Source: Minisyncoccia bacterium | Lineage (GTDB): Bacteria; Patescibacteriota; Minisyncoccia; Phycocordibacterales; UBA9973 | Length of the DNA: 64,000 nucleotides | Assembly (NCBI GenBank): GCA_039809245.1 | Contig: JBDHUP010000002.1 | Span: forward strand, 11,188-75,187 | Direction of reading: 5' to 3' | Shown: positions 1-64,000 of the stretch, piece after piece | Position numbering within the stretch: the stretch's first letter is position 1 | Layout: every line of letters starts with the position of its first letter | Translations under genes and position numbers: made by a program | Notes under the pieces: generated by a model | What the model was told of the DNA's origin: nothing | Database searches by the model: none | The model's input: the letters and a program-made list of their open reading frames with translations, nothing else

Positions 1-496
1 CTAAGTTTCTTAAGAAATCCTTCTTTCCTTCTGGAGTTTCTATATCTAAAGTATCCTCGGTCATGCGGATGAGATATTTCTTTATGAAATCCTCTTTCTT
101 CTCCATTGAGTCAGTCTCTAGGTGAACATTGTAAACCTTCTCTCTATCTAATGGAAATGTTTCGAGAACATACTCGAAAGATACACAGTGGTTCGCTTCT
201 TCGAACATTTGCTTCGCTAAGTATAAATGACACTCTGGAGATTTAATATAAGGATAAACTCCAAGAGCAAGAGAACGATTGACGATAAGTTCTGCTGGGT
301 TGAAAAACGCCATTAGAAATTCAACAGCGTGGCGTTCATCTTCTGTCATTGCTTTCCAGTCAACAAGATCTTCTCCTAATGCAATCTCATGCGGGAACCA
401 TGTATTTCGAACAGCTTGGTTGTAAAGTTCATATGCCCACTTGTAGTGCATAGGATGGAGGTTCATATCCTCCGGTGATGCTTTTCCTAAAATCAT
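1..496 (-). CDS. nrdB: Class I ribonucleotide reductase beta (small) subunit, N-terminal ~165 aa; gene runs off the window start
   Basis: Own minus-strand translation MILGKASPEDMNLHPMHYKWAYELYNQ...FEEANHCVSFEYV...TPEGRKDFLRNL with a ferritin-like diiron E..H motif; lies immediately downstream of nrdA on the same strand. Confidence 0.65.
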   Translation of the reverse strand, partial: MILGKASPEDMNLHPMHYKWAYELYNQAVRNTWFPHEIALGEDLVDWKAMTEDERHAVEFLMAFFNPAELIVNRSLALGVYPYIKSPECHLYLAKQMFEEANHCVSFEYVLETFPLDREKVYNVHLETDSMEKKEDFIKKYLIRMTEDTLDIETPEGKKDFLRNL

Positions 497-611
497 ATAT
501 GTAAGGCCGAGTAAATTCTTTTATGAAAAAATGTCTGGCCGAGTGTAAACACGAGGAGACCCGAGGACTTTTTTCAGAATAGAATTTACGAGGCAAATAA
601 ACTAATAATAA

Positions 612-3218
612 TTACTGACAACTTTCGCACAAAAACTTATCGTTTGGATCCTCAGGTAGGCATATATGCGAGGCTTCTTCTGATTCTTTAGTGGTAATTT
701 TAGCTACATCTGCTATGTTCTCTCCTTTTGGAAGAGGTGCTAGTGGTGTAATCTCGTTTAAAACAAGGTTAGATTCTTCTTTTACCTCTTCTGCTTCAGC
801 TTTCACTGGAGTACTACGAAGGGCTGCAAATCCACGACGTCCCATAGCTTCAGATTTATTAACTTTCGTTGTTGACTGTTCAGCAGTATGACGAGGCTTC
901 ATGTGTAAGTAGTAAGTAGTCTTGAGTCCTCGATCCCATGCACTTGTATAAATATTCATAATCTCATCTATATCGCGAATATCTAGATACATATTACGAG
1001 AGATTCCCATGTCTACCCATTTCTGTGCTCGTGCTGCAACTTCGATAAATGCATAAGGAGAAACTGAGAATGAAGTTTTATAAATGCGTTTGATATGATC
1101 TGGGATTTCTGCGATCTCACCTATATCTCCATGATGTTCTAGAATCTGTTCTCGAACTTTTTCCCAAAGATTTTCTTTCTGGAGAGCTTGGACTAGATTT
1201 GGATTTATCTCAAGATATTTACCAGAGATTTTATTTCGAGAGAACATCTGAGCAAATCTTGGATCGATACCTGGAGCTGTTCCGGCAACAAGACCTATGT
1301 TTGCATTTGGTGCAATAGCAAGTAGAGTTGCGTTTCGAATTCCCTTCTTTACTTTAGCTCGGACTTTATCCCAATCAAGAGCAGGTAACAACTTCGCTGA
1401 ATCTTTCTTTGTTAGAAGTTCGCGTCCACGCTCTTGTGCAAGTTTATCCATTGTATCGATTGGCACATGACCTTTCGCCCATTCTGAACCTTTGAAATTC
1501 TTGTAAGCACCACGCTCTTCTGCTAAGTCAGCAGATTCATCGATAGCCATGTATGAAATGAATTCGAAAACTTGATCAGAGAATTCAAATGCTTCCTTAT
1601 CTTCATATGAGTATCCAAGTTGTTCTATCGCATCAGAGAATCCCATGAGCCCGAGACCAACTGCACGATTCTCAGAGTCTGCGCGACGTGCTTCTGGTAT
1701 TGGAAGTTCATTTATATCTACCAAGTTATCGAGCTGACGAATTGCGAGGCGTGTACTGTCCTCTAGTCTGTGCCAGTCGATCTGACCATTCACTATATGA
1801 CGAGCTATGTTTATAGATACAAGATTACAGACAGCGACATTATCACGATCAGTTGGAAGAGTAACTTCTGTACATAGATTTGAGCAGTGGATAGTTCCAG
1901 TGTTGTTATTAAGCGCACGGACATTTATAGTATCCTTCCATGTAAGCCATGGATGTGAAGTAGTCTCAAGTGATACTAAGATGTTCTTGTACTGCTGTCG
2001 TGCTGGAAGAACGTTATATAGCTTGATCTTTCCAGACTTTGCCATCTCTACATACTCGTTATAACGCTTTGAGAACTCTTTACCATATAGCTCGTTTAGA
2101 TCAGCGACTTCTTTCGGATCAAATAAATACCAGTCGTCTCCTGCAAGGACACGCTTCATAAATTCATCTGATATGTAGACGGCTGTGTTCGCAGTTCGAG
2201 CACGACGATAATCATCTCCATTGTTTTGCTTAAGGTCTAAGAAGTCTTGAAAGTTAAGATGCCAGTTCTCCATATAGAAACATAGAGCACCTTTCTTCTT
2301 TCCTCCACGTTGTACTGCACGAACAGCAGAGTCGATGATGTGCATGAATGGAATCGGGCCCGATGAAACTGTGTTGTTTGATTTAAGAAGTGAACCTTCG
2401 GCGCGAAGTTTTGTAACTGAAAGTCCGATACCACCTGTCGCCTTTGAAAGAAGTAAAACGTCAGAAACAGTTTTACCAATGTGCTCCATATCATCATGAA
2501 TTTCCATTAGGAAACAGTTTGAAAGTTTTGGCTTTGGAGTTCCTGCTCCAATATTTGAAGATCCAGCAGAAAGATATTCGAGTGCAGACATCTTTGAATA
2601 AAACTTTTTCGCCCACTCTGTCGGATTTGATTCATTGAGTGACATTCCCATCGCAACTCTCATCCAGAAATATTGTGGAGTCTCGAGTGGAGCTTGCTTC
2701 TCATCTTTCATTAAGTAACGATTTAGCATTGTTGAGAGTCCAGAATATTTATAGAGATCGTCGTTAGCAACATTTAAACTCTCAGCGAGTACATCAAGAT
2801 CGAAAAGTGTTCCCATTCTTTTATCAAGAAGGTTCTTTTCTACTGCATCATTAATATATTCTTTGAAATGTTGAGCGTGTAGTCTATTAAATTCATCTTT
2901 TGTGATAACTGCAGCCTCATTATCAGGGTCATAGTCCCCCATTACTTTCTTATATATGACTTTCAATAGCAATCTTGTGGCTATTTTGTCGAACTCGAGG
3001 TCGTATTGAGTATTTTGAAGAGCAGCATTGATAGTCGCGAGATCTAATTCTTCAGTTGTAATACCATCGTAGAGAGTTAATCGTGTTTCTGTTGCGATTT
3101 GAATGACTTTACTTATTGGATCTGTCATTCCGTAACATGCACGTTCTATGGATTTGTTAATACGGTCAGCATTGAAGGATGCTTTCGTCCCGTCTCTCTT
3201 TGTGATGGTGATTGTCAT
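612..3218 (-). CDS. nrdA: Ribonucleoside-diphosphate reductase alpha (large) subunit with N-terminal ATP-cone
   Basis: 868 aa ORF; ATP-cone-like N-terminus (KRDG..F..RI), RNR core motifs (SNCFL, CSNLCTE), C-terminal CxxC tail; followed by nrdB. Confidence 0.85.
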   Translation of the reverse strand: MTITITKRDGTKASFNADRINKSIERACYGMTDPISKVIQIATETRLTLYDGITTEELDLATINAALQNTQYDLEFDKIATRLLLKVIYKKVMGDYDPDNEAAVITKDEFNRLHAQHFKEYINDAVEKNLLDKRMGTLFDLDVLAESLNVANDDLYKYSGLSTMLNRYLMKDEKQAPLETPQYFWMRVAMGMSLNESNPTEWAKKFYSKMSALEYLSAGSSNIGAGTPKPKLSNCFLMEIHDDMEHIGKTVSDVLLLSKATGGIGLSVTKLRAEGSLLKSNNTVSSGPIPFMHIIDSAVRAVQRGGKKKGALCFYMENWHLNFQDFLDLKQNNGDDYRRARTANTAVYISDEFMKRVLAGDDWYLFDPKEVADLNELYGKEFSKRYNEYVEMAKSGKIKLYNVLPARQQYKNILVSLETTSHPWLTWKDTINVRALNNNTGTIHCSNLCTEVTLPTDRDNVAVCNLVSINIARHIVNGQIDWHRLEDSTRLAIRQLDNLVDINELPIPEARRADSENRAVGLGLMGFSDAIEQLGYSYEDKEAFEFSDQVFEFISYMAIDESADLAEERGAYKNFKGSEWAKGHVPIDTMDKLAQERGRELLTKKDSAKLLPALDWDKVRAKVKKGIRNATLLAIAPNANIGLVAGTAPGIDPRFAQMFSRNKISGKYLEINPNLVQALQKENLWEKVREQILEHHGDIGEIAEIPDHIKRIYKTSFSVSPYAFIEVAARAQKWVDMGISRNMYLDIRDIDEIMNIYTSAWDRGLKTTYYLHMKPRHTAEQSTTKVNKSEAMGRRGFAALRSTPVKAEAEEVKEESNLVLNEITPLAPLPKGENIADVAKITTKESEEASHICLPEDPNDKFLCESCQ

Positions 3219-3277
3219 ACTTTTTGAAAAAATTAATTGCTGCTTAATAATAGTTTTTAGTAGTTCGTGTCTCTCGG

Positions 3278-3292
3278 GAGTATATTATACTC
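3278..3292. promoter_or_regulatory. 15-bp perfect palindrome gagtatattatactc ~60 bp upstream of the nrdA start; candidate operator
   Basis: Read directly from sequence; only weak resemblance to NrdR-box consensus. Confidence 0.2.
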
Positions 3293-3445
3293 TCTGGTTA
3301 ATAGATACGCCAAGTGAATAACGGAAAATTTAACAACTATGTCCTAACCTCATAAGTTCGTCAACCCTTCATAAAATTTATTTCAAAAAGTCCTTTTATA
3401 CTAGTCTATTTTCAGATAAAAATTGACATAAAATCACATAAAAGA

Positions 3446-3480
3446 AAATCTCCAAAAAATTAAATTTTCTTGGAGATTTT
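3446..3480 (-). terminator. Hairpin aaaatctccaa/ttggagatttt followed by a T-run on the minus strand; candidate terminator of the MFS gene
   Basis: Inverted repeat seen in sequence. Confidence 0.4.
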
Positions 3481-3562
3481 CTGACTGTTTTTTACTCACT
3501 TTTACTAGTACTATAGTACCTCAGCTTGATAACATTGCTCACAATAGACCTTCTTAAGACAA

Positions 3563-4804
3563 TTAAGACATATTTTGCTGCACAGGTTTGTACAACATTC
3601 GAAAAGCAATACCTGAACAGACTATTATAATAGAGGCTATTATAAGTGGAGTCGTAGGTAAGAGTGAAGCTGCAATAAATCCTGAGAGTATTGCAGGGAT
3701 AGCTTGAGCTAGAGCTTGCACAGAAGAGCTGATTCCCATTATTTCCCCTCTCTGATCAGATGGTGCTCGCTTTGAGAGCAAGCTGTTGATGTTGGCCATA
3801 GTCAGACCAGTACAGATAGAGAAGAATGGTGGAATCAAGAATAGTTGCCAAGCATGGTTGGGTAAGAAATATGCAAGTACCATAACTCCAGCTCCAAGCA
3901 GGGTCCAGCGTACAATTTTAAATTCTGGGAAGTACTTCACTGCTATCCTCGTAACTACGGCTTGGGTGAAGACACTCCAGAGCCCAACATAGGCAAAGAA
4001 GTCACCGATGTTGCCTTGAGTGAAATTAAATTTCTGAATCAAGAAAACTCCAAAGAAAGTTGTAAAAAAAGTAAATCCACCAAAGAAAAGGAAGTTCGTT
4101 AAGAATATTGAACTAAGTTCTGGCATTTTCATAGCTCTTTTGATATTTGAAATAGATTTACCCCAAGTAAGAGCCTCAGTTCTTAGATTATGATTTGTCT
4201 CAGGCACAAGGAATAGTACAGAGAGCATATTTATAGTTGCGAGTATCGCTGCGAAGTAGAACGGGGTCGCCGCATTGAACCATGATAAGACATGAGGATC
4301 AGAAAGTTTCCCTCCTATATATGGACCAAGGATAAACCCGAGCCCAAAAGCCGCTCCAAGCATCCCGAAGTTCTTGGCACGATTCTCCCCAGTAGAGACA
4401 TCCCCTATCATCGCCTGAGCTATTGAAATATTTCCACCAGTTACTCCATCAAAGAATCTTGAGAAGAAAAGGAGTGGAATATTTTTGGTAATAATACCTA
4501 TTGCGAAAAGTACATAAGAGATCGCTGTGCCGAATAGAGCGAGCCCTAAAATCTTCTTCCTGCCATACTTATCTGAAAGCTGACCAAGGATTGGAGTAGC
4601 CAAGAATTGCCCTATAGGATAGACAGCAATAAGTAGACCAAGTAGTAAATAGCCTTGGTTGATAGATGTACCCATCGGCAACATATACTCTATGGACAGA
4701 GGGTTGGCGAATAGCTGAGGAATGACAGGGATTAAAATACCGATCCCTAAGAGATCGATAAAAACTGTCAGAAATATAATTATCAGAATTTTACTTTTGA
4801 ACAT
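3563..4804 (-). CDS. MFS transporter (drug/H+ antiporter-like)
   Basis: 413 aa, ~12 TM; MFS signature region G..DKYGRKK and DVSTGENRAKNFGMLGAAFGLGFILGP. Confidence 0.8.
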   Translation of the reverse strand: MFKSKILIIIFLTVFIDLLGIGILIPVIPQLFANPLSIEYMLPMGTSINQGYLLLGLLIAVYPIGQFLATPILGQLSDKYGRKKILGLALFGTAISYVLFAIGIITKNIPLLFFSRFFDGVTGGNISIAQAMIGDVSTGENRAKNFGMLGAAFGLGFILGPYIGGKLSDPHVLSWFNAATPFYFAAILATINMLSVLFLVPETNHNLRTEALTWGKSISNIKRAMKMPELSSIFLTNFLFFGGFTFFTTFFGVFLIQKFNFTQGNIGDFFAYVGLWSVFTQAVVTRIAVKYFPEFKIVRWTLLGAGVMVLAYFLPNHAWQLFLIPPFFSICTGLTMANINSLLSKRAPSDQRGEIMGISSSVQALAQAIPAILSGFIAASLLPTTPLIIASIIIVCSGIAFRMLYKPVQQNMS

Positions 4805-4857
4805 TGATCTACTTTACCACATAGCGATTAACTAACAAAATATGTATACTATATGCT

Positions 4858-5775
4858 ATGGAAATTGGAACAATGATAGTAACAGTCTTGGGTTTATGCT
4901 TATTTGAAATCATTTCGAGTATTGATAATGCCGTCATAAACGCCGAAGTATTAAGCACTATGAGCCAAAAAGGAAGAAGGTGGTTCCTACTTTGGGGTTT
5001 CTTGTTCGCTGTTATACTTGTCCGCGGATTGCTCCCATGGATTATAATCTGGGCGACTGTTCCCTCTCTTGGTCCAATAGGTGCTTTTACAGCTACATTC
5101 TCTAATGATCCAAGTGTCCACACTGCTATAGACACTGCTTCACCTATTCTACTTATGGGTGGTGGAGTATTCCTGGTATTTCTATTCTTCCATTGGCTTT
5201 TCCTTGAGAAGAAAAATGTAGGATTAAAAAGTGAAGAATTCTTTCAGAAGCATGGAATCTGGTTCTATGCGATTGTATCAGTAATTCTATCAGTAATAGT
5301 CTGGTACACAATGAAGATAAATCCTATGCTTGCCTTTGGTGCTGTTATCGGCTCAACTGCGTTCTTTATTACTCATGGATTTAAAGAAAACGCTGAGAAG
5401 GGTGAAGAGAAATTATTAAGTGGTGACAACAAAATGAGTGATCTATCAAAAATACTCTACCTTGAAGTTATAGACGCAACATTCTCTATCGATGGAGTAC
5501 TTGGAGCATTTGCTTTCACACTATCTATCCCACTTATTATATTAGGTAATGGACTCGGTGCATTTATACTCCGCAGACTCACAATTGGTAATATTGATAA
5601 TATAAAAAAATACGCCTTCCTAAAGAATGGCGCAATGTATTCAATCTTTGCTCTTGGTGTCATTATGGTCACAGATGGATTCGGAGCCCATATTCCCGCT
5701 CTCCTATCCCCTATAGTTACATTTATAATAATCGGCTACTTCTTCTTCAAATCTAAAAAAGCTGCTATTCGATAG
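4858..5775 (+). CDS. Integral membrane protein (TerC/DUF475-like)
   Basis: 305 aa, multiple TM helices; family assignment from memory of N-terminal motif only. Confidence 0.35.
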   Translation: MEIGTMIVTVLGLCLFEIISSIDNAVINAEVLSTMSQKGRRWFLLWGFLFAVILVRGLLPWIIIWATVPSLGPIGAFTATFSNDPSVHTAIDTASPILLMGGGVFLVFLFFHWLFLEKKNVGLKSEEFFQKHGIWFYAIVSVILSVIVWYTMKINPMLAFGAVIGSTAFFITHGFKENAEKGEEKLLSGDNKMSDLSKILYLEVIDATFSIDGVLGAFAFTLSIPLIILGNGLGAFILRRLTIGNIDNIKKYAFLKNGAMYSIFALGVIMVTDGFGAHIPALLSPIVTFIIIGYFFFKSKKAAIR

Positions 5776-5777
5776 AT

Positions 5778-6440
5778 TTATAATGTCTTCTCAGATTTCC
5801 AAGCCCTGTAAGACATATATAGGAATAGAAAGCACACTAGTATAAACGTCATAGCTTCAGCAAAGTGGGCTGAATGAGATAATGTCTTAAATGTATGACC
5901 AAAAAATCTGGCATCAGTGAATATGTCCCAGCTATTGAATCTTAGATAACGCCCTATGTATATACCCACACTAGCAAAAAAAATAATTACAGGAACACTA
6001 GTGTTTGCAACTTTCTTCGAAAATCTTTTCTTAAAGATATTTTCAATATGAAAAATTGAATACATCCCAAGTATTAACCCCGCCCAAGCTGAAGAGAACA
6101 AAAGAAAAGTATCAAAAAGTATTGGCGCTCCATGATTATTACCTATGTGAATGAGATCAGTCACTATATACGGAGCATTTGGTAAAAGTAAAATCCACAA
6201 TAGCAAACCTAATATAAGGAAGTGAATCTTTATATTACTTTTATTTGAATGCCAGAGTAAGATAGAACTCACAATGAAAGGAAGTATGGCTAAAAAGATA
6301 TTCCACAGAATATACACTAGGTAATCAGAACGGAAAACCAGAATGCGTAAAATGTTCAAGACAACTGCAAGCATTAAAAGAATACGTAAATCTTTTGGAA
6401 TACGTAGCATTGATGAATTATCTTTTTGTAGTGTATCCAT
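5778..6440 (-). CDS. Uncharacterised multi-pass membrane protein
   Basis: 220 aa hydrophobic ORF. Confidence 0.4.
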   Translation of the reverse strand: MDTLQKDNSSMLRIPKDLRILLMLAVVLNILRILVFRSDYLVYILWNIFLAILPFIVSSILLWHSNKSNIKIHFLILGLLLWILLLPNAPYIVTDLIHIGNNHGAPILFDTFLLFSSAWAGLILGMYSIFHIENIFKKRFSKKVANTSVPVIIFFASVGIYIGRYLRFNSWDIFTDARFFGHTFKTLSHSAHFAEAMTFILVCFLFLYMSYRAWKSEKTL

Positions 6441-6443
6441 AAT

Positions 6444-6842
6444 TTATGACACAGTTGAAGTACAGAATGCGCATTTCTTTGCCTCTATTGGTATCTCGCT
6501 TATACATTCTGGACACTTCTTTGTAGTTGGATCAAGTGGAGCTTCTTTCTTGGTACGAGCGATTAGCGCATTTATAGGCTTAACAATGAAAAAGTAAACT
6601 ACGCCGGCAACGATAAGGAAGTTGATAGTCGCATTTAATAAGTTTCCATATTGAAAATGACTACCATTTATAGTGAAAGACAAATCAGAAAAGTCTGGAC
6701 TTTTGATAACAGCACTGATAAATGGAGTGATAATGTTGTCTACAAGGGACTTCACTATCGTAGTAAAAGCAGCTCCAATAACCACACCGACTGCTAAATC
6801 AACAACATTCCCACGTAAAATAAACTGTTTAAACCCTTTCAT
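6444..6842 (-). CDS. mscL: Large-conductance mechanosensitive channel MscL with C-terminal Cys4 zinc-ribbon-like tail
   Basis: N-terminus MKGFKQFILRGNVVDLAVGVVIGAAF is the MscL signature; C-terminus CPEC...CAFC. Confidence 0.85.
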   Translation of the reverse strand: MKGFKQFILRGNVVDLAVGVVIGAAFTTIVKSLVDNIITPFISAVIKSPDFSDLSFTINGSHFQYGNLLNATINFLIVAGVVYFFIVKPINALIARTKKEAPLDPTTKKCPECISEIPIEAKKCAFCTSTVS

Positions 6843-6984
6843 ATTATCATTCTATATTTATTACCTATAATATACGATTATATCAAGTAAAATAAGGATT
6901 GTATACTTATTTGACATAAGCCATTAAATAGGTTAGAATGCTAATGAAAAAGTAACTTACACAAATTAAACCCCTTAAAAGATT

Positions 6985-7455
6985 ATGGTAGAAATTGAAA
7001 GCAAGTTTGAACCAGGTAAATCAATCTGGCAAACTGAAATGAAAAAAATTACGATAAAAATGCTGAAGACTTATTGTGATCTATTTGATATCAACATTAA
7101 CAAGCATTTTTTAAAGAAATCAAAAACCATTAAAAAGTATGGGAAAAGGATTATACATATTAAAAAGTATTCCGTTCCTGGAGCCATGATATTGGACATG
7201 TTCCGACCAACGATCGAGAAGCTTAGTAAAGAAGATGCATCGTTCCCAATATCCATGATTAACAATATGGAATTTGGATGTGGAACAACCTCCGAAAATC
7301 CTATATTTACAAATGATGACTTAATCTTTAAAGTTCAGCAAATTTTTTATGATAATAAAAAATCCCATGAAAAAAAATTTGGTGGGAAGGTTGAAATTTA
7401 TAGAGATGATCATATTGTTTTTAAAGGAACTTTTGATTTTATTCAAAAGAAATAA
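6985..7455 (+). CDS. Hypothetical lysine-rich protein
   Basis: 156 aa ORF with promoter-like TTGACA-N17-TAGAAT upstream (6931-6960). Confidence 0.35.
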   Translation: MVEIESKFEPGKSIWQTEMKKITIKMLKTYCDLFDININKHFLKKSKTIKKYGKRIIHIKKYSVPGAMILDMFRPTIEKLSKEDASFPISMINNMEFGCGTTSENPIFTNDDLIFKVQQIFYDNKKSHEKKFGGKVEIYRDDHIVFKGTFDFIQKK

Positions 7456-7476
7456 TCCCTATGTTCACTTGCTAAC

Positions 7477-7510
7477 CCGTGCGCAGACTATGTCTGCCAC
7501 GGTTTTTTTT
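7477..7510 (+). terminator. Imperfect hairpin followed by T8; rho-independent terminator
   Basis: ccgtgcgcagac-tat-gtctgccacgg then tttttttt. Confidence 0.55.
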
Positions 7511-10151
7511 ATTTAATTAGTGAAAGTTTTTGATTACTTATTTTAAAACGGATATGTTCAACTTTGCGCAGTATGTATTTTAGTCCTTCAACAAGAAGGA
7601 CATTAAACAAAATCCAAAAGATAATAATAGGAAGTGAATACATTGGTAGTGGGGCAAGGTTAAATATATGCCTCATAAAAGGTATAGCCATAGTAATAAC
7701 CAGAACTACAAGTGATATTACTATACTCCAGTTTAATTTCCTGTTTGAGAAGATATGATATGAAAAGATCGAATTATGAAGACTTCTAAATGAGAAAGAT
7801 GCCGCAAACAGATAAGAAGCAAAACAGACGAAGAATATAGATCTAGCTTCTGCAATATTTGGAATTAATTTTATTAGAATATCATAGAGTACTAGTAGTG
7901 ATAGTGAAGTTAGAATACCGATGCTAAGAGTTAATATCTTTACTTCTCTAGTAAATATTTGTTTTGATTCATTTTTTGAAAATCTCTTCTTATCCATATT
8001 ATCATCAAAAGCAAAAGCAAGTGAAGGCAGACTTCCGGTAAATAGATTAACCCATATTATCTGCAGAGCGGTTAGAGGTAGAGCAATGCCCATAATCAGA
8101 CTTCCCCCTATTACAAGCACCTCGTCGAAAGACGTAGCTATAAGGTAAACAACCGTCTTTCTTATATTGGCCAAGATTTTATGCCCTTCATCTATAGATA
8201 GACTAATAGTCTCAAAGTTATCATCAAGCAAGACTAGATCAGCCGCTGATTTAGCGACATCACTTCCAGATCCAAGTGATATACCTATATCCATAGCTTT
8301 AAGGGCTGGAGCATCATTAACTCCATCCCCTGTCATAGCAACTACCTCACCAAGTCTCTGATACAGTCTTCCAATTCTAAGTTTATCTTCTGGTGTTACT
8401 CTAGCGAATATTTTAATCTTAGAAATTATGGCGAGTAATTCTTCGTCGGATAAATCTCTTATCTCCCCACCAGTTAGAACTTCGTTTTCTTCTACTTTCC
8501 AATCCAAACTCCGTGCTACAGAGATTGCTGTTCCTTTTAAGTCTCCTGTGACAAGAACCATTTTTATCCCATGAGACTCAATATTCTTAATAGCTTGTGG
8601 AACTTCAGTCCTTATAGGGTCAAAAAATATCAGCATTCCCATAAAATCCAAATCTTTTACTTCTTCAAGTGTTATATGTTTCTTGATATGCTTTTTCGGG
8701 AAAGTGGCAAGACCTATTAAGCGTTTACCATCCCGACTTGTAGTTTCAATCCATTCCTGAATTTTTAAATATTCCTCTTTTGAGACATTTGATCTTTTAA
8801 GCAATACATCAGGCGCACCCATGGCTATATACATTCCATCTTTCTCCGCAATCGAAAACTTATTAGTAGAATTAAAAGGCAGAACCAAATAAGACGAACC
8901 AGCAAGTATCGAATCAAGTGGTACATTATGGTTTAAACATGCTTTAGCGATATTTATTTCAAATGGTCTCCCATGGAAAGTCCAATCAACTCTATTCTTT
9001 TCTTGATTCTCAATCGAGACATCAACATTAAGTGATGCAAATTCTAATATTTTCTTTTGATCACTAGAAAATATTTTATTATCAGAACTCTTGTTACCAG
9101 AGAGTACCGAAGTCTTAGTATCTATACCCACTAGTTGCATATCAGCAAGTGTAAGAGTTCCTGTTTTATCAGTCATGATCAAAGTCGTCGAACCTAATGT
9201 TTCTGCAGCAGATAGCTTACGAATAATTCCTTTTTTATTAGCTATACGTAAAGCTCCCATAGCAAGTATGACAGTTAGAGTAATAGGTAAAGCTTCAGGC
9301 ACAGCTCCAACAGCAACAGCAGAAGATAAAACGAGCATTGGCAGTAAACTTTCCCCTCTTAAAAGACCGAGTACTAAAATACCGATAACTACCACAATAA
9401 CGACAATAAATATAAGCCAGGCAAGTTGATTGATTCCTTTCTGTAGTGGGGTCTCGACTCTTTTGGTTGCTGAGACAATACTCGCAATCTTCCCTATTTC
9501 TGTTGAATCACCAGTTGCATATATTATAGCTGTAGCATAACCTTGAACAACTAGAGTTCCAGCATGAGCTATATTTTTTCTTTCAGATACTGGTAGAGCT
9601 GGTGGAACTAATTCTTCATTTTTTTCAATTGGAATAGATTCCCCAGTAAGAATAGCTTCATCTACTTGAAAATTATTTACTGCAATAATACGGGCATCAG
9701 CTGGTATTCTCATACCATATGAAAGCTTAATTATGTCTCCAGGCACGAGTAAGCTTGAATCAACTTCTTGTTCAACTCCATTACGTATAATTCTGGATCG
9801 ATCTTTGATATAAGTAGTTAACTTTTCTAAGGTATTTTCAGCATGAAATTCATGATAGAACCCAAGTGCAACATTCATTAGAATAGCAAAAATAATTACA
9901 ATCATATCTATCCATTCAGAAAGGACTCCTGTCAGAACTACAGCTCCAACAAGTAGAAATATAAGTGGACTTAAAAACTGCTTTAAAAATAGTGCTACAG
10001 GACTTTGTTTTTCTTTCTTATGAAAAGTATTTGTGCCGTATTTTGATATTCTAGCTTGAGCCTCTTTGTCTGATAGACCAGTATTGGCTGTATTTAAAAG
10101 CTTTATGACTTCATCTTCACTAAGAGACCATGGGGATAAAATTTCCTGCAT
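7509..10151 (-). CDS. P-type cation-transporting ATPase (P2-type, Ca2+/Mg2+-like)
   Basis: 880 aa; DKTGTLT phosphorylation motif, [11 protein letters not shown] hinge motif, ~10 TM. Confidence 0.85.
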   Translation of the reverse strand: MQEILSPWSLSEDEVIKLLNTANTGLSDKEAQARISKYGTNTFHKKEKQSPVALFLKQFLSPLIFLLVGAVVLTGVLSEWIDMIVIIFAILMNVALGFYHEFHAENTLEKLTTYIKDRSRIIRNGVEQEVDSSLLVPGDIIKLSYGMRIPADARIIAVNNFQVDEAILTGESIPIEKNEELVPPALPVSERKNIAHAGTLVVQGYATAIIYATGDSTEIGKIASIVSATKRVETPLQKGINQLAWLIFIVVIVVVIGILVLGLLRGESLLPMLVLSSAVAVGAVPEALPITLTVILAMGALRIANKKGIIRKLSAAETLGSTTLIMTDKTGTLTLADMQLVGIDTKTSVLSGNKSSDNKIFSSDQKKILEFASLNVDVSIENQEKNRVDWTFHGRPFEINIAKACLNHNVPLDSILAGSSYLVLPFNSTNKFSIAEKDGMYIAMGAPDVLLKRSNVSKEEYLKIQEWIETTSRDGKRLIGLATFPKKHIKKHITLEEVKDLDFMGMLIFFDPIRTEVPQAIKNIESHGIKMVLVTGDLKGTAISVARSLDWKVEENEVLTGGEIRDLSDEELLAIISKIKIFARVTPEDKLRIGRLYQRLGEVVAMTGDGVNDAPALKAMDIGISLGSGSDVAKSAADLVLLDDNFETISLSIDEGHKILANIRKTVVYLIATSFDEVLVIGGSLIMGIALPLTALQIIWVNLFTGSLPSLAFAFDDNMDKKRFSKNESKQIFTREVKILTLSIGILTSLSLLVLYDILIKLIPNIAEARSIFFVCFASYLFAASFSFRSLHNSIFSYHIFSNRKLNWSIVISLVVLVITMAIPFMRHIFNLAPLPMYSLPIIIFWILFNVLLVEGLKYILRKVEHIRFKISNQKLSLIK

Positions 10152-10184
10152 TTTTACATTCTAGCATAGAAATGATATTTGATT

Positions 10185-11978
10185 TTATCCGAAAGTGAAA
10201 GTAAACGCTTTAAGTCCTGATTCAGGAATTTTTATATGAAGTTTATGTTTGCCATATGTATCACCTGATACTATGGTATACAGCTGTTCATTCTTTATAT
10301 TTATTTTTTTAGACAATACGTCGTCTATATAAATTTCAACTTCTATACCTTGTGGTGAACTAGCAACCATATATACATTCTTAGCATCATAGTCGAAATA
10401 TATAGTAGAAGAGTTTTTGTTCTCAGCATATTCAGAAGCAATATTCCAAGTCCCCTCTAAATACAATCTATTAGGAAGTTTAATGATTGGCAACTTAAAC
10501 GATTGATCTCCTGTCGTATATATTTTACCGTTTGAAAGCAATTCGTTTCTAAAAGCACCGAAGTACGTCTCAGGACTATTAACTTTGCCTGGTTCTACAG
10601 AAACCACACCACTTGGGTTAGAAATACCTGTAGTTAATTCTTCTTTCATATCTAATCTTGCAGCTCTCTCTTTTAAAGCTTCTTGAATTCTTTTCTCTGT
10701 TATACCGTAATCCCCTTCTCCAGCATGGTCGTAGACTATGTAGCCATCAATATCGATAAGATATTTACGTGGCCAATACTGATTCTTGTAAGCAGTCCAA
10801 GTTGAGAAATCATTATCCAAAACAACTGGATATTTTATACCAAAATCCTTTACTGCATTCTCTACATTTTTTTGAACTTTCTCAAAAGAAAATTCTGGAG
10901 TATGGAGACCAATAATAACCAAACCTTCATCTTCATAAGTTTTATACCACTGGTTTAGATACGGAAGTGTTCGCTGGCAGTTAATACAACTGTAAGTCCA
11001 GATATCCAGCAGAACAACTTTTTTGCCTTTAAATTCAGATATTGTAATGGGCTTGCCATCAGTATTTATAAACCCATCTGGGGTACTAATATCAGGAGCA
11101 TATGTATACTTTTTAGCCTTTTGAGCAAGAGTTAAATATGTAACCTTGTTATCGGTCTGATTTGTTTGTGGAACATTATTATCATTATTAACAACATCTT
11201 CACTTGTAGATTGTCCATCTGCATTAATACTAGTTTCTTCTTTTTGTTTATCATTTTCTTCTAATAATTTTTGTTCGATTTTAGTTACATCTAAGAATCC
11301 AGAATCTAATATTTTTATTTGGAGCTTTTTATCGGCACCTGTAAGTATGGCAATGGCAACTAATATAAATATGATCCCAAATATTCTCTTAAACCAACCC
11401 CTAGAATCAGAAACTACCCCAATCTTATTCATTATTCTCTGACCTATGAAAGCTATAAATAATAAAGCAAGACATAGACCAAGAACGTATACTAGTAAAT
11501 ATATTATTCCTAATATTGGAGTGGCTGGAAGGACTGTAGCAAGTATTACAAAGTATGTAGGGCTACAAGCAGAAAATATAGGGCCTAGGCTTGCTCCTAT
11601 AATTAGATCTCCCCAGAAATTATTCTTCTGATAACCTTTTGATAATACTTCGTTTGATTTACGACTGATTAGATTTGTAAATGAAAATCTTTCCCAAATA
11701 CCAGGGAAAACCATAATGAGTCCAAAGAATAATATTATTCCTCCTGATATCCATTTCCAGAAATCCTGTGGTATATCTATAAACAAAGTACTAACCTTAA
11801 GTAAGAAAGTGAAAATTATTATTGATCCGCCGAGAGAAAGTATAATGGTGAACAATCTTTTCTTACTGACGGTAGGATCAGATATAGAGTGGCCTATAAT
11901 TACTGGTAAAAGTGGTAGTATGCATGGAGCAAGCACTGTCAGAACTCCAGCTATAAATGAAATAAATAAGAATAACAT
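10185..11978 (-). CDS. CcdA/DsbD-like membrane thiol-disulfide transporter fused to a TlpA-like thioredoxin domain plus a C-terminal beta-rich domain
   Basis: TM-embedded Cys pairs (LAPCILP, FSACSPT), thioredoxin CxxC (WTYSCINCQ). Confidence 0.7.
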   Translation of the reverse strand: MLFLFISFIAGVLTVLAPCILPLLPVIIGHSISDPTVSKKRLFTIILSLGGSIIIFTFLLKVSTLFIDIPQDFWKWISGGIILFFGLIMVFPGIWERFSFTNLISRKSNEVLSKGYQKNNFWGDLIIGASLGPIFSACSPTYFVILATVLPATPILGIIYLLVYVLGLCLALLFIAFIGQRIMNKIGVVSDSRGWFKRIFGIIFILVAIAILTGADKKLQIKILDSGFLDVTKIEQKLLEENDKQKEETSINADGQSTSEDVVNNDNNVPQTNQTDNKVTYLTLAQKAKKYTYAPDISTPDGFINTDGKPITISEFKGKKVVLLDIWTYSCINCQRTLPYLNQWYKTYEDEGLVIIGLHTPEFSFEKVQKNVENAVKDFGIKYPVVLDNDFSTWTAYKNQYWPRKYLIDIDGYIVYDHAGEGDYGITEKRIQEALKERAARLDMKEELTTGISNPSGVVSVEPGKVNSPETYFGAFRNELLSNGKIYTTGDQSFKLPIIKLPNRLYLEGTWNIASEYAENKNSSTIYFDYDAKNVYMVASSPQGIEVEIYIDDVLSKKINIKNEQLYTIVSGDTYGKHKLHIKIPESGLKAFTFTFG

Positions 11979-12047
11979 TACTTTAGTATATAAAATAACA
12001 AATCCTATGTAAAGTTGGCTTTACATAGGATTTGTGGATAACTAAGA

Positions 12048-12410
12048 CTATAGGTTCCTATCACTCCAAAAACGAGATACCATTTTCACAATAATCATTG
12101 TGATAAGAGTTAAGACAAGCCAAGGATCTACAGAATGAGAATACCCCTGGATAATTATACCGAGCATTAGGATGGCAGAACCACCTAGAAAGGCATTCCT
12201 TCCAGCTAAAGTTCTATGTACATTGTCCCTCTCATCGAGAGCTTTTTCTCTTAAAACAAAACTTGCAAATATAGCAAATAATACAAGTGCGCACGCAAGC
12301 ATTCCCATAACCATCATATCAGGCATCCAGAAGTGGAAAGGATTCAATAGTAAAATGGCTACTATTATAAGACACAGAGTGATAATTGTTTCTTTTATAT
12401 TATTTTTCAT
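12048..12410 (-). CDS. Small membrane protein, overlapping partner of the XRE regulator
   Basis: 120 aa, 3-4 TM; overlaps the upstream HTH gene by 11 bp. Confidence 0.4.
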   Translation of the reverse strand: MKNNIKETIITLCLIIVAILLLNPFHFWMPDMMVMGMLACALVLFAIFASFVLREKALDERDNVHRTLAGRNAFLGGSAILMLGIIIQGYSHSVDPWLVLTLITMIIVKMVSRFWSDRNL

Positions 12411-12612
12411 ATGATATTTTAAATATTTTCTCTACTGGAACTTTGAAGAAATTACTAATCTTTAGAGCAAGTAATATAGAAGGGGTATAGTTCCCTTTTT
12501 CCATAGCAATAATAGTTTGACGACTAACATCAACTTTCTTTGCTAAATCTTCTTGGGTAACCCCCATATCAGATCTTAATTTACTTACTTCATTTTTAAT
12601 AACTTCTTTCAT
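12400..12612 (-). CDS. XRE-family helix-turn-helix transcriptional regulator
   Basis: 70 aa; GVTQEDLAKKVDVSRQTIIAMEKG is a classic HTH_3. Confidence 0.8.
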   Translation of the reverse strand: MKEVIKNEVSKLRSDMGVTQEDLAKKVDVSRQTIIAMEKGNYTPSILLALKISNFFKVPVEKIFKISYEK

Positions 12613-12640
12613 AAATTTTACCTTTTAATTATACATAATA

Positions 12641-12676
12641 AAAATACATTGTAAAGATAACTTTACAATGTATTTT
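12641..12676 (-). terminator. Perfect hairpin with 16-bp arms (aaaatacattgtaaag / ctttacaatgtatttt) and T-runs on both strands; terminator of tRNA-His and possibly operator of the XRE gene
   Basis: Seen in sequence. Confidence 0.55.
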
Positions 12677-12678
12677 TA

Positions 12679-12754
12679 TGGGGTGCCTACTGGGATTTGA
12701 ACCCAGACTGAGAGTTCCACAAACTCTAGTGCTAACCATTACACTATAGGCACC
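12679..12754 (-). tRNA. tRNA-His (anticodon GTG) with encoded G-1, C73 discriminator and CCA
   Basis: Manual cloverleaf: G-1 + GTGCCTA acceptor, anticodon loop TTGTGGA, T-loop TTCAAAT. Confidence 0.85.
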
Positions 12755-12822
12755 ATATTACAGCCCCGCCTAAGGCGGGGCGATTACACTGTTATACCAG
12801 AAAACTGCTTATTAATCCAGGC

Positions 12823-13242
12823 CTAATACAATTCTAAGTGTATATATGATAATACAAAAATAAGAATTGATATGAAAGCAGAACAAAGGCACCATACACA
12901 CCACTGTTTAATAACAAAAGCTTGCATAGAAACAAGATATATAGAAAATAAAACAGCCGACATACTGACACCTAGAATTATAAAACCAGTTAGCGGAGAC
13001 CAAAAATTAAAAACAAAAACTATACTATAAATACTACCTATAAAAAAATAGTAAATCATCCCTAGAACTTCAACCGGAATACCTAGGATTTTAGAATAAT
13101 CAGAATGTATAACCGTATCGCAATTTGATCTTCTAGGGCAAACAAGCTTCTTTTTTGCTTTCTTTTTTCCATAGATATACGTAGCTATGAAAAACCCTAT
13201 AAGTCCTAACAATACTATGACATTGATAATTATTGTGTGCAT
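12823..13242 (-). CDS. VKOR-family (vitamin K epoxide reductase-like) thiol oxidoreductase
   Basis: 139 aa, 4 TM; loop cysteines CPRRSNC and membrane CxxC (WCVWC). Confidence 0.6.
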   Translation of the reverse strand: MHTIIINVIVLLGLIGFFIATYIYGKKKAKKKLVCPRRSNCDTVIHSDYSKILGIPVEVLGMIYYFFIGSIYSIVFVFNFWSPLTGFIILGVSMSAVLFSIYLVSMQAFVIKQWCVWCLCSAFISILIFVLSYIHLELY

Positions 13243-13243
13243 A

Positions 13244-15364
13244 TTATTTACAAATTGTATTGGTAAGTGGTTCAGTAAGTATCATAGAAACTCCAGTATT
13301 ATCGATACAGTATGTTGACGTTGGTGAACTTGCAAGTGGAACAGCGACCGCCCACGTATTTAATGTTGAGAAACATTGTCCTTTGTCTCCTGTTATATCA
13401 AGTATTTCATTCATTATTCCTGCTATTGTCCCAACTGAATTTGCAGCACCTTTAGTATGTCCAACTGGGGAGAATAGTGATCCAGAGCTTGGTTCAGTAC
13501 AGCTTCCTCCTAGGTTTGCATGTTTACCATAAGACCCTATTGCATTACGCAAAATCAATGACGCATCCTTAAATGAAGCTAGTGTATCTTTTAATTTTTG
13601 ATCAGAGATTAGATTAATAAAATCTGGTAATGGGGTTACTTTTTTAGGTATAGTTATATCGTTAATTACATCAAAGTCATAGAGTGTGGTCTGCCAATCA
13701 AGTGTGACTATATTGCCAGCTATGCCAGAATCATCTAAGCTTATAACTTTTGAAAGTGGAATATTAATAGAGAATTTATATTGATGGATAAGTGAATCAT
13801 TCTTCCCTACCCACACATCAAATGAATTCAGGGTTGTAGAACCAAGAGCTTCGCTTACACCTTGTTTATTTGAATCAGAGAAACTAGAAATAACTGGGTC
13901 AGCAAATGAATTGAGTAATTTCTTTGTCTCTGTCCTATCAGCTGTTATTTGATAATGGTACATAGCTTGACCTTTTATATTCTCTGGATCTTTTTCTATA
14001 ACATTTACGCTATTGATAAAAGTCTCAAGCGAACTCCCCATATTATTAATTAAAATATTTGGTACTCCATCAGACAGTATATTATACGTATCGGCTTTTC
14101 TTACTTGATCTGCCCAATTTTTTGGCAAGAAAGTTAGTAGTAGCTCTGTTTGATTACTATCAACAGAAACTATCCCAGTAGGAAGAGCTTTCTCACCTAA
14201 AAGACCCTTCATATCTGGGGCTTCTATATACATTGTTGAACCATCATATTTGATATTGGAATTTATATCATTTTTAAGAAGTGAACTTTTTATATTTAGA
14301 GAATAACTAGATAGAGATGGTAGTGGGCTATTTTTGTAATTCTGATTTAAACCTTTTATGTTTAATGAAAATGTGTCCTTGTTGTTAGAAGCTACTGGAT
14401 CTCCACTTGTAAGACCATTCGTTATGTTTGCAAAAGAAGGTAGTGAAACTATTATATGTGTTTCTGATTTATATGATTGAAGATCTGCTAGTGTTGCAGC
14501 TGTACCAAGAAGTAAAACTTTTGGATCTTTCTTAATAAAAGAAAAAGATGGGGTTTTAATATATCCAGAAATCATAGCAAAAGAAATTCCCCCTATAATA
14601 AGTAGGATGAGAATAAAAACTAGTAGAAGTTTTCTACTTTTTTGTTTCTTCTTCGGAGCAACTTCTACTTGTTTACTGCTTGAAGCAGCAATATCTCTTG
14701 AAAGAGTTGTTAAAAGAGCTCCTTCTGGTATATTTTTAACAATCGAATCTACTGTTGGTTGTGTACTTGTAGCTGGGGGTCTAGGAATAAATGAAGGGGG
14801 GACTTTAGGTATTAGTTTTGGGATAGATTCCTCTTTCTCTATAGGTATTGGCTTTATTTCTGGAGAATTTTTAGGAATGAAAGAACTATGTCTAATGTCA
14901 GACATCGGAGTGATAACGGGTTTAAACTCTTCTTTTTTTACTGGTTTTACTTCTGGTTTTGCTTCTATTTTTGGAATTTCGTAAGAATTAATAGGACTTA
15001 TTGCTACCTCTTCTTTTATAGGATCTGTAGCTATAGAAACAATAGGTGCCTTTGGTTTTATAGGTATGATAGGTGCATTTACAACAACAGAATTACTAAT
15101 TTCAGGTACTTCACGGTATTTATCGAAATTACTTGTCGATGTTTTAATTTCAGGAGGAATTTCTATTGCAACAGGAGCCTTATTAACTATAGTTTGAGGA
15201 GGAGTATACTTTGGAGTAATTTTAGGAGGATTTATTTTCTCGAAACCTAGAGCAATATCATCAGCATGCCATCCAGCCTTTTGTAGTCGTGATGAAATTT
15301 CATCATGACTACGATTTTTTCTAATTTGAGATTGAATAAAAGTAATGAGCTCCTCATTTATCAT
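13244..15364 (-). CDS. Single-TM anchored protein with proline-rich PxIK repeat linker and a large extracytoplasmic domain
   Basis: 706 aa; N-terminal cytoplasmic helix domain, one TM, low-complexity P/K/E/I linker, C-terminal Cys-containing domain. Confidence 0.45.
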   Translation of the reverse strand: MINEELITFIQSQIRKNRSHDEISSRLQKAGWHADDIALGFEKINPPKITPKYTPPQTIVNKAPVAIEIPPEIKTSTSNFDKYREVPEISNSVVVNAPIIPIKPKAPIVSIATDPIKEEVAISPINSYEIPKIEAKPEVKPVKKEEFKPVITPMSDIRHSSFIPKNSPEIKPIPIEKEESIPKLIPKVPPSFIPRPPATSTQPTVDSIVKNIPEGALLTTLSRDIAASSSKQVEVAPKKKQKSRKLLLVFILILLIIGGISFAMISGYIKTPSFSFIKKDPKVLLLGTAATLADLQSYKSETHIIVSLPSFANITNGLTSGDPVASNNKDTFSLNIKGLNQNYKNSPLPSLSSYSLNIKSSLLKNDINSNIKYDGSTMYIEAPDMKGLLGEKALPTGIVSVDSNQTELLLTFLPKNWADQVRKADTYNILSDGVPNILINNMGSSLETFINSVNVIEKDPENIKGQAMYHYQITADRTETKKLLNSFADPVISSFSDSNKQGVSEALGSTTLNSFDVWVGKNDSLIHQYKFSINIPLSKVISLDDSGIAGNIVTLDWQTTLYDFDVINDITIPKKVTPLPDFINLISDQKLKDTLASFKDASLILRNAIGSYGKHANLGGSCTEPSSGSLFSPVGHTKGAANSVGTIAGIMNEILDITGDKGQCFSTLNTWAVAVPLASSPTSTYCIDNTGVSMILTEPLTNTICK

Positions 15365-15389
15365 ATACTATATAGTATATCATTTAGAG

Positions 15390-15959
15390 TTAAAATTCAT
15401 AGACATATATATGTCTTGCGAGTTTATACTTTCCCCTATTTAGATCGATAGCTAGCTTTGGTTGTTTCTGTGTAAATTTAAATGATACAGAAACCAATTT
15501 TGTTCCAGGTTTTAACTCACGATCAAATTTAGTGATTAGATCATCCATGACATTTGGGTATAGGTAAGTAAATACATGCGTTGCATCCGATAGATCTCTT
15601 TCAAAAAAATTCTGATTTATTATTTCTATTTTTGTTCCTGTTGTTTTTGTGTGCCACCAACCTCTAAATCGAGCAAGTAGTAATGGAAATAGACTATTTT
15701 CAATGCCTATATATTTTGCTTTTGGTGATAACTTAGAGCAATAAAATAATACTCTACCTTCTCCACAACCTAAATCGTAAACAGTACTGCCGTCTTTAAT
15801 TTCAAGTGCTTTGTAAATATCTCCTAATATATTATTAGATACTGGAATGAACGGTACCTTTGCTCGAATTCCTGACCACATCCAAATTAGCAATAAAACA
15901 AATATTCCGAAGAATATGATAACTAAAATCCATTGAAGAATAGAGAATAGTAATATCAT
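15390..15959 (-). CDS. Membrane-anchored class I SAM-dependent methyltransferase
   Basis: VYDLGCGEGRV motif I; 4-bp overlap with msrA. Confidence 0.55.
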   Translation of the reverse strand: MILLFSILQWILVIIFFGIFVLLLIWMWSGIRAKVPFIPVSNNILGDIYKALEIKDGSTVYDLGCGEGRVLFYCSKLSPKAKYIGIENSLFPLLLARFRGWWHTKTTGTKIEIINQNFFERDLSDATHVFTYLYPNVMDDLITKFDRELKPGTKLVSVSFKFTQKQPKLAIDLNRGKYKLARHIYVYEF

Positions 15960-16498
15960 ATATTATCTTTCCAATTTATATGTTTTTCTTCACGAATAGC
16001 ACAAGTACGATTTACAAAATCCTCACGACCCGAACCCTTTCTATATGAAGCATAGTGATCAGGATTTTTCATAGCATAATTCTGGTGATATTCTTCTGCT
16101 TTATAAAATGGCTTTGCTTCGAGCACTTCAACTGCATGAGGTTTATTGTACACATGGCTCTCATCTAATTCTTTGAGTAAGCTACTAGCAATATTCTTCT
16201 CTTCTTCATTTGAGAAATATATTGCTGTTTTATAAGACTCTCCCCTGTCTCCAAATTGTCCTCCTTCATCAGTAGGATCTATGTGGTCAAGGAAAAATTG
16301 AACCAACTTTCTAAAGGAAGTTTTAGTAGGATCATATTCGACTTCGACAGCTTCTCTGTGACCTTTGTGATTATGATAGTCTGGGTTTGTTGAATCCCCT
16401 CCGGTATATCCTGAAACAACATTTACAACCCCTTCGGCTTCGTGAAGATCATGCTCAACACACCAAAAGCATCCACCTGCAAATATAACTTTATTCAT
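15956..16498 (-). CDS. msrA: Peptide methionine sulfoxide reductase MsrA
   Basis: GGCFWC active site. The ORF-track N-terminal extension to 16591 overlaps tRNA-Leu; the internal ATG (MNKVIFAGGCFWC) is the likely start. Confidence 0.85.
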   Translation of the reverse strand: MNKVIFAGGCFWCVEHDLHEAEGVVNVVSGYTGGDSTNPDYHNHKGHREAVEVEYDPTKTSFRKLVQFFLDHIDPTDEGGQFGDRGESYKTAIYFSNEEEKNIASSLLKELDESHVYNKPHAVEVLEAKPFYKAEEYHQNYAMKNPDHYASYRKGSGREDFVNRTCAIREEKHINWKDNI

Positions 16499-16513
16499 AT
16501 AAATATTATACAG

Positions 16514-16537
16514 AAAACACAGACAATTGTCTGTGTT
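16514..16537 (-). terminator. Hairpin acacagacaattgtctgtgt between tRNA-Leu and the msrA start
   Basis: Palindrome seen in sequence. Confidence 0.4.
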
Positions 16538-16544
16538 TTTGTTG

Positions 16545-16628
16545 TGCACGGGAGAAGATTTGAACTTCCACAGGGTTGCCCCCGCTACCACCTCAAGGTA
16601 GTGCGTCTACCAGTTTCGCCACCCGTGC
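16545..16628 (-). tRNA. tRNA-Leu (anticodon GAG) with long variable arm
   Basis: Manual fold: acceptor GCACGGG/CCCGTGC, anticodon loop TTGAGGT, long extra arm. Confidence 0.85.
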
Positions 16629-16674
16629 ATATACGAACCCCCCGAGTATAACCAATTACTAGTCTTTTTTCAAC

Positions 16675-16700
16675 AAAAATCCCGCACTAGGCGGGATTTT
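16675..16700 (-). terminator. Hairpin atcccgcactaggcgggat plus T-run; terminator of rplS
   Basis: Seen in sequence. Confidence 0.6.
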
Positions 16701-16703
16701 CTA

Positions 16704-17108
16704 TTATTCATTTGTAGATGATTCTTCTGAATCTTCTTTAGAAAGAGTAACACTTTTAAGGCGTTTCTTAACTTCCTTAACTGCTTTGGTACGTATATAG
16801 TAAAGTTTACTCTTGCGAGTCTTTGATTTACGTAGAACTTCTATTTTGTCTATATTTGGAGAATATAGAGGGAAAATACGCTCAACTCCTACACCTGAAG
16901 CAACTTTTCGAACAGTAAATGTCGCTCCACTTTCAGCCCCGTGCTTGCGAGATAATACAAGCCCTTCAAATGCCTGAAGGCGAGTCTTTCCTTTTTCTTG
17001 AATTTTGTTCCATACACGAACACTATCACCAGCTTTGAAATCAAGCTTTTTACGGCTTGCCATATCTACTGTTGTGAACTGTACTTTAGTTAAATCCGCT
17101 GTTGTCAT
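16704..17108 (-). CDS. rplS: 50S ribosomal protein L19
   Basis: Strongly conserved L19 sequence; likely start at the internal MTTADL. Confidence 0.9.
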
Positions 17109-17158
17109 AGGGCCTACTTTATCATATATGCTTATTTTAAGCAAGAAATTCAGCCTCT

Positions 17159-17944
17159 TTATTTAAGATAAGTTTTTATGACCTTTTTGAAGTCTGATGG
17201 GAGTGGAGATTCAACAGTTTTAAGCTCACCGCTAGGTAAACGAAAAGTTACAGAACAAGCATGAAGAGCAAGTCTTTTCATTCCCAAAGCAAGATCTTTT
17301 GCTCCACGATAAAGTGGATCAGAAACTACTGGGTGGTTTATATATCGCATATGAACACGTATCTGATGAGTGCGCCCTGTCTTAGGGTAAACTTCTACAT
17401 ATGAAAATTGATGCTCGACTCCTGGTTTTGGTTTCTTAATATCTGAAAATCTATCGAGAACTATATAATTAGTTATCGCTTCACGAAGTGGTGGTCGAGC
17501 GCCACGTCCTGCAGTCCACATTCTTATATCTTTCGGACTGCGACCAATAGGGACATTTATGACTCCCTTTTTACCTGTTGCTAGTGAAGCTTTCGGATCT
17601 GAGACAAATCCATAAACAAAAGCTCGGTAAACTTTTTCAATCGTATGGTTCTGGAATTGGTCTTTTAAGAATTCAAATGTTTTTTGATTCTTTGCAACTA
17701 TTAAAACTCCTGAAGTCTCTTTATCTAGACGGTGGACTATTCCAGGACGACTAATTTTGACTTGCTTACCAGCATGTTCAACAGTCATAGGTTCACCTAC
17801 ATTTTTTAATTTTGGGTAGTTTTCTAAAATAAAATCAGAAACTGTCTTTTCAGTTGTTGTTCGAGCGTCTGGATGTACTGCAACTCCAGCTGGCTTATCT
17901 AGAACAAGCAGATTTTTATCTTCAAAAAGGATTTTAACTTTCAT
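17159..17944 (-). CDS. RluA-family pseudouridine synthase
   Basis: [16 protein letters not shown] catalytic motif. Confidence 0.85.
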
Positions 17945-18001
17945 AGCACTATAGTAGCACGGGATTGAAATATACCGAAAATATGCTAATATTCGAGTTA
18001 T

Positions 18002-18074
18002 GCGCGATTAGCTCAGTTGGTAGAGCAATCCGTTTACACCGGAAAGGTCGCAAGTTCGAGTCTTGCATCGCGCA
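18002..18074 (+). tRNA. tRNA-Val (anticodon TAC)
   Basis: Manual cloverleaf; anticodon loop TTTACAC. Confidence 0.85.
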
Positions 18075-18085
18075 CATAATAAAAA

Positions 18086-18117
18086 GCCCTTAATCAAGTT
18101 TCATCTCGATTAAGGGC
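18086..18117. terminator. Bidirectional hairpin gcccttaatc...gattaagggc with A-run and T-run flanks
   Basis: Seen in sequence; between tRNA-Val (+) and a minus-strand lipoprotein gene. Confidence 0.6.
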
Positions 18118-18127
18118 TTTTTTGTTT

Positions 18128-18847
18128 TTAATTATTTCTCTCTTCTTCTTCGTCGGGTTTGTTTTTGTCACCGACAATTTTGGCTGGATTTAAAACATCC
18201 GGCGATGTACTTGCAAATGGTGAAACAACATCAAAACCTTTCTTGTTTGTTTTTTGCTTAGTTTCAAGCGAAAACATCCATTGAAGTTTATTATCTAATG
18301 TTATCCTTGAAAGTAAGACTCCATCAACTGTTTGCGAGGCATTATTATTTGATTGGTACCAAGTCATTGGTCCATACAATAGTGATGCATCAGGGTCGTC
18401 ATTTTTATCCTTGCGGTAGTACCATATGTACATTTCACGGCCGGTTTGTTTGATGATGTATTTTACTTTCAATTTCCATATATTACGTGTATTTTTATAC
18501 CTTACAATACTGTCTACCTGGCCTTCAGTGCCAGAAGGTAAGAAGCCAGACATCATGTCTTTGGTCTTATCTTTTACAGATTGTACACGCCCATCCTGGA
18601 AATCCACAAATACTTTGGTCTGTTGGCTTTCTGCCCTCCATTGAACATCAGCAGTATTGAATAAATGAAGCTTTTTAATAACTGAATCCTGGTAATAACC
18701 AGAACCAAGTATTTCTTTTAAATCTGCTTCTGTCATAATTGTGGGAGTTTGACCAACCTTAGAAGAAACACCTTCATGTCTTGAAGATGAACAACTTGCT
18801 ATGAGGATAGCCACCCCCATAACTAAAAGCATTTTGATTTTTTTCAT
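18128..18847 (-). CDS. Lipoprotein (signal peptide plus lipobox cysteine)
   Basis: N-terminus MKKIKMLLVMGVAILIASCSSS. Confidence 0.5.
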   Translation of the reverse strand: MKKIKMLLVMGVAILIASCSSSRHEGVSSKVGQTPTIMTEADLKEILGSGYYQDSVIKKLHLFNTADVQWRAESQQTKVFVDFQDGRVQSVKDKTKDMMSGFLPSGTEGQVDSIVRYKNTRNIWKLKVKYIIKQTGREMYIWYYRKDKNDDPDASLLYGPMTWYQSNNNASQTVDGVLLSRITLDNKLQWMFSLETKQKTNKKGFDVVSPFASTSPDVLNPAKIVGDKNKPDEEEERNN

Positions 18848-19072
18848 AACTGTGTTTTTAAGTTTTTTAGTTTTTGAGGGGTTGAATTACCCTTCATTTT
18901 GGCCACAAATTTTGCGGACAAGATGAAAGGCAATTCGGTAATCCATATTTCAAATATCTAAGATACGCCAATACCCTAGCATATTTTGAAGTATTTGTCA
19001 ATAAGCACCACCCTTCCATACCCTTTGAAAAATAAGCCTAAAGTGTTATTGTAGGTGTTATAGATAGTAAAT

Positions 19073-19144
19073 GCCCCTGTAGTTCAATGGATAGAACTGC
19101 GGACTTCTAAGCCGTCGATGTAGGTTCGATTCCTGCCAGGGGCA
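19073..19144 (+). tRNA. tRNA-Arg (anticodon TCT)
   Basis: Manual cloverleaf; anticodon loop CTTCTAA. Confidence 0.8.
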
Positions 19145-19465
19145 CTATTGAGAGCTTGAATCTATGGTCACATCTGAGTGACCGCCTAATTCCCTCTCTT
19201 TTAGAGCTTTCTGCTTAAATGAATCTGTTACCTTTTTAAGGAGATCTTCTTTTAAGAGCCCTGGCTTTTCTGTGTTGGTTGGATCCACTTGGAATATTTG
19301 CTCATTTTTTATCTGATATAGAAGATATAAACTAAAAACTATAAGTAATAATACTACTACTAGAAATACCCTGGTTAAAATCATCCAGTGTTTGTGTGGA
19401 TTTATTTTCTCAGACGTATGTATAGCACTAGACTTCTTTTTAAATTTTTCTAAAAATTTAATCAT
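19145..19465 (-). CDS. Small single-TM protein, last gene of the pilMNO-like cluster
   Basis: 106 aa ORF. Confidence 0.3.
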   Translation of the reverse strand: MIKFLEKFKKKSSAIHTSEKINPHKHWMILTRVFLVVVLLLIVFSLYLLYQIKNEQIFQVDPTNTEKPGLLKEDLLKKVTDSFKQKALKERELGGHSDVTIDSSSQ

Positions 19466-19466
19466 A

Positions 19467-19994
19467 TTATTTGTTAGAAGTTAAGATATTAAAACTAATA
19501 TTTACTTGCCATAATGATACTTCGGTTTGTGTATCTGGTGCTTTTGTTAATGAAACTCTTTTTATACGAGTTTGATATGGAGAATTTTCAATTAGTTTAA
19601 TAATTCTCATAACATCAGCAAAACTACCATCCGAAGAAAGATCCACAGCTAGAATAGATTTATCATTTTGTAATACTTCAAAATTTTTAACTTTGGTTAC
19701 AACTCCAAAACCAGAACCAAGACCTTCTAAGTATTCTATAAATGTATCTATGTGGTTAGTATCGACAAAGTAGCTATCAATAATCTTTTTTGTATTTTCT
19801 ATTTCTGTAATTTTATTCGCTAGAGCTGAGTTATTCTCCTTATTAATTATTTTCTGGTTAAGAGTAGCTATGACAGCCGATGTATGTTCGTTTTTATTTG
19901 CAATTATTTTGAATATAAATACAAAAGCTCCTACAGATAATAAGACTGTAATTATCGATGAAAAGAATATGATTTTTGTATTGTTTTTACTCAT
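19467..19994 (-). CDS. PilO-like type IV pilus assembly protein
   Basis: N-terminal TM, coiled-coil segment, C-terminal alpha/beta domain; position after PilM/N. Confidence 0.45.
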   Translation of the reverse strand: MSKNNTKIIFFSSIITVLLSVGAFVFIFKIIANKNEHTSAVIATLNQKIINKENNSALANKITEIENTKKIIDSYFVDTNHIDTFIEYLEGLGSGFGVVTKVKNFEVLQNDKSILAVDLSSDGSFADVMRIIKLIENSPYQTRIKRVSLTKAPDTQTEVSLWQVNISFNILTSNK

Positions 19995-19995
19995 A

Positions 19996-21642
19996 TTATT
20001 TTATGGTAATTGAAATGGTAAAGTTTATATCTGAAGATTCCAAGAAATCTGATATAGGTAGCGTAACTGTACTGAATTTCTTGATTGAATCTAGGCTAGA
20101 TTTAAAATCGCGCAAAGTTGAACGGTCAGAAGCAATCCCCATAATCTTTATAGATTTCGAGTTATCTCCTGATTCAGTATAAGATATATCGGAGAAGGTG
20201 ATTCCTTTAGGTTTGATATTAATAATACTTTCAGTTAATTCATCGCTAACAACGTAATCAGTTTTCTTTGAATCAAGGAGGGTTAATTTTGTATTTATTT
20301 CAGCAATTTTTTTATCAATACTCTCTGTTTCTACCTCTGGGTTACTCTGATTAAAAGCTTCTAATCTATTCTCAGCAAGATCGGCTTTAGACTTTGAAAA
20401 GAAGTATAGTGGGAACATTAGAAGGATAGCTGTGACCATTGTGACAGTAAATAGTGATAATATTACACTAGTAAACCTCATCCAATATTCTCTTTTTAAC
20501 TTCTTTTTTTCTTCAACGGGCAATACATTCATCAATGTTTGTGGTTTCTGTATATAGTCAGCAAGGGCAAGACCCAACATTGTGGCATAACCGAAAGATT
20601 CCTCGAAGGACATGTCAGGGACTGATATCTTCATATCAGAAACATTGACCCAAGCATTTGCATTCTCAACTCGAAGCGACATACTAGACTCCAAGTATTC
20701 AGCAAGGCCAGCTAGGTTTGCATCTCCCCCACATAAAATTATATGACTTATGTCTTCATGTTTTATTCCTGGTTCTTCGTGAGTTTTCCAATATACATAT
20801 TGTTTATTTAATTCGTCACGTAAAACAGAGAGTCCATTTAGAATTGCCGGGAATATATCCTCAGTATTTAATGGTGTTTCTCTTAACCCATGCGATCTTT
20901 TTAGTTCTTCAGCTTTTTCAAATGAGATTGAGAAGTTCTTTGCGATCATATTAGTAAGATTTGTACCACCAATATCTAACGTCGTTGTAAAAAAGACCCT
21001 ACCATTATAAGCAATAGAAGCTCCAGTTCTGGCCTCACCGAAATCAACAATAAGTACCGCACTAGGATCATTAACCGGAACCACTGCACGAGCTATTGCT
21101 TGAGCTTCAAGCTCAAATGAAAGCGGGACTAGACCAGAAGCTCTAAAAACAGATAGATAACTCTCTATCATTTCAGTGGCGATGGCTAAAACCTCAACAT
21201 AAATAGACTGACCGTCTTCAGATATAATATCGTAGTCGAAAGTTGTGTCTATTGCTTGGAGAGGTATGTGTTCTTCAAGTTGAAGGAGGATGGTATCTCT
21301 AATCTCATCTTCTTTCATTTTTGGCAAAGCGAGAGTAAATAAGTACATTTGTTCTTCTGGTAAAGATATACGAACAAAGTGTAATCGCTCACGCTTTGCC
21401 AAATCTTTCAAGATTTTAATTAGTTCAGCTTCTTTTTCAATCTTACCAGAGACAATAACCCCAGGTGGAATATTTTCTTTACCGAACCGTCCAAGTCGTA
21501 GCCCTAAAGGTGTAGCTAAAAGTTCCCCATACTTTATAGATAGATCTGAAATATCCAGAGCGCAAGAATTCATCGCCAAGAATGATGGCGTTGGGAAATG
21601 ACGACTGTATAATTTCTTCATTACTATTTTATTATACGACAC
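19996..21642 (-). CDS. pilM: Type IV pilus assembly PilM (actin-like ATPase fold) fused to a PilN-like TM/periplasmic domain
   Basis: N-terminal 350 aa FtsA/PilM-like; then TM (FTSVILSLFTVTMVTAILL) and PilN-like C-terminus. Confidence 0.7.
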   Translation of the reverse strand: MSYNKIVMKKLYSRHFPTPSFLAMNSCALDISDLSIKYGELLATPLGLRLGRFGKENIPPGVIVSGKIEKEAELIKILKDLAKRERLHFVRISLPEEQMYLFTLALPKMKEDEIRDTILLQLEEHIPLQAIDTTFDYDIISEDGQSIYVEVLAIATEMIESYLSVFRASGLVPLSFELEAQAIARAVVPVNDPSAVLIVDFGEARTGASIAYNGRVFFTTTLDIGGTNLTNMIAKNFSISFEKAEELKRSHGLRETPLNTEDIFPAILNGLSVLRDELNKQYVYWKTHEEPGIKHEDISHIILCGGDANLAGLAEYLESSMSLRVENANAWVNVSDMKISVPDMSFEESFGYATMLGLALADYIQKPQTLMNVLPVEEKKKLKREYWMRFTSVILSLFTVTMVTAILLMFPLYFFSKSKADLAENRLEAFNQSNPEVETESIDKKIAEINTKLTLLDSKKTDYVVSDELTESIINIKPKGITFSDISYTESGDNSKSIKIMGIASDRSTLRDFKSSLDSIKKFSTVTLPISDFLESSDINFTISITIK

Positions 21643-21670
21643 TTATGTGTGTTATAAAAGCAGAATAAGT

Positions 21671-22270
21671 TTATAAACTAGGTTTCTTTGATGACTCAAT
21701 TATATATTTGTAGATAAGCGGAATAAGAGAGATAAAAATTATAACTACTATTATTGGTAGTATATAAGTGTCTGGATTTGGGATTAAACTCCCTAAGAAA
21801 TATCCGAGTGAAATTAAGAGAGTAACCCACAAGACTCCTCCTATTATGTTGTATGAGATAAATGTCCTATATCTCATCTTACCAATACCAGCGACAATTG
21901 GAGCAAACGTCCTAATAATCGGAATAAATCTAGCTATAACTATAGTATATATACCGTGCTTCTTGTAAAAAGCTTCTGCATCATCTATTCTTTTCTTCTT
22001 AAAGAAGAAACCTTTATCTTTATAAAAAAGCTTCGGGCCCATAACCTTACCCATCCAGTAACCAATACTGTCCCCAAATATTGCCGCTATAATGCAGCCG
22101 ACAATAAGAACTTTAATATCGAAAAATCCGCTCGCTGCAATTAACCCAGCACTAAATAGTAGTGAGTCGCCTGGTAAGAAAAATCCGAAGAATAATCCGG
22201 ACTCAGCGAAAACCATAAGAAAGACTCCTATTATTCCAACTGTCTTTATTATAATAATAGGATCTGGCAT
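21671..22270 (-). CDS. DedA/SNARE-associated (TVP38) family membrane protein
   Basis: 199 aa; conserved DedA core. Confidence 0.8.
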   Translation of the reverse strand: MPDPIIIIKTVGIIGVFLMVFAESGLFFGFFLPGDSLLFSAGLIAASGFFDIKVLIVGCIIAAIFGDSIGYWMGKVMGPKLFYKDKGFFFKKKRIDDAEAFYKKHGIYTIVIARFIPIIRTFAPIVAGIGKMRYRTFISYNIIGGVLWVTLLISLGYFLGSLIPNPDTYILPIIVVIIFISLIPLIYKYIIESSKKPSL

Positions 22271-22271
22271 A

Positions 22272-22607
22272 TTATCTTACTTTACTACCCGCATTAACTT
22301 CAACTTCAGGAACTAAGAATACGGGTCGGCCATCGCTACCATCTACAGCCATAAGCATTCCTTTACTTTCAACCTCTTTAATCATTCGAGGTTCAAGGTT
22401 TACTATATATAGAACTTGTTTGCCAACCAAATTTTCATATTCAGGATAGAATTCATGAATGCCAGAAACAATTTGTCGAAGTTCCCCTTCTCCGAAATCA
22501 ATCATGCATTTTAAAAGTTTGTCTGTCTCTGGCACTGGCTCAACTTCACGAATAGTTCCGACTCGTATATCCATCTTCTTAAATTCATCGTATGTTACGT
22601 ATTCCAT
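22272..22607 (-). CDS. tRNA-binding domain protein (CsaA/Myf-like)
   Basis: 111 aa OB-fold tRNA-binding domain pattern. Confidence 0.7.
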   Translation of the reverse strand: MEYVTYDEFKKMDIRVGTIREVEPVPETDKLLKCMIDFGEGELRQIVSGIHEFYPEYENLVGKQVLYIVNLEPRMIKEVESKGMLMAVDGSDGRPVFLVPEVEVNAGSKVR

Positions 22608-22620
22608 AATTTTAATATTA

Positions 22621-23043
22621 TTAATTATTATTCTTTTTGTCTAAGTATCTTTGAAGGATTAGTGCGGCGGCGGATGCATCAGCTTGAGATTGATCTTCCT
22701 TTTTTGTTTTTCTGGCACTTTTACTTTCTTTGCCTTCTCTTCCACGCGCTTCAACAGTTGTCATGAATTCAGATTGAAAATAAACTGGTAATCCGGTATC
22801 AGCCTCGAGGTTGCGTTTGAATTCTTCAATACTTCCCATTATTTTATTACGAGCTCCTGATAAGTCGTGCGACTCACCGAGAACAATAGCACTTATATTC
22901 TCATCATTGCATAGCCTTTCTATAGCCTCCATTAAAGACATATTATTAGGAAGTATTGCTTTCGGGAAAGCTAATGTGCCCCCCTCATCTGATATAGCAA
23001 CTCCAACTCTTTTTGATCCATAATCTATACCTAAATGCTTCAT
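22621..23043 (-). CDS. ruvX: Holliday junction resolvase-like RuvX/YqgF
   Basis: MKHLGIDYGSKRVGVAISDE N-terminal signature. Confidence 0.85.
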   Translation of the reverse strand: MKHLGIDYGSKRVGVAISDEGGTLAFPKAILPNNMSLMEAIERLCNDENISAIVLGESHDLSGARNKIMGSIEEFKRNLEADTGLPVYFQSEFMTTVEARGREGKESKSARKTKKEDQSQADASAAALILQRYLDKKNNN

Positions 23044-23097
23044 ATATAATAGCCTATCATAATTGCGGGAAAAAGGTATTTCTGCTATGATTCGCCT

Positions 23098-23325
23098 ATG
23101 GAAGTTTTAGGGCAAAAGAATATGTGGATGCTTGTAATTGCTACGCTTTGGGTCCTTCCTTGGAAAGGATATGCACTCTGGACTGCGTCAAAAATGGGCC
23201 ATAAACGATGGTTTATCGCATTGATAATTCTAAACACATTTGCAATCATTGATATCTTTTATATTTTTTATATTGCTAAGAAAACTCCAAAAGATTTAAG
23301 GAATTCCTTAAAAACAAAAATTTAA
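23098..23325 (+). CDS. Small 2-TM membrane protein
   Basis: 75 aa ORF. Confidence 0.3.
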   Translation: MEVLGQKNMWMLVIATLWVLPWKGYALWTASKMGHKRWFIALIILNTFAIIDIFYIFYIAKKTPKDLRNSLKTKI

Positions 23326-23340
23326 AATTAAATACACACT

Positions 23341-23427
23341 GGAGGTGTGGCTGAGTGGTTGAAGGCACTTGTCTTGAAAACAAGAGACCGTTTACGCGGT
23401 CCGTGAGTTCGAATCTCACCGCCTCCG
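23341..23427 (+). tRNA. tRNA-Ser (anticodon TGA), long variable arm; integration target
   Basis: Manual cloverleaf; anticodon loop CTTGAAA; acceptor GGAGGTG/CGCCTCC. Confidence 0.85.
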
Positions 23428-23429
23428 CA
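23414..23429 (+). repeat. attL: 16-bp tctcaccgcctccgca (3' end of tRNA-Ser), exactly repeated at 41904-41919
   Basis: Exact match found by eye. Confidence 0.65.
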
Positions 23430-23500
23430 TTGACAACTTGGTAGATACATGACCTGATTACTTATGTAACTAGTGCGACCCACAAACCTATCAAGTTACA

Positions 23501-23530
23501 AAAAAGAGCGATTCATTTCGCTCTTTTTTG
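23501..23530 (-). terminator. Hairpin agagcgattcatttcgctct plus T-run; terminator of the 189-aa gene. A near-identical hairpin lies at 41925-41942
   Basis: Seen in sequence. Confidence 0.55.
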
Positions 23531-24100
23531 TTATTTGTTTTCAAACTTTCTAACGATACGTTCATGTATCTGTATTAACTGTTCCTCAGTAAATATTTTG
23601 TCATATTTCCAGATCTTCCCTCCGAGAGAAAAAGCCTTCAAATAAGCTTCGCAATAGGTTTTTGGGTTTATAACCAAAACGTCATCTCTTTTCTCCCATC
23701 CTAAATCTAATTGGTAATCGTATTCTATTCTGTGTCCCATAGATCCAAGCCATTGGTGAGCAAGAATATTTCGCCAGTTATGAATATCTTCTGCTATTAA
23801 AGAAAACTTGAGATCATCCGTATCTCCATCAACAAAAGTTTCAAGGAATTGTTTGTAATCCTTGAACATCGAATTTGGACTTTCATTCGCAAAGAATACT
23901 TCGCCAACAGTAAGTGCCGATGCATGAACACCTAGAAACATCAAAGATGTTTGGTAGTGCGAAGGTGTCACTCCAATTTCATTATTGAAATAGTTTGCGA
24001 TGGAATTAAGTAGAGTTTCAATTGCCTCTACTGGATGACTCTTGAGTCGCTCAAGACGATGTTCTTGTGACTCTGAATTGTGTGAACGATTTTGACTCAT
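23531..24100 (-). CDS. Hypothetical protein with an R-x4-H motif (RNILAH), possible HEPN-like
   Basis: 189 aa; motif seen in translation; first gene inside the island. Confidence 0.3.
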   Translation of the reverse strand: MSQNRSHNSESQEHRLERLKSHPVEAIETLLNSIANYFNNEIGVTPSHYQTSLMFLGVHASALTVGEVFFANESPNSMFKDYKQFLETFVDGDTDDLKFSLIAEDIHNWRNILAHQWLGSMGHRIEYDYQLDLGWEKRDDVLVINPKTYCEAYLKAFSLGGKIWKYDKIFTEEQLIQIHERIVRKFENK

Positions 24101-24162
24101 ACTTTAATTTTAGCATTTTTCAAATTTGACTCCACACACTGTTTTTTAGAGAGTTTGAGTGT

Positions 24163-25542
24163 ATGAATAATATAAATGAAAGGTCTGTGGGAAATGCGAC
24201 CTTACCAAATAAACCACTTCCCGTTATTAAGTACTGTCTCTATGCTCGTAAATCAATGGAAGACGAAGAACGGCAAGCTTTGTCTATTGATTCACAGCTA
24301 AAAGAAATGAAGCAAATAGCAGAAAGAGATAATCTCTATGTCGCTACTATGCGAACAGAAGCTCACTCTGCAAAGAATTCTGGTCAACGTCCTGTCTTTA
24401 ATCAAATGATTGAAGAAATACGTGAGGGTAAATACAACGCAATTCTTACATGGAATCCAGATCGTTTAAGCAGAAATGCTGGCGATCTCGGTGTATTGGT
24501 TGATCTTATGGACAGTCAATTATTAGTTGAGATACGGACCTATAATCAAAAGTTTAGTAACTCACCGAATGAAAAGTTTTTACTCATGATACTTGGTTCT
24601 CAAGCAAAACTTGAGAATGACAATAAGAGTATTAATGTGAAGCGTGGTCTTCGTACCAAGGTTGAGATGGGATTATGGCCCACTGTTGCACCAACAGGAT
24701 ATCTAAACAACATGACTCGAGGCAAAGAGGGTCATGTGATTATCGATCCAATTCGTGCACACGTTGTAAAACAAATATTCCAACTCGCAGCAGAAGGCTG
24801 GAGTCATAGAAGAATCAGAAGATGGCTTCGTGATGATTTGGATTTCAGATCCAAAAACAATAAGCACTTGGCTATGAGTACGATACAGAAAATATTATGT
24901 ACTCCTTTCTATTATGGCGAGTTTGAGTTTCCTAGAAAAAGTGGCAATTGGTATAAAGGTATTCATACACCACTCATTACAAAAGAATTATATGATCAGG
25001 TGCGAGAGCAGACTGACGCAAAGAAAAGATTGCAATATGTGTACAAGAAAAACTTTGCCTATACCAAGTTAATGAAGTGTGGTTTGTGTGGTGGAAATGT
25101 TACCGCAGAGGAAAAGTTCAAGGCTCTCAAAGACGGATCTATCGCTCGATATGTTTACTATGGATGCACTCGATCCAAAGATCCATCATGTAAGATTAAA
25201 TATATTCGTGAGGAATATCTCATCCAATCACTTCGTGAGTTGGTTGATAAATTATCACTCGACGATCTTGGTTTGCGTGGTCAATTTGAGAAAGAGGTTG
25301 AACGTATCCACCGATTCAACTGTGATGTTATGGGCAAACCACCCATGTATACCGATTCTGAAGAGCAAGATGTTGATATTAAAAAGTATATTAAATACAT
25401 TCTTCTCGATGGTTCTATAGAAGAGAAACGAAACATACTCCTCAATCTGAAGAGTAAATTAATTCTCAAGGACGGCTTCGTTTATCTCGATGTTGTTACA
25501 GATGAAGACGAGAGTCTTATGCCTACTCCTGTAGGAGATTAA
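24163..25542 (+). CDS. Large serine recombinase (resolvase catalytic domain, recombinase domain, zinc ribbon, coiled coil)
   Basis: YARKS catalytic-serine motif, CGLCGG...C zinc ribbon, 459 aa. Confidence 0.85.
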   Translation: MNNINERSVGNATLPNKPLPVIKYCLYARKSMEDEERQALSIDSQLKEMKQIAERDNLYVATMRTEAHSAKNSGQRPVFNQMIEEIREGKYNAILTWNPDRLSRNAGDLGVLVDLMDSQLLVEIRTYNQKFSNSPNEKFLLMILGSQAKLENDNKSINVKRGLRTKVEMGLWPTVAPTGYLNNMTRGKEGHVIIDPIRAHVVKQIFQLAAEGWSHRRIRRWLRDDLDFRSKNNKHLAMSTIQKILCTPFYYGEFEFPRKSGNWYKGIHTPLITKELYDQVREQTDAKKRLQYVYKKNFAYTKLMKCGLCGGNVTAEEKFKALKDGSIARYVYYGCTRSKDPSCKIKYIREEYLIQSLRELVDKLSLDDLGLRGQFEKEVERIHRFNCDVMGKPPMYTDSEEQDVDIKKYIKYILLDGSIEEKRNILLNLKSKLILKDGFVYLDVVTDEDESLMPTPVGD

Positions 25543-26899
25543 TCCTTTTATCATTCAGCACTAGTCTACTTCTTAAGTGTCCCAGTAGCTCACGCTTCTC
25601 AAGCGGTGTACCTTCACGCAACACATACTTAGCATATTCCCGAGTATTCACATCATCTTCATTGATGCTGTATTTTGGTGTACCTTTTGTTGCTAGTCTC
25701 TGTAATCTATTGAATCGCTTGATTTCTTCTTCGAGTTTCATTCGCATACCCAACTCATTGATGCTTACCTTATCGATGACCTTAAATAATTCTTCGATCA
25801 GTTCTTCTTCTCGTATGTATTTGTTTTTACAATTCCTATCCTTGGACTTACTGCATGAATAGTAGACGTACTTTGCTGTTGTTCCATCTTTAAGTTCCTT
25901 ATATTTCTCTTGTGCTGTTATTCCTGATTCACACATCCCGCAGGTGAATAATTTAGTGAATGCAAACTCTCTATTTTCTCGCACTATCTTATCTCTCTTT
26001 AATCTATCTTGAGCCTTATCAAACAATTCCTTAGTGATCAACGGTTCGTGCGATCCTTGATACCACTGTCCTGAGTTTCGTGGATATTCAAATGGTCCGT
26101 AGTAGATTGGCATATCGAATATACGATAAACCCCCGACAGAGTCAGGGGTTTATTCCCTCGAGTATAGAAGTTCAAATCGAACCGTAACCAGTTATAGAC
26201 TTTTCTACCACTCCATCCTTCGAATGCAACTTTCTCAAACATCTGTTTTATGACATGAGCACGATCTGGATCGGGTATGATCTGACACTTCTTATCCATT
26301 CTTTTCTGATTGATGTATCCCAGCGGTGCCATTCCGGGCCAGAGACCTGATTCAACTCGGGTACGCAGTCCACGCTTCACATTGATACCTCGGTTATCGT
26401 TTTCGAGTTTAGCCTGACTTCCCAAAATCATCAGGAGGAATTTCTCGTTTGGATTGTTTGAAAATGTCTGACCGAATGTTCGTATCTGTAAAAGTTTTCC
26501 TGCATCCATCAAGTCCACAATTTTTCCAAGGTCTCCTGCGTTTCTACTGATACGGTCAGGTGCCCACGTGAGAATCGCATTATATTTACCATCTTTTATT
26601 TCTTCGATTATTTCATTGAATACTGGTCGCTGACCCGTTTCCTTTGCCGAATGGCTTTCTCTTTTCATTGCCACAATCTCCAAGCCCTCACGATCTGCCA
26701 ACTGAAGCATTTCTTTGATCTGGGAGTCGATAGAGAGGACTTGGCGTTCTTCTGACTCGCTCGATTTTCTGGCGTACAGACAATACTGTGTTTTTACGCT
26801 TTTAATATCTATTTGGGGCATCTCAAAGCCCTGTGGTGCTGTTATTTTCATACAACCCATTAATGACGCAGACCATTTGAGGAGTCTAGAGCGTCCCAT
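25523..26899 (-). CDS. Large serine recombinase, paralog of the preceding gene; convergent with a 20-bp 3' overlap
   Basis: CLYARKS motif, CGMC...C zinc ribbon; ~55-60% identity to the neighbour by eye; start probably at an internal Met (MKITAPQ or MPQIDIK). Confidence 0.85.
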   Translation of the reverse strand: MGRSRLLKWSASLMGCMKITAPQGFEMPQIDIKSVKTQYCLYARKSSESEERQVLSIDSQIKEMLQLADREGLEIVAMKRESHSAKETGQRPVFNEIIEEIKDGKYNAILTWAPDRISRNAGDLGKIVDLMDAGKLLQIRTFGQTFSNNPNEKFLLMILGSQAKLENDNRGINVKRGLRTRVESGLWPGMAPLGYINQKRMDKKCQIIPDPDRAHVIKQMFEKVAFEGWSGRKVYNWLRFDLNFYTRGNKPLTLSGVYRIFDMPIYYGPFEYPRNSGQWYQGSHEPLITKELFDKAQDRLKRDKIVRENREFAFTKLFTCGMCESGITAQEKYKELKDGTTAKYVYYSCSKSKDRNCKNKYIREEELIEELFKVIDKVSINELGMRMKLEEEIKRFNRLQRLATKGTPKYSINEDDVNTREYAKYVLREGTPLEKRELLGHLRSRLVLNDKRINLLQE

Positions 26900-26959
26900 T
26901 TCCTAGCTGTTGGTAACTAAATTACCCTTATTTTTCAATGTAAGCTAGGATACAGACCT

Positions 26960-28702
26960 ATGAAAACCTATGAACACTTGACTTTATATCTTGAATCTGA
27001 TAGACTCAAATTACAACATATGAGAAAAGATATACAAGAAAAACTTAAGGGGATGCCAGAATTACTCTCTATCGGTCAGGTAGCAGAGATTTTCTCTATC
27101 CACCAAGACACCCTACGAAACTGGGAAAAAGACGGAACACTCGTCCCTCTTAGAGTCGGACCACGAAAAGATCGAAAGTACCGCCCACAAGACATTGAAG
27201 CAATTGTCGACAAAATGGGTAGCAAATTGACCCTTCCTCAACTTGAATCGTTCCTCTGGAAGAGTGCTGACATTCTTCGAGGAAAAATCGACAGTTCTGA
27301 TTACAAGAAATATATCTTTGGTCTTCTTTTCTACAAGCGAATGAGTGACGTTTGGGATGAAGAGTTCAACGCTGTAATGAAAGAGTACGATGATAAAGAT
27401 ATCGCTCGTGCAGACTACAATCACCGTTTCCAAGTTCCTAAAGATTGTCGATGGGAAAAAATTACAGAGCAAGCAGAAAACATCGGACAAAAACTCAATG
27501 ATATTTTTGATAAATTAACCAATGCAAACAGTCCGAAACTAGATAAAATTTTTGATGACCTAGACTTTGCAAACAAAGACCGTTTTCCAAACGAAACACT
27601 TCAGCGACTGATCAATCACTTTTCTCAATACAACTTTGGTAATACTTACATCAGCTCTGATCTCCTTGGTGACGCATATGAATACCTGATCAAACAGTTT
27701 GCAGCGGATGCAGGTAAGAAAGGTGGAGAGTTCTACACGCCTCGTGAAGTTGAAAAAGTTATCGTGGGCATTCTAAAGCCACACCAGAAAGACCACATCT
27801 ACGATCCAACAGTTGGATCGGGTGGTTTCCTTTTGGAAGCATATGACTATTTGAAACAAAAGTCTGGTGAAAAGATCGCAAAGACTTTGTATCTATACGG
27901 TCAAGAACAAAACCTTGCAACCTTTGCGATTGCGAAAATTAACATGTTCCTCCACGGACTTGATAGTGCCGATATTCGCCGAGGTGACACATTGGCAAAT
28001 CCACAATTCCTTAATCAACAAGGAGGTCTTCAAACATTCGACATTGTAGTAGCTAATCCTCCGTACTCAATCAAAGACTATGAATGGGAGGCATTCAAGA
28101 ATAAGTTTGGTCGTTTGGAGGGATACGATGCACCACCCGAGAAAAATGCTGATTATGCTTTTGTCCTCCATATAATCAAATCAATGAACACTAATGGTCG
28201 TGCAGGTATTGTGTTGCCACACGGTGTCTTAACTCGAGGTAATGCTGAGGCACGAATCCGTGAACAAATACTTAAAAATGATCTTGTTGAGGCAATTGTT
28301 GCTCTACCATCAAAACTATTCTATGGGACAGGTATTCCTGCCGTAGTGGTTATCCTTAACAAAAACAAAGCTGAGGACAAGAAAAACAAGGTTTTGATTA
28401 TCGATGCCGAAAAAGATTTTCAGGAAGGCAAAAATCAAAATACTCTAAGACCTGCCGATATAAATAAGATTGTAAAAGCATTTAATGGATACGAGGATAT
28501 CGATAAATACGCATGTGTTGTAACATTGAAAGATATAGAGGAGAAAGATTTTAACCTTAATATCCGAGAGTACATTGATTCATCTGAAGAAGAGGAGGTT
28601 ATTGATGTGAAAAAAGTAAGAAGTGAAATTGCTTCACTTAAAAAAGAATTATCAAAAGCAGATGCTTTAGTTGAAAAGTATTTAGATGAGCTTGGCTATT
28701 AA
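26960..28702 (+). CDS. hsdM: Type I R-M N6-adenine DNA methyltransferase HsdM carrying an ~85-aa N-terminal excisionase/MerR-type HTH extension
   Basis: HsdM N-domain (LTLPQLESFLWKSADILRG), motif I DPTVGSGGFL, motif IV NPPYS; N-terminal LSIGQVAEIFSIHQDTLRNWEKDG HTH. Confidence 0.9.
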   Translation: MKTYEHLTLYLESDRLKLQHMRKDIQEKLKGMPELLSIGQVAEIFSIHQDTLRNWEKDGTLVPLRVGPRKDRKYRPQDIEAIVDKMGSKLTLPQLESFLWKSADILRGKIDSSDYKKYIFGLLFYKRMSDVWDEEFNAVMKEYDDKDIARADYNHRFQVPKDCRWEKITEQAENIGQKLNDIFDKLTNANSPKLDKIFDDLDFANKDRFPNETLQRLINHFSQYNFGNTYISSDLLGDAYEYLIKQFAADAGKKGGEFYTPREVEKVIVGILKPHQKDHIYDPTVGSGGFLLEAYDYLKQKSGEKIAKTLYLYGQEQNLATFAIAKINMFLHGLDSADIRRGDTLANPQFLNQQGGLQTFDIVVANPPYSIKDYEWEAFKNKFGRLEGYDAPPEKNADYAFVLHIIKSMNTNGRAGIVLPHGVLTRGNAEARIREQILKNDLVEAIVALPSKLFYGTGIPAVVVILNKNKAEDKKNKVLIIDAEKDFQEGKNQNTLRPADINKIVKAFNGYEDIDKYACVVTLKDIEEKDFNLNIREYIDSSEEEEVIDVKKVRSEIASLKKELSKADALVEKYLDELGY

Positions 28703-28708
28703 TACAAT

Positions 28709-30292
28709 ATGACTATTACTGATTACAAAACAGAAAGAGAGAATGATGTAAGTAAAATTAAGTCTTCTGTCCACCCTAAAAAGGTTGTCGTTGCAGGGCC
28801 TGGGACAGGTAAGAGTTTTTTGTTTCAAGAACTTATCAAAGAGAAGAAAAAGTCTGGTAAGACTGATTTTGTTGCTATTACATTCATAGGTAAATTAGGT
28901 GATGCACTTGCTGATGACCTCTGTGGTTTAGCTGAAACTATGACTATGCATGGTTTTGCGAGAAGATTTGTTCTAGAAAAGTGTAAGGGCTGGATTTATT
29001 ACCCTAGAATGTATGACATCATTAAAGCTGATTTAAAAAGCGAAGGTATTGATGATTTTGAAATTGGAGACGACAATTACAAAAAGAAAACTCTTTTTTA
29101 TAAAGCTGTTGGTGATGAAGATGTTGTTCATTACGCAATCCAGATATGTGAAAAGGACAAATCAAAGATTCCTACTCACGATTTAATATTAATTGATGAG
29201 TTCCAGGACTTTAATGAAAAAGAATCGCAATTTGTTGATTTGCTTGCTGAGAAAAATGAGATTGTGATAGTTGGCGATGACGATCAGGCACTCTATGAAT
29301 TCAAAGGCTCATCTCCAGCTTATATTAGAAGCAAACACCACACAAGCAATACAGATTTTGAAAGTCATACGTTGAGATTTTGTTCGAGATGTACTGATGT
29401 TGTGATTAAATATTTTCATGCTCTCGTGGAGAAATTTAACCTTAAAGATTCTACAAAAAATCGGATTGAAAAGGATTATATATGTTACGTGCCTGACAAA
29501 GAAAAAGATTCTAAAGCGAACCCACAAATACATCTTATAAAAAATTGCCCTAGTGGAATGATTGCTTTTAAGATAAGAGCTGAGTTAGAAAAACTTGTTA
29601 CCGAGCAAAAAATTAAAGACATTCTCATTATTGGTGAAGGAAGATCTTGCAAAGCTATCCTTGAATCGATAGCAAAGCAACTGAAACACTACGGATTTAA
29701 AAATGTAGATTACGGTAAATCTAATGGCTATCTAGATACTAAGCAGAATATTGTTGATGCTTATAAGTTCTTAGCGAATGATCCTGAGTCAGTTTTGGGT
29801 TGGCGAATACTTGATAATCCAACAGATCAAACTGAAAAAGAAAGGCATCTAAAAAATTCTAAGACCTTAAAAGTAATTATTTCAGGTAAATCTGCTGAGA
29901 TTAAAAAACTCAAAGATACTGCTATTGTCGAACTAGAAAAGACTATAGAAAATAATCACGTTGATGATCCCATCCTCAAGAGATCTGTTTTTATTGATGA
30001 ATTACGAGACCGAAACATTGTTCTCTCAAGACCCCTTGGAAACTTAAATATTACAGTATGCAATATTCTGAATTCGAAAGGACTTGGTGCTGATGTTGTA
30101 TTTTTGGTCGGATTTGACGATGGTAAATTTCCTGCAAAAAACATACCGACTGACAGCGAAATTTATCAAATGCTTGTTGCTATTACAAGATCGAAGAAGC
30201 GAATGTATCTCGTTAATACAACTGGAAAGAAAACATCAGTCTTTCTCGATTGCTTGGATGCCAGTGACTTAAGCACAAAAGAAATTAAGTAA
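28709..30292 (+). CDS. Compact UvrD/Rep-like SF1 helicase embedded between hsdM and hsdS
   Basis: Walker A AGPGTGKS, motif II LILIDEFQDFN, motif III VGDDDQALYEF, C-terminal motifs SKGLGADVVFLVG and VAITRSKKRMYL; 6 bp after hsdM, 1 bp before hsdS. Confidence 0.75.
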   Translation: MTITDYKTERENDVSKIKSSVHPKKVVVAGPGTGKSFLFQELIKEKKKSGKTDFVAITFIGKLGDALADDLCGLAETMTMHGFARRFVLEKCKGWIYYPRMYDIIKADLKSEGIDDFEIGDDNYKKKTLFYKAVGDEDVVHYAIQICEKDKSKIPTHDLILIDEFQDFNEKESQFVDLLAEKNEIVIVGDDDQALYEFKGSSPAYIRSKHHTSNTDFESHTLRFCSRCTDVVIKYFHALVEKFNLKDSTKNRIEKDYICYVPDKEKDSKANPQIHLIKNCPSGMIAFKIRAELEKLVTEQKIKDILIIGEGRSCKAILESIAKQLKHYGFKNVDYGKSNGYLDTKQNIVDAYKFLANDPESVLGWRILDNPTDQTEKERHLKNSKTLKVIISGKSAEIKKLKDTAIVELEKTIENNHVDDPILKRSVFIDELRDRNIVLSRPLGNLNITVCNILNSKGLGADVVFLVGFDDGKFPAKNIPTDSEIYQMLVAITRSKKRMYLVNTTGKKTSVFLDCLDASDLSTKEIK

Positions 30293-30293
30293 T

Positions 30294-31418
30294 ATGAATA
30301 ATCCTCTTAAACAAAAGAATATTCCGAAAGGATGGGAATACGGTTCTCTTGGAGATTTTATTGTAGATATTAAAGATGGAGGAACTCCTTCTAGGCGTAA
30401 AGGTGAATATTTTGGTGGTGGTATACCATGGGTTGTCATCAAAGATATAAAATCTAGAATTTACTCTACAAACGAAACCCTTTCTAAATTAGGCATTGAA
30501 AATTCAAGTGCTAAGGTTTTTCCTGCAGGCACAGTTATTTTATCATTTGGTGCAACGATTGGAGAAGTTGGTATCGCAGAAGTTGATTTAGCTACAAAGC
30601 AAGGTATTGCCGGAGTTTTGCCAGATGTTTCAAAAATTACAACTGAATATTTATATTTTTTATTACAATCTCAAAAAAAGTTACTCAATCAAATGGCTAC
30701 AGGAAGTACTATTAAGGAAGTACGTCCAAATATTATCAAGAAAATTAATATACTTGTCCCCCCAATAAAAGAGCAGAAGAAAATTGCTGATATTTTGTTA
30801 TCTGTTGATGAAGAGATTCAAAAGGTTGAAGAGATAATTTCCGCGACTGAAAAATTAAAAAAAGGGCTGATGTCAGGATTATTTACTAAAGGAATTGGTA
30901 ATAATAAATTTCAAAAAACAAGAATCGGAGATATATTAACTTTAGAATACGGCAAACCATTAAAAGCATCAGATAGAGTCTCTGGAGATATACCAGTTTT
31001 TGGTTCAAACGGTATAGTTGGATATCATGATACAAGCTTAGTAAAAGGACCTGGTGTTATTGTAGGAAGAAAAGGAGGGGCTGGAGAAGTGATGTTTTCA
31101 GAAGTAGATTTTTATCCCATAGATACAGCTTATTTTGTAAAAACGGATTTTAATAAAAAATTTATTTATTATTTATTAGTAAATACAAACTTAAAAAAGC
31201 GTTCCGGAGGTAGTGCTGTTCCTGGATTAAATAGAAATGACGCATATTCTAAAATAGTGATTCTTCCAAAAAAAGAAGGTCAAGAGATAATTGTAAACAT
31301 TTTATCTTCTGTAGATAGAAAAATTATTACTTGTCAGAAATTAAAAACAAAATTATTAGAACTTAAAAAGGGATTAGTGTCGGATCTCCTGAGTGGAAGT
31401 AAAAGAGTAAAAATATGA
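30294..31418 (+). CDS. hsdS: Type I R-M specificity subunit HsdS (two target-recognition domains)
   Basis: Duplicated TRDs with conserved repeats (PPIKEQKKIADIL / PKKEGQEIIVNIL). Confidence 0.85.
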   Translation: MNNPLKQKNIPKGWEYGSLGDFIVDIKDGGTPSRRKGEYFGGGIPWVVIKDIKSRIYSTNETLSKLGIENSSAKVFPAGTVILSFGATIGEVGIAEVDLATKQGIAGVLPDVSKITTEYLYFLLQSQKKLLNQMATGSTIKEVRPNIIKKINILVPPIKEQKKIADILLSVDEEIQKVEEIISATEKLKKGLMSGLFTKGIGNNKFQKTRIGDILTLEYGKPLKASDRVSGDIPVFGSNGIVGYHDTSLVKGPGVIVGRKGGAGEVMFSEVDFYPIDTAYFVKTDFNKKFIYYLLVNTNLKKRSGGSAVPGLNRNDAYSKIVILPKKEGQEIIVNILSSVDRKIITCQKLKTKLLELKKGLVSDLLSGSKRVKI

Positions 31419-32473
31419 AATTACTATTTTTAGATTCAAATATATTCCTTAATTTCTATGATTTTCATGATGAAGATCTAACTCAACTTGCGAAGTTGGT
31501 GGATGTAATAAAGGCTAAAGAAATAAAGCTCTTTTTGACTACTCAAGTTTGTGAGGAAATTAAGAAAAACAGAGAGGCTCGATTAAAGGTTGCGTATGAG
31601 AAAATCGTAGATTCAAAAGTAACTTTAGCTATTCCTCCTTTTTGTAAACACTACGATGAGTATTCTGATATTAAGCGTGCTCAAAATATTCTTGATCAAT
31701 TAAAATCTGAACTAAGTAAGAAACTTTGGGAAGATATACAAAATCACACACTACAAGCTGATAAAATTATTAACGACCTTATCAATGAGAGTAGTATAAT
31801 TGATTCAGATAAATATTTGCCTCAGGCAATACAAAGGCATCAATTAGGTAGACCGCCTGGAAAGAAAGATAGGAGTTATGGCGACGAGATTAACTGGGAG
31901 GCAATTTTAGCTGAAGTGTCTGGTGAGGGTGAATTTATACTTCTTAGTAAAGATGGCGACTATGCTCATGCAATAGATGATCAGTCGCTAAAAGACTATC
32001 TTGTTGATGAATGGAAGAAGAGTCATCCAGATAATGAAATATTTTTCTACAAAAGCTTAACTAAATTTTTCACTGAGCATGATATCAAGATCGAGTTGCG
32101 TATAGAACAGGAAAAAGATGAACTTGTTCGAGACTTGATTAACAGTCACAACTTCTTAAATACACACATTATAGTAAGTAGTCTCTCTAAATACAGTAGT
32201 TTTACAGATGATCAGGTAAGAGGTATAGCAAATGCTTTGAGTGAAAATAGTCAGGTTAGATGGATTATTGATGATGCCGATGTAAAGGAATTTTATAGAG
32301 ACAATCTTCTTCCTAGGTTAGACTTATTTGATTCCGAGACACAGCAAAGTATTAGAGGCTTAATTCAAGGTGAAGAAGTTGCGGATTTGTCTGCCGAATT
32401 GAATAATCTTGAAGAAAAACTTAAAGAAGAAAAAGATGAAGAAAGTGATAATGAAGAAGATATTCCATTTTAA
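31415..32473 (+). CDS. PIN-like domain protein (predicted nuclease) with acidic C-terminal tail, embedded between hsdS and hsdR
   Basis: Four spaced acidic positions in a PIN-like pattern (LFLDSNIF, TTQVCEEI, GDEINWEAIL, LLSKDGDY); ATGA overlap with hsdS, 9 bp before hsdR. Confidence 0.45.
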   Translation: MKLLFLDSNIFLNFYDFHDEDLTQLAKLVDVIKAKEIKLFLTTQVCEEIKKNREARLKVAYEKIVDSKVTLAIPPFCKHYDEYSDIKRAQNILDQLKSELSKKLWEDIQNHTLQADKIINDLINESSIIDSDKYLPQAIQRHQLGRPPGKKDRSYGDEINWEAILAEVSGEGEFILLSKDGDYAHAIDDQSLKDYLVDEWKKSHPDNEIFFYKSLTKFFTEHDIKIELRIEQEKDELVRDLINSHNFLNTHIIVSSLSKYSSFTDDQVRGIANALSENSQVRWIIDDADVKEFYRDNLLPRLDLFDSETQQSIRGLIQGEEVADLSAELNNLEEKLKEEKDEESDNEEDIPF

Positions 32474-32482
32474 CTAAACAAT

Positions 32483-35395
32483 ATGAAATTCAACGAATTA
32501 TATACAATAGAAAAACACGTTATAAAATTCATCCAAGAAAAACTTGGCTATGAGTTTATTCCTGCTGAAGAGTTTTCAAAACTTCGTGCTTTCGAAAACG
32601 AGGTTATTATCACTTCACACCTTATTGAATCTGTTCAAAAGATAAATGAGGTTGATGAAACTTTGGCTCAAAGTGTCGTTCGTGAGATCAAGAAACTTGA
32701 TACCAATGAAGCATTTTTACTTACGATGCGAAATGGTGTAAATCTTAAAGATCCTGCAACTGGCAAGAATCGTGATTTTCAGATTGTTGATTTTGATAAT
32801 GCCGACAACAACCGATTTGTTGTTACAAGTCAGTTCTACTTCGAGGGCACCACAGAAAACATTCGCCCTGACGTGATGATTTTCTTGAACGGTCTACCTA
32901 TCTCTGATATTGAAGCAAAAAGCCCCACCGCTTCTAGCTCGGTAAGCTTTGAGAATGCTATTGATCAGATCAAGCGATACGAAAAAGTTGCATCAAAACT
33001 ATTTCTCCCTAACTGCTTTAATATTGCAACAGACGGACTAAAAACAGTGTATGGAGCAACTTATTCTCCAAAGCAATACTTTTTGACTTGGCGAGAAGAT
33101 CCACATAGTGAATCAAAGATGTTTGAAGATGAGCTTGATTCAACACTCTACTTCCTATTTGAAAAAGAAAGACTCCTTGATGTCTTGAAGAACTTTATTG
33201 TATTTGAAAAGAAGAAAGACGGATCTATTAAAAAGATAGCTCGATATCAGCAACTGTACGCTTCTAATAAAATTGTAGAGAGAGTTAAGGATGGTGACCA
33301 TAAAAAAGGTCTTATTTGGCATACTCAAGGATCTGGAAAGACTCTGACCATGTTTTTTACTGCTTGGAAGCTTCGATATGCACCTGAGCTTAAAAACCCA
33401 AAGGTATTTATTCTCATCGACCGTATTGATCTTGATGATCAAGTATTTGAAGAGTTTGAAGCTTGGGGTGGTCAGAACCTCATTCGAGTTGAGTCTCGTA
33501 AGGATCTCGAAAAGAAAATCAAAGGTGCAGACCGAGGTATCTTTATTTCAACTATCCAGAAATTTACTGAACTAGAAGAAATTGAAAGTATTGATGGAAA
33601 TGTCATCGTTCTTTCTGATGAAGCCCACCGAGATAACGAGGGAGTATCTGCTATCAAGATGCGTAATGCATTTAAAGATGCGTTCTTCTTTGGGTTCACT
33701 GGAACTCCTATTGATAAACTAACTCTTAATACACACCGCAACTTTGGTGAAGATGGAGAGCGATATCTTGATTATTATTCTATTCAACAAGCTATTGATG
33801 ATGGTGCGACGTTGCCTGTTACCTATGAAGCTCGACTTTCTAAATTCTTTATTGACGAGGAAACCGTAGACAAAAAGTTCAATGAACTAACTACTGATCT
33901 GAGCAAAGAACAGAAAGAACTCCTTACAAAGAGGTACGGAAAGAAGGAAGCTCTGGTAAAGCTAGAGAAACGAATGGAAGCAGTCATTCAGGATATTGTT
34001 GAACATTACAAGCTGTATGTCCTTCCAAACGGGTTTAAAGCACAGATTGTGTGTTATGACCGAGAAGCAACAGCAAAGTATAAAGACTTGCTTGATAAGC
34101 TTGTGCCATCAGAATGGTCAGAAGTTGTATATTCTCCCGCTGATCCAAATAGTGATAGCGACGACCTAAAAAAATACAACACGAACAAACAAAAGCGAGA
34201 GAAGATTATTGAACAATTCAAAGACCCAACTCATCCTCTAAAGTTTCTACTTGTCTGTGACATGCTTTTGACTGGTTTTGATGCTCCAGTTGAACAGGTA
34301 ATGTACCTTGATAAGCCACTCCGAGACCATAATCTTCTACAAGCTATTGCTCGTACAAACCGTGTCTACCCAAACAAAGGGTGTGGAAAGATTATTGACT
34401 ACTATGGTGTGACTAAGAACCTCTATGATGCTCTCAATTTTGATGAGAGTGTGGTTGATAGTGCGATGATCAATATTGATAAGTTGAAAGAAGACTTCAA
34501 AAAGGTGCTTGATGAAGTCATGAGTCTTTTCGAGGGGGTTAATATTGAAGATCCTTCAATTGAAAACCTTCGTCGATGTCTCAAGATATTTATCGACAAT
34601 CAAAGCAAACAACAATTCTTCAAAGACAAATATGGTCGTCTAAAGATGTTGTTTGAGATACTTTCTCCCGATCCATTCCTTATTGAGTATCTACGCAAAT
34701 TTGAGTGGATTACCAGTTTCTATCTTGCTTTTAGTAAAGAATTTCAACCAGAAGGAGTTGATGCGTTTTCTCTTGCTGAATACGGAGAGAAAATCAAAAA
34801 CCTTATCCAAGACAAGATTGATTATGAGGGAATCACTAAGAATTTCCGTGAGCTATCGGTACACGATCTCGCTACACTTAACAAACTAGACAAACTTCCT
34901 GATGAAGATAAGGCTCTTAATCTTGAAAAGATGCTTAAACGTGAGATCTCTATCAACATAGACACACACCCAGCATTTAAAGGATTTGGTGAGCGACTTT
35001 CCTCAATTAGACAAGAGTTTGAGAAACATCAGATTGATCTTGCTGAACGTATCAAGCGTTACTACGAACTTCTGAACGATATCAAGACCAAAACTGAAGA
35101 AGCAAAGGAACTTGGTTATTCTCTCCATGAATACGGACTCTTTGTAATTTCTGAGGAATTCATTAGCGAATCAGATCAAGCGGTTATAAAAGAATTCATC
35201 AAGGAAATGTCATCTCGATTGGAGGATGTTCTTGATGAGGGATGGCAAAACTCATCAAAGCGTGAGGAGTTTATAAAAGAAGCCAAGAGAACATTGCAGG
35301 AGTTAATTCTTAAAGACTACAAGAACAAGATTCAGATTTCTGACTTCCAAAAATATCTCAATCGTTTGATTGATGTAGTTATTAAAAAATTCTAA
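32483..35395 (+). CDS. hsdR: Type I R-M restriction subunit HsdR (SF2 translocase/endonuclease)
   Basis: 970 aa; Walker A HTQGSGKTLT, DEAH-box VLSDEAHR, helicase motif VI QAIARTNR. Confidence 0.9.
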   Translation: MKFNELYTIEKHVIKFIQEKLGYEFIPAEEFSKLRAFENEVIITSHLIESVQKINEVDETLAQSVVREIKKLDTNEAFLLTMRNGVNLKDPATGKNRDFQIVDFDNADNNRFVVTSQFYFEGTTENIRPDVMIFLNGLPISDIEAKSPTASSSVSFENAIDQIKRYEKVASKLFLPNCFNIATDGLKTVYGATYSPKQYFLTWREDPHSESKMFEDELDSTLYFLFEKERLLDVLKNFIVFEKKKDGSIKKIARYQQLYASNKIVERVKDGDHKKGLIWHTQGSGKTLTMFFTAWKLRYAPELKNPKVFILIDRIDLDDQVFEEFEAWGGQNLIRVESRKDLEKKIKGADRGIFISTIQKFTELEEIESIDGNVIVLSDEAHRDNEGVSAIKMRNAFKDAFFFGFTGTPIDKLTLNTHRNFGEDGERYLDYYSIQQAIDDGATLPVTYEARLSKFFIDEETVDKKFNELTTDLSKEQKELLTKRYGKKEALVKLEKRMEAVIQDIVEHYKLYVLPNGFKAQIVCYDREATAKYKDLLDKLVPSEWSEVVYSPADPNSDSDDLKKYNTNKQKREKIIEQFKDPTHPLKFLLVCDMLLTGFDAPVEQVMYLDKPLRDHNLLQAIARTNRVYPNKGCGKIIDYYGVTKNLYDALNFDESVVDSAMINIDKLKEDFKKVLDEVMSLFEGVNIEDPSIENLRRCLKIFIDNQSKQQFFKDKYGRLKMLFEILSPDPFLIEYLRKFEWITSFYLAFSKEFQPEGVDAFSLAEYGEKIKNLIQDKIDYEGITKNFRELSVHDLATLNKLDKLPDEDKALNLEKMLKREISINIDTHPAFKGFGERLSSIRQEFEKHQIDLAERIKRYYELLNDIKTKTEEAKELGYSLHEYGLFVISEEFISESDQAVIKEFIKEMSSRLEDVLDEGWQNSSKREEFIKEAKRTLQELILKDYKNKIQISDFQKYLNRLIDVVIKKF

Positions 35396-35397
35396 CT

Positions 35398-35967
35398 ATG
35401 AAAAAGCATATAGAACTTCACAAAAGAAAAGTTCCATATACGCTCAAAGTAAGTAAGCGAGCAAAAAGACTCCGCCTCGCAATTTATTGTGATGGTGCTT
35501 TTGTTGTGACCACTCCTCGAAATGTTGAGGTTTCAGTTATTGAGAAATTCATCATACAAAGATCTCAGTGGGTTATCGATAAGTTAGATTACTTCAGCCA
35601 ATTCTCTGATGTATTCAAAAAGAAGAATACTCAAGCAGAATATTTGAAGTACAAAGAAGAGGCTCTATCTTTAGCCGAGAAAAAGGTTAAGAAATTCAAT
35701 AAGATTTACAAATTCTCTTACAACAAGATTAATATCAAAAATCAAAAGACTCGCTGGGGTAGCTGTTCTAAAAAAGGTAACCTTAATTTCAACTATAAAA
35801 TTGCGTTGTTGCCTGAACGTCTTGCTGAGTACATAGTCGTACACGAACTCTGCCACCTTGGACAATTTAATCACTCTCAGAAGTTTTGGAATTTGGTAGC
35901 CAAGGCTATACCTGACTATCTAGAGATCAAGGAGGAGTTAAAAAGAAGTGGTTTAAGATTTCATTAA
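35398..35967 (+). CDS. DUF45/COG1451 (YgjP-like) zinc metallohydrolase, a known companion of Type I R-M operons
   Basis: HELCHL...H metal-binding motif near the C-terminus; 2 bp after hsdR. Confidence 0.65.
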   Translation: MKKHIELHKRKVPYTLKVSKRAKRLRLAIYCDGAFVVTTPRNVEVSVIEKFIIQRSQWVIDKLDYFSQFSDVFKKKNTQAEYLKYKEEALSLAEKKVKKFNKIYKFSYNKINIKNQKTRWGSCSKKGNLNFNYKIALLPERLAEYIVVHELCHLGQFNHSQKFWNLVAKAIPDYLEIKEELKRSGLRFH

Positions 35968-35968
35968 T

Positions 35969-36214
35969 ATGGATGACTGGAGCTTCAACATACCCAAAAA
36001 GATTTTGAGAGTATTATTGATTGGTGCAGTCATACTTGCTGTTCTCTACGGGGTTTTTACTGGTGACTCAAAGAAAGGTGCTGATTTTTATATGAAGGAG
36101 GTTAAATTTATTATGACTCCAATAATAAATAAAATGCAAAATCGTATGGAAAAGATATTCGATAGAGCACTTAATAAAACTCAAGAGAACCAGAGTGAGA
36201 ATGTCGAAAACTAA
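35969..36214 (+). CDS. Small single-TM protein
   Basis: 81 aa ORF, 1 bp after the preceding gene. Confidence 0.3.
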   Translation: MDDWSFNIPKKILRVLLIGAVILAVLYGVFTGDSKKGADFYMKEVKFIMTPIINKMQNRMEKIFDRALNKTQENQSENVEN

Positions 36215-37701
36215 CCGAACAATATTCCACCTGAAACTGGATTATTCTCAATAATTTTAAGAACCACGATGGAAAAAGCGTCAGCTAAGTCATCGTGTTT
36301 TTCTTTTCCAAATCCAAGAAGTTGCTCGATTAATTCTTCACAACCGCTTTCAGGAAATAAAATGCGTCCGTCCTTTAACAATGGAGTCGTGAGTCGTAAT
36401 CGTGCACCTTTGTCGTTTCTTCCTGTTGGCACACCCTCAATGTCATACTTTTGACTCTCAAAGAATTGGATCAATGCTTTTTGATATCCAACATCTTCCA
36501 CAAAAAGTTTTACCCGATTGTGTTTCATTTTCTCGGTTGCCACCAACGCTTTGATAAATTCTGCGTGTACAGGAAATGAACTCCTTTTGTTATAAGGATG
36601 CTTTTGAATATAGATTTTCATATTTTTCCCTGTGCCGTATACATATGCAACGACAATAGCGGTGCAGTCAGCTGAATCTTTTTCACTTACCGCCAAATCG
36701 ATACCTATACAGATACTTCTAAATCCATCGGCAGGCATTTTGTCATAGAATGTGATCCATTCAGGCAAGACAATCTGCTCGTCAGTCGCAATGATCTGAA
36801 GCATATACTCACGAAACCACGCAACATCATCCATAGTTTTTTCTCGCTCAGCTTCAACATCTTCTGGAGCAGGATACTTGCCGGGCCATAAAGGATTGCC
36901 CTTGGGATCAACAATAGGATATTCACGGTATACAGCCTTAATGCGACTCATTTCACCATTTTCGATTTTCTTTTGTAGTCGCTTCAGCACAGAGTCCTCA
37001 TGAAGTAAGTTACCCACAGCAATGATTCTCGTTTTCTTGGTTCCTGCAGGGATTACTTCACTTACAAGCCAGTTGAATGTTTTATCACGACCAACACGAG
37101 TTTTAACCGATTGGGTATCTTCAATGTCGTCTATGATAATAAGGTCGGGGCGATGTTGATCGTGTCTTACTCCACGGATGCTTTGCTCTACAGAGCTGAT
37201 CATAATCTTCACATTGAGTCTCTTGATAATGAGTGCCGTAGCATTACCGAGATTGTTCTTTTCTTCTTCAAAAGGTCCAAGGTCTTTTCGCAGAAGGTCA
37301 TTATTTAAAAGCTGACTTTTTATATTCAAAAGATACTGCCGTGCTTTTTGCTCAGTTTGACCACAAATAACAATAAGCTTTCTTTGCTGTATACCGAGGA
37401 TAGACCATAGGACATACGCTGTTGAAATGATGGTTGATTTTGCTAAACCACGGAATGCAACAAACACTGCAAGTTTAATGCGATCATCTTCAAGAATACG
37501 AAACATCTCCTCGTGAAAGGGTGCTGTCTCATACTCCATGTATTGGTGAAAATATATTGGGAAAAAGAATTCAAAACTATTTTGTACAGTATGTTTTCGT
37601 ACTGTTTGATCAATAAGAATTTTCTCAAAAATATCTTCACTATTCCTTTGTGTCTTTAAACTTGGCATGTTTGCGTAATGATGAAAGTTTGAGTGCGGCA
37701 C
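36211..37701 (-). CDS. Phage terminase large subunit (ATPase plus RNase-H-like nuclease)
   Basis: Walker A-like RGLAKST, Walker B DLIIIDD, C-terminal nuclease acidic residues (IGIDLAVSEKDSAD). Confidence 0.75.
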   Translation of the reverse strand: MPHSNFHHYANMPSLKTQRNSEDIFEKILIDQTVRKHTVQNSFEFFFPIYFHQYMEYETAPFHEEMFRILEDDRIKLAVFVAFRGLAKSTIISTAYVLWSILGIQQRKLIVICGQTEQKARQYLLNIKSQLLNNDLLRKDLGPFEEEKNNLGNATALIIKRLNVKIMISSVEQSIRGVRHDQHRPDLIIIDDIEDTQSVKTRVGRDKTFNWLVSEVIPAGTKKTRIIAVGNLLHEDSVLKRLQKKIENGEMSRIKAVYREYPIVDPKGNPLWPGKYPAPEDVEAEREKTMDDVAWFREYMLQIIATDEQIVLPEWITFYDKMPADGFRSICIGIDLAVSEKDSADCTAIVVAYVYGTGKNMKIYIQKHPYNKRSSFPVHAEFIKALVATEKMKHNRVKLFVEDVGYQKALIQFFESQKYDIEGVPTGRNDKGARLRLTTPLLKDGRILFPESGCEELIEQLLGFGKEKHDDLADAFSIVVLKIIENNPVSGGILFG

Positions 37702-38071
37702 GAATGAGCTTCTTTTCTTCTTTCGTCAGAGGCTTTTCTTTTGATTCAATACTTCCTGAAAGCTCAAGTTTGTTGCTGTACCGTGGATTGTGAGTTGAGA
37801 GATATAACCGAATAGCCTCTATCTTTCTCTCACTAATCAGAGCAAAGAGTTGGTTCTCAGCAACATCTGACATAAATTTTCTACCCTCGTTAAGAGACTC
37901 ATCAATTTGCCGTTCAAACTTCTTACTATTCGCAATCCATCGATAAACCGTAGCTCGTGATACACCAACTTTTTGACAGGAAGTTTCAAGAGTGGGCGTA
38001 CGCTTGAGCTGGTCGAGCAAAGCTTCTTTGATACGCGATTGCCTTTGTTGTATTGAATCTTTTCTACTCAT
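37640..38071 (-). CDS. Terminase small subunit-like HTH protein
   Basis: N-terminal HTH (VGVSRATVYRW) typical of phage TerS; immediately upstream of terL. Confidence 0.45.
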   Translation of the reverse strand: MSRKDSIQQRQSRIKEALLDQLKRTPTLETSCQKVGVSRATVYRWIANSKKFERQIDESLNEGRKFMSDVAENQLFALISERKIEAIRLYLSTHNPRYSNKLELSGSIESKEKPLTKEEKKLIRAALKLSSLRKHAKFKDTKE

Positions 38072-38826
38072 AGTTTTTCTGCTTTGACTCCAGACAGCTT
38101 TTCAAAACGATCAATGACTGTTTGACAGTATTCAATATCCATCTCGACTCCGATGCATATACGCTTTGTCTGCTCGCACGCAAGCAATGTTGTACCTGAA
38201 CCTAGAAACCCATCAAAAACCACATCTCCGATCCGTGTACTATTTAGTACAAGTCTACGAATAAGATCGATTGGCTTTGTCGATGGATGCATTTTGCTTT
38301 TATTTGGTTTTGGACAAACCAAGACACTCTTGTCTTTTGATTTCAAAAACTCATGTGTGCCATGCCACCCGTATGCGATTAGTTCATGTTGAGGTGCATA
38401 GTCCATACGACCGATGACTGCATGAGTTTTCACCCAAATGAGAAGTTGTCCAAATTTAAGACCTGCTTCGTGCATTCCTTCACGCAAAGCAAATACCATC
38501 TTGTCTGAATTAAAGATATAAAAGCTATTTTTACGATCAAGGTGGGGTCTAATAGCCTCAATCCAATCACGGGTGAAAGTTTTATATTCCAGATCGCTTT
38601 GTAAGTGATCGTTGAGTATTGGTTTATTCTTGGCGAGTGTCTGAAATCCTTCCTTACTTTCAGCTACGGCTACTCCATAGGGTGGGTCAGAGATTACTGC
38701 TTTGATTTTGTGTGTACTAACAAGCCTTGCGATCATATCCTTGTTTCGTGAATCTGCACACAAAAGCAAATGCTGTCCTAACCGAAATGCATCGCCGTAT
38801 TTAATTGAGCTTTGTGACTTTTTCAT
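38068..38826 (-). CDS. DNA methyltransferase (beta-class N6A/N4C, DPPY)
   Basis: Motif IV SDPPYG precedes motif I FLGSGTT. Confidence 0.8.
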   Translation of the reverse strand: MKKSQSSIKYGDAFRLGQHLLLCADSRNKDMIARLVSTHKIKAVISDPPYGVAVAESKEGFQTLAKNKPILNDHLQSDLEYKTFTRDWIEAIRPHLDRKNSFYIFNSDKMVFALREGMHEAGLKFGQLLIWVKTHAVIGRMDYAPQHELIAYGWHGTHEFLKSKDKSVLVCPKPNKSKMHPSTKPIDLIRRLVLNSTRIGDVVFDGFLGSGTTLLACEQTKRICIGVEMDIEYCQTVIDRFEKLSGVKAEKL

Positions 38827-40078
38827 TGGATATTTTCTTAAATCTATTAATAATTACCTGACAGAAAACTGGTTCAATTTCTGCAAGGAATGCTCGACGT
38901 TTAAGTGCTTCACAGGCAACCAGAATACTCCCTGATCCAGCCGTCAGATCAAGAATCGTATCACCAGGTTTACTACACCGTCTGATGCTTTTTTCGTATA
39001 AAGTCGGTGGCTTCATTGTCGGATGCTGATATTCAGAACTAGGCAGTCTTTTCGCAAGCCATATCTGGAACATGTCCGAAATATCATCAAGTAATCTATT
39101 ACCAGAGGATATTTCCTTATTCTGAAATTCAGTCAGATTCTTAACTTTGTCAGATAGATAGGGCTTACCTCGAACTCCATACATACAAAGCTCTACGGCA
39201 CGATTAAAAGCGATTTTAGGGGTTGGATTATGTTGAGACTTTGCCCACAAACAGAGTCGTTTGAAATCAATACCTACTGCTTTGAAAACATCCTGCATCA
39301 TCCCTAGGTATTTCTCATCCAGCCATGCAAAAGCATGGCAATCGTTCTTCGATACCCCCAGTGCGTTTTTTAAGATACTTGCAAGAAACTCCTTGTACTC
39401 AGCATCTGATTTTTTATCATTGATAGTTCCTCCGTAGTTCTGCTTGCCACCTAATCCCGCCGAGTAATCTACGCCTATGTTATATGGAAAATCTATATTG
39501 ATGAGATCTATCCGCTCAGAACCCACTAGCTCTGTAACGGTTTCTTTTTTAGTACTATCTCCACAAATTAAAACGTGACTCCCGAGTGAAAATTTATCAC
39601 CCAATTTAATGTCAGTTTTTTGAGCTTCCTTGAGTTCCTTTTCAAGATCAATATCATCGTCATCTACTTCGAGGTTGTCATCGAAAATATTAGAAAGATC
39701 GAATGAATCAAAACCCGCAGTAAGGAGTTCGTCGAGATCAAAATCTCGTGCAAGCTTTTCAAAATCCCAAGACGCACCGCTTCGATTTGAGGTGAGTAGG
39801 TAATCTTTAAATTCTTTTTCTGTAAGAGTTCTGTTTGGAACTCTTACCTCTATTTCTTCATCTTCTCGACCAAGAAGAGACAAGACCATCACTCGTTGGT
39901 TTCCAGCAACCAGAGTGCCGTCTGTGTTGATACACGGCAATTCTGCCAGATCAAATTTCTTGAGACTTCGCTTGAGTCCCTCAAGTTGTGTAGGCGAAAG
40001 TTTGCGAGGATTCTTTTCGTATCGAATCAAATCCTTCACTTTACGTTTCTCCGTATGCCAAACTAATTTTTTGCTCAT
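38801..40078 (-). CDS. ParB-like nuclease domain fused to a DNA methyltransferase
   Basis: N-terminal ParB/Srx-like segment (EKNPRKLSPTQLEGLKRSLKKF...AGNQR), C-terminal MTase motifs (DFPYN, LTAGSGS). Confidence 0.75.
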   Translation of the reverse strand: MSKKLVWHTEKRKVKDLIRYEKNPRKLSPTQLEGLKRSLKKFDLAELPCINTDGTLVAGNQRVMVLSLLGREDEEIEVRVPNRTLTEKEFKDYLLTSNRSGASWDFEKLARDFDLDELLTAGFDSFDLSNIFDDNLEVDDDDIDLEKELKEAQKTDIKLGDKFSLGSHVLICGDSTKKETVTELVGSERIDLINIDFPYNIGVDYSAGLGGKQNYGGTINDKKSDAEYKEFLASILKNALGVSKNDCHAFAWLDEKYLGMMQDVFKAVGIDFKRLCLWAKSQHNPTPKIAFNRAVELCMYGVRGKPYLSDKVKNLTEFQNKEISSGNRLLDDISDMFQIWLAKRLPSSEYQHPTMKPPTLYEKSIRRCSKPGDTILDLTAGSGSILVACEALKRRAFLAEIEPVFCQVIINRFKKISNEKVTKLN

Positions 40079-40171
40079 AGTTATATTGGTTAGCTAATAA
40101 TGTAGATACGTGTATATCTGTATTGAGCATAGACCTAAAGAAAACAGCTGTAATCTGTAACTTTAGAGGGT

Positions 40172-40206
40172 AAAAAAAGCAAAAAAGCCCACATTTATGG
40201 GCTTTT
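40172..40206 (-). terminator. Hairpin aaaagcccacatttatgggctttt plus T-run on the minus strand
   Basis: Seen in sequence. Confidence 0.55.
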
Positions 40207-40227
40207 AAGAAAACTTTTCCACTCCAC

Positions 40228-40845
40228 TTATTCGCCGAGCACTCTGTCGTCTATAAATTCAAGTCTAATGTCTGGGTTGAATGCATATCCTTTTCTTTTT
40301 CTATCAAAATCTCCTTTGATGAATTCGTCTCGATCAGTAAGTTTGAAATGTCCTACAACACGACGATTTATTTTTCTTATAGTAACTCTCAGCGACTCTG
40401 TGTTTTTATAAGTCCCTAAAATTTCAACTGCATCTTCAAGTGTTACGTTCTTTCGTTCATAGAATAATCTGATGATGGCTCGTTGATCAGGAGTGAAATC
40501 AAGAGGCTCTTTGGCATAATCTTTTCTCGTAAGAAACATCTCGCCGTCTTTATTGATGTGAACAACAAAATCAATCAGCTTTTTCATACGCATTTGATCG
40601 TATGGTCGCAGGTAGAGTAGCTCGCCAAGTTTCTGACCATTTCCTTTTTTAATATAGATAGTTTCTTTCAATTCAATCTTTCGGTATCCGCCTGTATAAA
40701 TGGTTTCAGTAAGTTCGACTTTTGAATTGCGATCAGAGACCATGTTCATTCTTCTAATATCCAAAAACTTACACGATTCCTCGTGTTCTTTATCTTTAAA
40801 AGGATATATGAATTCTGGCTTCTTCCGCTTCTTATTCATAGCCAT
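40228..40845 (-). CDS. Hypothetical protein with a sigma-70 region-4-like C-terminal HTH
   Basis: LTPDQRAIIRLFYERKNVTLEDAVEILG...RVTIRKINRRV resembles ECF sigma region 4. Confidence 0.3.
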   Translation of the reverse strand: MAMNKKRKKPEFIYPFKDKEHEESCKFLDIRRMNMVSDRNSKVELTETIYTGGYRKIELKETIYIKKGNGQKLGELLYLRPYDQMRMKKLIDFVVHINKDGEMFLTRKDYAKEPLDFTPDQRAIIRLFYERKNVTLEDAVEILGTYKNTESLRVTIRKINRRVVGHFKLTDRDEFIKGDFDRKRKGYAFNPDIRLEFIDDRVLGE

Positions 40846-40877
40846 ATTTTACCTTAAATAAGGGATATAATGTACGT

Positions 40878-41594
40878 ATGGGGACGATTCAAGAATGTAT
40901 CTTTTGTAAAAGCACAACCAACTCATTCAATAGTGTTGAGCATATTTTTCCTGAGTCGCTTGGTAACAAAGAGAAGATTTTAGATAAGGGATTCGTTTGT
41001 GATACTTGTAATAATGAAGTTCTCTCTGGGCTAGATGCTGAGCTTCTTGATTTTGAGGGGATCAAATTCATGAGAGTCATGAATGGAATTGAAAGTAAAT
41101 CTGGGAAAGTTCCTGTTGCTAATTTTCCGAATCTAAAAATAGAAAACCCTAACAAGGATCACATCAAAGTACATCTTCAAACCATGAAGCATGTACGAGA
41201 TCAAAGCGATACGGGTTTCAAACTAGATTTTCGTGGCACAAGAAAAATGGATACGAAACGATTAAAACTTCTTGCGAGGTCTTTGTATAAGATTGGATAT
41301 GAATTAGTGTGTCTTGATCACGGACGAGATTTTGTCCTGTCGCCACGGTTTGATGAGGTGCGAGATATCATCCTCGGTAAAAAGGACTTTAATGGTTACA
41401 TACTCATGGGGAGTAACGAAAAATCAGAAAATCCTAGAGTCAGTTATTATCCACTCAAAGACGACAAAGGTAGAGAGTTTATGGCTTTTGACTTTGTATA
41501 TCTATTCGTACGATTTATCTTCGATATGGAGCGAAGAGAGGCTTTGCTAGAAGCTGGTACAAAACTTGAGCGTATGACCGTCATGAAGTTTTAG
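40878..41594 (+). CDS. HNH-family endonuclease-like protein
   Basis: CxxC (CIFCK) ... EHIFPESLGN ... CDTCNN arrangement. Confidence 0.5.
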   Translation: MGTIQECIFCKSTTNSFNSVEHIFPESLGNKEKILDKGFVCDTCNNEVLSGLDAELLDFEGIKFMRVMNGIESKSGKVPVANFPNLKIENPNKDHIKVHLQTMKHVRDQSDTGFKLDFRGTRKMDTKRLKLLARSLYKIGYELVCLDHGRDFVLSPRFDEVRDIILGKKDFNGYILMGSNEKSENPRVSYYPLKDDKGREFMAFDFVYLFVRFIFDMERREALLEAGTKLERMTVMKF

Positions 41595-41761
41595 CCGTAA
41601 ATGAGACAATGCCAAGGAAGCCCTTTCTATGTCTCATTTGTCGCATTTACAGAAACTAGACCCCGACCCACAAACCTATTTTTTACCAACTAAAAAATGC
41701 TAGAATAGCCTTATAAGGCTTGGAGTGTGGGGTACCATACCCGAGTACACCGCAAATAAAG

Positions 41762-41786
41762 AAAACCCGAAAGGGTTTTTCTTTTT
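41762..41786 (+). terminator. Hairpin aaaacccgaaagggtttt plus T-run
   Basis: Seen in sequence. Confidence 0.45.
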
Positions 41787-41903
41787 GCGGGCGAGAAAGA
41801 GAACTGCTTCTCTTTCGTGTGAGATTCGAAAGACTTTTCTGTCATTTGGTTACAAATGTAGAAAAGTACCTGGCTACGTGGTAGCCGAAAAGTGTACTCA
41901 TGG

Positions 41904-41919
41904 TCTCACCGCCTCCGCA
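41904..41919 (+). repeat. attR: second copy of the 16-bp tRNA-Ser 3' end
   Basis: Exact match to 23414-23429. Confidence 0.65.
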
Positions 41920-41943
41920 AAAAAAGAGCGATTAATCGCTCTT
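41919..41943 (-). terminator. Hairpin agagcgattaatcgctct with A/T-run flanks; terminator of the VOC gene
   Basis: Seen in sequence. Confidence 0.5.
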
Positions 41944-41951
41944 TTTCTTTT

Positions 41952-42860
41952 CTAATCTTTATACGCTTCCTCTAATTTTTTAATATCAAACTTCTTCATT
42001 TTAAGAAAAGCTTCTGTTACTCGCTTATTCTGTTCGGGAGTTCCTGTGTCCATCATTTCATTCATTCTAGTTGGTACCACCTGCCAAGATAAACCAAACT
42101 TATCTTTACACCAGCCACACTGCTCTGATTCAGGAACTGCAGATAATTTATCCCAATAGTAATCTATTTCTTCTTGAGTATCACAACTTATCATAAAAGA
42201 CACTGCTTCATTAAAATTAAACTTGTGCTCACCTCCTCCATCCATAGCGACAAACCAAGTACCAAGAAGATTAAAATCTGAAAACATTACTGTTCCTTCT
42301 TTATTTGGCAAAGCTCCAGATGGATATTTAATCCGATTACCAAGTTTAGAATCTTTAAATACTGACAGATAGTAATCTACGGCTTCTTCAGCTTTTCCAT
42401 ATGCTTCACCCACAAAAAGAAGTGTCGGCACAATAAAAGGTCTTTCTTCTCCATTAGGATTAGTGAGAATAAGTTGCCATGAAACACCATATTTATCTTC
42501 TATCCACCCATACCATTTACTAAATGGATATTCTTGTAATGGCATCAGAATCTTGCCATTATCTGAAAGTTTTTCCCAAAGCTTATCTAAATTTTCTTTT
42601 GCATTGCTATCATGAGATGGATCAAAATTCACCATAAAAGAAACCGATGGATTTATTTTAAATAGTGGTCCAGCGCTTATAGACATAAAAGATTGCCCAG
42701 CTAGTTCGTACGACATAATATCGCAATCTCCAGAAGGAGTTCCTTTTATTACGTTATGCTTCTTAATTTTTGAATTAGGGAAAATAGAAACGTAGAACTC
42801 TGCTGATTCTTTTGCTTCTTTATTAAACCAAAGATGTGGTGTTATTCTCTTCATATACAA
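41952..42860 (-). CDS. Tandem VOC/PhnB-like (glyoxalase-fold) protein
   Basis: Two repeated ~140-aa halves, each with a ...KYG(V/L)SWQ... PhnB-like motif. Confidence 0.55.
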   Translation of the reverse strand: MYMKRITPHLWFNKEAKESAEFYVSIFPNSKIKKHNVIKGTPSGDCDIMSYELAGQSFMSISAGPLFKINPSVSFMVNFDPSHDSNAKENLDKLWEKLSDNGKILMPLQEYPFSKWYGWIEDKYGVSWQLILTNPNGEERPFIVPTLLFVGEAYGKAEEAVDYYLSVFKDSKLGNRIKYPSGALPNKEGTVMFSDFNLLGTWFVAMDGGGEHKFNFNEAVSFMISCDTQEEIDYYWDKLSAVPESEQCGWCKDKFGLSWQVVPTRMNEMMDTGTPEQNKRVTEAFLKMKKFDIKKLEEAYKD

Positions 42861-42864
42861 AAAA

Positions 42865-43278
42865 CTACATTGATAAGATGAAAGCTATTATCATAATTGA
42901 AGCTAGTTGATAGCTTATCATTACAAATATTTGCTTAGCCCAGAATTTTTTCTTGGTATTTCCCCAGATAACAGTTCCAACCTGTACAGGAACCAAGAAT
43001 CCAAGCCATATCCAGAAAGCAATATGAAAAACATTAAATATAAGTAAGAGTGGTACTAGTGCCGCGAAAGATACAGTCATAAGTAGTGTTAGTAAAAGCT
43101 GAAGAAGATAGAATGGTGCCATTTTTTTCTGCATAGCTTTCATTTCTTCTTTAGACAAATTTGTAACTTCCATAATCTGCATCCACCATTTACCAAACAT
43201 AGCTGGTGAATACCACAACGCTCCTAAAGCAAATTGTACTATGGTTGCTAATAAAACTAATTTAAAATTTATATCCAT
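42865..43278 (-). CDS. Small membrane protein (DUF1761-like)
   Basis: 137 aa, 4 TM; GALWYSPAMFGKWW motif. Confidence 0.4.
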   Translation of the reverse strand: MDINFKLVLLATIVQFALGALWYSPAMFGKWWMQIMEVTNLSKEEMKAMQKKMAPFYLLQLLLTLLMTVSFAALVPLLLIFNVFHIAFWIWLGFLVPVQVGTVIWGNTKKKFWAKQIFVMISYQLASIMIIAFILSM

Positions 43279-43304
43279 ATATTTTATTAAAATTATTTAA
43301 TTTA

Positions 43305-44276
43305 TTAATTGTATAATGTAAACGCTAAAAAGGCTATATATGTCAAAAGTAGTATATAGGCCTGCCATCGCCTAAAGACTCTAGGGATAAAAATAGTAAA
43401 CCCAATAAGAAGCATAATAGAAGAGATGCTGTTCATTTGTAAGTATGGGATAGCATCTTTCTCTACTGAGACAGGACGTATCAGAACACTCGTACCTAAT
43501 ATAAATAATGTATTAATAATATTTGAGCCGACGACATTACCAATCATTAAATTGTATTGCTTCTGTCTAACAGCAGTAATTGATGTGACAAGTTCTGGAA
43601 GTGATGTACCTATAGCGATAATTGTCCCTGCAATTACAAGCTCTGAGATACCGAAATACTGAGCGATCCATACAGCATTACTAGTAACAATATTACTTCC
43701 ATATAAAAGACCAGCTAAGCTTGCAGTCGTAATAACAAACAATAAAGCAACTGAGGTTACTTTTGATAGTTTATTGTCGGTAATATCATCAACTTCTAAG
43801 CGTTCTGTATTTGCTTTCGTAATTCTATAAAGATAAAACCAATAGAAGAATCCGAGTAACAATAATATCAACCCTTCCATCTTAGTTAGAGCAGTGATTC
43901 CAAGACCAGAAGGAACAATACTCATTGTTAAGAGTATAAATGAAACGAATACAGCAAGAGATACTTGAGTCAGGCTATTTTTTGAGATTGAAACTTTTTT
44001 TGCAAAAAGAACTCCTCCAGCAAAAATAAGTAAAACGTTTGAAATATTACTGCCTAAAATATTTCCGAGGGCAATATCCCCATGACCTTGGATAGAAGCA
44101 ATTACATTAACGCCAAACTCTGGAGCTGAAGTCCCTAAGGCTACAATTGTGAGTCCGATTATAAGCTTCGGTATGCCAAAACGCTTAGCGATAAGAGAAC
44201 TACTAGCAATGAAGTAATCTGCTCCATATATAATTAAGAGTAGTCCTATAACTAAGATTAGTATATGTATAAACAC
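43305..44276 (-). CDS. CaCA-family sodium/calcium exchanger (YrbG-like)
   Basis: Duplicated alpha-repeats GNILGSNISNVLLIFAGG / GNVVGSNIINTLFILG. Confidence 0.8.
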   Translation of the reverse strand: MFIHILILVIGLLLIIYGADYFIASSSLIAKRFGIPKLIIGLTIVALGTSAPEFGVNVIASIQGHGDIALGNILGSNISNVLLIFAGGVLFAKKVSISKNSLTQVSLAVFVSFILLTMSIVPSGLGITALTKMEGLILLLLGFFYWFYLYRITKANTERLEVDDITDNKLSKVTSVALLFVITTASLAGLLYGSNIVTSNAVWIAQYFGISELVIAGTIIAIGTSLPELVTSITAVRQKQYNLMIGNVVGSNIINTLFILGTSVLIRPVSVEKDAIPYLQMNSISSIMLLIGFTIFIPRVFRRWQAYILLLTYIAFLAFTLYN

Positions 44277-44456
44277 AGATATATTATATCATCTAAAAAT
44301 GCTTACCAAAAAACTCAATAAAATCAAGCTTTTTCTGAAAATGTAGTATAATAAAAGGTGTCTCGCGGTTTGAACACTATAGAGAAGTAGTTCTTGAATT
44401 ATAGATTAAATACACTTTCAAGCGAGAATCACAAAAGTGTATATCAAACGTTATAT

Positions 44457-45014
44457 ATGAAGGAAGTCGATGAAAATCAAGAACATTTAAAAAGCCTTAT
44501 ATTACTTGCGAAAGCAGGCGATGATAAAGCTTTTGAGGAAGTATATAATACATACTATACTCCTCTATATCGTTATATTTTCACTAGGGTTAAGAACAGG
44601 CAGGAAGCTGAAGACATAACCGCAACTGCCTTTATGAAGATATGGAAATCTATATCTTCATGGGATATGAATCATACTTCCCCTATCTCTTTCTTCTTTA
44701 CAGTTGCTCGTAATACACTCATTGATTACTTCAGAAAGAACGCCCATAAGGAAATTGTCTCTGATGAAGTCATCATGCAATACGCCGAAGAGAATGGTGA
44801 TTCTGATAACGAAAGTATTTCTGTAGAATTACGAGGAGCTATTTTACAGGCTGTCTCGCAACTATCGGAAGACCAGCAAGAAATAATAACGCTTTTTTAC
44901 ACAAACGACCTGACTTACAAAGAAATAGCTGAGATTACTGGTAAAAAAGAAGACGCTATCAGACAGACCCACTCGCGGGCTATCAAAAGATTAAGAGATT
45001 TATACAAATATTAG
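44457..45014 (+). CDS. ECF-type sigma-70 family sigma factor
   Basis: Region 2 (YRYIFTRV, ARNTLIDYFRK) and region 4 HTH; the ORF track starts at 44394 but MKEVDENQ is the more typical start. Confidence 0.8.
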   Translation: MKEVDENQEHLKSLILLAKAGDDKAFEEVYNTYYTPLYRYIFTRVKNRQEAEDITATAFMKIWKSISSWDMNHTSPISFFFTVARNTLIDYFRKNAHKEIVSDEVIMQYAEENGDSDNESISVELRGAILQAVSQLSEDQQEIITLFYTNDLTYKEIAEITGKKEDAIRQTHSRAIKRLRDLYKY

Positions 45015-45018
45015 ATAC

Positions 45019-45441
45019 ATGACAAATCAAGAATTCGAAAACATTATAAAAAAGAGCCTTAAAACAAACGCGAGTCCTGACCGCGGCTCTTTTTCACACC
45101 TTCTTTCAATACTAAACAACCCTGTCACAGAAACAAAGCAGGTTCGTTATAGTATACAGACGCCAACGTCTAACATTATAAGTAGAATTACTAGTTTCAT
45201 TAGTATCTGGAGATCAAATCGCATTATACTAGTGCCAAGTTTCATCTTGCTACTATTTATTGGAATCTTCTCTCTATCAATGCACACTACTACATACGGT
45301 TCAAGTATTGAGCAGTTAGCACAAAAGGATGAGTCCATTAAAGAACTAGCCATTGTCGACGATGACGACCCAGCACTCTCAATAACGGGGTTTGATGAGC
45401 CAGATATTAATGATCTTAGTATACTTCAAAATGACTTATAA
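45019..45441 (+). CDS. Single-TM protein downstream of the sigma factor (possible anti-sigma)
   Basis: Position and topology only. Confidence 0.3.
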   Translation: MTNQEFENIIKKSLKTNASPDRGSFSHLLSILNNPVTETKQVRYSIQTPTSNIISRITSFISIWRSNRIILVPSFILLLFIGIFSLSMHTTTYGSSIEQLAQKDESIKELAIVDDDDPALSITGFDEPDINDLSILQNDL

Positions 45442-46255
45442 TTTTAAGAAAATGTTGGTAGGAATATTTGTTATTTTTACCTTAATACCAGGATTCACTT
45501 TTGCTGAAATAAACTTGTCTTTAGATACGAAGCAAGATACTGCTACAACTGATAAGGTTGCAGAAGTAAAAGAGGGTGATAGTAGTAAAGAAGAAGCCAT
45601 CGATCCGAATGGTGACTTTTGCGTTGGGATTGATGAATACTCTACAAAGATAACTGACAAGATTAAAGAGGCTGAAACAAAACAGTTAGAGAATCAGGAA
45701 AATCTTGATAAAGATATCTCAAGCAAAGAAGATGATGCTGACGCAAAGCGTGCCATAAGTAGAACAGAAGCAGATACTAAGCGTACCCTAAACTGGACAA
45801 AGATGAGCGAGAAGGCCAAGACTGATACAGAGAAAGAAGCAGTACAAGCTTACCAAGTAGCTGTCCAGCAAGCCATTACTAGTCGCCGAAGTGATGTTGA
45901 TGCAGCTGTGAAAGAATACCGTGATGGGCTAACTAAAATATTAAAAGATCATTATGATGCAATATATAAAGCTATTGGAATATTTGAAGAATCTATAAAT
46001 ACTAATCTTGGGATAGCAAAGATTGACTGTGAGAGTAAACTAATAGGAAGCGAAAAAATCAAAAACACTCTAGATGAACAGATATCAGTAGCTCAGAAAG
46101 TTCTTCAAGAAGCTCAGGATAAAGCTGATATGACAAAGAGCCTTGAACTCATAAAAGGGACTCGCGATAAAGCTATCGAAGTTGTAGAAGCTACATATAA
46201 AACAAATACAGATAAAGCTCGCGATGATTTGATCCTTGCACTCAAGAATCAATAA
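45392..46255 (+). CDS. Secreted coiled-coil protein
   Basis: Signal peptide, then a charged alpha-helical repeat region. Confidence 0.35.
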   Translation: MMSQILMILVYFKMTYNFKKMLVGIFVIFTLIPGFTFAEINLSLDTKQDTATTDKVAEVKEGDSSKEEAIDPNGDFCVGIDEYSTKITDKIKEAETKQLENQENLDKDISSKEDDADAKRAISRTEADTKRTLNWTKMSEKAKTDTEKEAVQAYQVAVQQAITSRRSDVDAAVKEYRDGLTKILKDHYDAIYKAIGIFEESINTNLGIAKIDCESKLIGSEKIKNTLDEQISVAQKVLQEAQDKADMTKSLELIKGTRDKAIEVVEATYKTNTDKARDDLILALKNQ

Positions 46256-46257
46256 TA

Positions 46258-46288
46258 AAAAGATCACATTTCTGTGGTCTTTTTATTA
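46258..46288 (+). terminator. Hairpin gatcacatttctgtggtc plus T-run
   Basis: Seen in sequence. Confidence 0.5.
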
Positions 46289-46290
46289 TT

Positions 46291-46782
46291 GTGTTGGTAT
46301 ACTATATACATATGGAAGAAATCGTTATTACCCCTATAGAATGGTCTGCCCCCGAGTACAATCATAAGAAGCGTTCAAATGACTGGTTATGGAGTATCGG
46401 ACTAACAGCTTTAGTTGGAGCTGTGCTTGCTGTTTGGTTTCATAATTATGTCTTTGCAATATTCATTATTATCTCTGGAGCTTGCCTCATTCTCTTTACT
46501 ATTCGTGAACCACAGAGTATAACTTTCGTTGTTAAAACAGAAGGTATCACTATCGGTAAAGATGAACACATCTGGAAAGATATAAAAGGTTTCAATATTA
46601 AGAAAGGCGAGCCTTATCATAAACTCCTTATTATGACGTCAAAGAAGTTCTTACCTATATACACTATCCCATTCCCTTCTGACTTGTCTTCACAACTAAA
46701 AGATGCTTTAAATAAAGTGACTCCGAAGATTGACCTTGAGGAATCTCGCTCAATGGTCTTCATGGAGAAGCTCGGCTTCTAG
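46291..46782 (+). CDS. 2-TM membrane protein
   Basis: 163 aa ORF. Confidence 0.3.
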   Translation: MLVYYIHMEEIVITPIEWSAPEYNHKKRSNDWLWSIGLTALVGAVLAVWFHNYVFAIFIIISGACLILFTIREPQSITFVVKTEGITIGKDEHIWKDIKGFNIKKGEPYHKLLIMTSKKFLPIYTIPFPSDLSSQLKDALNKVTPKIDLEESRSMVFMEKLGF

Positions 46783-46785
46783 ATT

Positions 46786-47184
46786 TTATACAAAGTTAAT
46801 TAAGAAATTATACATACCCATCCCACATACACCTTGTAGAGGTGTATCTTTGTTTGGTATACCTATATCAATTTCTGTACTTCCTGTTTGAGGTAGGATT
46901 TTTTGAAAACCAACAGACCTTATTACTAGAGAAGCTGAGCAGTCATATATTCCTTTTGTTTTTACGATAAGCTTTGTTGGGATACCAGCTTTCGCAATTG
47001 AAAACTCTGGTGAATATCCACCACCTGCTGTTATGGTTATATACTGGACACCGTCTCTTATTTCTGAATTCTCTACTGGGGTATCTGCTGTACCATTTTG
47101 GGGACCTTTTAATCCTCCCCAGAAAATAATACCTATGCCGATGATTAACCCAAGAGTAATAATAACTAAAGTAGTTTTGTTCAT
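46786..47184 (-). CDS. Secreted cupredoxin-like protein (copper cluster)
   Basis: Signal anchor; C-terminal CGMGM Cys/Met-rich motif; position in the cop cluster. Confidence 0.4.
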   Translation of the reverse strand: MNKTTLVIITLGLIIGIGIIFWGGLKGPQNGTADTPVENSEIRDGVQYITITAGGGYSPEFSIAKAGIPTKLIVKTKGIYDCSASLVIRSVGFQKILPQTGSTEIDIGIPNKDTPLQGVCGMGMYNFLINFV

Positions 47185-47198
47185 AAAATAATTATAAT

Positions 47199-48206
47199 CT
47201 ATATATTAAACAATGGTCTAATAATACCAATTCCAGCAAGTCCTCCCAATAGGGAGAATATTCCAAGCCCAACAACAACCACTCCTGCGACTTTAAAGAA
47301 TAGTGGGGCAAATTTTGAATGCGCTAGTGATGCTGATCCAAATGAAAGTAAGGCAAGTACTGGGAAAGTCCCTAGAGCAAAGGCAAACATTATCAAAGCT
47401 CCAGTTAAAAATGACCCACTTGAAAGTGCTGCGATCTGCATAGATTGAGTAAAACCACATGGTAAGAAGAAAGTTCCAAATCCAATTAGAAGTGGTGTCA
47501 GAGTTTTATGTTCAATTTTCCTAAAAAATTTAAAAATTCCAGACGGTAGTGTGATTTTACTCTTGGCAAAAATCCCCATCAAATTGAGACCGAGTAGAAG
47601 CATAACAGTAGCTGCTATTAGTCCGAGTATTGCACCAAGAGTAAAGCTAATACCTATAGCACTCCCAAGCATCCCTAGTAATCCTCCAAGAATTGCAAAA
47701 CTTACAATTCTTCCTACATGGAATAATACAAGATTCTTTTTATCATCTATATTATCTTGTGATACTTTTGCAGACAAAGAAAGTATTAATCCCCCAACAA
47801 TTGCAAGACATGAGGAAACTGATGCTATAAGTCCGATAATAAAACTAGTAATAGGTGTGGTCTTACCGCCAATACCGAAATTCAGAAAACCTGACTTCTG
47901 TAAAAGGAAAAATAGTACCAAGAAAACAAGACCTAGTGGTATAGCTTTCCAAATGACATCATCCCCTTTCTTTTCTTGAGTTACCTTTTCTAATGAAAGG
48001 GAGTAGCCGTTTGGTTTTATTTTGCTTGTGAGTATCTCTGTTAATTCTTGAGGACTCACGTCACTATCAGTCTCTACTTCTACTGTTTCACTTTTTAAAT
48101 TTACTTGTGCATTTATGATCAAATCTTGCTCGTTTAAGATATCCTCAATCAAGATTTTGCATGACGCACAATGAGTACCCGACACATGGAATTTATATTT
48201 ATTCAT
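47199..48206 (-). CDS. Heavy-metal-associated (HMA) domain fused to a DsbD/CcdA-like 6-TM domain
   Basis: N-terminal GTHCASC metal-binding motif; TM region with paired cysteines. Confidence 0.6.
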   Translation of the reverse strand: MNKYKFHVSGTHCASCKILIEDILNEQDLIINAQVNLKSETVEVETDSDVSPQELTEILTSKIKPNGYSLSLEKVTQEKKGDDVIWKAIPLGLVFLVLFFLLQKSGFLNFGIGGKTTPITSFIIGLIASVSSCLAIVGGLILSLSAKVSQDNIDDKKNLVLFHVGRIVSFAILGGLLGMLGSAIGISFTLGAILGLIAATVMLLLGLNLMGIFAKSKITLPSGIFKFFRKIEHKTLTPLLIGFGTFFLPCGFTQSMQIAALSSGSFLTGALIMFAFALGTFPVLALLSFGSASLAHSKFAPLFFKVAGVVVVGLGIFSLLGGLAGIGIIRPLFNI

Positions 48207-48208
48207 AT

Positions 48209-50533
48209 TTATAATCTTTTAGTTTTAATCCTCAGTGAGTTCGACACTACTGAGACACTTGATAATGCCATTGCCATACCTGCAAATACAGGATTAAGTA
48301 ACCATCCAAAAATAGGATAGAATACTCCTGCTGCAAGTGGGATACCTATGATATTGTAAAAGAATGCCCAGAAAAGATTCTGCTTTATACCCGTCATTGT
48401 TATCTTTGAAAGCTTAATAGCTTTTGAGAGTTTAGAGATATCGCCACCGAGTAGTGTAATCCCTGCTGACTCTATCGCTACATCAGTTCCTGTACCCATA
48501 GCAATACCTACATCAGCTTGGGCAAGCGCTGGAGCATCATTAACCCCATCTCCAGCCATAGCCACAATCCTACCTTCCTTTTGTAGTTCTTTGATTTTCA
48601 TAAGCTTATCTTGAGGCAAGACATGAGCAACAACTTCATCTATCCCAACAAGAGAAGCCATATACTTTGCAGCCCTTTCATCATCTCCAGTGAGCATTAT
48701 TACTTTTATACCAAGCTTGTGTAGATTTACTATTGCTTGTTTTGATTCAGGCTTTATCTCATCGGCAATCATTACAAAACCTAGAACTTTATCTTTCGTA
48801 GAAAGTATAACAGGGGTCTTACCTTCTGATGTAAACTGCTCTATCTTTGACGTATCAAACTTAATGCTTAAATCTTTAACTAACTGAGCATTCCCAGCAT
48901 AGTATTCTGTATTTTTGATTACACCTGTAATACCTTTACCTTCAATATTATTAAAGAGAGCTACATCATTTATTGCGATATCCTTTTCTTTCGCATAGTT
49001 AGTTATCGCGTGAGCTATCGGATGCTCTGATTTACTTTCAAGCGAAGCTAGAAGTGATATGAGTTCATTATCTTTTAAGTCAGATAGATTTTCTATATTC
49101 ATGAGCGTTGGTTTACCTAGAGTTATTGTCCCTGTCTTGTCTACAATGACTGTATCTACTTTATGCAGCTTCTCGAGTGTGGCTGCATCTTTAATTAGAA
49201 TTCCTTCGCGAGCTCCTTTACCAACTCCAACGATAACTGCAGTCGGAGTTGCAAGTCCAAGTGCGCATGGACAAGCAATTACCAAAACCCCAACAAAAGA
49301 AACTAGTCCAAAAGATAGAGCTTGAGATAGTCCAAGTGGACCGATACCAAACGCAAGCCACGCTCCTAGAGTTAGAAATGCAATAACGATTACAATTGGA
49401 ACAAAGACACTTGAAATCCTATCAGCTAGTGCTTGTATTGGAGCCTTTGATCCTTGGGCTTCTTCTACCATTGTTATAATCTGCGCGAGCAGTGTCTCTG
49501 ACCCTACTTTTGTAGCCGAGAATATGAACGATCCTGTAGTGTTTATAGTTCCAGATACTACAGTATCACCTATTTTCTTTTCTACTGGCATTGGTTCACC
49601 AGTAACCATAGACTCATCAATAAATGAGGCACCCTTAGTAATCACTCCATCGACAGGAATTTTTGTTCCTGGTTTTACGACAATTAAATCTCCATGGACA
49701 ACTTCATTTATAGAAACTTCCACTTCCTTACCATTGCGTATGACCAGTGCTGTTTTAGCTTGAAGGGTTAGGAGCTTCTCTATCGCATCCCCCGTTTTCA
49801 CTTTTGAGCGAGCTTCTAGATATTTACCTAAAGCAATAAAAGTAATAACAACAATAGTCACATCGTAATATGTGTGATCTACATTTATAAAAGGTTTCAA
49901 GACATCTTCAAATGCGGTAACGGCGAAACTATATAAAAAAGCAGAGACAGTTCCTATTCCGATAAGTGTATCCATGTTCGCTTTACCATATCGAAGGAAA
50001 CGATAGAACCCCATAAGATACGGCCTACCAACTACGAATAACATATATGTCGCAAAAATTGGTAAGAGATGGTGAAAAAGTTCTTTCAATGTATAGCTCA
50101 TCATAGGAACAGCTTTGTATTGAGCTAAAATATCCCAAGTCATCACGAAAATACTGAAAATAGCTAGTGGAATAGCCGACAGGACTTTAGATTTCATATC
50201 TTTTATCTCTTCAAGCTTTTCTTTCTTTGATTGATTGAGGTCTAAGTGCTCGGCGTGTTCATTCTCGCTCATACCCATTTCTTTCGCACTCATATTATGA
50301 TTACTGTGATCCACAGGCTCGGGAACTACTAAACTATAACCAAGTGGTTCTAATTTCTTATTGAAAGACTCTGGATTAGTTTTAGTTCTATCAAAAGTTA
50401 TCTTGGCATTCTCAGTACCATTGTTCACAGATACCTCTTCTACCCCATCAATCTTCTTGACGGTTCTCTCGATAATGCTTGCACATGATGCGCAATGCAT
50501 TCCTTTTATTTTGTATATCTGTGGTTTGTTCAT
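48209..50533 (-). CDS. copA: Copper-translocating P1B-type ATPase
   Basis: HMA GMHCASC, CPC transmembrane motif, [15 protein letters not shown]. Confidence 0.9.
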
Positions 50534-50535
50534 AA

Positions 50536-50800
50536 TTACTTCCTCTTTAGTTTGTAAACTTTCAGTATTTCAGTTGTAGCTTTACCTGTCTCACCTTTCT
50601 TAATCTGGTTTACTACACAGTGACTTAGGTGACCCTCCATAAGCATATCCTCGACATTTGAGAGACCTTGCTTAATAGCAGACGTTTGAGTGATGACATC
50701 AATACAGTAAGTATCATTCTCTATAAGCTTTTGAAGCCCACGAACCTGCCCTTCTAAAATTTTTAATCTTCTTATCATTTTTTGTTTATTTGTATGCATA
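50536..50800 (-). CDS. csoR: CsoR-family copper-sensing repressor
   Basis: DUF156 core with the conserved C...H..C (HLSHC) signature; 2 bp upstream of copA; ATG start at 50800 preferred over the ORF-track TTG. Confidence 0.8.
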
Positions 50801-50804
50801 AAAC

Positions 50805-50835
50805 AAGTATACCCCCTAGGGGGTATACTTGTCAA
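50805..50835 (-). promoter_or_regulatory. 26-bp perfect palindrome (aagtataccccctagggggtatactt) overlapping a TTGACA-N18-TATACT promoter 5 nt upstream of the csoR ATG; candidate CsoR operator
   Basis: Seen in sequence; GC-rich inverted repeat of CsoR-box type. Confidence 0.55.
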
Positions 50836-50843
50836 CTAGTGAA

Positions 50844-51461
50844 TTACTTCTTCTTTTTATATTCCACCAAACTGCCGGCTTCTATCTCGATAGGGTCGGC
50901 TTTTCTGAAGTATTTTTCTACACCTTTCGGATAGGCATCTTCGTGAGGAGAGTCATCGAGCGCTGCCCCTATCGCCCATAGATCTTTGTCTGATATAATC
51001 CAGTCTTTCCCAAACTTTTTTAAATCAAATGGCTTTGAGAAGCTCTGTAATGTTTTCACTCCATCGCTGTTTGTGAAGTATTCATGGAAGTACGACATCG
51101 CAAGCTCGCGGACACTCTTGTAGACTGGTTCGCGATAGCGGAGTACAGCGTGGTTCGTCTTTGATATTGCTCCCCATCGGCCACCTTCTTTAAATAGAGT
51201 TACGACGTGATCGAAGTCACTTTTGGCACTTTTTAGATCGAGCAACAGTGGCTTCCTCTTGTGAAACCAAAGTATTGCTGCTGCAAGATAGGCTCCTTCG
51301 AGGCAGTGAGCAGTGCCACGCGCGAGAGTTACGCGTGGAGAGGAACAAGTCTCCCCTTTTTCTTCAAAGTTAGCGGGTAGAGTATTTAGAAAGTCTTGAA
51401 TCTTGGATGGAGTATCTAGCTTTTTAAAAATTACTATTTCTTTTTCATTTAGTCCGAACAC
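50844..51461 (-). CDS. Hypothetical protein (possible Cys/His hydrolase fold)
   Basis: 205 aa; CLEGAYLAAAILW and H/D-containing segments. Confidence 0.3.
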   Translation of the reverse strand: MFGLNEKEIVIFKKLDTPSKIQDFLNTLPANFEEKGETCSSPRVTLARGTAHCLEGAYLAAAILWFHKRKPLLLDLKSAKSDFDHVVTLFKEGGRWGAISKTNHAVLRYREPVYKSVRELAMSYFHEYFTNSDGVKTLQSFSKPFDLKKFGKDWIISDKDLWAIGAALDDSPHEDAYPKGVEKYFRKADPIEIEAGSLVEYKKKK

Positions 51462-51490
51462 CTATAAATTATATCACTTTATTCTAAATT

Positions 51491-52171
51491 TTAATTTTTA
51501 TATAAATCTAAAAGTGATTCTTTTGATAAAAGAGCAATTTTTGGTGGTTGAGATAAATATTTAATAGTTATAAATTTTGATATCATATCTTTTACTCGAT
51601 TCCTTTGTTTATTATTAGAATTAACATCCCATTTATTTTTATCATCATTATCAATTTCAAAAATTTCAATACCTAGACTTTTTGCAATATCAGTTTTATT
51701 AGCAAGTACAGAGTATGCAGTAAAATAATCAATTTTACTTAATTCTCCTGTAGGATTCTCTCTTATTTGTTTAGCTATATCTTCAAAATCAGAACGAGTC
51801 TCTTTTTCTAATTTATCTTGTAAATCAGAAAATAATTTCTTTAGTATTTCATATTGTTTCTCTTTTGATTTAAAAATATCTTCATCATACTTAGAAAGCT
51901 CATCTTTAACAAATCTCTCTGAGATACTCCCAAATCCATCAATATGCATTAAACTAACATTGAATTCTTTTGCGCCATCTTTCTTCATTAGATAGTCATA
52001 TAATTCAGGATGAGCTTTTTCAAATTCTACTGATTTTGGTCTTTCTTTACTATTTCTATCAAATTTTTCAACAGTAACTACATCTCCCATATATAGCCAT
52101 GTATGCTCTTCTTGTTTTTTTGATATTAAATTTTTTATTGATTCCATTCCCATACAGTTATAGTATATCAA
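51491..52171 (-). CDS. Hypothetical protein
   Basis: 226 aa ORF. Confidence 0.3.
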   Translation of the reverse strand: MIYYNCMGMESIKNLISKKQEEHTWLYMGDVVTVEKFDRNSKERPKSVEFEKAHPELYDYLMKKDGAKEFNVSLMHIDGFGSISERFVKDELSKYDEDIFKSKEKQYEILKKLFSDLQDKLEKETRSDFEDIAKQIRENPTGELSKIDYFTAYSVLANKTDIAKSLGIEIFEIDNDDKNKWDVNSNNKQRNRVKDMISKFITIKYLSQPPKIALLSKESLLDLYKN

Positions 52172-52173
52172 AC

Positions 52174-52638
52174 TTATAAATTTATTTTTCTATACACCTC
52201 TGAAAGCAAGTTGTGAATATAGTGGATTATTACTGCAAGCCAAATAGTACCAGCCCACAGAGTAACGATTGATGCTATTGGACCGAATATTAGCCCAGCG
52301 TATAGAACTTGATGAATAGTTTCTCTCTTTGTTTGCCACTTGGAGTTCTTAAAATGCCATAGTCCAAACAGGACAGACGAAATAATAATAGATAAAATTG
52401 GATTCAAAAATAGGAATAATCCAAATAATATAAATCCTCTGAATATTATTTCTTCATAAAGACTAGATAGGAATGTAGAGACTCGCCACGGGTAGCGACC
52501 GTAGGTTTTACCAGTTTCCTTATATTCTTTCCTTTGAGTGATAACTGCAAGAGTAATAAGTCCACAAATAATAATTATCTGTATAAAAGGAGTAAGAAAT
52601 CCTATTTGTTTAAAACTTAGTACTTCTAGATAAGTCAT
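52174..52638 (-). CDS. CPBP-family intramembrane metalloprotease (CAAX protease / Abi-type)
   Basis: EEIIFRG, FGLWH and HxxxN motifs. Confidence 0.75.
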   Translation of the reverse strand: MTYLEVLSFKQIGFLTPFIQIIIICGLITLAVITQRKEYKETGKTYGRYPWRVSTFLSSLYEEIIFRGFILFGLFLFLNPILSIIISSVLFGLWHFKNSKWQTKRETIHQVLYAGLIFGPIASIVTLWAGTIWLAVIIHYIHNLLSEVYRKINL

Positions 52639-52648
52639 TGCTTTACTG

Positions 52649-52720
52649 TGATCCCGGTAGGAATCGAACCTACATCATAACTTCCGCAAAGTTACGTCCT
52701 ATCCATTGAACGACGGGATC
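52649..52720 (-). tRNA. tRNA-Arg with anticodon GCG
   Basis: Manual cloverleaf: acceptor GATCCCG/CGGGATC, anticodon stem TAACT/AGTTA, loop TTGCGGA. Confidence 0.7.
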
Positions 52721-52821
52721 ATATAACGTTTTAAATCTACAACATTAACGACATATTCGCAAGTAAATAAAAAACACTCGCTAAATACATAGCGAGTGTC
52801 AAATAAGTTAAAAGAACAAAA

Positions 52822-53865
52822 CTAATCCCTAAATATCACAATGGTACCCTTAGGAATTTTGTTTCCGTCTACATCATCTCCAGTAAAAACTTTACCATCA
52901 GGAAAGCGATAGAAGGTTGATGCTAGATTGTAGTCTTTCCCTACAATACTATAGGCGGTTCGGTCTTTATCGACCTTACCACCATAAACATAACCAACTA
53001 AAACTTTTGTCCCTAAAGGTAATGAATTCAACTCATTCTTAGTGAGCTGCTTACCAGTTAATATTCTGCCGTCAGAAAAGAAATATATAGTAGATTTACT
53101 ATCATAATCTTCTCCAGCGATTGAATATACACCTTTAGATGTTATAGTCCGGAATCCTTCAAAATCATCATCCGCCCCTTCCTTCTTTTCTTCTTTTGGC
53201 TCAACAGGTTCATCTTTTTCAACGACCTCTTGTTTACCATATAGAATTTTAAAAAGGTATGGGTCAGCATTTGTAAGACGTTTTGCTTTTACATCAGGAT
53301 CAGTGGAAAAAGTATTACCTAATCCCAACTGCTTCCTTACGTAAGATGTTGCGAACAACATCCCACAACGCTTACGACCACGATGATTTTTGGAATACCA
53401 TTCGTTCGGCACATCATAGGCAATCATTGAGTGGGTCATCACCTGCTTGTCAGCCAAATGATAGCTCTTCTTTAGAGAGAAAATTAATTTCTTTAAAGAA
53501 GATATCTGTTTGACTGTCGGCTTTCTATTGTGATAACCAACCACTTCGATACCTATGGAAGTATTAGAGAGGTTTGTTCTTCCACTCCACATACTTCTCC
53601 CAGCGTGCTTTGCAATTTTGTTTGTACTAATAACAGTGTAGATTACACCATTAGTAGTGACTAAAAAATTGCATGTACCTTGTTTTACTACCGCATTTAG
53701 CGAGGAAGTGTTACTTCCTTCTGTAGTATGCAGGACAATCATGCTGGTTTTTGTTCTTTTCGGACGCTTTTTATCCCACTTACTAAGTTTATTTACATAA
53801 ACTTGAGCATTTGAATATAAAAAGCAAACTAGCAGTAGCACTGCGAGGCATACAACTTTTTTCAT
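52822..53865 (-). CDS. Secreted N-acetylmuramoyl-L-alanine amidase (amidase_2/PGRP-like) with C-terminal repeats
   Basis: Signal peptide; amidase_2-like core (IVLHTTEG, IGIEVVG); two C-terminal repeats YSI.G.DY. Confidence 0.55.
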   Translation of the reverse strand: MKKVVCLAVLLLVCFLYSNAQVYVNKLSKWDKKRPKRTKTSMIVLHTTEGSNTSSLNAVVKQGTCNFLVTTNGVIYTVISTNKIAKHAGRSMWSGRTNLSNTSIGIEVVGYHNRKPTVKQISSLKKLIFSLKKSYHLADKQVMTHSMIAYDVPNEWYSKNHRGRKRCGMLFATSYVRKQLGLGNTFSTDPDVKAKRLTNADPYLFKILYGKQEVVEKDEPVEPKEEKKEGADDDFEGFRTITSKGVYSIAGEDYDSKSTIYFFSDGRILTGKQLTKNELNSLPLGTKVLVGYVYGGKVDKDRTAYSIVGKDYNLASTFYRFPDGKVFTGDDVDGNKIPKGTIVIFRD

Positions 53866-53939
53866 ATTGCTGGTTTTAGGTTTTTAAAGAAATTACCTTG
53901 TATTATACACCAAAAAACCTTAAATGTCAAGTAGATATA

Positions 53940-54206
53940 TTACTTCCCTTCGGCCCAATCTCTGATTTCTTTGAGAGTGACTTCGCCACAGAGAGTCTTC
54001 CCTGTTTCTTGATTTAGAAAGAATGGCACTCCACCACAAGGTTCTGCTTCGCAGTCGAGCTTCTCACAAAGTGCATTATTCTTCTTATTGTGCCAGATTT
54101 CTAATTTTTCTATTTTGATTCCTTCTTTAGTTAGCTTATCGATGAATTTCTCCATTCGGATACAATGCGGACATTCAAGTCCATAGAAGAATAGTAAGTT
54201 TTCCAT
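53940..54206 (-). CDS. Glutaredoxin/thioredoxin-like small redox protein
   Basis: CPHC active site; internal ATG (MENLLFFYGLECPHC) used, since the longer ORF overlaps the rpsT terminator. Confidence 0.7.
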   Translation of the reverse strand: MENLLFFYGLECPHCIRMEKFIDKLTKEGIKIEKLEIWHNKKNNALCEKLDCEAEPCGGVPFFLNQETGKTLCGEVTLKEIRDWAEGK

Positions 54207-54241
54207 ACGAGCATTATATATGAGTGAGTATAAAAAACAAA

Positions 54242-54257
54242 ACCGCCATCTGGCGGT
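54242..54257 (-). terminator. Hairpin accgccatctggcggt plus T-run; terminator of rpsT
   Basis: Seen in sequence. Confidence 0.6.
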
Positions 54258-54264
54258 CTGTTCT

Positions 54265-54519
54265 CTACTTTGTGATTTTAGATAGTCTAGCTTTCTTGCG
54301 AGATGCAGTATTCTGCTTGAATACTCCTTTCTTTGTCGCCTTGTCGATAGCTTTGTAAGCAGTAGGAAGAAGTTTCTTTGCATCGGCATTCTTCTTTGCT
54401 TTTACTAGCTTTTCGATATCTTTGATTGCTTCTTTGACAGCTTTTTTATTGCGATCATTAGCAGCTTTCTTAACTAGAGATCCACGTAGTGCTTTTTTTG
54501 CTGATTTTGTAATTGGCAT
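54265..54519 (-). CDS. rpsT: 30S ribosomal protein S20
   Basis: MPITKSAKKALR... conserved S20 sequence; start at the internal ATG. Confidence 0.9.
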   Translation of the reverse strand: MPITKSAKKALRGSLVKKAANDRNKKAVKEAIKDIEKLVKAKKNADAKKLLPTAYKAIDKATKKGVFKQNTASRKKARLSKITK

Positions 54520-54644
54520 ATTTTTATAAGTTATTAGTATTCTCTTCACCGAGACACGGATAAAAGTGAATATGTGTATACTACCAGAAAACATATATAA
54601 AGTAAACGTTCTGCAAAATCGTGAAAACTTAGTATAATAGGACT

Positions 54645-55223
54645 ATGATTGCCCACATAAAAGGAACCATAATTCATAAATCCGACAAATTCCTAGTCGT
54701 CGATGTTGCTGGCGTGGGCTACAAGGTCTTCGTCGCCCCAGACTCTCTCCTATCTTTAGATGAAGGCAGTATCGTCTCCCTATGGACATATATGGCCGTC
54801 AGAGAGACTGCTCTTGATCTATATGGATTCACTACCAAGGAAGAGATGGACTTCTTCGAGCTCTTGCTCGATGTCTCTGGTATTGGTCCGAAGTCTGCGC
54901 TCTCTATACTCTCAGTCGCATCTATCAATACTCTGAAGAAAGCCATCGCCACTGGCGACACTAGCTACTTAAACAAGGTCTCTGGTATCGGCAAGAAAAC
55001 TGCCGAGAAGATAGTCGTCGAACTTCGTGATAAACTCCAAGCTCATAAAGGTGAAGATGGAGAGAGTAACGGCCTCCGCGATGAAAGCGATATAGTTGAA
55101 GCTCTCAAGTCTCTCGGCTACTCACAAAACGAAGCTCGTGATGCTCTCAAGAAAGTAGACGAAAAGACAGAGGGCACCAACGCCCGCATTAAAGAAGCTC
55201 TCAAAATACTAGGAGGAAAGTAG
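54645..55223 (+). CDS. ruvA: Holliday junction branch-migration protein RuvA
   Basis: MIAHIKGTI...VDVAGVGYKV N-terminus; HhH motifs. Confidence 0.85.
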   Translation: MIAHIKGTIIHKSDKFLVVDVAGVGYKVFVAPDSLLSLDEGSIVSLWTYMAVRETALDLYGFTTKEEMDFFELLLDVSGIGPKSALSILSVASINTLKKAIATGDTSYLNKVSGIGKKTAEKIVVELRDKLQAHKGEDGESNGLRDESDIVEALKSLGYSQNEARDALKKVDEKTEGTNARIKEALKILGGK

Positions 55224-55224
55224 C

Positions 55225-56151
55225 ATGCCTGAATTACCAGAAGTTACAACAACAGTAAAAGGATTGCAGAGAGTTCTTCCGAAGAACACTATTGTCGATG
55301 TCTGGACTGACCTTGCCAAGAAGAATCCGATAAAGCAGTTCCGAGAAACAATAAAGAATGAAGTCTTCTTCAAGAAATTTAAAAATACAGTCAAAGGCAC
55401 AAAGGTTATAAACGTCGAGCGCCGAGCGAAGAACATACTGATAAACCTCGCCAATAAAGAGACCGTCCTCATCCATCTGAAGATGACCGGACATATTATC
55501 TACGGTAAGTATGTCTATAATAAGAAGGAGAATAAGTGGACTCCAGCTAAAGACGAACGCGAAGCTCTGCATGATCCATTCAACCGATTCATCCACGTCG
55601 TCTTCTCTCTTTCAAATGGCAAGCAGTTCGTACTTTGTGATTCTAGAAAGTTCGGCAAGGTTACGATTATGCCGACCGCAACCGCTCATGAGACAGTTCA
55701 CTTAAGCGGTATAGGACCTGAGCCACTCGATAAGAGCTTCACACTGGTGAAGTTCAAAGATAGATTACTAAGTAAACCAAACGGCAATATTAAGACAGTT
55801 CTGATGGACCAGTCAGTCATCGCTGGCATCGGTAATATTTATTCTGATGAGATGCTCTGGCTTGCCGGCGTCCACCCAGAATCCAAGCCAGCTAAACTTC
55901 CAAAGAAAGAGCTCGAGTTACTTTATAAAGGGATGCAGAGTGTGCTTAAGAGTGGTATTGATTTTGGTGGTGACTCGATGTCCGACTATCGCGATATCGA
56001 TGGCAAGCGTGGCAACTTCCAGAACCATCACAATGTCTATAAAAAGAAGAATGAACTTTGTGGGAAGAAAGGCTGTAAGGGTGTTATAATGAGGAAAGTT
56101 ATCAATGGTCGCAGCGCTCACTACTGTAGTGTGCACCAAAAATTATTCTAA
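55225..56151 (+). CDS. mutM: Formamidopyrimidine-DNA glycosylase (Fpg/MutM family)
   Basis: MPELPEV N-terminus; C-terminal zinc finger. Confidence 0.85.
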   Translation: MPELPEVTTTVKGLQRVLPKNTIVDVWTDLAKKNPIKQFRETIKNEVFFKKFKNTVKGTKVINVERRAKNILINLANKETVLIHLKMTGHIIYGKYVYNKKENKWTPAKDEREALHDPFNRFIHVVFSLSNGKQFVLCDSRKFGKVTIMPTATAHETVHLSGIGPEPLDKSFTLVKFKDRLLSKPNGNIKTVLMDQSVIAGIGNIYSDEMLWLAGVHPESKPAKLPKKELELLYKGMQSVLKSGIDFGGDSMSDYRDIDGKRGNFQNHHNVYKKKNELCGKKGCKGVIMRKVINGRSAHYCSVHQKLF

Positions 56152-56157
56152 AATATT

Positions 56158-56355
56158 ATGATGAAAAAAATAAAAACAAATGGCGGAGAAATGGATTTCC
56201 TAATTATGATTCTACTTTTCCTAGTAGTTATATTTATTATCTGGGTGCTAACTGGTGGTCAGAATAATGCGAGTAAAGATAAGCCTTTCATCACTCCTGG
56301 TAATGACCAGAGTGCTCCTCTACAAGTCTACGGTCCAGGTGAGAAGCCAAACTAA
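56158..56355 (+). CDS. Small single-TM protein
   Basis: 65 aa ORF. Confidence 0.3.
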   Translation: MMKKIKTNGGEMDFLIMILLFLVVIFIIWVLTGGQNNASKDKPFITPGNDQSAPLQVYGPGEKPN

Positions 56356-56828
56356 GGCTTAAGTATTCTAAATAGTGCGACCCCTGTCGCCACAGAGACG
56401 TTCAGAGACTCTTTCTTCCCATACATTGGGATCTCTATTATCGTATCGCAAATACCGAGCACCTTCTTATCGAGGCCTGTGACTTCTGGTCCGACTATTA
56501 TGGCAACCTTCTTTGGAGTTTTTACTTTCCGATAGTCGACTGACTTCTTATCTTGCTCAAGAGCTATGATGTGGTAGCCATCTTTCTTTAGAGATTTGAT
56601 GAGTGGTACGAGTTCTTCTTGGTATTCCCAAGGAACCCAAGTCTCAGCTCCAAGTGCACTCTTGGCAATATCTTTCTGGACTCGGCCGAACTTATCCGTC
56701 GGTCGCGGAGTATACCCTACTAAGTAGACCTTATCTACCCCGACAGCATCCGCCGTCCGAAACATCGCCCCGACATTAATAGCCGAACGAATATCAGGGA
56801 GGATTAAAATTGAAGAATTCTTTTTCAT
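56352..56828 (-). CDS. SpoU/TrmH-family RNA 2'-O-methyltransferase
   Basis: SPOUT motifs (IGAMFRTADA..., LGIPMYG-like). Confidence 0.7.
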   Translation of the reverse strand: MKKNSSILILPDIRSAINVGAMFRTADAVGVDKVYLVGYTPRPTDKFGRVQKDIAKSALGAETWVPWEYQEELVPLIKSLKKDGYHIIALEQDKKSVDYRKVKTPKKVAIIVGPEVTGLDKKVLGICDTIIEIPMYGKKESLNVSVATGVALFRILKP

Positions 56829-56835
56829 TTAAAAA

Positions 56836-57267
56836 TTATTTTTTATGTAAAATAAAAAATGGAATTTCATCAATGCCTATATAATTAAACATTTTATAAT
56901 TTGCGCGTCTAGCTTTTTCTGATAGCTGATGCATTTTTAAATTAATTTTTGGAATAAAAGGATAAAACCTAATTTCTTGATGACTACCTTCTTTGTCTTT
57001 CCATTTAAAATTTGTAATTAAAGGTGGAACCATATAGCCAGATTTCATAACTTTTGAAATTACATCCCATCCAGCTCCAAAAATTACAGGTTTGGGTTTT
57101 GAATTATTTGTCTTTACTTGAGCACGAAAAAGGCAACCTGTGCATTGTATATCATATAAAGGATAGTTCTTAGGAAGTACCATGAGACTTTTACCACAAT
57201 TAGGACATGGTATAAGTTTCACTACTTCAATCTCTCCTATATCTCCTGATTCTTGGCTTTTAGACAT
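56836..57267 (-). CDS. Hypothetical protein with an N-terminal Cys4 zinc ribbon
   Basis: CPNC...CTGC. Confidence 0.35.
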   Translation of the reverse strand: MSKSQESGDIGEIEVVKLIPCPNCGKSLMVLPKNYPLYDIQCTGCLFRAQVKTNNSKPKPVIFGAGWDVISKVMKSGYMVPPLITNFKWKDKEGSHQEIRFYPFIPKINLKMHQLSEKARRANYKMFNYIGIDEIPFFILHKK

Positions 57268-57359
57268 GAAGTCATTAGATCATTTTTATATATTAGATGC
57301 AAGAAACAAGAATTGGTTTTGTTGATTTTAACGCTTAAATATGGTATTTTTGTTTAATC

Positions 57360-57432
57360 GCCCTCGTAGCTCAGTCGGTAGAGCAGCTCCCTTTTAAGGA
57401 GATGGTCGTAGGTTCGATTCCTACCGAGGGCA
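57360..57432 (+). tRNA. tRNA-Lys (anticodon TTT)
   Basis: Manual cloverleaf; anticodon loop CTTTTAA. Confidence 0.85.
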
Positions 57433-57454
57433 CATTAAGTTATCCACATATCGT

Positions 57455-57484
57455 TTGATTTATGCACATACTGTGGTGTATAAT
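57455..57484 (+). promoter_or_regulatory. Sigma-70-like promoter TTGATT-N18-TATAAT with TG immediately upstream of the -10, pointing into an ORF-free region
   Basis: Seen in sequence. Confidence 0.4.
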
Positions 57485-57490
57485 GTATGC

Positions 57491-57695
57491 AAGGTAGTTT
57501 ACATAAGACTTTTACATTCACCCCAATGATAGAGGGTTCATATTTAGGAAGATTTTATGTAGATGGGATAGTTAGTGTGATTTGTGTTAAATATTAAGTA
57601 ACGCAATTGCAACCAGTTCTTTATCTAAAAGCTCAAAAGGCTTAGGAGCCTGTTCTCGAGAGATCGAGGCTAGACTCCTAAGCCTTTTCTTTTTG
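57491..57695 (+). ncRNA. Candidate ~200-nt small RNA between a strong promoter and a rho-independent terminator
   Basis: Promoter at 57455-57484; 12-bp-stem hairpin (aaggcttaggag...ctcctaagcctt) plus T-run at 57637-57695; no plus-strand ORF. Confidence 0.3.
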
Positions 57696-57715
57696 TCTGT
57701 CTGCGCAGGCAGGTC

Positions 57716-58348
57716 TTATTTAGATAAAGAGGAAAGGATGAACTGCTCAAGCCCAATAGTAAAATCGAGCTCCCCCCTGTGGGCTCTGTGGTATAGAGAG
57801 ACAATCGCACTCGATTGACTCTTCAACTCATCTTTCGTAAACGAACGGCTACCGCCGATAATCATCGACTTAATCTTCCAGAATATAAGTCCAGAGATTG
57901 CTTCTGGCTGAACTCCCTTCTCTATCTGCTCACAATATAGTATCCAAGTACCAACCTTATCCCTCTTGGCAAACGAATCCACAATAGCGAAAGTGTTCGG
58001 CTTTGGTTGCTCCCTCTTCTTCTCCTCGAAGCGTTCCGCTTCACCGTACTTTTTATACTTCTTCTCATCTACGGCTTTGAGAGCATCCTCGATAAATATA
58101 AACATAGAGTCGGACTCTTGGAGTAGGCCGAGGTCTTTCGTTGAGAGTTCGACTAGTCCTTCCCCTAGGACATTATCGACTTGAATTACTGGTGAACCAC
58201 CGAAAAGGTTCTGACTTCCGGAATACTCGATGAGCTTTTCTCTAGAAGTCTCTGACTGAGGAAGCTTAATAACTTCGCGACCTTTTGTGATCGACTTTGT
58301 ATAGTCACTTCTTTTTTTGATATCGTTACCGACTAGAATATAAATCAT
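57716..58348 (-). CDS. Possible DNA polymerase III delta-subunit-like protein (N-terminal portion)
   Basis: Weak resemblance only; 210 aa. Confidence 0.25.
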   Translation of the reverse strand: MIYILVGNDIKKRSDYTKSITKGREVIKLPQSETSREKLIEYSGSQNLFGGSPVIQVDNVLGEGLVELSTKDLGLLQESDSMFIFIEDALKAVDEKKYKKYGEAERFEEKKREQPKPNTFAIVDSFAKRDKVGTWILYCEQIEKGVQPEAISGLIFWKIKSMIIGGSRSFTKDELKSQSSAIVSLYHRAHRGELDFTIGLEQFILSSLSK

Positions 58349-58845
58349 AACCAGCTACCAACTTTCTTTTTGTAATCTAAATAGACTTGACCGTACTTCT
58401 TCTCGAGCAACTTCTCTTCTTCTCTTAGAAAGATTAGCTTCGTTATGATTGAAGCGATTAGTAAAAATACAAAAGTGAAGAATGAGTTTAGTATTATCGC
58501 AAGACCTAGAGTCATAATAGTAAGCCCGATGTGTGTCGGATTGCGACTATACTTGTATGGACCACGTTCGAAATCTTTCTCGGTTCTGTTTAATCCAGTC
58601 TGCTTCTGCACACGAGCTGAGGTTGCTTGTGACCAGTAGATAAGTAGTGAACCCAAGATAATCATCGCAAAACCTACATAAGGGAAAAATGTCGCAGAAA
58701 AAAGATAAACATTAAAAGCACTATGGAAAATAGCTCCTAGAATAACAGCGATAAAGAACATAAAGTATGAATGCGAAAGGACGAAATGGACCATGCCATA
58801 CTTGAAACTTTCATTTTTATGAAACTCGTCTAGGTCTTCTTCCAT
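58345..58845 (-). CDS. Isoprenylcysteine carboxyl / phospholipid methyltransferase-family membrane protein
   Basis: C-terminal GPYKYSRNPTHIG motif typical of ICMT/PEMT. Confidence 0.6.
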   Translation of the reverse strand: MEEDLDEFHKNESFKYGMVHFVLSHSYFMFFIAVILGAIFHSAFNVYLFSATFFPYVGFAMIILGSLLIYWSQATSARVQKQTGLNRTEKDFERGPYKYSRNPTHIGLTIMTLGLAIILNSFFTFVFLLIASIITKLIFLREEEKLLEKKYGQVYLDYKKKVGSWL

Positions 58846-58880
58846 ATAATATATCCTATCACTATTACAACTTTTTGCTA

Positions 58881-61289
58881 CTATTTCAAGGCTTCCCAGT
58901 TCGCCCCTACTCCAGAGGATACTAGTAGTGGTACAGGGTCTAAATTCTTTAGAAACTCAGGAGGTATAGCGTTCTTCATCGCATTCTCTATTATCTTCAT
59001 AGCTTCGTCTTTAACATCTTCCTTTATTTCATAGACGAGTTCATCGTGGACTTGTAGTAGTAGCCTTGCTTTATCTAAGATGCCAGCTTTCTCTAAGTCG
59101 TCATGAGCTTTCCTCATGCCTATTTTGATAATGTCGGCTGTAGCTGTACCTTGGATGGGAGCATTTGTTGCCATACGCTCAGCCATCGCTCGCATAAAAG
59201 GTAGTGGTGACTTAATCGCTGGAAAATATCTTTTGCGTCCGAATAGTGTCACTGTGTAGCCGTGCTCTTTAGCGAAAGTTTTAATACTCTCTAGATATGC
59301 AGCTATTGTCGGGAACTGAGCAAAGTAATTATCATAGAAAATTTGTGCTTCTTTACGATCAGTCCCAAGATTAGTCTTCAGTGCATTCACTCCCATCCCA
59401 TAGAGTATGCCGAAGTTGATGACTTTTGCCCTACGACGCATATCGGCTGTAACATCTTTCTCGGCCACACCAAAAACTTTCATAGCTACGGCCGTATGAA
59501 TATCTTTGCCATCTTTGAATACTTGAATGAAGTATGAATCCTGTGACAGAAGTGCGGCAACTCGAAGCTCGATCTGAGAGTAATCGAATGAAGCAAGAAC
59601 GTATCCATCTTCAGCGATAAATGCATTGCGGATATTCTTACCTTTCTCTGTCTTGATAGGAATATTCTGAAGGTTCGGATTAGCCGCAGAGAATCGCCCA
59701 GTCGTACTACCGGCTTGGATGAAGTGAGCATGAAGTCGCCCATCTTTACCGACATACTCTGGAATTGTATCTATATATGTAGATAGTAGTTTTTGTAGTT
59801 CTCGATATTTCAGGATCTCATCGATAACTGGGTGTAGGTCGCGAATCTTCTCGAGCTCACTCTCACGAGTTGATCGTGCCCCACCGGCACTCTTCTTCAT
59901 CCCCTTTACTGAAAGGCCAAGCTCATCGAAAAGGACTTCACCAAGCTGTTTAGGTGAGTTGATATTGAACTCACGGCCGGAATGCTTCCATATACTCTTC
60001 TCGATCTTTGAAAGTTCAGAATGGTACTCTTTAGAAAGCTTATTTAAATATTTGGTATCTACCTTGATCCCGACTTTCTCCATTCCTTCTATGATAGGTA
60101 TTAAAGGTATTTCGATTTGTTTGTAGACATAACCAAGGTTCTCTTTATCTATGTCGGCTTCGAGCTTTCTGAAGGCTTCGTCTAGTGAGCTACTCCCTTT
60201 GTAGTTGATAATGTCGTCTAGGCTTGGATCTGTCTGTTCTGAGTCGAGTAACCAGAATGCGACTTTGGCTTTAGCGATTTTCTCTTTATCGGCTTCACTA
60301 TAACTTTCTTCTTTTTTCTGGTCAGCAACTTTCTGATCTTCATTTGAAATAACTTCCACTTCTTCACAACTAACCACGGCTAGGAATCTGTTCTGCAAAC
60401 TTTTGAATTCCATTGTACGGAAGAATTGAGCGACACTTTCTTTAGCAACTGTTTCTTTCCAAGTTTTCCTTGGTAATTCGAATTTTATCGGCGCATCACG
60501 ACGAATGGTCGCTAAGGTTTTCGAAAACAGAGCTTCGTCTTCACCATCTTTCAAAAGATTAAAAACTCGCTCTGTTATGCCAAGAGCCCGAACTTTATCT
60601 GGGCTCTTCTTTATAGCTTGATACATCTTCTCGATTGTTCCGTACTCGCTTATGAGAGTTGTCGCTGTTTTCTCACCTATGCCTTTGATACCTATAATAT
60701 TATCAGAAGGATCACCACGAAGACCTTTATAATCTGGCAAATATTTTGGTTCGAAATTAAATCTCTCTTTTACTTTTTCTTCATTGTATAAAATGGTATC
60801 GTTGATTCCTTTCTTTAATGTATAGACTCGGACTTTATCATCATCGACAAGCTGGAGTGTATCCATATCACCTGAAGCGACAATGACGTCGAGTTTTTTA
60901 TCCTTTTTTGTCTGCTCGGTAATAGTTCCAAGCAAATCATCCGCTTCGAAACCTTCGTATTCATACATCGGCACTGACAATGCAGTAAAAAATTCTCGAG
61001 AACGAATAAGTTGGGCCACCAGAGCATCATCTGTTTTCGCGCGACCGGCTTTGTAATCAACATAGGCTTCGTGGCGAAAAGTTTTCTTTGGTAGATCGTA
61101 GCAAGCTACTATATAGTCAGGCTTGAGCTCAGTAATAATCTTAAAAAGCATAGTAGCCAAACCATAAATAGCCCCAGTCGGCTCGCCTTTACTGTTCATG
61201 AATTCAGGTAAGGCATGATAAGCACGATGTATAATCGCGTGAGTATCGAGCAAAACCAGCCTTTTATTTGTAGTCTTTTCCTTCGCCAT
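58881..61289 (-). CDS. polA: DNA polymerase I (5'-3' exonuclease plus family A polymerase)
   Basis: Motif A DYSQIELR, motif B KVINFGILYGMG, motif C QVHDELV; start at the internal MAKEKTT. Confidence 0.9.
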   Translation of the reverse strand: MAKEKTTNKRLVLLDTHAIIHRAYHALPEFMNSKGEPTGAIYGLATMLFKIITELKPDYIVACYDLPKKTFRHEAYVDYKAGRAKTDDALVAQLIRSREFFTALSVPMYEYEGFEADDLLGTITEQTKKDKKLDVIVASGDMDTLQLVDDDKVRVYTLKKGINDTILYNEEKVKERFNFEPKYLPDYKGLRGDPSDNIIGIKGIGEKTATTLISEYGTIEKMYQAIKKSPDKVRALGITERVFNLLKDGEDEALFSKTLATIRRDAPIKFELPRKTWKETVAKESVAQFFRTMEFKSLQNRFLAVVSCEEVEVISNEDQKVADQKKEESYSEADKEKIAKAKVAFWLLDSEQTDPSLDDIINYKGSSSLDEAFRKLEADIDKENLGYVYKQIEIPLIPIIEGMEKVGIKVDTKYLNKLSKEYHSELSKIEKSIWKHSGREFNINSPKQLGEVLFDELGLSVKGMKKSAGGARSTRESELEKIRDLHPVIDEILKYRELQKLLSTYIDTIPEYVGKDGRLHAHFIQAGSTTGRFSAANPNLQNIPIKTEKGKNIRNAFIAEDGYVLASFDYSQIELRVAALLSQDSYFIQVFKDGKDIHTAVAMKVFGVAEKDVTADMRRRAKVINFGILYGMGVNALKTNLGTDRKEAQIFYDNYFAQFPTIAAYLESIKTFAKEHGYTVTLFGRKRYFPAIKSPLPFMRAMAERMATNAPIQGTATADIIKIGMRKAHDDLEKAGILDKARLLLQVHDELVYEIKEDVKDEAMKIIENAMKNAIPPEFLKNLDPVPLLVSSGVGANWEALK

Positions 61290-61344
61290 ATACCAATTAT
61301 AGCATTTTGAGATAGAAAAAAATGAGTGCATTCCTGCACCCATT

Positions 61345-62259
61345 TTATACACCTAATGAATTTCTTAATTTAAGATCCATTACCTCCCATACTCTTTTTT
61401 TAAAACCTTCGACCTCTTCGTCAGGAAAAATAGTCATAGGCTCCAGCCAATAAATACAAATTGTTCTTGGTGAATACCACCATTGGCCACTTCTTGGTTT
61501 AAATAGAAATGTCCACGATAATACCACTGGTTGAATTGGCTTTCCTGTTAATTTAGATAAAGCAAATGCTCCATCCTCAAACGGTAAAAGGTATTGATCT
61601 TCATCTTTGTCTGCAGGAAGCCTTCGTCCTTCTGGATAAATAAGAATATTAAAACCATTTTTAATTTCGGTTATTATATTTCTAAAAACCATCTTACGAG
61701 ACTTTTCATCCTTCCTGTCTATCGGAACTCCAATAAACTTTAGAAAAAATGAAGCGAGAAAGATTCTTTTCACCTCTGAAGCATAGACAACCTTCCATTT
61801 AAACCAAACCATTATGACAGAGTTGAGTGCATCATCTACCCAGGAACAATGATTAGAAACGACAATGACTTGTTCTTTAGACATTTCCCCGTCAAAGTCG
61901 AGTCGGACGCCTAAAATAAAAAGTATTACTATTGATATAGTCCACATGACTTTATAAATAATATTTTTAATGGGTAGAGAAACTATTAAGATCCCAGTAA
62001 TCCCAAGAAAAATAAATACCGGCACAGATATAATCCATGTTATTACGGTCGTTATCTTATCAAAAGTCTTACTTGGTTTAAATACAAAGAAATCTTTAGA
62101 TCTTAAAACTATGTAAAAAAACATTAGTGCGTAATACACATAAACAGTTGTGTATATAGTGTGGTGCCGAATTATAAAATAAGGCAATGCTATTGTTAAA
62201 ATAGCTAGAATTATTGAGGGTATAAGCCATGCCCTCAACTTCCACATTCTTTTTTGCAT
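61345..62259 (-). CDS. plsC: 1-acyl-sn-glycerol-3-phosphate acyltransferase-like (PlsC family) with N-terminal TM extension
   Basis: NHCSWVDD (HX4D) and PEGRR motifs. Confidence 0.65.
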   Translation of the reverse strand: MQKRMWKLRAWLIPSIILAILTIALPYFIIRHHTIYTTVYVYYALMFFYIVLRSKDFFVFKPSKTFDKITTVITWIISVPVFIFLGITGILIVSLPIKNIIYKVMWTISIVILFILGVRLDFDGEMSKEQVIVVSNHCSWVDDALNSVIMVWFKWKVVYASEVKRIFLASFFLKFIGVPIDRKDEKSRKMVFRNIITEIKNGFNILIYPEGRRLPADKDEDQYLLPFEDGAFALSKLTGKPIQPVVLSWTFLFKPRSGQWWYSPRTICIYWLEPMTIFPDEEVEGFKKRVWEVMDLKLRNSLGV

Positions 62260-62332
62260 AACTTATACTTTTAGGGTTTAACAAAATTGTTTATTTGAAC
62301 CCAATACTACCACACATCGACAGAAAAACAAC

Positions 62333-62758
62333 CTAGAATTCTATTTCGCGAGTATCACCATCTATATGTGAGATTTTGACAGTGAGTGCATCTTTAGGAA
62401 TACAATCTGGCACATTCTCTGGCCATTCTATTATTATGAGGTTATTTTTATCTTCTAAGATTTCTTGCCATCCAAGCTTCATTAATTCTTCACTCTTTTC
62501 TAATCGATAAGCATCAATATGTATTAAATATTTAAATTTTTCATCTGTCACCTCGTACTTTTTCATTATCACGAATGTTGGTGAGATTATATTTTCTTTC
62601 ACTTTAAGTTGCCTAGCTATTTCTTGAGTAAGAGTTGTCTTCCCTGCTCCAAGTTCACCACTAAGAGAAATAACAGTGGCGTTAGTTAAATCTAACTCCC
62701 GAGCCTTCTCTAATATAGAGGCTGTCACCTGTGGTACTGTGTCGCGTGTCATTTTCAT
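62333..62758 (-). CDS. tsaE: tRNA t6A biosynthesis ATPase TsaE
   Basis: P-loop GELGAGKTT. Confidence 0.8.
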   Translation of the reverse strand: MKMTRDTVPQVTASILEKARELDLTNATVISLSGELGAGKTTLTQEIARQLKVKENIISPTFVIMKKYEVTDEKFKYLIHIDAYRLEKSEELMKLGWQEILEDKNNLIIIEWPENVPDCIPKDALTVKISHIDGDTREIEF

Positions 62759-62775
62759 ATGGATATCTTAACACA

Positions 62776-62805
62776 AAACACCCCACATTTTACGTGGGGT
62801 GTTTT
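62776..62805 (-). terminator. Hairpin aacaccccac...gtggggtgtt plus T-run
   Basis: Seen in sequence. Confidence 0.55.
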
Positions 62806-62817
62806 GATTAGAAGATA

Positions 62818-64000
62818 TTAGTAGTGTGTAGTTGTTGTACTTGATCCACCTGGGACTGTAGTATGAACTACTTTACTGCCATAGTATCTGCGAGTTAGTA
62901 ATATGATTAGCAATATTAGTATAAGGATTAGTAACCAACCTATAAGACCAATACTTGCTAGACCTGACCAGAATGCAGAGGCTCCTAGAACATTTCCAAG
63001 GTCTCTTGGATTGTTCAGTACATAGGCAATTGCGTTTTCTTGCGCACCACTTGGACTTGTATATACGAGAACCGCTGTTGTTACGATTTGCGCAACACCT
63101 GATGTTATAGCATCAACACGGCCTTGTAAGTACACAACACCTTCAGCGTTTGGAAGTAGATCTTCAAGAGGTACAGTTAATGTATTTGTATCTGTTGAAT
63201 ATGTTCCACGTGAAGAATTTATAAGAGTAATACCTTTTGGAACTATAACCTGAAGAACTGGTTTAGTAAGAGTTTTCTTGCCGATGTTCTTGTAAGTTAC
63301 AGTGTAGTCAACGATATCACCAAGACCAATGTACTGGTAACGATCTTCGATCTTAAGCATTATTGGAGATTCAGTACCAACGACAGTTGTACCCTGAACA
63401 ATGACTTGTCTTACAGTATTTACAACTGTTCCTTGTGTCTGGAAGACTTCAAGTTTACCGTATGATAGACCACCTGAACATTGTGATACGAAACGGTAGA
63501 AGTATGAAGTGTTCGGAGATAGACCTGTAACTATGTCACTGAATGTTCCACTTGCTGTACGAGCAACTGTCCTTGAACCTAGGTTAACAGTCGTACCATA
63601 TTCGAAATATGAAGCACCTGTAGAACCTGTAAGTAATCCGTTTAAGGTTGCAGAGTTCTGAGTTACATTTGTTGCAACTGTTGTAACAGCACAAGCATTG
63701 TAAACTGGAGGTGTAATTATTGTAGGGTTAACCACTACATATACAGTACGAGTTTGTGTACCACCTGAACTACCGTATGCAGTTAGAGTATATTGAGCAT
63801 TGTTTGAAGGATAGATTATTTGAGAACTACTGTATACATTACTTGAGATACCAGGACCATAAACACTTACTGATGTACAACCATATGTACTCCAAGAAAG
63901 ATTTAGCGCTCCACCTTGCTGGATTGTAGTAGAGGTAGAACCGTTAGCTGTGAAGTTTGAAATTGTACAGTAAGATTGATTGTTGTTATCTACATTTACG
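62818..64000 (-). CDS. Cell-surface protein, C-terminal part (repeated beta-rich domains, C-terminal TM anchor); ORF stays open to the window end
   Basis: Own translation upstream of 63735 stays open (…GGTQTRTVYVVVNPTIITPP…); C-terminal hydrophobic anchor followed by RRYYG. Confidence 0.45.
   Translation of the reverse strand, partial: VNVDNNNQSYCTISNFTANGSTSTTIQQGGALNLSWSTYGCTSVSVYGPGISSNVYSSSQIIYPSNNAQYTLTAYGSSGGTQTRTVYVVVNPTIITPPVYNACAVTTVATNVTQNSATLNGLLTGSTGASYFEYGTTVNLGSRTVARTASGTFSDIVTGLSPNTSYFYRFVSQCSGGLSYGKLEVFQTQGTVVNTVRQVIVQGTTVVGTESPIMLKIEDRYQYIGLGDIVDYTVTYKNIGKKTLTKPVLQVIVPKGITLINSSRGTYSTDTNTLTVPLEDLLPNAEGVVYLQGRVDAITSGVAQIVTTAVLVYTSPSGAQENAIAYVLNNPRDLGNVLGASAFWSGLASIGLIGWLLILILILLIILLTRRYYGSKVVHTTVPGGSSTTTTHY

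Follow-up and report, generated by a model that had tools for sequence, protein, structure and literature searches.

What is a helicase gene doing between hsdM and hsdS of a Type I restriction–modification (R-M) operon, and does its product belong to the R-M system? The question is raised by a 64,000-nt stretch of DNA from a Minisyncoccia bacterium (GCA_039809245.1 JBDHUP010000002.1:11188-75187), referred to here as the window. The first-pass annotation had reported a compact UvrD-like SF1 helicase placed between the two genes, with its stop 1 nt before hsdS, and this arrangement was confirmed. The Type I R-M system around the helicase is genuine and complete (hsdM, hsdS, and hsdR). Its operon comprises seven co-directional genes, listed below in their order, and has two cargo intervals, which we call slot 1 (hsdM/hsdS) and slot 2 (hsdS/hsdR).

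26960..28702, + strand: hsdM, with an N-terminal MerR-type HTH (residues ~35-85); Pfam N6_Mtase 3.8e-108, HsdM_N, and MerR_1 2.5e-08; TIGR00497 above cutoff.
28709..30292, + strand: compact UvrD/Rep-like SF1A helicase of 527 aa, with ATG start and TAA stop; slot 1 cargo, in the hsdM/hsdS interval.
30294..31418, + strand: hsdS, with two target-recognition domains; Pfam Methylase_S 1.3e-45, in two stretches; PADLOC Specificity_I 1.5e-81.
31415..32473, + strand: PIN_12-domain protein of 352 aa, slot 2 cargo; Pfam PIN_12 5.8e-19; C-terminal part similar to PADLOC PDC-S34, 3.3e-15.
32483..35395, + strand: hsdR; TIGR00348 5.2e-166; Pfam HSDR_N, SWI2_SNF2, and T1R_D3-like.
35398..35967, + strand: YgjP-like metallopeptidase, conserved 3' of hsdR; Pfam YgjP-like 7.1e-44.
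35969..36214, + strand: conserved 81-aa ORF, last of the operon; an 81-aa gene occupies the same place in loci L249, L250, L251, and L253.

The helicase gene is flanked on its own strand by genes of a known defence system. The YgjP-like gene was also present in related loci (L001, L082, L092, L096, L098, and L249-L253). Six nt separate the hsdM stop (28700-28702) from the helicase ATG, and 1 nt separates the helicase stop (30290-30292) from the hsdS ATG (30294). A special translational coupling to hsdS had been read from this 1-nt gap; the gap is unexceptional, because all junctions of the seven-gene operon measure 9 nt or less (hsdS and the PIN gene overlap by 4 nt, and the intervals from PIN to hsdR, hsdR to YgjP, and YgjP to the small ORF are 9, 2, and 1 nt, respectively). 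Scans for consensus promoters and terminators inside the operon gave no more hits than shuffled sequence, and none isolated the helicase. We infer that the helicase is transcribed together with hsdM and hsdS and is probably also co-translated with them, so it should be made whenever the R-M system is made.

The helicase ORF and its SF1 motifs were recovered at the positions first assigned to them, and alignments and Pfam (UvrD-helicase 6.5e-18, AAA_19 1.3e-17, and UvrD_C 5.4e-07) found them non-degenerate. The three motifs most readily placed on the DNA are the following.

28793..28816, + strand: Walker A (motif I), AGPGTGKS, residues 29-36; G30, G32, G34, and K35 invariant or nearly so in 127 relatives.
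29195..29209, + strand: motif II, DEFQD, residues 163-167; invariant in 127 relatives and paired with DEYQD of UvrD.
29273..29287, + strand: motif III, GDDDQ, residues 189-193; invariant in 126-127 of 127 relatives.

Motif II stands in the context LILIDEFQDFN (residues 159-169), motif Ia is AITF, the motif IV arginine is R227 in FCSRC, and motifs V and VI are SKGLGAD (residues 456-462) and VAITRSKKR (residues 490-498). The SF1A set, that is, motifs I, Ia, II (DExQD), III (GDxxQ), IV (Arg), V, and VI, is intact. The ORF is far beyond chance, as it has more than 740 homologues with a best E of 0, many of them 55-70% identical. The motifs were invariant in a 22-sequence alignment and again in a set of 127 unique relatives that reached down to 28% identity, where a few Walker A and Ia positions were nearly so. 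The suspicion of a degenerate pseudo-helicase fails on this conservation, which implies selection on the ATPase/helicase activity; judged from the alignments, the ATPase/helicase core is intact and under purifying selection. A family-wide four-cysteine metal site was considered and rejected, because C314 and C451 are conserved in the close clade only; C225 is invariant family-wide and C228 nearly so.

The family is small: it comprised 317 clusters at E<=1e-30 among 1.84 billion 50%-identity representatives, and among the best 150 family matches listed, nearly all full-length proteins were 540-620 aa. No annotation source or library searched labelled the protein further than as a generic helicase or ATPase. 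For the NCBIfam equivalogs (UvrD, PcrA, Rep, and helicase IV), it scored 45-55 bits against cutoffs of 543-1144, below all of them. In PADLOC, including its PDC families, no specific family was matched and only the general GajB and RTasHel models were hit; the top matches were GajB models at 9.4e-27 and, over the full length, 3.5e-21.

The helicase is about 200 aa shorter than UvrD, and loss of the accessory 1B and 2B domains had been proposed to account for this. The AF2 model (pLDDT 82.7) argues otherwise: its fold is UvrD/Rep-like, with two RecA-like domains (1A and 2A) that each carry an inserted accessory subdomain, a four-helix 1B insert at residues ~80-149 and an all-helical, smaller 2B insert at residues ~340-440. 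In the profile alignment to D. radiodurans UvrD, helicase residues 132-243 corresponded to UvrD 192-307, and 448-505 to UvrD 565-628. The ~200-aa deficit is split over three places, namely ~60 aa ahead of motif II, ~53 aa in the motif IV-V interval, and the absent C-terminal tail of ~95-115 aa; therefore, as modelled and aligned, 1B and 2B are trimmed rather than lost. The linker between motif VI and the conserved S-x-F is ~5 residues long, and the AF2 model has no beta-hairpin there. In UvrD, this is the site of the separation pin. The short linker and the missing hairpin suggest, from sequence and secondary structure only, that the pin is probably absent from the helicase.

This Type I R-M operon is highly mobile and sits on a tRNA-Ser-integrated island with serine recombinases. 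The island features in the window are as follows.

23414..23429, + strand: putative attL, the left 16-nt direct repeat TCTCACCGCCTCCGCA, at the 3' end of tRNA-Ser(TGA) (23341-23428).
24163..25542, + strand: large serine recombinase 1; Pfam Resolvase, Recombinase, and Zn_ribbon_recom; phrog_95 integrase 2.5e-66.
25523..26899, - strand: large serine recombinase 2, divergent from hsdM; Pfam; phrog_95 8.1e-63.
36211-37701, - strand: TerL-like gene; phrog_38 terminase large subunit 1.2e-80.
37640-38071, - strand: TerS-like gene; phrog_24579 terminase small subunit 1.4e-10.
41904..41919, + strand: putative attR, the right copy of the 16-nt repeat TCTCACCGCCTCCGCA, with a second copy of a terminator-like hairpin after it.

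The two repeats bound an island of ~18.5 kb; by simple arithmetic, ~0.07 exact 16-mer repeats are expected in 25 kb. Serine recombinase 2 was also found upstream of hsdM in L082, L092, L096, and L249-L253. The downstream part of the island additionally encodes two N6_N4 methyltransferases and an HNH protein. An Rfam scan of the window returned tRNAs only.

Sister loci, which were found by look-ups of three related HsdM proteins, showed how readily the helicase is replaced. The segment that varies among them is the following.

28721..32471, + strand: variable segment with the helicase, hsdS, and the PIN gene, flanked by conserved backbone DNA.

By blastn, the 87-91% identity between the window and loci L249 and L253 ends at 28720, 11 nt inside the cargo ORF; it is picked up again at 32472-32482, where the hsdR ATG lies. 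Four sister loci (L249, L250, L251, and L253) share the backbone of two serine recombinases, a MerR-HsdM (94% identical), hsdS, hsdR, YgjP, the 81-aa ORF, and TerL, and carry in slot 1, in place of the helicase, a ThsB-TIR gene (PADLOC ThsB 1.1e-73), a PDC-M50A gene (5.2e-41), and a second ThsB gene (2.6e-64). In L252 (HsdM 85% identical), slot 1 is empty, with hsdS directly following hsdM, and a gene for a 447-aa protein precedes hsdR. The edges of slot 1 are sharp, and its contents differ between operons that are otherwise nearly identical. The functional coupling to HsdS and HsdM implied by the first-pass annotation is contradicted by a backbone of 94%-identical HsdM that carries the ThsB-TIR cassette instead, and by the empty slot. 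The MerR-HsdM lineage, which is very abundant and mobile, formed more than 120 clusters at >=83% identity (Parcubacteria, Portnoybacteria, Cytophagaceae, and a Methanoregula MAG), compared with two helicase clusters at >=90% identity, the next dropping to 71%; therefore, most operons of the lineage lack the helicase.

Slot 2 is similarly variable, with unrelated genes in L082, L096, L098, L001, and L252. Its occupants elsewhere include unrelated 292-, 305-, and 449-aa proteins and a pair of 397-aa and 152-aa genes; the slot 2 proteins of the other loci had no Pfam match, and the slot is empty in the TIR variants. Other embedded neighbours resembled the PADLOC candidates PDC-S05 (1.5e-142) and PDC-S32 (weakly, 1.6e-4). 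The presence of embedded neighbours in PADLOC candidate families (PDC-S34, PDC-S05, PDC-M50, and weakly PDC-S32) fits guilt by embedding.

The neighbourhoods of the helicase relatives, which came mostly from Patescibacteria MAGs, were surveyed in 80 loci from species-representative genomes with all-versus-all clustering. No neighbour or partner family was conserved across the 80 loci, and the commonest immediate neighbours were R-M components, each in just 5-7 of 143 neighbour proteins. Three sets of candidate partners were rejected: a split nuclease–helicase pair with the PIN protein, as PIN_12 occurs in the window only and slot 2 elsewhere holds unrelated genes; the small ORFs 3' of the helicase in L092 and L094, which are unrelated; and the other embedded ORFs, which share no similarity.

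R-M linkage of the homologues is recurrent. In the close clade (>=700 bits, ~59-95% identity; non-redundant loci with a flank of >=4 kb), 15 of 17 loci are R-M adjacent. The helicase lies inside a Type I operon in 11 of the 17, mostly as hsdM-helicase-hsdS, and adjoins a Type II system in two tight operons (L086, with RadC, helicase, MutH-like nuclease, and Dcm; L094, with the helicase followed by a 145-aa ORF and a DpnII cluster) and a Type III-like system in another two (L083 and L101). Two loci (L088 and L104) have no R-M system in view, none being found within 7 kb in L088. Members of one clade thus stand alone or adjoin R-M systems of Type II or Type III, which also contradicts the implied functional coupling to HsdS or HsdM. 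In the intermediate group, 7 of 15 loci were R-M adjacent; in the distant group (<450 bits), R-M genes were within 4.5 kb in 17 of 78 loci (22%). Some members of ~50-55% identity are located among housekeeping genes (uvrB, thrS, and an ornithine decarboxylase gene) with no R-M nearby; therefore, the whole family is not strictly defence-linked.

The R-M contexts are interleaved across the helicase tree, and the helicase is better conserved than its hosts. Between the window and L092, the identities were 71% for the helicase, 39% for HsdM, and 33% for HsdR; with L003 they were 63% (helicase) and 27% (HsdM), and with L107, 66% and 28%, respectively. For L096, the helicase was 64% identical, HsdM 75%, and HsdR 71%. 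This incongruence indicates that the helicase has moved between Type I lineages, at least four of them and deeply divergent, and that it came to rest in the hsdM/hsdS interval in every case. The clade shifts between unrelated R-M systems without a conserved partner gene.

We consider that the helicase is probably exchangeable, candidate defence cargo and not an R-M subunit, with the defence role suggested by its genomic context. Its homologues occur outside Type I systems as well, and slot 1 holds other defence genes (ThsB/PDC-M50) elsewhere. Defence systems are known to use UvrD-like helicases as modular parts (GajB, type II Gabija, and DarH), which supports the defence-cargo reading. Most likely, the helicase would act as a single-gene anti-phage or anti-plasmid factor. 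As an ATP-driven translocase on ssDNA or from DNA ends, it could recognise replication intermediates of the invader or the ends left by restriction; it might then strip or unwind the invader DNA and thereby favour its destruction, or it might consume nucleotides in the manner of GajB, and in either case complement or amplify the neighbouring restriction system. This mechanistic step is a hypothesis. Several observations count against the reading as independent defence cargo: distant family members sit in housekeeping contexts and have R-M genes nearby in 22% of loci only, the helicase matches no specific PADLOC family, an effector is not obvious for a helicase that lacks a partner nuclease or toxin, and near-exclusive R-M adjacency in the close clade could mean dependence on restriction.

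That dependence is the core of the strongest alternative, which we consider unlikely but worth weighing: a general restriction enhancer that would load on double-strand ends or nicks left by restriction enzymes (Type I, II, or III) and, by unwinding or translocation, cause the cleaved invader DNA to be degraded without repair or recombination. In reduced genomes, for example in Patescibacteria, it would take the place of end processing of the RecBCD/AddAB type. The 15 of 17 R-M-adjacent loci, spread over three R-M types, agree with this, as do the hsdM/hsdS placement in at least four Type I lineages, the lack of a conserved nuclease partner, and the tight, co-directional arrangement, in which the gaps measure 0-8 nt for the Type I operons as for the Type II operon of L086 (looser in the Type III-like L083). 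GajB offers a precedent, as a UvrD-like protein that senses DNA termini from its partner nuclease (10.1101/2023.05.02.539174). The clade might then represent a new class of restriction co-factor, a stand-alone SF1A motor serving any adjacent Type I, II, or III enzyme, a proposal that we rate as doubtful. It is also rather improbable, although conceivable, that such a co-factor engages the restriction ends or nicks, so that one cut would lead on to irreversible destruction or to the depletion of nucleotides. A co-factor would explain both the missing effector and the repeated landing in the hsdM/hsdS interval of Type I systems that are unrelated. Against the enhancer stand the close-clade members without R-M within 7 kb (L088), the more distant members in housekeeping contexts, and the unrelated defence cassettes in the slot of the sister operons, which independent cargo predicts.

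It is quite unlikely that the helicase serves the mobile element, in island replication, transfer, or establishment or in anti-restriction, and merely hitch-hikes in the R-M operon. The island does carry two serine integrases and TerL/TerS, and RadC, an integrase, and a Phage_rep_O gene are near some homologues; however, R-M adjacency is kept where the surrounding mobile-element genes differ, and the helicase is unneeded for island maintenance, since the same backbone exists without it. It is also nearly absent from viral contigs: a viral collection of 2.9 million contigs yielded one close relative, the rest being generic UvrD matches, and an origin as a phage gene or phage replication gene was rejected on the same count.

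A dedicated Type I accessory subunit, translationally coupled to HsdS and assembling with HsdM and HsdS, is very unlikely. The gaps of 1 nt to hsdS and 6 nt from hsdM would suit such a subunit, and the helicase directly abuts hsdS (<=4 nt or overlapping) in 9 of 13 Type I-embedded loci; yet all junctions of the operon are just as tight, members of the clade are also found away from Type I systems, and HsdR already supplies the motor of a complete R-M system. Sister operons of the same backbone, with HsdM 85-94% identical, lack the helicase, whereas an obligate subunit would be present in every operon of the lineage. An orphan GajB of Gabija or a housekeeping UvrD/PcrA paralogue is highly unlikely, although the GajB models at the top of the PADLOC matches and the UvrD/Rep-like fold speak for it. 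No GajA (OLD-family ATPase-TOPRIM nuclease) was found next to the helicase among ten ORFs scanned at 24.2-37.7 kb, and the 143 immediate neighbours had no OLD, AAA_15, AAA_21, or TOPRIM in their 25 commonest families.

The candidate-cargo reading places the helicase among known embedded defence genes. Such genes have been described in Type I R-M, BREX, DISARM, and Hma operons and used for discovery (Payne et al. 2024, bioRxiv 10.1101/2024.01.29.577857), and TgvAB of V. cholerae VPI-2 comprises characterised defence genes inside a Type I operon (PMC11411939). The first-pass annotation had called the arrangement unusual; defence genes in Type I operons are already established, and what stands of that judgement is that this helicase family has not been described as their cargo. 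A full-text literature search found no paper on this helicase between hsdM and hsdS. Like PrrC, TgvAB, and the PADLOC HEC/PDC candidates, the helicase lies within a Type I operon in the same orientation, occurs outside the host system as well, and has a sister-operon slot that carries other defence cassettes. The PIN gene of slot 2 is positioned between hsdS and hsdR, as is PrrC in the prr locus. Unlike known embedded cargo, the helicase is a bare UvrD-like protein with no nuclease or toxin domain, falls outside the PADLOC candidate families, and strongly prefers the hsdM/hsdS junction across divergent Type I lineages.

Among individual helicases, it resembles GajB of Gabija in being a compact SF1A protein of ~500 aa with the UvrD-like four-subdomain layout and, as modelled, in probably having no separation pin. 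For GajB, no unwinding was detected and the pin was reported to be lacking (PMC10681800). It has the same fold and all seven motifs of E. coli Rep, UvrD, and PcrA, from which it differs in being ~120-200 aa shorter, with trimmed 1B/2B and no C-terminal tail, and in being island-borne, R-M embedded, and far under the equivalog cutoffs. DarH of DarHTG and GajB of type II Gabija (GajB-GajC) are UvrD-like helicases that serve as modular defence add-ons and need Walker A for defence (PMC13069673); those are paired with a toxin or nuclease (DarT or GajC), whereas the only recurrent neighbours of the present helicase are complete R-M systems. A bare UvrD/Rep-like helicase as single-gene cargo with no effector of its own is not covered by the known systems.

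It is now recognised that other immune genes dock in Type I R-M operons, and this locus is an unusually clean natural slot with nucleotide-sharp edges that holds a helicase, a TIR cassette, or nothing. The near-identical mobile operons are spread over Patescibacteria, Bacteroidota, and even an archaeal MAG. Should the helicase act in defence, it would be a minimal immune gene made up of a helicase alone, and should it depend on restriction, it would typify a generic restriction enhancer.

The R-M operon lies in an island of approximately 18.5 kb (window about 23.4-41.9 kb) bounded by the repeat and hairpin copies listed here with its other features.

23414-23429 and 41904-41919, 16-nt exact direct repeat matching the 3' end of tRNA-Ser, bracketing the island
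23500-23529 and 41920-41949, two copies of a terminator-like hairpin, bracketing the island together with the repeat
24163-25542 (+) and 25523-26899 (-), paralogous pair of large serine recombinases
26960-28702, HsdM, with an N-terminal MerR/HTH_17-type DNA-binding domain (residues about 35-85)
31415-32473, PIN_12 protein, between hsdS and hsdR
35969-36214, 81-aa ORF, 1 nt after the YgjP-like gene
38068-40078 (-) and 40878-41594 (+), tandem pair of N6_N4 DNA methyltransferases and an HNH_5 protein, at the island's far end

Besides the R-M operon and the two serine integrases, the island carries TerL/TerS, the two DNA methyltransferases, and an HNH protein. None of its scanned ORFs gave a capsid, portal, or tail match. 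The element is either satellite-like or what remains of a prophage. The recombinase genes are convergent, with their 3' ends overlapping by 20 nt, and one of the pair, located upstream of hsdM and divergent from it, was conserved in most related Type I loci. In the related locus L093, a half-hsdS was additionally present between the recombinase and hsdM. The tandem methyltransferases are 252 and 425 aa in size, and no cognate restriction gene was in view for them at the far island end.

The cargo between hsdM and hsdS was exchanged among sister islands found via HsdM homologues. In L249 (9748-11365), L250, L251, and L253, which have the same backbone as window 24.1-37.7 kb, the helicase was replaced by ThsB-TIR, PDC-M50A, and ThsB, and in L252 this slot was empty. 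The swap junction fell inside the first ~12 nt of the cargo ORF; a short junction sequence, 'ACAATATG', was conserved. In the slot between hsdS and hsdR, related operons carried genes unrelated to the PIN_12 gene, which overlaps hsdS by 4 nt, occupies the same place as PrrC, and encodes a protein whose C-terminal part matched the PADLOC candidate PDC-S34. The 81-aa ORF had no family match and was kept at the same place in L249-L253.

Motif IV of the helicase is C-S-R-C (residues 225-228; window 29381-29392) versus the usual N-Y-R-S; C225 was invariant among the 127 family members, and C228 was present in 116 of them. A RadC-like (JAB) gene was found upstream of the helicase in several loci (L086:6338-6997, only 3 nt from the helicase; L083:5869-6330; L111; L136) or of the helicase-containing R-M operon (L107:820-1482), and downstream instead in L091.

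The MerR/HTH_17-type N-terminus of HsdM, which may act as the operon's built-in controller, was also found in L082, L096, and L249-L253. The MerR-HsdM lineage (homologues P0270-P0389; L252) comprised more than 120 clusters with at least 83% identity, and its records were assigned to Parcubacteria, Portnoybacteria, Cytophagaceae, and one Methanoregula (archaeal) MAG. Such identity across these assignments implies very recent and wide horizontal spread of the lineage, or else binning errors.

Follow-up and report, generated by a model that had tools for sequence, protein, structure and literature searches.

We found that a 352-aa protein encoded in a type I restriction-modification (R-M) operon combines a PIN-type nuclease domain, a helical C-terminal domain (CTD) with a segment homologous to the ssDNA-reading site of the anti-phage protein DARNA, and a tip of the kind that ends bacterial SSB proteins. 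Taken together, the PIN nuclease, the DARNA-like sensor half and the SSB-like tip suggest a phage-triggered nuclease with a probable role in defence, and we see about an even chance that the protein works alone as a PIN nuclease gated by ssDNA and directed against phage, with type I R-M operons carrying its gene as cargo. Its gene (352 codons plus stop) lies in the 64,000-nt stretch of DNA that we analysed as a whole, hereafter the window. The features of the gene, from the ORF list, sequence and homologues, and those of the operon that carries it, from a Pfam run on all six products, are as follows.

31415..32473, + strand: the whole PIN gene, encoding a PIN_12 nuclease domain, then the helical CTD, then an acidic tail ending in EDIPF
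31415..32080, + strand: residues 1-222, the nuclease domain of PIN type (VapC group), interrupted by a long helical insert (~81-144)
32087..32374, + strand: residues 225-320, the helical CTD, which forms a HEAT/ARM-like repeat and has a match to the C-terminal module of PDC-S34, a candidate family in PADLOC
32111..32266, + strand: segment aligned by hhalign to the DARNA/PD-T7-3 ssDNA base-reading site, residues 233-284
32375..32470, + strand: residues 321-352, the acidic linker, in the model a charged helix up to ~344 with disorder beyond (pLDDT about 55)
32456..32470, + strand: residues 348-352, the terminal motif E-D-I-P-F-COOH, which is also the C-terminal tip of bacterial SSB
26960..35967, + strand: carrier operon of six genes
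26960-28702, + strand: hsdM with an N-terminal MerR-type HTH
28709-30292, + strand: UvrD/GajB-like helicase
30294-31418, + strand: hsdS
32483-35395, + strand: hsdR
35398-35967, + strand: YgjP-like metallopeptidase

The original prediction had given the PIN gene these same boundaries, an ATGA overlap with hsdS and a place before hsdR, all of which the ORF list and sequence confirmed: the ATG (31415) and the hsdS stop (TGA, 31416-31418) overlap by 4 nt, and hsdR starts 9 nt past the PIN gene stop. Along the carrier operon the intergenic gaps are, in gene order, 6, 1, -4, 9, and 2 nt, and no promoter- or terminator-like signal in its interior rose above shuffle expectation. The element carrying the gene is integrated, starts at a tRNA-Ser and has two serine recombinases aboard.

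The N-terminal half has a true PIN-type nuclease fold with conserved catalytic residues and putative nuclease activity, as judged from profile matches and residue conservation. It matched PIN_12 (PF16289, formerly DUF4935) at 69.6 bits against a gathering cut-off of 32 (E=5.8e-19), with residues 4-183 aligned to positions 1-172 of 172, i.e., the whole model. The PIN assignment had first been made from motifs, with a profile (HMM) search proposed as a check, and this match together with the PIN fold supports it. PIN_12 and PIN_8 were the only domain families matched across Pfam, NCBIfam and PADLOC, and PHROGs and NCBIfam gave no useful match. In the predicted model, DSSP showed strands and helices alternating in the N-terminal half and an all-helical chain from ~residue 229, bearing out both the alternating beta/alpha pattern and the helical C-terminal part described beforehand. 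Acidic residues are conserved among relatives at D7 (146/146), E48, D116, D157, D180 (149/149 each) and D182 (145/149), and conserved loops read R141...G145-x-P-P-G-K150 and G156-D157-x-x-x-W161-E162. The acidic positions listed originally are conserved once renumbered (D8 to D7, E47 to E48, D156 to D157, and the "D181 region" to D180 and D182), except that E157, which is E158 here, is not conserved (Ala in 117/149 relatives), and the invariant D116 had been overlooked.

The PIN_12/DUF4935 family belongs to the VapC structural group of the PIN-like superfamily, is usually monocistronic and has its function listed as unknown (Matelska et al. 2017, PMC5499597). The PIN gene product is a member without any family-level difference: at 352 aa it has the two-region layout of ~350 aa, with an N-terminal PIN domain, a C-terminal extension of unknown fold and conserved acidic residues, and it shares the long helical insert after the second strand. 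Foldseek against the PDB returned nothing significant (best E=0.09), nonetheless the top-ranked matches were PIN proteins, and a PDB sequence search with the protein and its family profiles found no significant relative. Given that the nearest structural neighbours are mostly RNases (VapC toxins, Nmd4, HARP RNase P and the Rrp44 PIN), RNA, either tRNA or rRNA, is the most likely substrate of the PIN domain as modelled.

Alignment of the CTD profile to the DARNA-family profile by hhalign covered ~50 residues (prob 89.6%, E=1.9e-6, score 46.4), with a score ~8 or more sd, depending on the null, above shuffle nulls that had means of 14-18 and a maximum of 33.6. The register, in which F247 corresponds to DARNA F368, H251 to D372, Q280 to Q403 and W283 to W406, was identical with one DARNA sequence and with the full-length profile, and the C-terminal segment was the only part that hhalign aligned. 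Its motifs are S244-x-x-F247-x-x-T250-H251 and N278-x-Q280-V-x-W283; F247, Q280, and W283 are conserved in the family, and the aligned positions are the most conserved residues of the CTD and coincide with the ssDNA contacts of DARNA, which include F368, D372, Q403, and W406 (bioRxiv 10.64898/2026.02.22.705581). This ~50-residue homology to the DARNA ssDNA-reading site is thus statistically supported at the level of sequence, and it is new, being previously undescribed in the literature searched, where the C-terminal region had no known homologue. From it we infer that the PIN gene product may be activated by ssDNA via the CTD. As DARNA D372 is replaced by H251, any base preference probably differs.

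DARNA (PD-T7-3; bioRxiv 10.64898/2026.02.22.705581; Vassallo et al. 2022, PMC9519451) is a dodecameric HEPN tRNase; the ssDNA that activates it is presented by phage SSB, whereas host SSB keeps it hidden. Both it and the PIN gene product are single proteins with an N-terminal nuclease and a helical CTD, both occur on mobile elements, and they share the segment homologous to the site that reads ssDNA "CT", with the F, Q, and W contacts in register. However, the effector here is a metal-dependent PIN domain in place of a HEPN domain and lacks the catalytic Rx4H motif, and the CTD measures about 100 aa as opposed to about 300 aa. True DARNA homologues match positions 1-429 of the PADLOC PD-T7-3 model at E~1e-150, while the PIN protein has no match to it at E<=0.1 and 6/149 relatives match weakly at profile positions ~293-398. 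The CTD also relates the protein to PDC-S34 (384 model positions in PADLOC), of which it matches only 292-370: the C-terminal module (profile ~270-384) is common to 148/149 relatives, but the N-terminal ~270 positions do not match, making these separate families on the same C-terminal module. The one pertinent weak match of the PDB sequence search, 9wwz_A, "Dandelion" (E=0.91), had aligned stretches identical to the DARNA C-terminal domain; searches on "Dandelion" and on PDC-S34 found nothing within the literature searched. When the CTD alignment was used in a word-indexed search for other N-terminal fusions, the sole matches were four fragments from the PIN family itself, each truncated at its N-terminus.

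The CTD is followed by an acidic tail (...KDEESDNEEDIPF) that closes the protein, and the linker in this tail varies in length and sequence across the alignment of relatives. The C-terminal tip of bacterial SSB has the consensus D-D-D-I/L-P-F, and the PIN gene product closes with ...SDNEEDIPF-COOH, an acidic, flexible tail with D/E-I/L/V-P-F at a free C-terminus. The tail had been described as poly-E/D; it is indeed acidic, but it is more than that, with the terminal [D/E]-[I/V/L]-P-F-COOH motif at its end. Unlike SSB, the protein has no OB fold, its linker is acidic and helical instead of Gly/Pro/Gln-rich, and the motif sits on a nuclease. A [DEN]-hydrophobic-P-F tip was present in 37/149 relatives (about 25%) and a terminal F in 59/149. 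Among 905 control ORFs, the tip motif occurred only in the PIN family (15) and in two near-identical SSBs, one of them confirmed by Pfam PF00436, and 8/111 HEPN-type DARNA homologues also ended in it (one of them with ...ADDDIPF), E. coli DARNA itself being without one. Judged on sequence, the SSB-type tip is present and specific in the PIN family and in the HEPN family alike. On PIN_12 proteins it is new, undescribed in the literature searched, and looking there for defence proteins with SSB-tip motifs gave no result.

Homologues numbered 41 in a word-indexed search, and an exhaustive profile search with a cut-off of E<=1e-3 yielded 3,907 clusters (50% identity), the best 150 of which were nearly all 304-362 aa long and matched over both regions. 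One homologue, WP_001100381.1 of E. coli, is found on P1-like phage-plasmids and constitutes a ready experimental system. The PIN gene has no conserved partner and is repeatedly embedded in R-M loci and defence islands. The upstream UvrD/GajB-like helicase was rejected as a partner because it adjoins no other homologue examined, with the contig of the closest relative too short to tell.

At the prr (EcoprrI) locus, prrC lies between hsdS and hsdR, and PrrC has an ABC-ATPase-like N-domain plus its own nuclease domain. The positional likeness to PrrC drawn in the original prediction was correct, in that the PIN gene occupies this very slot of a type I R-M operon, and it extends to a nuclease proposed as latent R-M cargo, with a probable RNA target and abortive-infection logic. 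A guard of the PrrC type, in which the nuclease would lie latent on HsdMS/HsdR until the type I enzyme is put out of action by an anti-restriction protein of the phage, and the state of the R-M enzyme rather than ssDNA would be the trigger, agrees with the tight junctions to hsdS and hsdR, with the lack of internal promoter or terminator signals and with at least 13 independent R-M-embedded homologue loci. We nevertheless consider it rather unlikely. Lone homologues at 57%, 37%, and 30% identity lie far from any hsd gene, one at 66% identity lies within a non-type-I island, and even inside R-M operons the slot varies: one locus (L042) has the gene between hsdM and hsdS, and in two more (L041, L044) other genes lie between it and hsdR. 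The same slots are taken by many cargo genes unrelated to it, a pattern that points to a hotspot and not to a partnership. The protein is also unrelated to PrrC, whose homology was rejected: Pfam, NCBIfam and PADLOC gave no NTPase or PrrC match, so that the PrrC-like NTPase domain is absent.

The remaining alternatives concern what the domains do. The protein could act on ssDNA that is coated by SSB or generated by a helicase, with the tip recruiting it to ssDNA-SSB assemblies, the CTD binding ssDNA as substrate and not as activator, and the PIN domain degrading DNA intermediates of the phage, possibly after R-M cleavage or after the action of the adjacent UvrD-like helicase. Such a DNA-directed nuclease is unlikely given the predominance of RNases among the structural neighbours, the assignment of the family to the VapC group (PMC5499597) and the lack of helicase conservation beside homologues; moreover, in DARNA, the sole characterised protein with the sensor segment, ssDNA is the activator and tRNA is cut. 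That the gene is instead a VapC-like toxin, stabilising its mobile element or R-M island as an addiction module without phage sensing, has very little probability in our view, even though the fold is nearest to VapC toxins, the integrated element starts at a tRNA-Ser and has two serine recombinases, and toxin-antitoxin genes lie near some homologues (RelB/YafQ in L041, Phd/ParE in L045). A VapBC identity was rejected because no antitoxin gene is adjacent, the neighbours being hsdS and hsdR; lone homologues have no partner ORF, the family is usually monocistronic (PMC5499597), and at 352 aa the protein is about 2.5 times larger than VapC (~130-150 aa; about 135 aa), with an additional conserved domain, proposed as the sensor, and a tail. 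Coincidence, with a fortuitous DARNA resemblance and SSB-like tip on a C-terminal half that is a structural or oligomerisation appendage, would be compatible with the shortness of the aligned segment, the commonness of helical repeats as a fold and the lack of a tip in most relatives. It is highly improbable in light of the hhalign score over its nulls, the match between the most conserved CTD positions and the DARNA contacts, and the recurrence of the tip in two families with only this segment in common, and otherwise in SSBs alone among the 905 ORFs.

For a PIN_12 protein that defends on its own, as the ssDNA-gated nuclease that we favour would, a precedent exists in Cosus (Brc24), an integron-cassette phage defence that its authors report to have a PIN_12 domain and to give complete T7 resistance, abolished in PIN-residue mutants (bioRxiv 10.1101/2024.07.02.601719). 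Compared by the authors' domain label only, Cosus is a single PIN_12 protein that acts alone in defence. However, its reported key residues (T12, D14, D96) have no simple mapping onto D7/E48/D116, so that Cosus may represent a smaller, more compact kind of PIN_12 protein in which this CTD is missing. In the mechanism we propose, the effector would be the N-terminal VapC-group PIN domain, most likely cutting RNA, and the sensor would be the short HEAT-like helical domain with its DARNA-like ssDNA-reading segment. The nuclease would stay silent while the cell is uninfected; ssDNA exposed in phage replication would be read by the CTD through F247, H251, Q280, and W283, and this reading would switch on the PIN active site, leading to arrest of translation or growth and thereby aborting the infection. 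As for the tail, its tip may place the protein among SSB-tail-recognising proteins and SSB-ssDNA assemblies, or it may fold back on the sensor as a DNA mimic and so raise the threshold.

For most newly catalogued defence systems, the central question is still how abortive-infection nucleases recognise that a cell is infected, and DARNA has lately supplied one answer by reading ssDNA that phage SSB leaves accessible. We tentatively advance, as a doubtful but possible generalisation, that immune nucleases which sense ssDNA mimic the SSB tail recurrently, a device that had escaped notice, and that the PIN_12 and HEPN DARNA families, with only the DARNA-type reading module in common, have each acquired the tip, with the PIN gene product as the PIN-effector counterpart of DARNA and the module as a portable ssDNA sensor also found in PDC-S34. 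As a docking peptide, the SSB-type tip has been characterised very well, and two immune nuclease families with it point to a direct physical link between sensor and SSB hub. If mimicry is true, the tip would connect the sensor to the SSB interactome. There it could serve as bait for those proteins of phage replication or recombination that have to bind host SSB tails, it could dock the sensor on filaments of SSB and ssDNA, or it could fold back as a DNA mimic and in this way set the threshold between self and non-self. If a family of the size of PIN_12/DUF4935 carries the DARNA reading head on another effector, ssDNA sensing would be modular and widespread, and the whole PIN_12 family, and probably PDC-S34 too, would gain a testable function.

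The gene at 31415..32473 (+) was confirmed as an open reading frame of 352 aa, and the PIN fold read from its motifs in the original prediction proved correct, the product belonging to a Pfam family that is known but uncharacterised, PIN_12 (PF16289, formerly DUF4935). A word-indexed search recovered 41 homologues at 36-96% identity, and an exhaustive search with their profile recovered 3,907 clusters at E<=1e-3 and 825 at E<=1e-30, nearly all 304-362 aa long with alignments spanning both protein halves; given that homologues were found in both searches, the gene is real. In the classification of Matelska et al. (PMC5499597), DUF4935/PIN_12 already belonged to the VapC structural group; its function was listed as unknown, no homologues were known for its C-terminal region, and its genes were mostly monocistronic. 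Across 149 diverse relatives, which share 28-45% identity with the window protein, D7 was conserved in 146/146, E48, D116, D157 and D180 each in 149/149, and D182 in 145/149, while R53, R141, P147-P148 and W161 were also invariant or almost so. Save for one, the acidic residues originally proposed are conserved, with their numbering shifted by one throughout; that list omitted the invariant D116 and included a glutamate (E157, actually E158) that is alanine in 117/149 relatives.

As predicted, the start ATG shares bases with the hsdS stop codon (an ATGA overlap, seen in the ORF list and sequence), and hsdR follows, starting 9 nt past the PIN_12 stop. The six-gene operon runs hsdM, UvrD/GajB-like helicase, hsdS, PIN_12 gene, hsdR and YgjP-like metallopeptidase, with intergenic gaps of 6, 1, -4, 9 and 2 nt, and a simple scan within it found no excess of promoter- or terminator-like sites over shuffled sequence. 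It resides on an integrated element that starts past a tRNA-Ser gene (23341-23428), carries two large serine recombinases and extends into terminase-like and DNA-methylase genes; the tRNA-Ser and recombinases (23341-26899) are its probable boundary.

24163-25542, +, large serine recombinase 1
25523-26899, -, large serine recombinase 2
26960-28702, +, hsdM with an N-terminal MerR-type HTH (residues ~35-85) before HsdM_N and N6_Mtase
28709-30292, +, UvrD-like helicase, 527 aa, 6 nt after hsdM and 1 nt before hsdS; PADLOC GajB models (best E=9.4e-27), Pfam UvrD-helicase, AAA_19 and UvrD_C
35398-35967, +, YgjP-like metallopeptidase gene, 2 nt after hsdR
36211-41594, opposite strand to the operon and directly downstream, Terminase_6C terminase-like gene, HTH protein, two N6/N4 DNA methyltransferases, then HNH_5 endonuclease

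The two recombinases are convergent, their 3' ends overlapping by 20 nt, and the content of 36211-41594, adjoining the defence operon, is phage-like or satellite-like. The MerR-HTH/HsdM protein is an unusual regulator-methylase fusion that recurs in a related operon (locus L041, 1706-3415), and the YgjP-like gene keeps its post-hsdR position in related operons (L002, L003, L041) and also occurs near the PIN_12 homologue of locus L026. No GajA-type nuclease was found near the UvrD-like helicase. We considered this helicase as a conserved partner of the PIN_12 gene and rejected it, since, of all homologue loci examined, only the window has it; in this operon it represents a further cargo gene, unrelated to the PIN_12 gene.

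We compared genomic context in 25 loci from species-representative genomes and in loci found through exact-protein look-ups. The PIN_12 gene lay within a type I R-M operon at no fewer than 13 independent loci (window, L001/L047, L002, L003, L004, L006, L009, L010, L030-32, L041, L042/43, L044, L045), with hosts labelled Cloacimonadota, Gammaproteobacteria, Patescibacteria, Gracilibacteria and others. Most loci read hsdS-PIN-hsdR and L042 reads hsdM-PIN-hsdS-hsdR, and the co-embedded genes change from locus to locus, including Abi_alpha and AbiJ_NTD4 (L041), SduA_C (L030) and HEPN_AbiU2 (L044). The island at L026 8001-16903, which holds a 66%-identical homologue, also encodes an EcoRI-type methylase, GmrSD_N-HNH, RmuC, NYN, PIN_3 and UvrD-PDDEXK_1; it is dense in nucleases, several without described defence roles. 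At 57% and 37% identity, homologues stand alone amid housekeeping or unrelated genes. WP_001100381.1, 30% identical and 316 aa long, has the same build of PIN_12 and helical C-terminal domain (CTD) without the terminal motif described below; its gene (L033 6995-7945, E. coli plasmid NZ_CP013030.1) has ref, a site-specific integrase gene and c1 in its vicinity. It occurs in 30/5,426 complete E. coli genomes, plasmid-borne every time, on plasmids of ~95-100 kb that are P1-like in appearance; P1-like phage-plasmids encoding a 316-aa PIN_12-CTD homologue occur in E. coli (O157:H7 and O111:H8 strains among them), Salmonella and Klebsiella. Given the variable slot and co-embedded genes and the lone and plasmid homologues, the PIN_12 gene behaves as an autonomous module favouring R-M loci and defence islands, without a fixed partner.

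At this level, the observation and the PIN reading are ordinary: the Pfam family is known, and so is the cargo slot. The helical half (residues ~225-320) fell into no family of Pfam or NCBIfam. The CTD did align with the final ~80-110 positions of PDC-S34, a PADLOC candidate model (E=3.3e-15), as did 148/149 relatives; because only this C-terminal stretch is matched, PDC-S34 is a different family on the same module. Positions ~293-398 of the PD-T7-3 model were matched by 6/149 relatives (chance expectation ~1.5 over all 5,027 models). Published work on PD-T7-3, there named DARNA, describes an N-terminal HEPN tRNase with a helical C-terminal domain that reads 'CT' in ssDNA via F368, D372, N402, Q403, Y405, W406 and N408; ssDNA switches on tRNA cleavage, phage SSBs promote and host SSB prevents activation, and F368A and W406A mutants are dead (bioRxiv 10.64898/2026.02.22.705581).

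To obtain a DARNA sequence, we turned the published residue positions into a DNA pattern with fixed spacing by back-translation and searched viral contigs with it. The gene found (L038, IMGVR_UViG_2585427757_000010, around 4962-5084, minus strand) has 456 codons, with F6, N33, R117-x4-H122 and the contact residues at their published numbers, and P0193, a protein 91% identical to it, hits the PD-T7-3 model (E=2e-164). The PDB entry 9wwz_A, 'Dandelion' (304 aa), agrees exactly with the DARNA C-terminal domain in some stretches and seems to be DARNA deposited under another name. With hhalign, the CTD profile aligned to the single L038 sequence at E=1.9e-4 and to a 43-member DARNA-family profile at 89.6% probability (E=1.9e-6, score 46.4), and the full-length 149-member profile gave 76.6% (E=2.2e-5). 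Null scores lay well below these, at 14.3 +/- 2.8 for column-shuffled targets (maximum 30.4, n=150), 18.0 +/- 3.6 for 7-column block shuffles (maximum 33.6, n=150), and 13.0 and 16.7 for reversed profiles. The register was identical in all runs (S244=S365, F247=F368, T250=A371, H251=D372, N278=N401, Q280=Q403, W283=W406), and the alignment falls on the most conserved residues of the CTD (of 149: S244 140; F247 132 plus 15 Y; T250 137; H251 135 plus 10 R; N278 147; Q280 145), with W283 present in 84. Profile comparison thus statistically supports a link between the CTD and the ssDNA-reading site of DARNA, which carries a HEPN effector where the window protein carries a PIN domain.

The poly-E/D tail of the original prediction is indeed acidic, and is more precisely a linker ending in an SSB-type tip (...KDEESDNEEDIPF). 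The linker after Y294 varies across homologues in length (21-68 residues) and sequence, and yet the terminus [D/E/N]-[I/L/V/M/F]-P-F recurs, in 37/149 representatives (final F in 59/149). A looser pattern, [DE][ILVM][PASTQ]F, was present in 54 of a set of 183 full-length proteins from the family, most commonly as DIPF (15), EIPF (13), DLPF (7) and EVPF (7). By sequence, this motif equals the DDDIPF consensus at the C-terminal tip of bacterial SSB, a conserved peptide on which many genome-maintenance proteins dock (PMC5872125, PMC3159472, PMC7913777). Among 905 control ORFs (>= 100 aa, from all loci retrieved) it occurred 17 times, in 15 PIN_12-CTD family members and two near-identical 138-aa SSBs, one confirmed by Pfam PF00436 (E=3.3e-33); in the window, no gene other than the PIN_12 gene had it. 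Tip presence did not correlate with R-M embedding: P0024, P0026 and P0040 are R-M-embedded without the tip, and P0013 and P0038 stand alone with it.

The strongest point for the tip is its recurrence in the HEPN DARNA family. Whereas E. coli DARNA lacks it, 8/111 full-length HEPN-effector proteins (P0276, P0278, P0279, P0282, P0287, P0292, P0295, P0303) end in one (DEDEIPF, EEDVPF, DDDEIPF, DEDEVPF, EVDIPF, ADDDIPF). The four checked match PD-T7-3 at E~1e-150 over positions 1-429, and the tip falls past the end of that model; the DARNA preprint (bioRxiv 10.64898/2026.02.22.705581) makes no mention of it. The tip therefore tracks the shared sensor module, not the PIN domain or the hsd genes. 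Given that the tail was modelled at pLDDT ~55, a docking site is not readable from the model.

The best-supported reading is a single-protein, infection-triggered putative nuclease, in which the PIN domain would be the effector, the CTD would sense ssDNA, and the tip may couple this sensor to the SSB hub or gate it. The effector is probably an RNase, judging from its VapC-like neighbours, the precedent of DARNA and a place in the R-M operon that resembles the PrrC niche. That same niche suggests the main rival, a PrrC-like nuclease dependent on the surrounding R-M enzyme, but the stand-alone homologues speak against it and we consider it unlikely. A DNA-directed role on SSB-coated ssDNA, set against the arguments for an RNase, is somewhat less likely still, and a toxin-antitoxin role is highly improbable, with no antitoxin gene present.

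For the infection-triggered nuclease, a predicted defence role draws support from the genomic context, the listing of the shared module as a PADLOC candidate and the precedent of Cosus/Brc24, which shares the PIN_12 label with the window protein and confers complete T7 resistance, abolished by PIN-residue mutations. The finding rises above the ordinary because the CTD-DARNA link is statistically supported and the SSB-type tip recurs in both the PIN and HEPN families; neither was found in the searchable literature. For PIN_12 proteins with this CTD, the plasmid-borne WP_001100381.1 would offer a convenient experimental model.

Follow-up and report, generated by a model that had tools for sequence, protein, structure and literature searches.

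The classical phage satellite families PICI, P4 and PLE carry a replication module. Capsid-forming PICIs (cfPICIs) have both TerS and TerL and also encode capsid, portal, protease/scaffold and head–tail connectors, borrowing only tails. The mini-prophages phiRv1 and phiRv2 of Mycobacterium tuberculosis, ~10 kb in size, integrate by a large serine recombinase (LSR) into a repeat element and carry a terminase gene together with capsid, prohead protease and primase genes. P4-like satellites and tycheposons integrate at tRNA genes, mostly with tyrosine integrases, have replication genes and keep a conserved backbone in which one hot spot takes up exchangeable cargo, dominated by defence systems; none has TerL. 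PICIs/SaPIs are site-specifically integrated islands of 6–20 kb with a divergent regulatory region, a TerS able to redirect packaging, and accessory and defence cargo in place of structural and lysis genes. The packaging genes of P4-like satellites and tycheposons are TerS or a capsid protein only (bioRxiv 10.1101/2020.12.28.424599). PICIs integrate by a tyrosine integrase and replicate with a primase/Rep module; for packaging they bring only TerS (or Ppi/Cpm) and take TerL from the helper (PMC9618062; bioRxiv 10.1101/2020.12.28.424599).

Here we analyse an island within a 64,000-nucleotide stretch of a Minisyncoccia genome (contig JBDHUP010000002.1; hereafter the window). A sequence-only reading had noticed a packaging and anti-restriction module at 36211–41594 and likened it to PICIs or other satellites. 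The anatomy of a satellite-like island is indeed there, i.e. mobility, packaging genes, defence cargo and no structural genes. With PICIs the island has in common site-specific integration, a size within their range, a divergent regulatory region, a TerS that might redirect packaging, the accessory and defence cargo and the lack of structural and lysis genes; it differs in that its family has an LSR, encodes TerL itself along with one or two DNA methyltransferases (MTases), and is without a replication module. Unlike known satellites, the island carries a complete terminase (TerS plus TerL), whose TerL is without a close relative in the phage genomes examined. It shares the satellite-encoded TerS and TerL with cfPICIs but has none of their capsid, portal, protease/scaffold or connector genes; it shares small size, LSR and a terminase gene with phiRv1/phiRv2 but lies at a tRNA gene and is without their capsid, protease and primase genes. 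With P4-like satellites and tycheposons it has in common the tRNA target and the defence-rich cargo slot in a conserved backbone, but not the integrase type or the replication genes. The earlier reading overlooked a much larger conserved family, of which the module forms one arm and whose cargo slot holds the type I restriction-modification (R-M) system.

An intact island at a tRNA-Ser gene

The element is an intact, recently mobile island at the 3′ end of a tRNA-Ser gene (Table 1). A 5-bp common core, CCGCA, is present at both element ends, one copy forming the 3′ end of the tRNA gene. Homology to relatives L147–L150 (86–91% identical) breaks off precisely at 41754, and the terminus ...GAGTACACCGCA is common to all of them, with three unrelated flanks beyond. 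At the other side, the element end adjoins tRNA-Ser in relatives L158 and L160 from different genomes, and homology to L158 spans the tRNA and ends at its 5′ end. The predicted P–P′ (attP-type) join, in which the P′ arm meets the opposite element end, is present in four metagenome contigs (L161–L164) and in the tandem locus L024, and similarity continues to both sides of the joins. Because the join in L164 adjoins a truncated LSR (at least one such join), P–P′ joins can stem from arrays, tandem or decayed, instead of circles formed by excision. No circular contig of the element was found, and the attP pattern had no match in IMG/VR.

Both arms are conserved. The P′ arm is 93% identical in relatives L157 and L160, and the P-arm region is kept in the distant family members L013, L024 and L050, with a fold z-score of −5.2 and no match in Rfam. 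Outside the element, the former downstream region of the tRNA, with its tRNA fragment, is probably the scar of an earlier insertion.

Table 1. Features of the island and its flanks, with positions in the window
Feature	Position	Strand	Basis or remark
tRNA-Ser(tga), integration target	23341–23429	+	ARAGORN and Rfam
CCGCA core, tRNA-side copy	23425–23429		3′ end of tRNA-Ser gene
Integrative element, 18.3 kb	23430–41754		shared termini in relatives, att sites
P′ arm, tRNA-side element end	23430–23530	none	TTGACAACTTGGTAGATAC...
16-bp motif CGACCCACAAACCTAT in P′ arm	23476–23491		
Terminator-like hairpin in P′ arm	23498–23531		
189-aa ORF	23531–24100	−	
LSR1	24163–25542	+	Resolvase, Recombinase, Zn_ribbon_recom domains
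LSR2, conserved integrase of the family	25523–26899	−	TerL strand; domain matches
Cargo slot	26960–36214	+	Pfam, PADLOC
HsdM with MerR-type HTH	26960–28702	+	cargo slot
UvrD/GajB-like helicase	28709–30292	+	cargo slot
HsdS	30294–31418	+	cargo slot
PIN_12 protein	31415–32473	+	cargo slot
HsdR	32483–35395	+	cargo slot
YgjP-like metallopeptidase	35398–35967	+	cargo slot
81-aa ORF	35969–36214	+	cargo slot
TerL	36211–37668	−	phrog_38 E=1e-80; Terminase_6C E=3e-7
TerS-like HTH	37640–38071	−	PF13022 E=9e-10; phrog_24579 terminase small subunit E=1e-10
Second MTase, N6/N4 DNA methyltransferase	38068–38826	−	PF01555 (N6_N4_Mtase) E=3e-30; phrog_498
ParB-N + N6/N4 MTase fusion	38801–40078	−	PF01555 E=2e-25; phrog_498 E=6e-81
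Terminator-like hairpin	40183–40206	−	gap between 205-aa gene and MTase–terminase operon
205-aa ORF	40228–40845	−	no family match; head of operon
HNH_5 protein	40878–41594	+	PF14279 E=9e-11; divergent from operon
P arm, conserved non-coding far end	41596–41754	none	homology limit in L147–L150
P-arm inverted repeat AAATGAGACA / TGTCTCATTT	41599–41608 and 41630–41639		
Second CGACCCACAAACCTAT copy, in P arm	41664–41679		
CCGCA core, far-end copy	41750–41754		in P-arm terminus ...GGGTACCATACCCGAGTACACCGCA
Former tRNA downstream region	41755–41951	none	outside element
Terminator in this region	41761–41780		outside element
16-bp copy of tRNA-Ser 3′ end	41904–41919		outside element
Terminator resembling that of the P′ arm	41921–41946		outside element

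Recombinases and cargo

The island encodes two paralogous LSRs (56% identity by BLASTP), whose convergent genes overlap by 20 bp. Copies of LSR2 at 98% identity occur on many contigs. LSR1 is kept in relatives L142 and L157–L160. The LSR clade follows the type of nearby tRNA: in 25 loci, an LSR and its nearest neighbour had the same type of tRNA beside them 72% of the time, vs 29% by permutation. The 189-aa ORF is dispensable: it is found in L158 and L159 and missing from L160, and it matches nothing in Pfam, PHROG or PADLOC.

The type I R-M system with extras, which the sequence-only reading had taken for defence cargo, occupies the cargo slot of the family, a UvrD-like helicase and a PIN protein being embedded in its operon. 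Near-identical elements differ in the genes set between hsdM, hsdS and hsdR. Across the family the cargo is mostly defence (type I, IIG and III R-M, reverse transcriptase, CBASS), and relatives also encode Sie-like superinfection-exclusion lipoproteins.

A complete terminase operon under purifying selection

The six genes at 36211–41594 are located where the earlier reading had put them, and Pfam and PHROGs matched their families except for the 205-aa ORF. Transcription runs opposite to its listing, in the order 205-aa protein, ParB-MTase, MTase, TerS and TerL, the last four being joined by overlapping stop and start codons. The fusion of one MTase to a ParB-like domain was correctly recognized, as residues 8–157 match phrog_620 (ParB-like, E=7e-22). 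Four PHROG terminase-small-subunit families match the TerS-like HTH at E≤1e-4; at E<0.01, PHROG families of the packaging class number seven. TerL starts at the ATG at 37668, not at the GTG at 37701, and its profile matches T7 gp19 (structure 4BIJ) across the Walker A region.

The 205-aa protein heads the operon as a putative regulator, probably with 201 aa from an ATG at 40833. It has only 24 known homologues, and other family members have unrelated small proteins at its position. Its earlier label 'sigma-region-4-like' found no backing: HMM searches (Pfam, PHROGs and PADLOC among them) returned no match, and Foldseek, searched with the AlphaFold model (pLDDT 79.5), no significant one. In the model, three helices and a beta hairpin come after an N-terminal beta domain, an arrangement that appears winged-helix-like when judged by eye.

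Against an 85%-identical relative, the backbone genes (TerL, TerS, both MTases, the 205-aa gene, HNH, LSR1 and LSR2) have dN/dS of 0.009–0.057 at dS of 0.6–1.7, e.g. 0.009 for LSR1, 0.017 for the 205-aa gene, 0.026 for TerL and 0.057 for TerS. They are under strong purifying selection. TerL is free of inactivating lesions; the Walker A Lys/Ser, the Walker B Asp-Asp and the acidic nuclease residues are all kept, and the catalytic motifs are invariant in an alignment of 27 sequences. The selection and the intact TerL motifs indicate that this is not a decaying prophage. A degraded remnant, the alternative offered by the earlier reading, would be the packaging end of a former prophage whose structural genes were deleted; the R-M island alongside would be an unrelated insertion. 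It would account for the opposite-strand cargo after TerL, where the phages examined have portal and head genes, and for the scar-like tRNA fragments adjoining the island. We nevertheless reject it as highly improbable: dN/dS is 0.01–0.06 on every gene, the exact ends are reused in different contexts, an attP join exists, no relative has structural genes, and the same truncated gene order is met again in ~80 species and in 44 contigs of the viral catalogue, down to a TerL identity of 41%.

Pfam and PHROGs searches covering the window from about 23.5 to 44.3 kb (island and flanks) gave no match of an island ORF to a capsid, portal or tail family, which bears out the absence of such genes claimed earlier. 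The unassigned sequence, i.e. the 81-, 189- and 205-aa ORFs and the last 180 aa of the HNH protein, is in pieces all too short to hide a portal or HK97 capsid protein. The backbone is without capsid, portal, tail, lysis or replication genes; no structural genes were found among the recurrent accessory genes of the family, and the 10-kb surroundings of 133 loci contain no recurrent capsid- or portal-like cluster.

TerL resembles the phrog_38 / Terminase_6 type of tailed phages, the Mu-like ones among them, in its Walker A/B ATPase, its RNase H-like nuclease and the TerS immediately upstream. However, it has no close relative among 50,697 phage records (best identity <30%, at most 29% to any), its Walker A is a family-specific RGSAKS, and it is followed by cargo and LSR instead of portal. 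Some family members also have two tandem TerL paralogues, both intact, or a C-terminal extension of ~200 aa.

The closest cultured-phage TerLs include that of a Mu-like transposable phage (27% identity), and Mu-like phages package from integrated copies. Packaging of the GTA or lateral-transduction type could start at a left-end site of the still integrated element and run rightwards through cargo, LSR, tRNA and adjacent chromosome, into capsids from elsewhere in the genome or from a phage. A replication module would then no longer be needed, in line with its absence; the conserved non-coding motifs, which lie at the extreme left and precede all else in transcriptional direction, and the cargo slot downstream of TerL would also fit. 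We consider this improbable, as 27% identity is hardly informative on mechanism, no capsid genes were found in the island and the flanks searched (about 23.5 to 44.3 kb) and no recurrent capsid- or portal-like cluster near the 133 loci, and the precise ends, att triad and conserved integrase argue for excision and integration as the normal route.

An island family in Patescibacteria

TerL is encoded in at least 374 species genomes, and the island layout was found in at least 79 species-representative genomes, mostly Patescibacteria, plus 44 IMG/VR contigs. All 133 loci with TerL identity of at least 41% have this layout: a regulator, a ParB-MTase, sometimes a second MTase (22 of 68 loci), TerS, TerL, 0–10 cargo genes and an LSR on the same strand (47/58 loci, downstream of TerL with 0–10 genes between). 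Immediately before TerS/TerL, 68/68 loci have an MTase, which measures at least 400 aa in 66 of these, the size of a ParB fusion by which relatives were judged, the ParB domain itself being confirmed in the element of the window only. A LexA-like S24 repressor (LexA_DNA_bind + Peptidase_S24) is found within 6 kb upstream in 22/68 relatives, mostly at the position of the HNH_5 protein. The terminase module, like the integrase, belongs to the invariant backbone and not to the variable cargo. The family is almost confined to Patescibacteria (CPR), ultra-small bacteria. Our literature search found no description of it, and capsid-less terminase islands of this kind are apparently undescribed.

The invariable MTase–terminase coupling suits a methylation-linked nuclease no less than anti-restriction. 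An exapted terminase is accordingly conceivable, with the LSR alone mobilizing the island and the MTase–TerS–TerL operon acting as a methylation-coupled nuclease-translocase that would serve R-M-like defence, disturb the packaging of phages or cause addiction. DNA recognition would then fall to TerS, ATP-driven nuclease activity to TerL and self-protection to the MTases. The overlapping reading frames of MTase and terminase, the constant location amid defence systems, the lack of a close TerL relative in any phage examined, the tandem intact TerL paralogues, the RGSAKS motif and the absence of both capsid and replication genes are consistent with such a role. We still regard it as rather unlikely: no PADLOC model recognizes TerL or TerS, the module sits in the backbone outside the cargo, and the phrog_498 and phrog_620 matches suggest that the order ParB-MTase/MTase–TerS–TerL is typical of phage packaging modules. 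Moreover, the LexA-type repressor and the Sie-like genes speak for a life style akin to that of temperate phages, and a nuclease made only upon induction would be a poor constitutive defence.

Proposed packaging into foreign capsids

The reading we tentatively prefer, with a probability of roughly 0.45, is that of a satellite-like element which packages itself into foreign capsids. The integrated element would stay silent. In many relatives, the LexA-like S24 repressor encoded divergently to the operon suggests SOS induction; the window has HNH_5 at that position. After induction, the small protein at the operon head may turn on the MTase–terminase operon, and the LSR with a putative directionality factor would excise the element at the CCGCA core. 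The MTases would methylate the element DNA, and TerS would bind a site on it, the conserved inverted repeat and the 16-bp motifs of the att arms being candidates. TerL would then cut the DNA and pump it into procapsids of a co-resident phage. In the next cell, the LSR would integrate the element, again at the tRNA gene, and the new host would gain the protection of the cargo.

The LexA-like repressor, Sie-like lipoproteins and defence cargo of relatives are prophage- or satellite-like traits in favour of the satellite reading, as are the exact ends and mobility of the element, the retained gene function, the recurrent family layout and the lack of structural genes. On the other side, no circular contig and no attP match in IMG/VR were found, the MTase coupling suits a nuclease equally well, the absent replication module leaves headful filling unexplained, TerL must dock on a helper portal although no related phage TerL was found, and no packaging model predicts tandem intact TerL paralogues. 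If the satellite reading is true, this island would work like a phage satellite that itself supplies a complete terminase and anti-restriction methylases but no capsid.

The island carries a complete terminase and no structural genes

The backbone of the island is confined to genes for regulation, DNA methylation, serine recombination and a complete terminase, and its cargo is exchangeable. The sequence-only reading had proposed a packaging and anti-restriction module beside a type I restriction–modification (R-M) system, with no capsid, portal or tail gene. Using an ORF listing and HMM searches, we confirmed all six genes of the module (Table). The operon begins with the 205-aa gene, which is followed by a terminator-like hairpin, and ends with TerL; its four enzyme genes are chained by overlaps of the end of one with the start of the next. 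The type I operon adjoins TerL on the other strand and encodes HsdM, a UvrD-like helicase, HsdS, a PIN_12 protein, HsdR, a YgjP-like peptidase and an 81-aa ORF. Pfam domains identify all three R-M subunits, as had been proposed: HsdM (N6_Mtase, E=4e-108), HsdS (Methylase_S, E=1e-45) and HsdR (HSDR_N and SWI2_SNF2). Toward the tRNA-Ser lie two large serine recombinases, LSR1 and LSR2, each with a resolvase catalytic domain, a recombinase domain and a zinc ribbon. They are 56% identical, overlap by 20 bp and are both conserved, under purifying selection, in close relatives.

Searches of all ORFs from the tRNA to 41754 against Pfam and PHROGs gave zero matches to capsid, portal, tail or lysis families, in agreement with the reported lack of structural genes, and the longest unassigned ORF in the element, at 205 aa, is below the size of a portal or major capsid protein. 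No domain of a replication module (primase/helicase or Rep, origin) was found in the ORFs of the element or in the family backbone, and none of the small ORFs (81, 189 and 205 aa) is a recognisable candidate for a recombination directionality factor.

Features of the island and its surroundings in the window; dN/dS was computed against an 85%-identical relative (L089/L142), at dS 0.6–1.7
Feature	Position	Strand	Match or remark	dN/dS
tRNA-Ser	23341–23429			
16-bp tRNA 3'-end repeat	23414–23429 and 41904–41919			
Core at the two junctions	23425–23429 and 41750–41754		CCGCA	
Element	23430–41754		18,325 bp	
P' arm	23430–23530		beside the tRNA	
189-aa ORF			between LSR1 and tRNA-Ser	
LSR1	24163–25542		convergent with LSR2	0.009
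LSR2	25523–26899		convergent with LSR1	0.034
Type I operon with inserted genes	26960–35395			
TerL	36211–37668	-	phrog_38, E=1e-80; Terminase_6C	0.026
TerS-like HTH	37640–38071	-	PF13022; several TerS PHROGs	0.057
N6/N4 methyltransferase	38068–38826	-	PF01555	0.045
ParB-N–methyltransferase fusion	38801–40078	-	PF01555; phrog_620	0.025
205-aa ORF	40228–40845	-	no family matches	0.017
HNH_5 protein	40878–41594	+	PF14279	0.051
P arm	41596–41754			
Suggested scar	41755–41951			
Heavy-metal P-type ATPase cluster	46786–50533			

The element has exact ends and has recently moved

The island is intact, site-specifically integrated and recently moved. Four related loci with an identical 201-aa regulator and 86–91% nucleotide identity (L147–L150) match the window only as far as position 41754, where the terminus ...GGGTACYATACCCGAGTACACCGCA gives way to three unrelated flanks. 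A conserved non-coding stretch in the distant loci L013, L024 and L050 stops at the same terminal motif. On the tRNA side, the alignment of L158 runs through tRNA-Ser and ends at its 5' end, after which different genes follow, and L160 has the same element end beside tRNA-Ser in yet another context. Because CCGCA is common to both junctions, we delimit the element accordingly (Table); its termini are identical in at least six contigs. It was this comparison with close relatives that moved the island end to 41754. The 16-bp repeat of the tRNA 3' end had been considered as the island ends, and a search for the matching empty site returned nothing; with the true end at 41754, we read its distal copy as an older scar. 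The segment that follows the element holds a terminator, this 16-bp copy and a terminator about 90% similar to that of the P' arm, which suggests that another element occupied this tRNA site before. Of 24 related loci searched for a further copy of the tRNA 3' end, only L057 and L059 gave a match.

When the two arms are joined, the predicted attP reads ...ACCCGAGTACACCGC(A)TTGACA..., in which ...GAGTACACCGCA (P) meets TTGACAACTTGG (P'), and the expected empty attB would join ...CACCGCCTCCGCA to AATAAAGAAAACCCG. The attP pattern occurs in four metagenome contigs, with similarity reaching into both arms; given its 21 specified bases, we estimate well under one chance match, in a collection whose total size is unstated. 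The same type of P–P' join is carried by the tandem locus L024. While attL-, attR- and attP-type joins were all seen, no empty attB was. At least one P–P' join adjoins a truncated LSR, so these joins are not proof of free circles, and a terminal-overlap test found no circular contigs. Throughout the family, the LSR is followed downstream by a tRNA gene (for Gln, Glu, Ser or Lys) whose 3' end points at the LSR, sometimes 105–220 bp away. LSR clades follow tRNA type: nearest neighbours agree in type in 72% of cases, compared with 29% under permutation, a difference that host relatedness can inflate. Many LSR2 copies on different metagenome contigs (P0300–P0313) are 96–98% identical, and the best TerL match reaches 93–94%; from this gap, the integrase module seems to move or recombine separately from the terminase.

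Both att arms are non-coding and conserved. Among their motifs are a 10-bp inverted repeat (AAATGAGACA ... TGTCTCATTT) and, once per arm, the 16-bp sequence CGACCCACAAACCTAT, whose copies would flank the core in the excised form. These are candidate binding sites for TerS, an LSR or a directionality factor, and the 16-bp pair could belong to the second LSR. The non-coding end folds well (z = -5.2), with little covariation among four sequences, and Rfam searches of the whole window returned tRNAs only, with no match in the arms. Given the little covariation and the lack of an Rfam match, we treat this end as a protein-binding or att region rather than an RNA.

TerL is intact and under purifying selection

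The sequence-only reading had allowed for a prophage remnant and for inactivating lesions in TerL. No such lesion is present: reading frames are intact, and an alignment of 27 sequences (the window and 26 homologues) shows invariant catalytic residues in Walker A (AFRG[S/L]AKST; K77 and S78), Walker B (LIIxDDIED; D180 and D181) and the nuclease (D324, E391, D459, D460 and D463). The nuclease domain is matched by PF17289 (E=3e-7, residues 332–477). The family form of Walker A, RGSAKS, has Ala in place of the usual Gly before Lys and aligns with 'afrGigKS' of T7 gp19; its Ser position is Leu in the window and Ile in gp19. From these motifs, TerL is an ATPase and RNase H-like nuclease of the Terminase_6/phrog_38 type, with predicted packaging activity. 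A 496-aa form starting at GTG was rejected, as an exact look-up was empty and the 485-aa form starting at ATG matches a recorded sequence. Two database copies are annotated as 442 aa; their N-termini are nevertheless intact.

Selection on the element is not relaxed, with dN/dS of 0.01–0.06 (Table). Intact selected genes, a large family with conserved gene order, and exact ends with evidence of mobility together contradict the remnant of a degraded prophage. Elsewhere in the family, the sub-clade of L094, L096, L097, L098, L108 and L064 has tandem TerL paralogues, 52–57% identical, both of which keep the ATPase and nuclease motifs. Other TerLs, including those of L054 and L066 and the records P0152, P0153 and P0155, reach about 700–720 aa through a C-terminal extension of about 200 aa.

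A widespread family in Patescibacteria

Over 3,000 TerL homologues exist; the top 120 are 65–93% identical, and the named records among these 120 belong to Patescibacteria, Parcubacteria and Nomurabacteria, some on contigs as long as 1 Mb. With each GTDB species represented by a single genome, a scan detected a TerL relative in at least 374 genomes, of which the best 80 are almost all from CPR lineages, and a search of 1.8 billion cluster representatives returned 420 clusters for TerL at E<=1e-30. Carriers of the element include the complete genomes OZ246402.1, OZ246394.1, BOLA01000001.1 and JACKGH010000001.1.

ORFs were called and clustered in all fetched loci, with 79 species-representative loci as the census base. 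A methyltransferase lies directly upstream of TerS/TerL in 68/68 loci and measures at least 400 aa, as in the ParB-fused form, in 66/68; a second one is present in 22/68. TerS is recognisable in 57/68, a lower bound because genes in the related loci were called with a simple in-house ORF caller. Downstream, an LSR occurs in 47 of 58 loci, always on the TerL strand (47/47). It immediately adjoins TerL in 15 of the 47, and 1–10 genes intervene in the remaining loci. A LexA-like repressor (LexA_DNA_bind and Peptidase_S24) is found within 6 kb upstream in 22/68, divergent from the operon in most of the 22. The same layout recurs in 44 IMG/VR contigs with TerL identity of 41–94%. Two copies of the module occur on single contigs in L024 (Nomurabacteria), L132 and L121/L125 (one shared IMG/VR contig); those of L024 are in tandem, linked by an attP-type sequence.

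The cargo is mostly defence systems

Defence systems account for most of the genes that flank the module or lie between TerL and the LSR. In addition to the type I system of the window, the family carries type IIG R-M with an HKD-SNF2 partner, type III R-M, a DRT-like reverse transcriptase, PDC-S11, a CBASS cyclase with a 2TM effector, a SAVED protein and Mrr, and Sie-like superinfection-exclusion lipoproteins. Near-identical copies of the element differ in the genes inserted into the hsdM–hsdS and hsdS–hsdR intervals of the type I operon: the window has a UvrD/GajB-like helicase with PIN_12, and relatives have SMODS/AGS_C with a HATPase_c protein and two small ORFs in L157, ThsB-TIR and two small ORFs in L160 and L089, and an AAA_15/21 ATPase in L159. 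The operon acts as a second cargo holder, and its embedded genes resemble the arrangement of PrrC in EcoprrI. Five kb from the element, the window has a heavy-metal cluster (P-type ATPase, HMA-domain membrane protein and small protein) with 70% nucleotide identity to Paceibacterota contigs. The window is assigned to CPR on the strength of this identity and of the names carried by related records. A cluster about 70% identical directly follows the LSR in L016, L017 and L071, and the metal genes may be further mobile cargo or mark a shared island hot spot.

Comparison with known elements

Three LSR domains, a short core and reproducible ends, as expected of an LSR-borne integrative element, are all present, and we classify the island as an integrative, satellite-like element. 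Its proposed likeness to phage-inducible chromosomal islands (PICIs) holds for the anatomy, with a site-specific integrase and defined att sites, and for packaging genes without capsid, tail or lysis genes, to which the island adds TerL; it fails for the PICI replication module, which the island lacks, and for the tyrosine integrase, which is here a serine recombinase. Capsid-forming PICIs share both TerS and TerL with the island, which lacks their capsid, portal and head–tail connectors. Mini-prophages of the phiRv1 type, which are LSR-borne like the island, carry capsid and primase genes that it does not have. For marine satellites and tycheposons, published accounts mention TerS or capsid genes alone, and in none of them does TerL occur in the absence of capsid genes (PMC9618062; bioRxiv 10.1101/2020.12.28.424599). 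We found no description of this family in the literature searched, a result limited to that scope and not proof of novelty.

What the terminase may be for

In all 133 related loci, TerL is followed by cargo or an LSR, with no head-morphogenesis context and no conserved portal- or capsid-sized gene (0/133). By comparison, the best phage matches include a Mu-like Mannheimia phage (3927AP2), whose TerL gene precedes those for portal, Mu-F, protease and capsid. A complete virus with an unrecognised capsid was rejected, as minimal members of about 6 kb hold only the regulator, methyltransferase, TerS, TerL and LSR. A satellite-like life cycle is the most economical reading, to which we give a probability of about 0.45: the element would package its own methylated DNA into phage-made capsids. 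Against it stand the lack of a replication module that could produce concatemers and the presence, in some members, of two intact tandem TerLs. Moreover, TerL must fit the portal of a helper, yet no phage has a related TerL, the best match being below 30% identity in 50,697 phage records. The main rival, that the methyltransferase–TerS–TerL operon has been exapted as a methylation-linked nuclease motor for defence or addiction, we consider unlikely. In-situ packaging from the integrated copy, Mu- or GTA-like, is quite improbable.

Somewhat doubtful is the view that a serine-recombinase island captured the terminase and methylases and uses them for something other than loading the heads of its own virus. 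As a transduction platform dedicated to CPR bacteria, it might start at a pac site and package the island, along with its defence genes and adjacent chromosomal DNA, into whichever capsids are compatible; as a methylation-gated nuclease motor, it might form a new defence or addiction system. Either would make the family a new class of mobile element, Patescibacteria-specific and widespread there. That the function of the terminase is new in kind is a realistic possibility.

Implications for Patescibacteria

The mapped att sites and compact LSRs could serve as integration tools. A large part of bacterial diversity belongs to the Patescibacteria (CPR), which have tiny genomes mostly devoid of CRISPR, and to our knowledge little has been established about their gene exchange and phage resistance. 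In this family, close homologues (73–92%) carry names from several CPR candidate phyla. Once understood, the role of a full terminase without a capsid would either extend the phage satellites by a new type or reveal a novel use for a packaging motor. With hundreds of species genomes, near-identical integrases and this cargo, the family is plausibly a main vehicle for the spread of defence genes among CPR bacteria.
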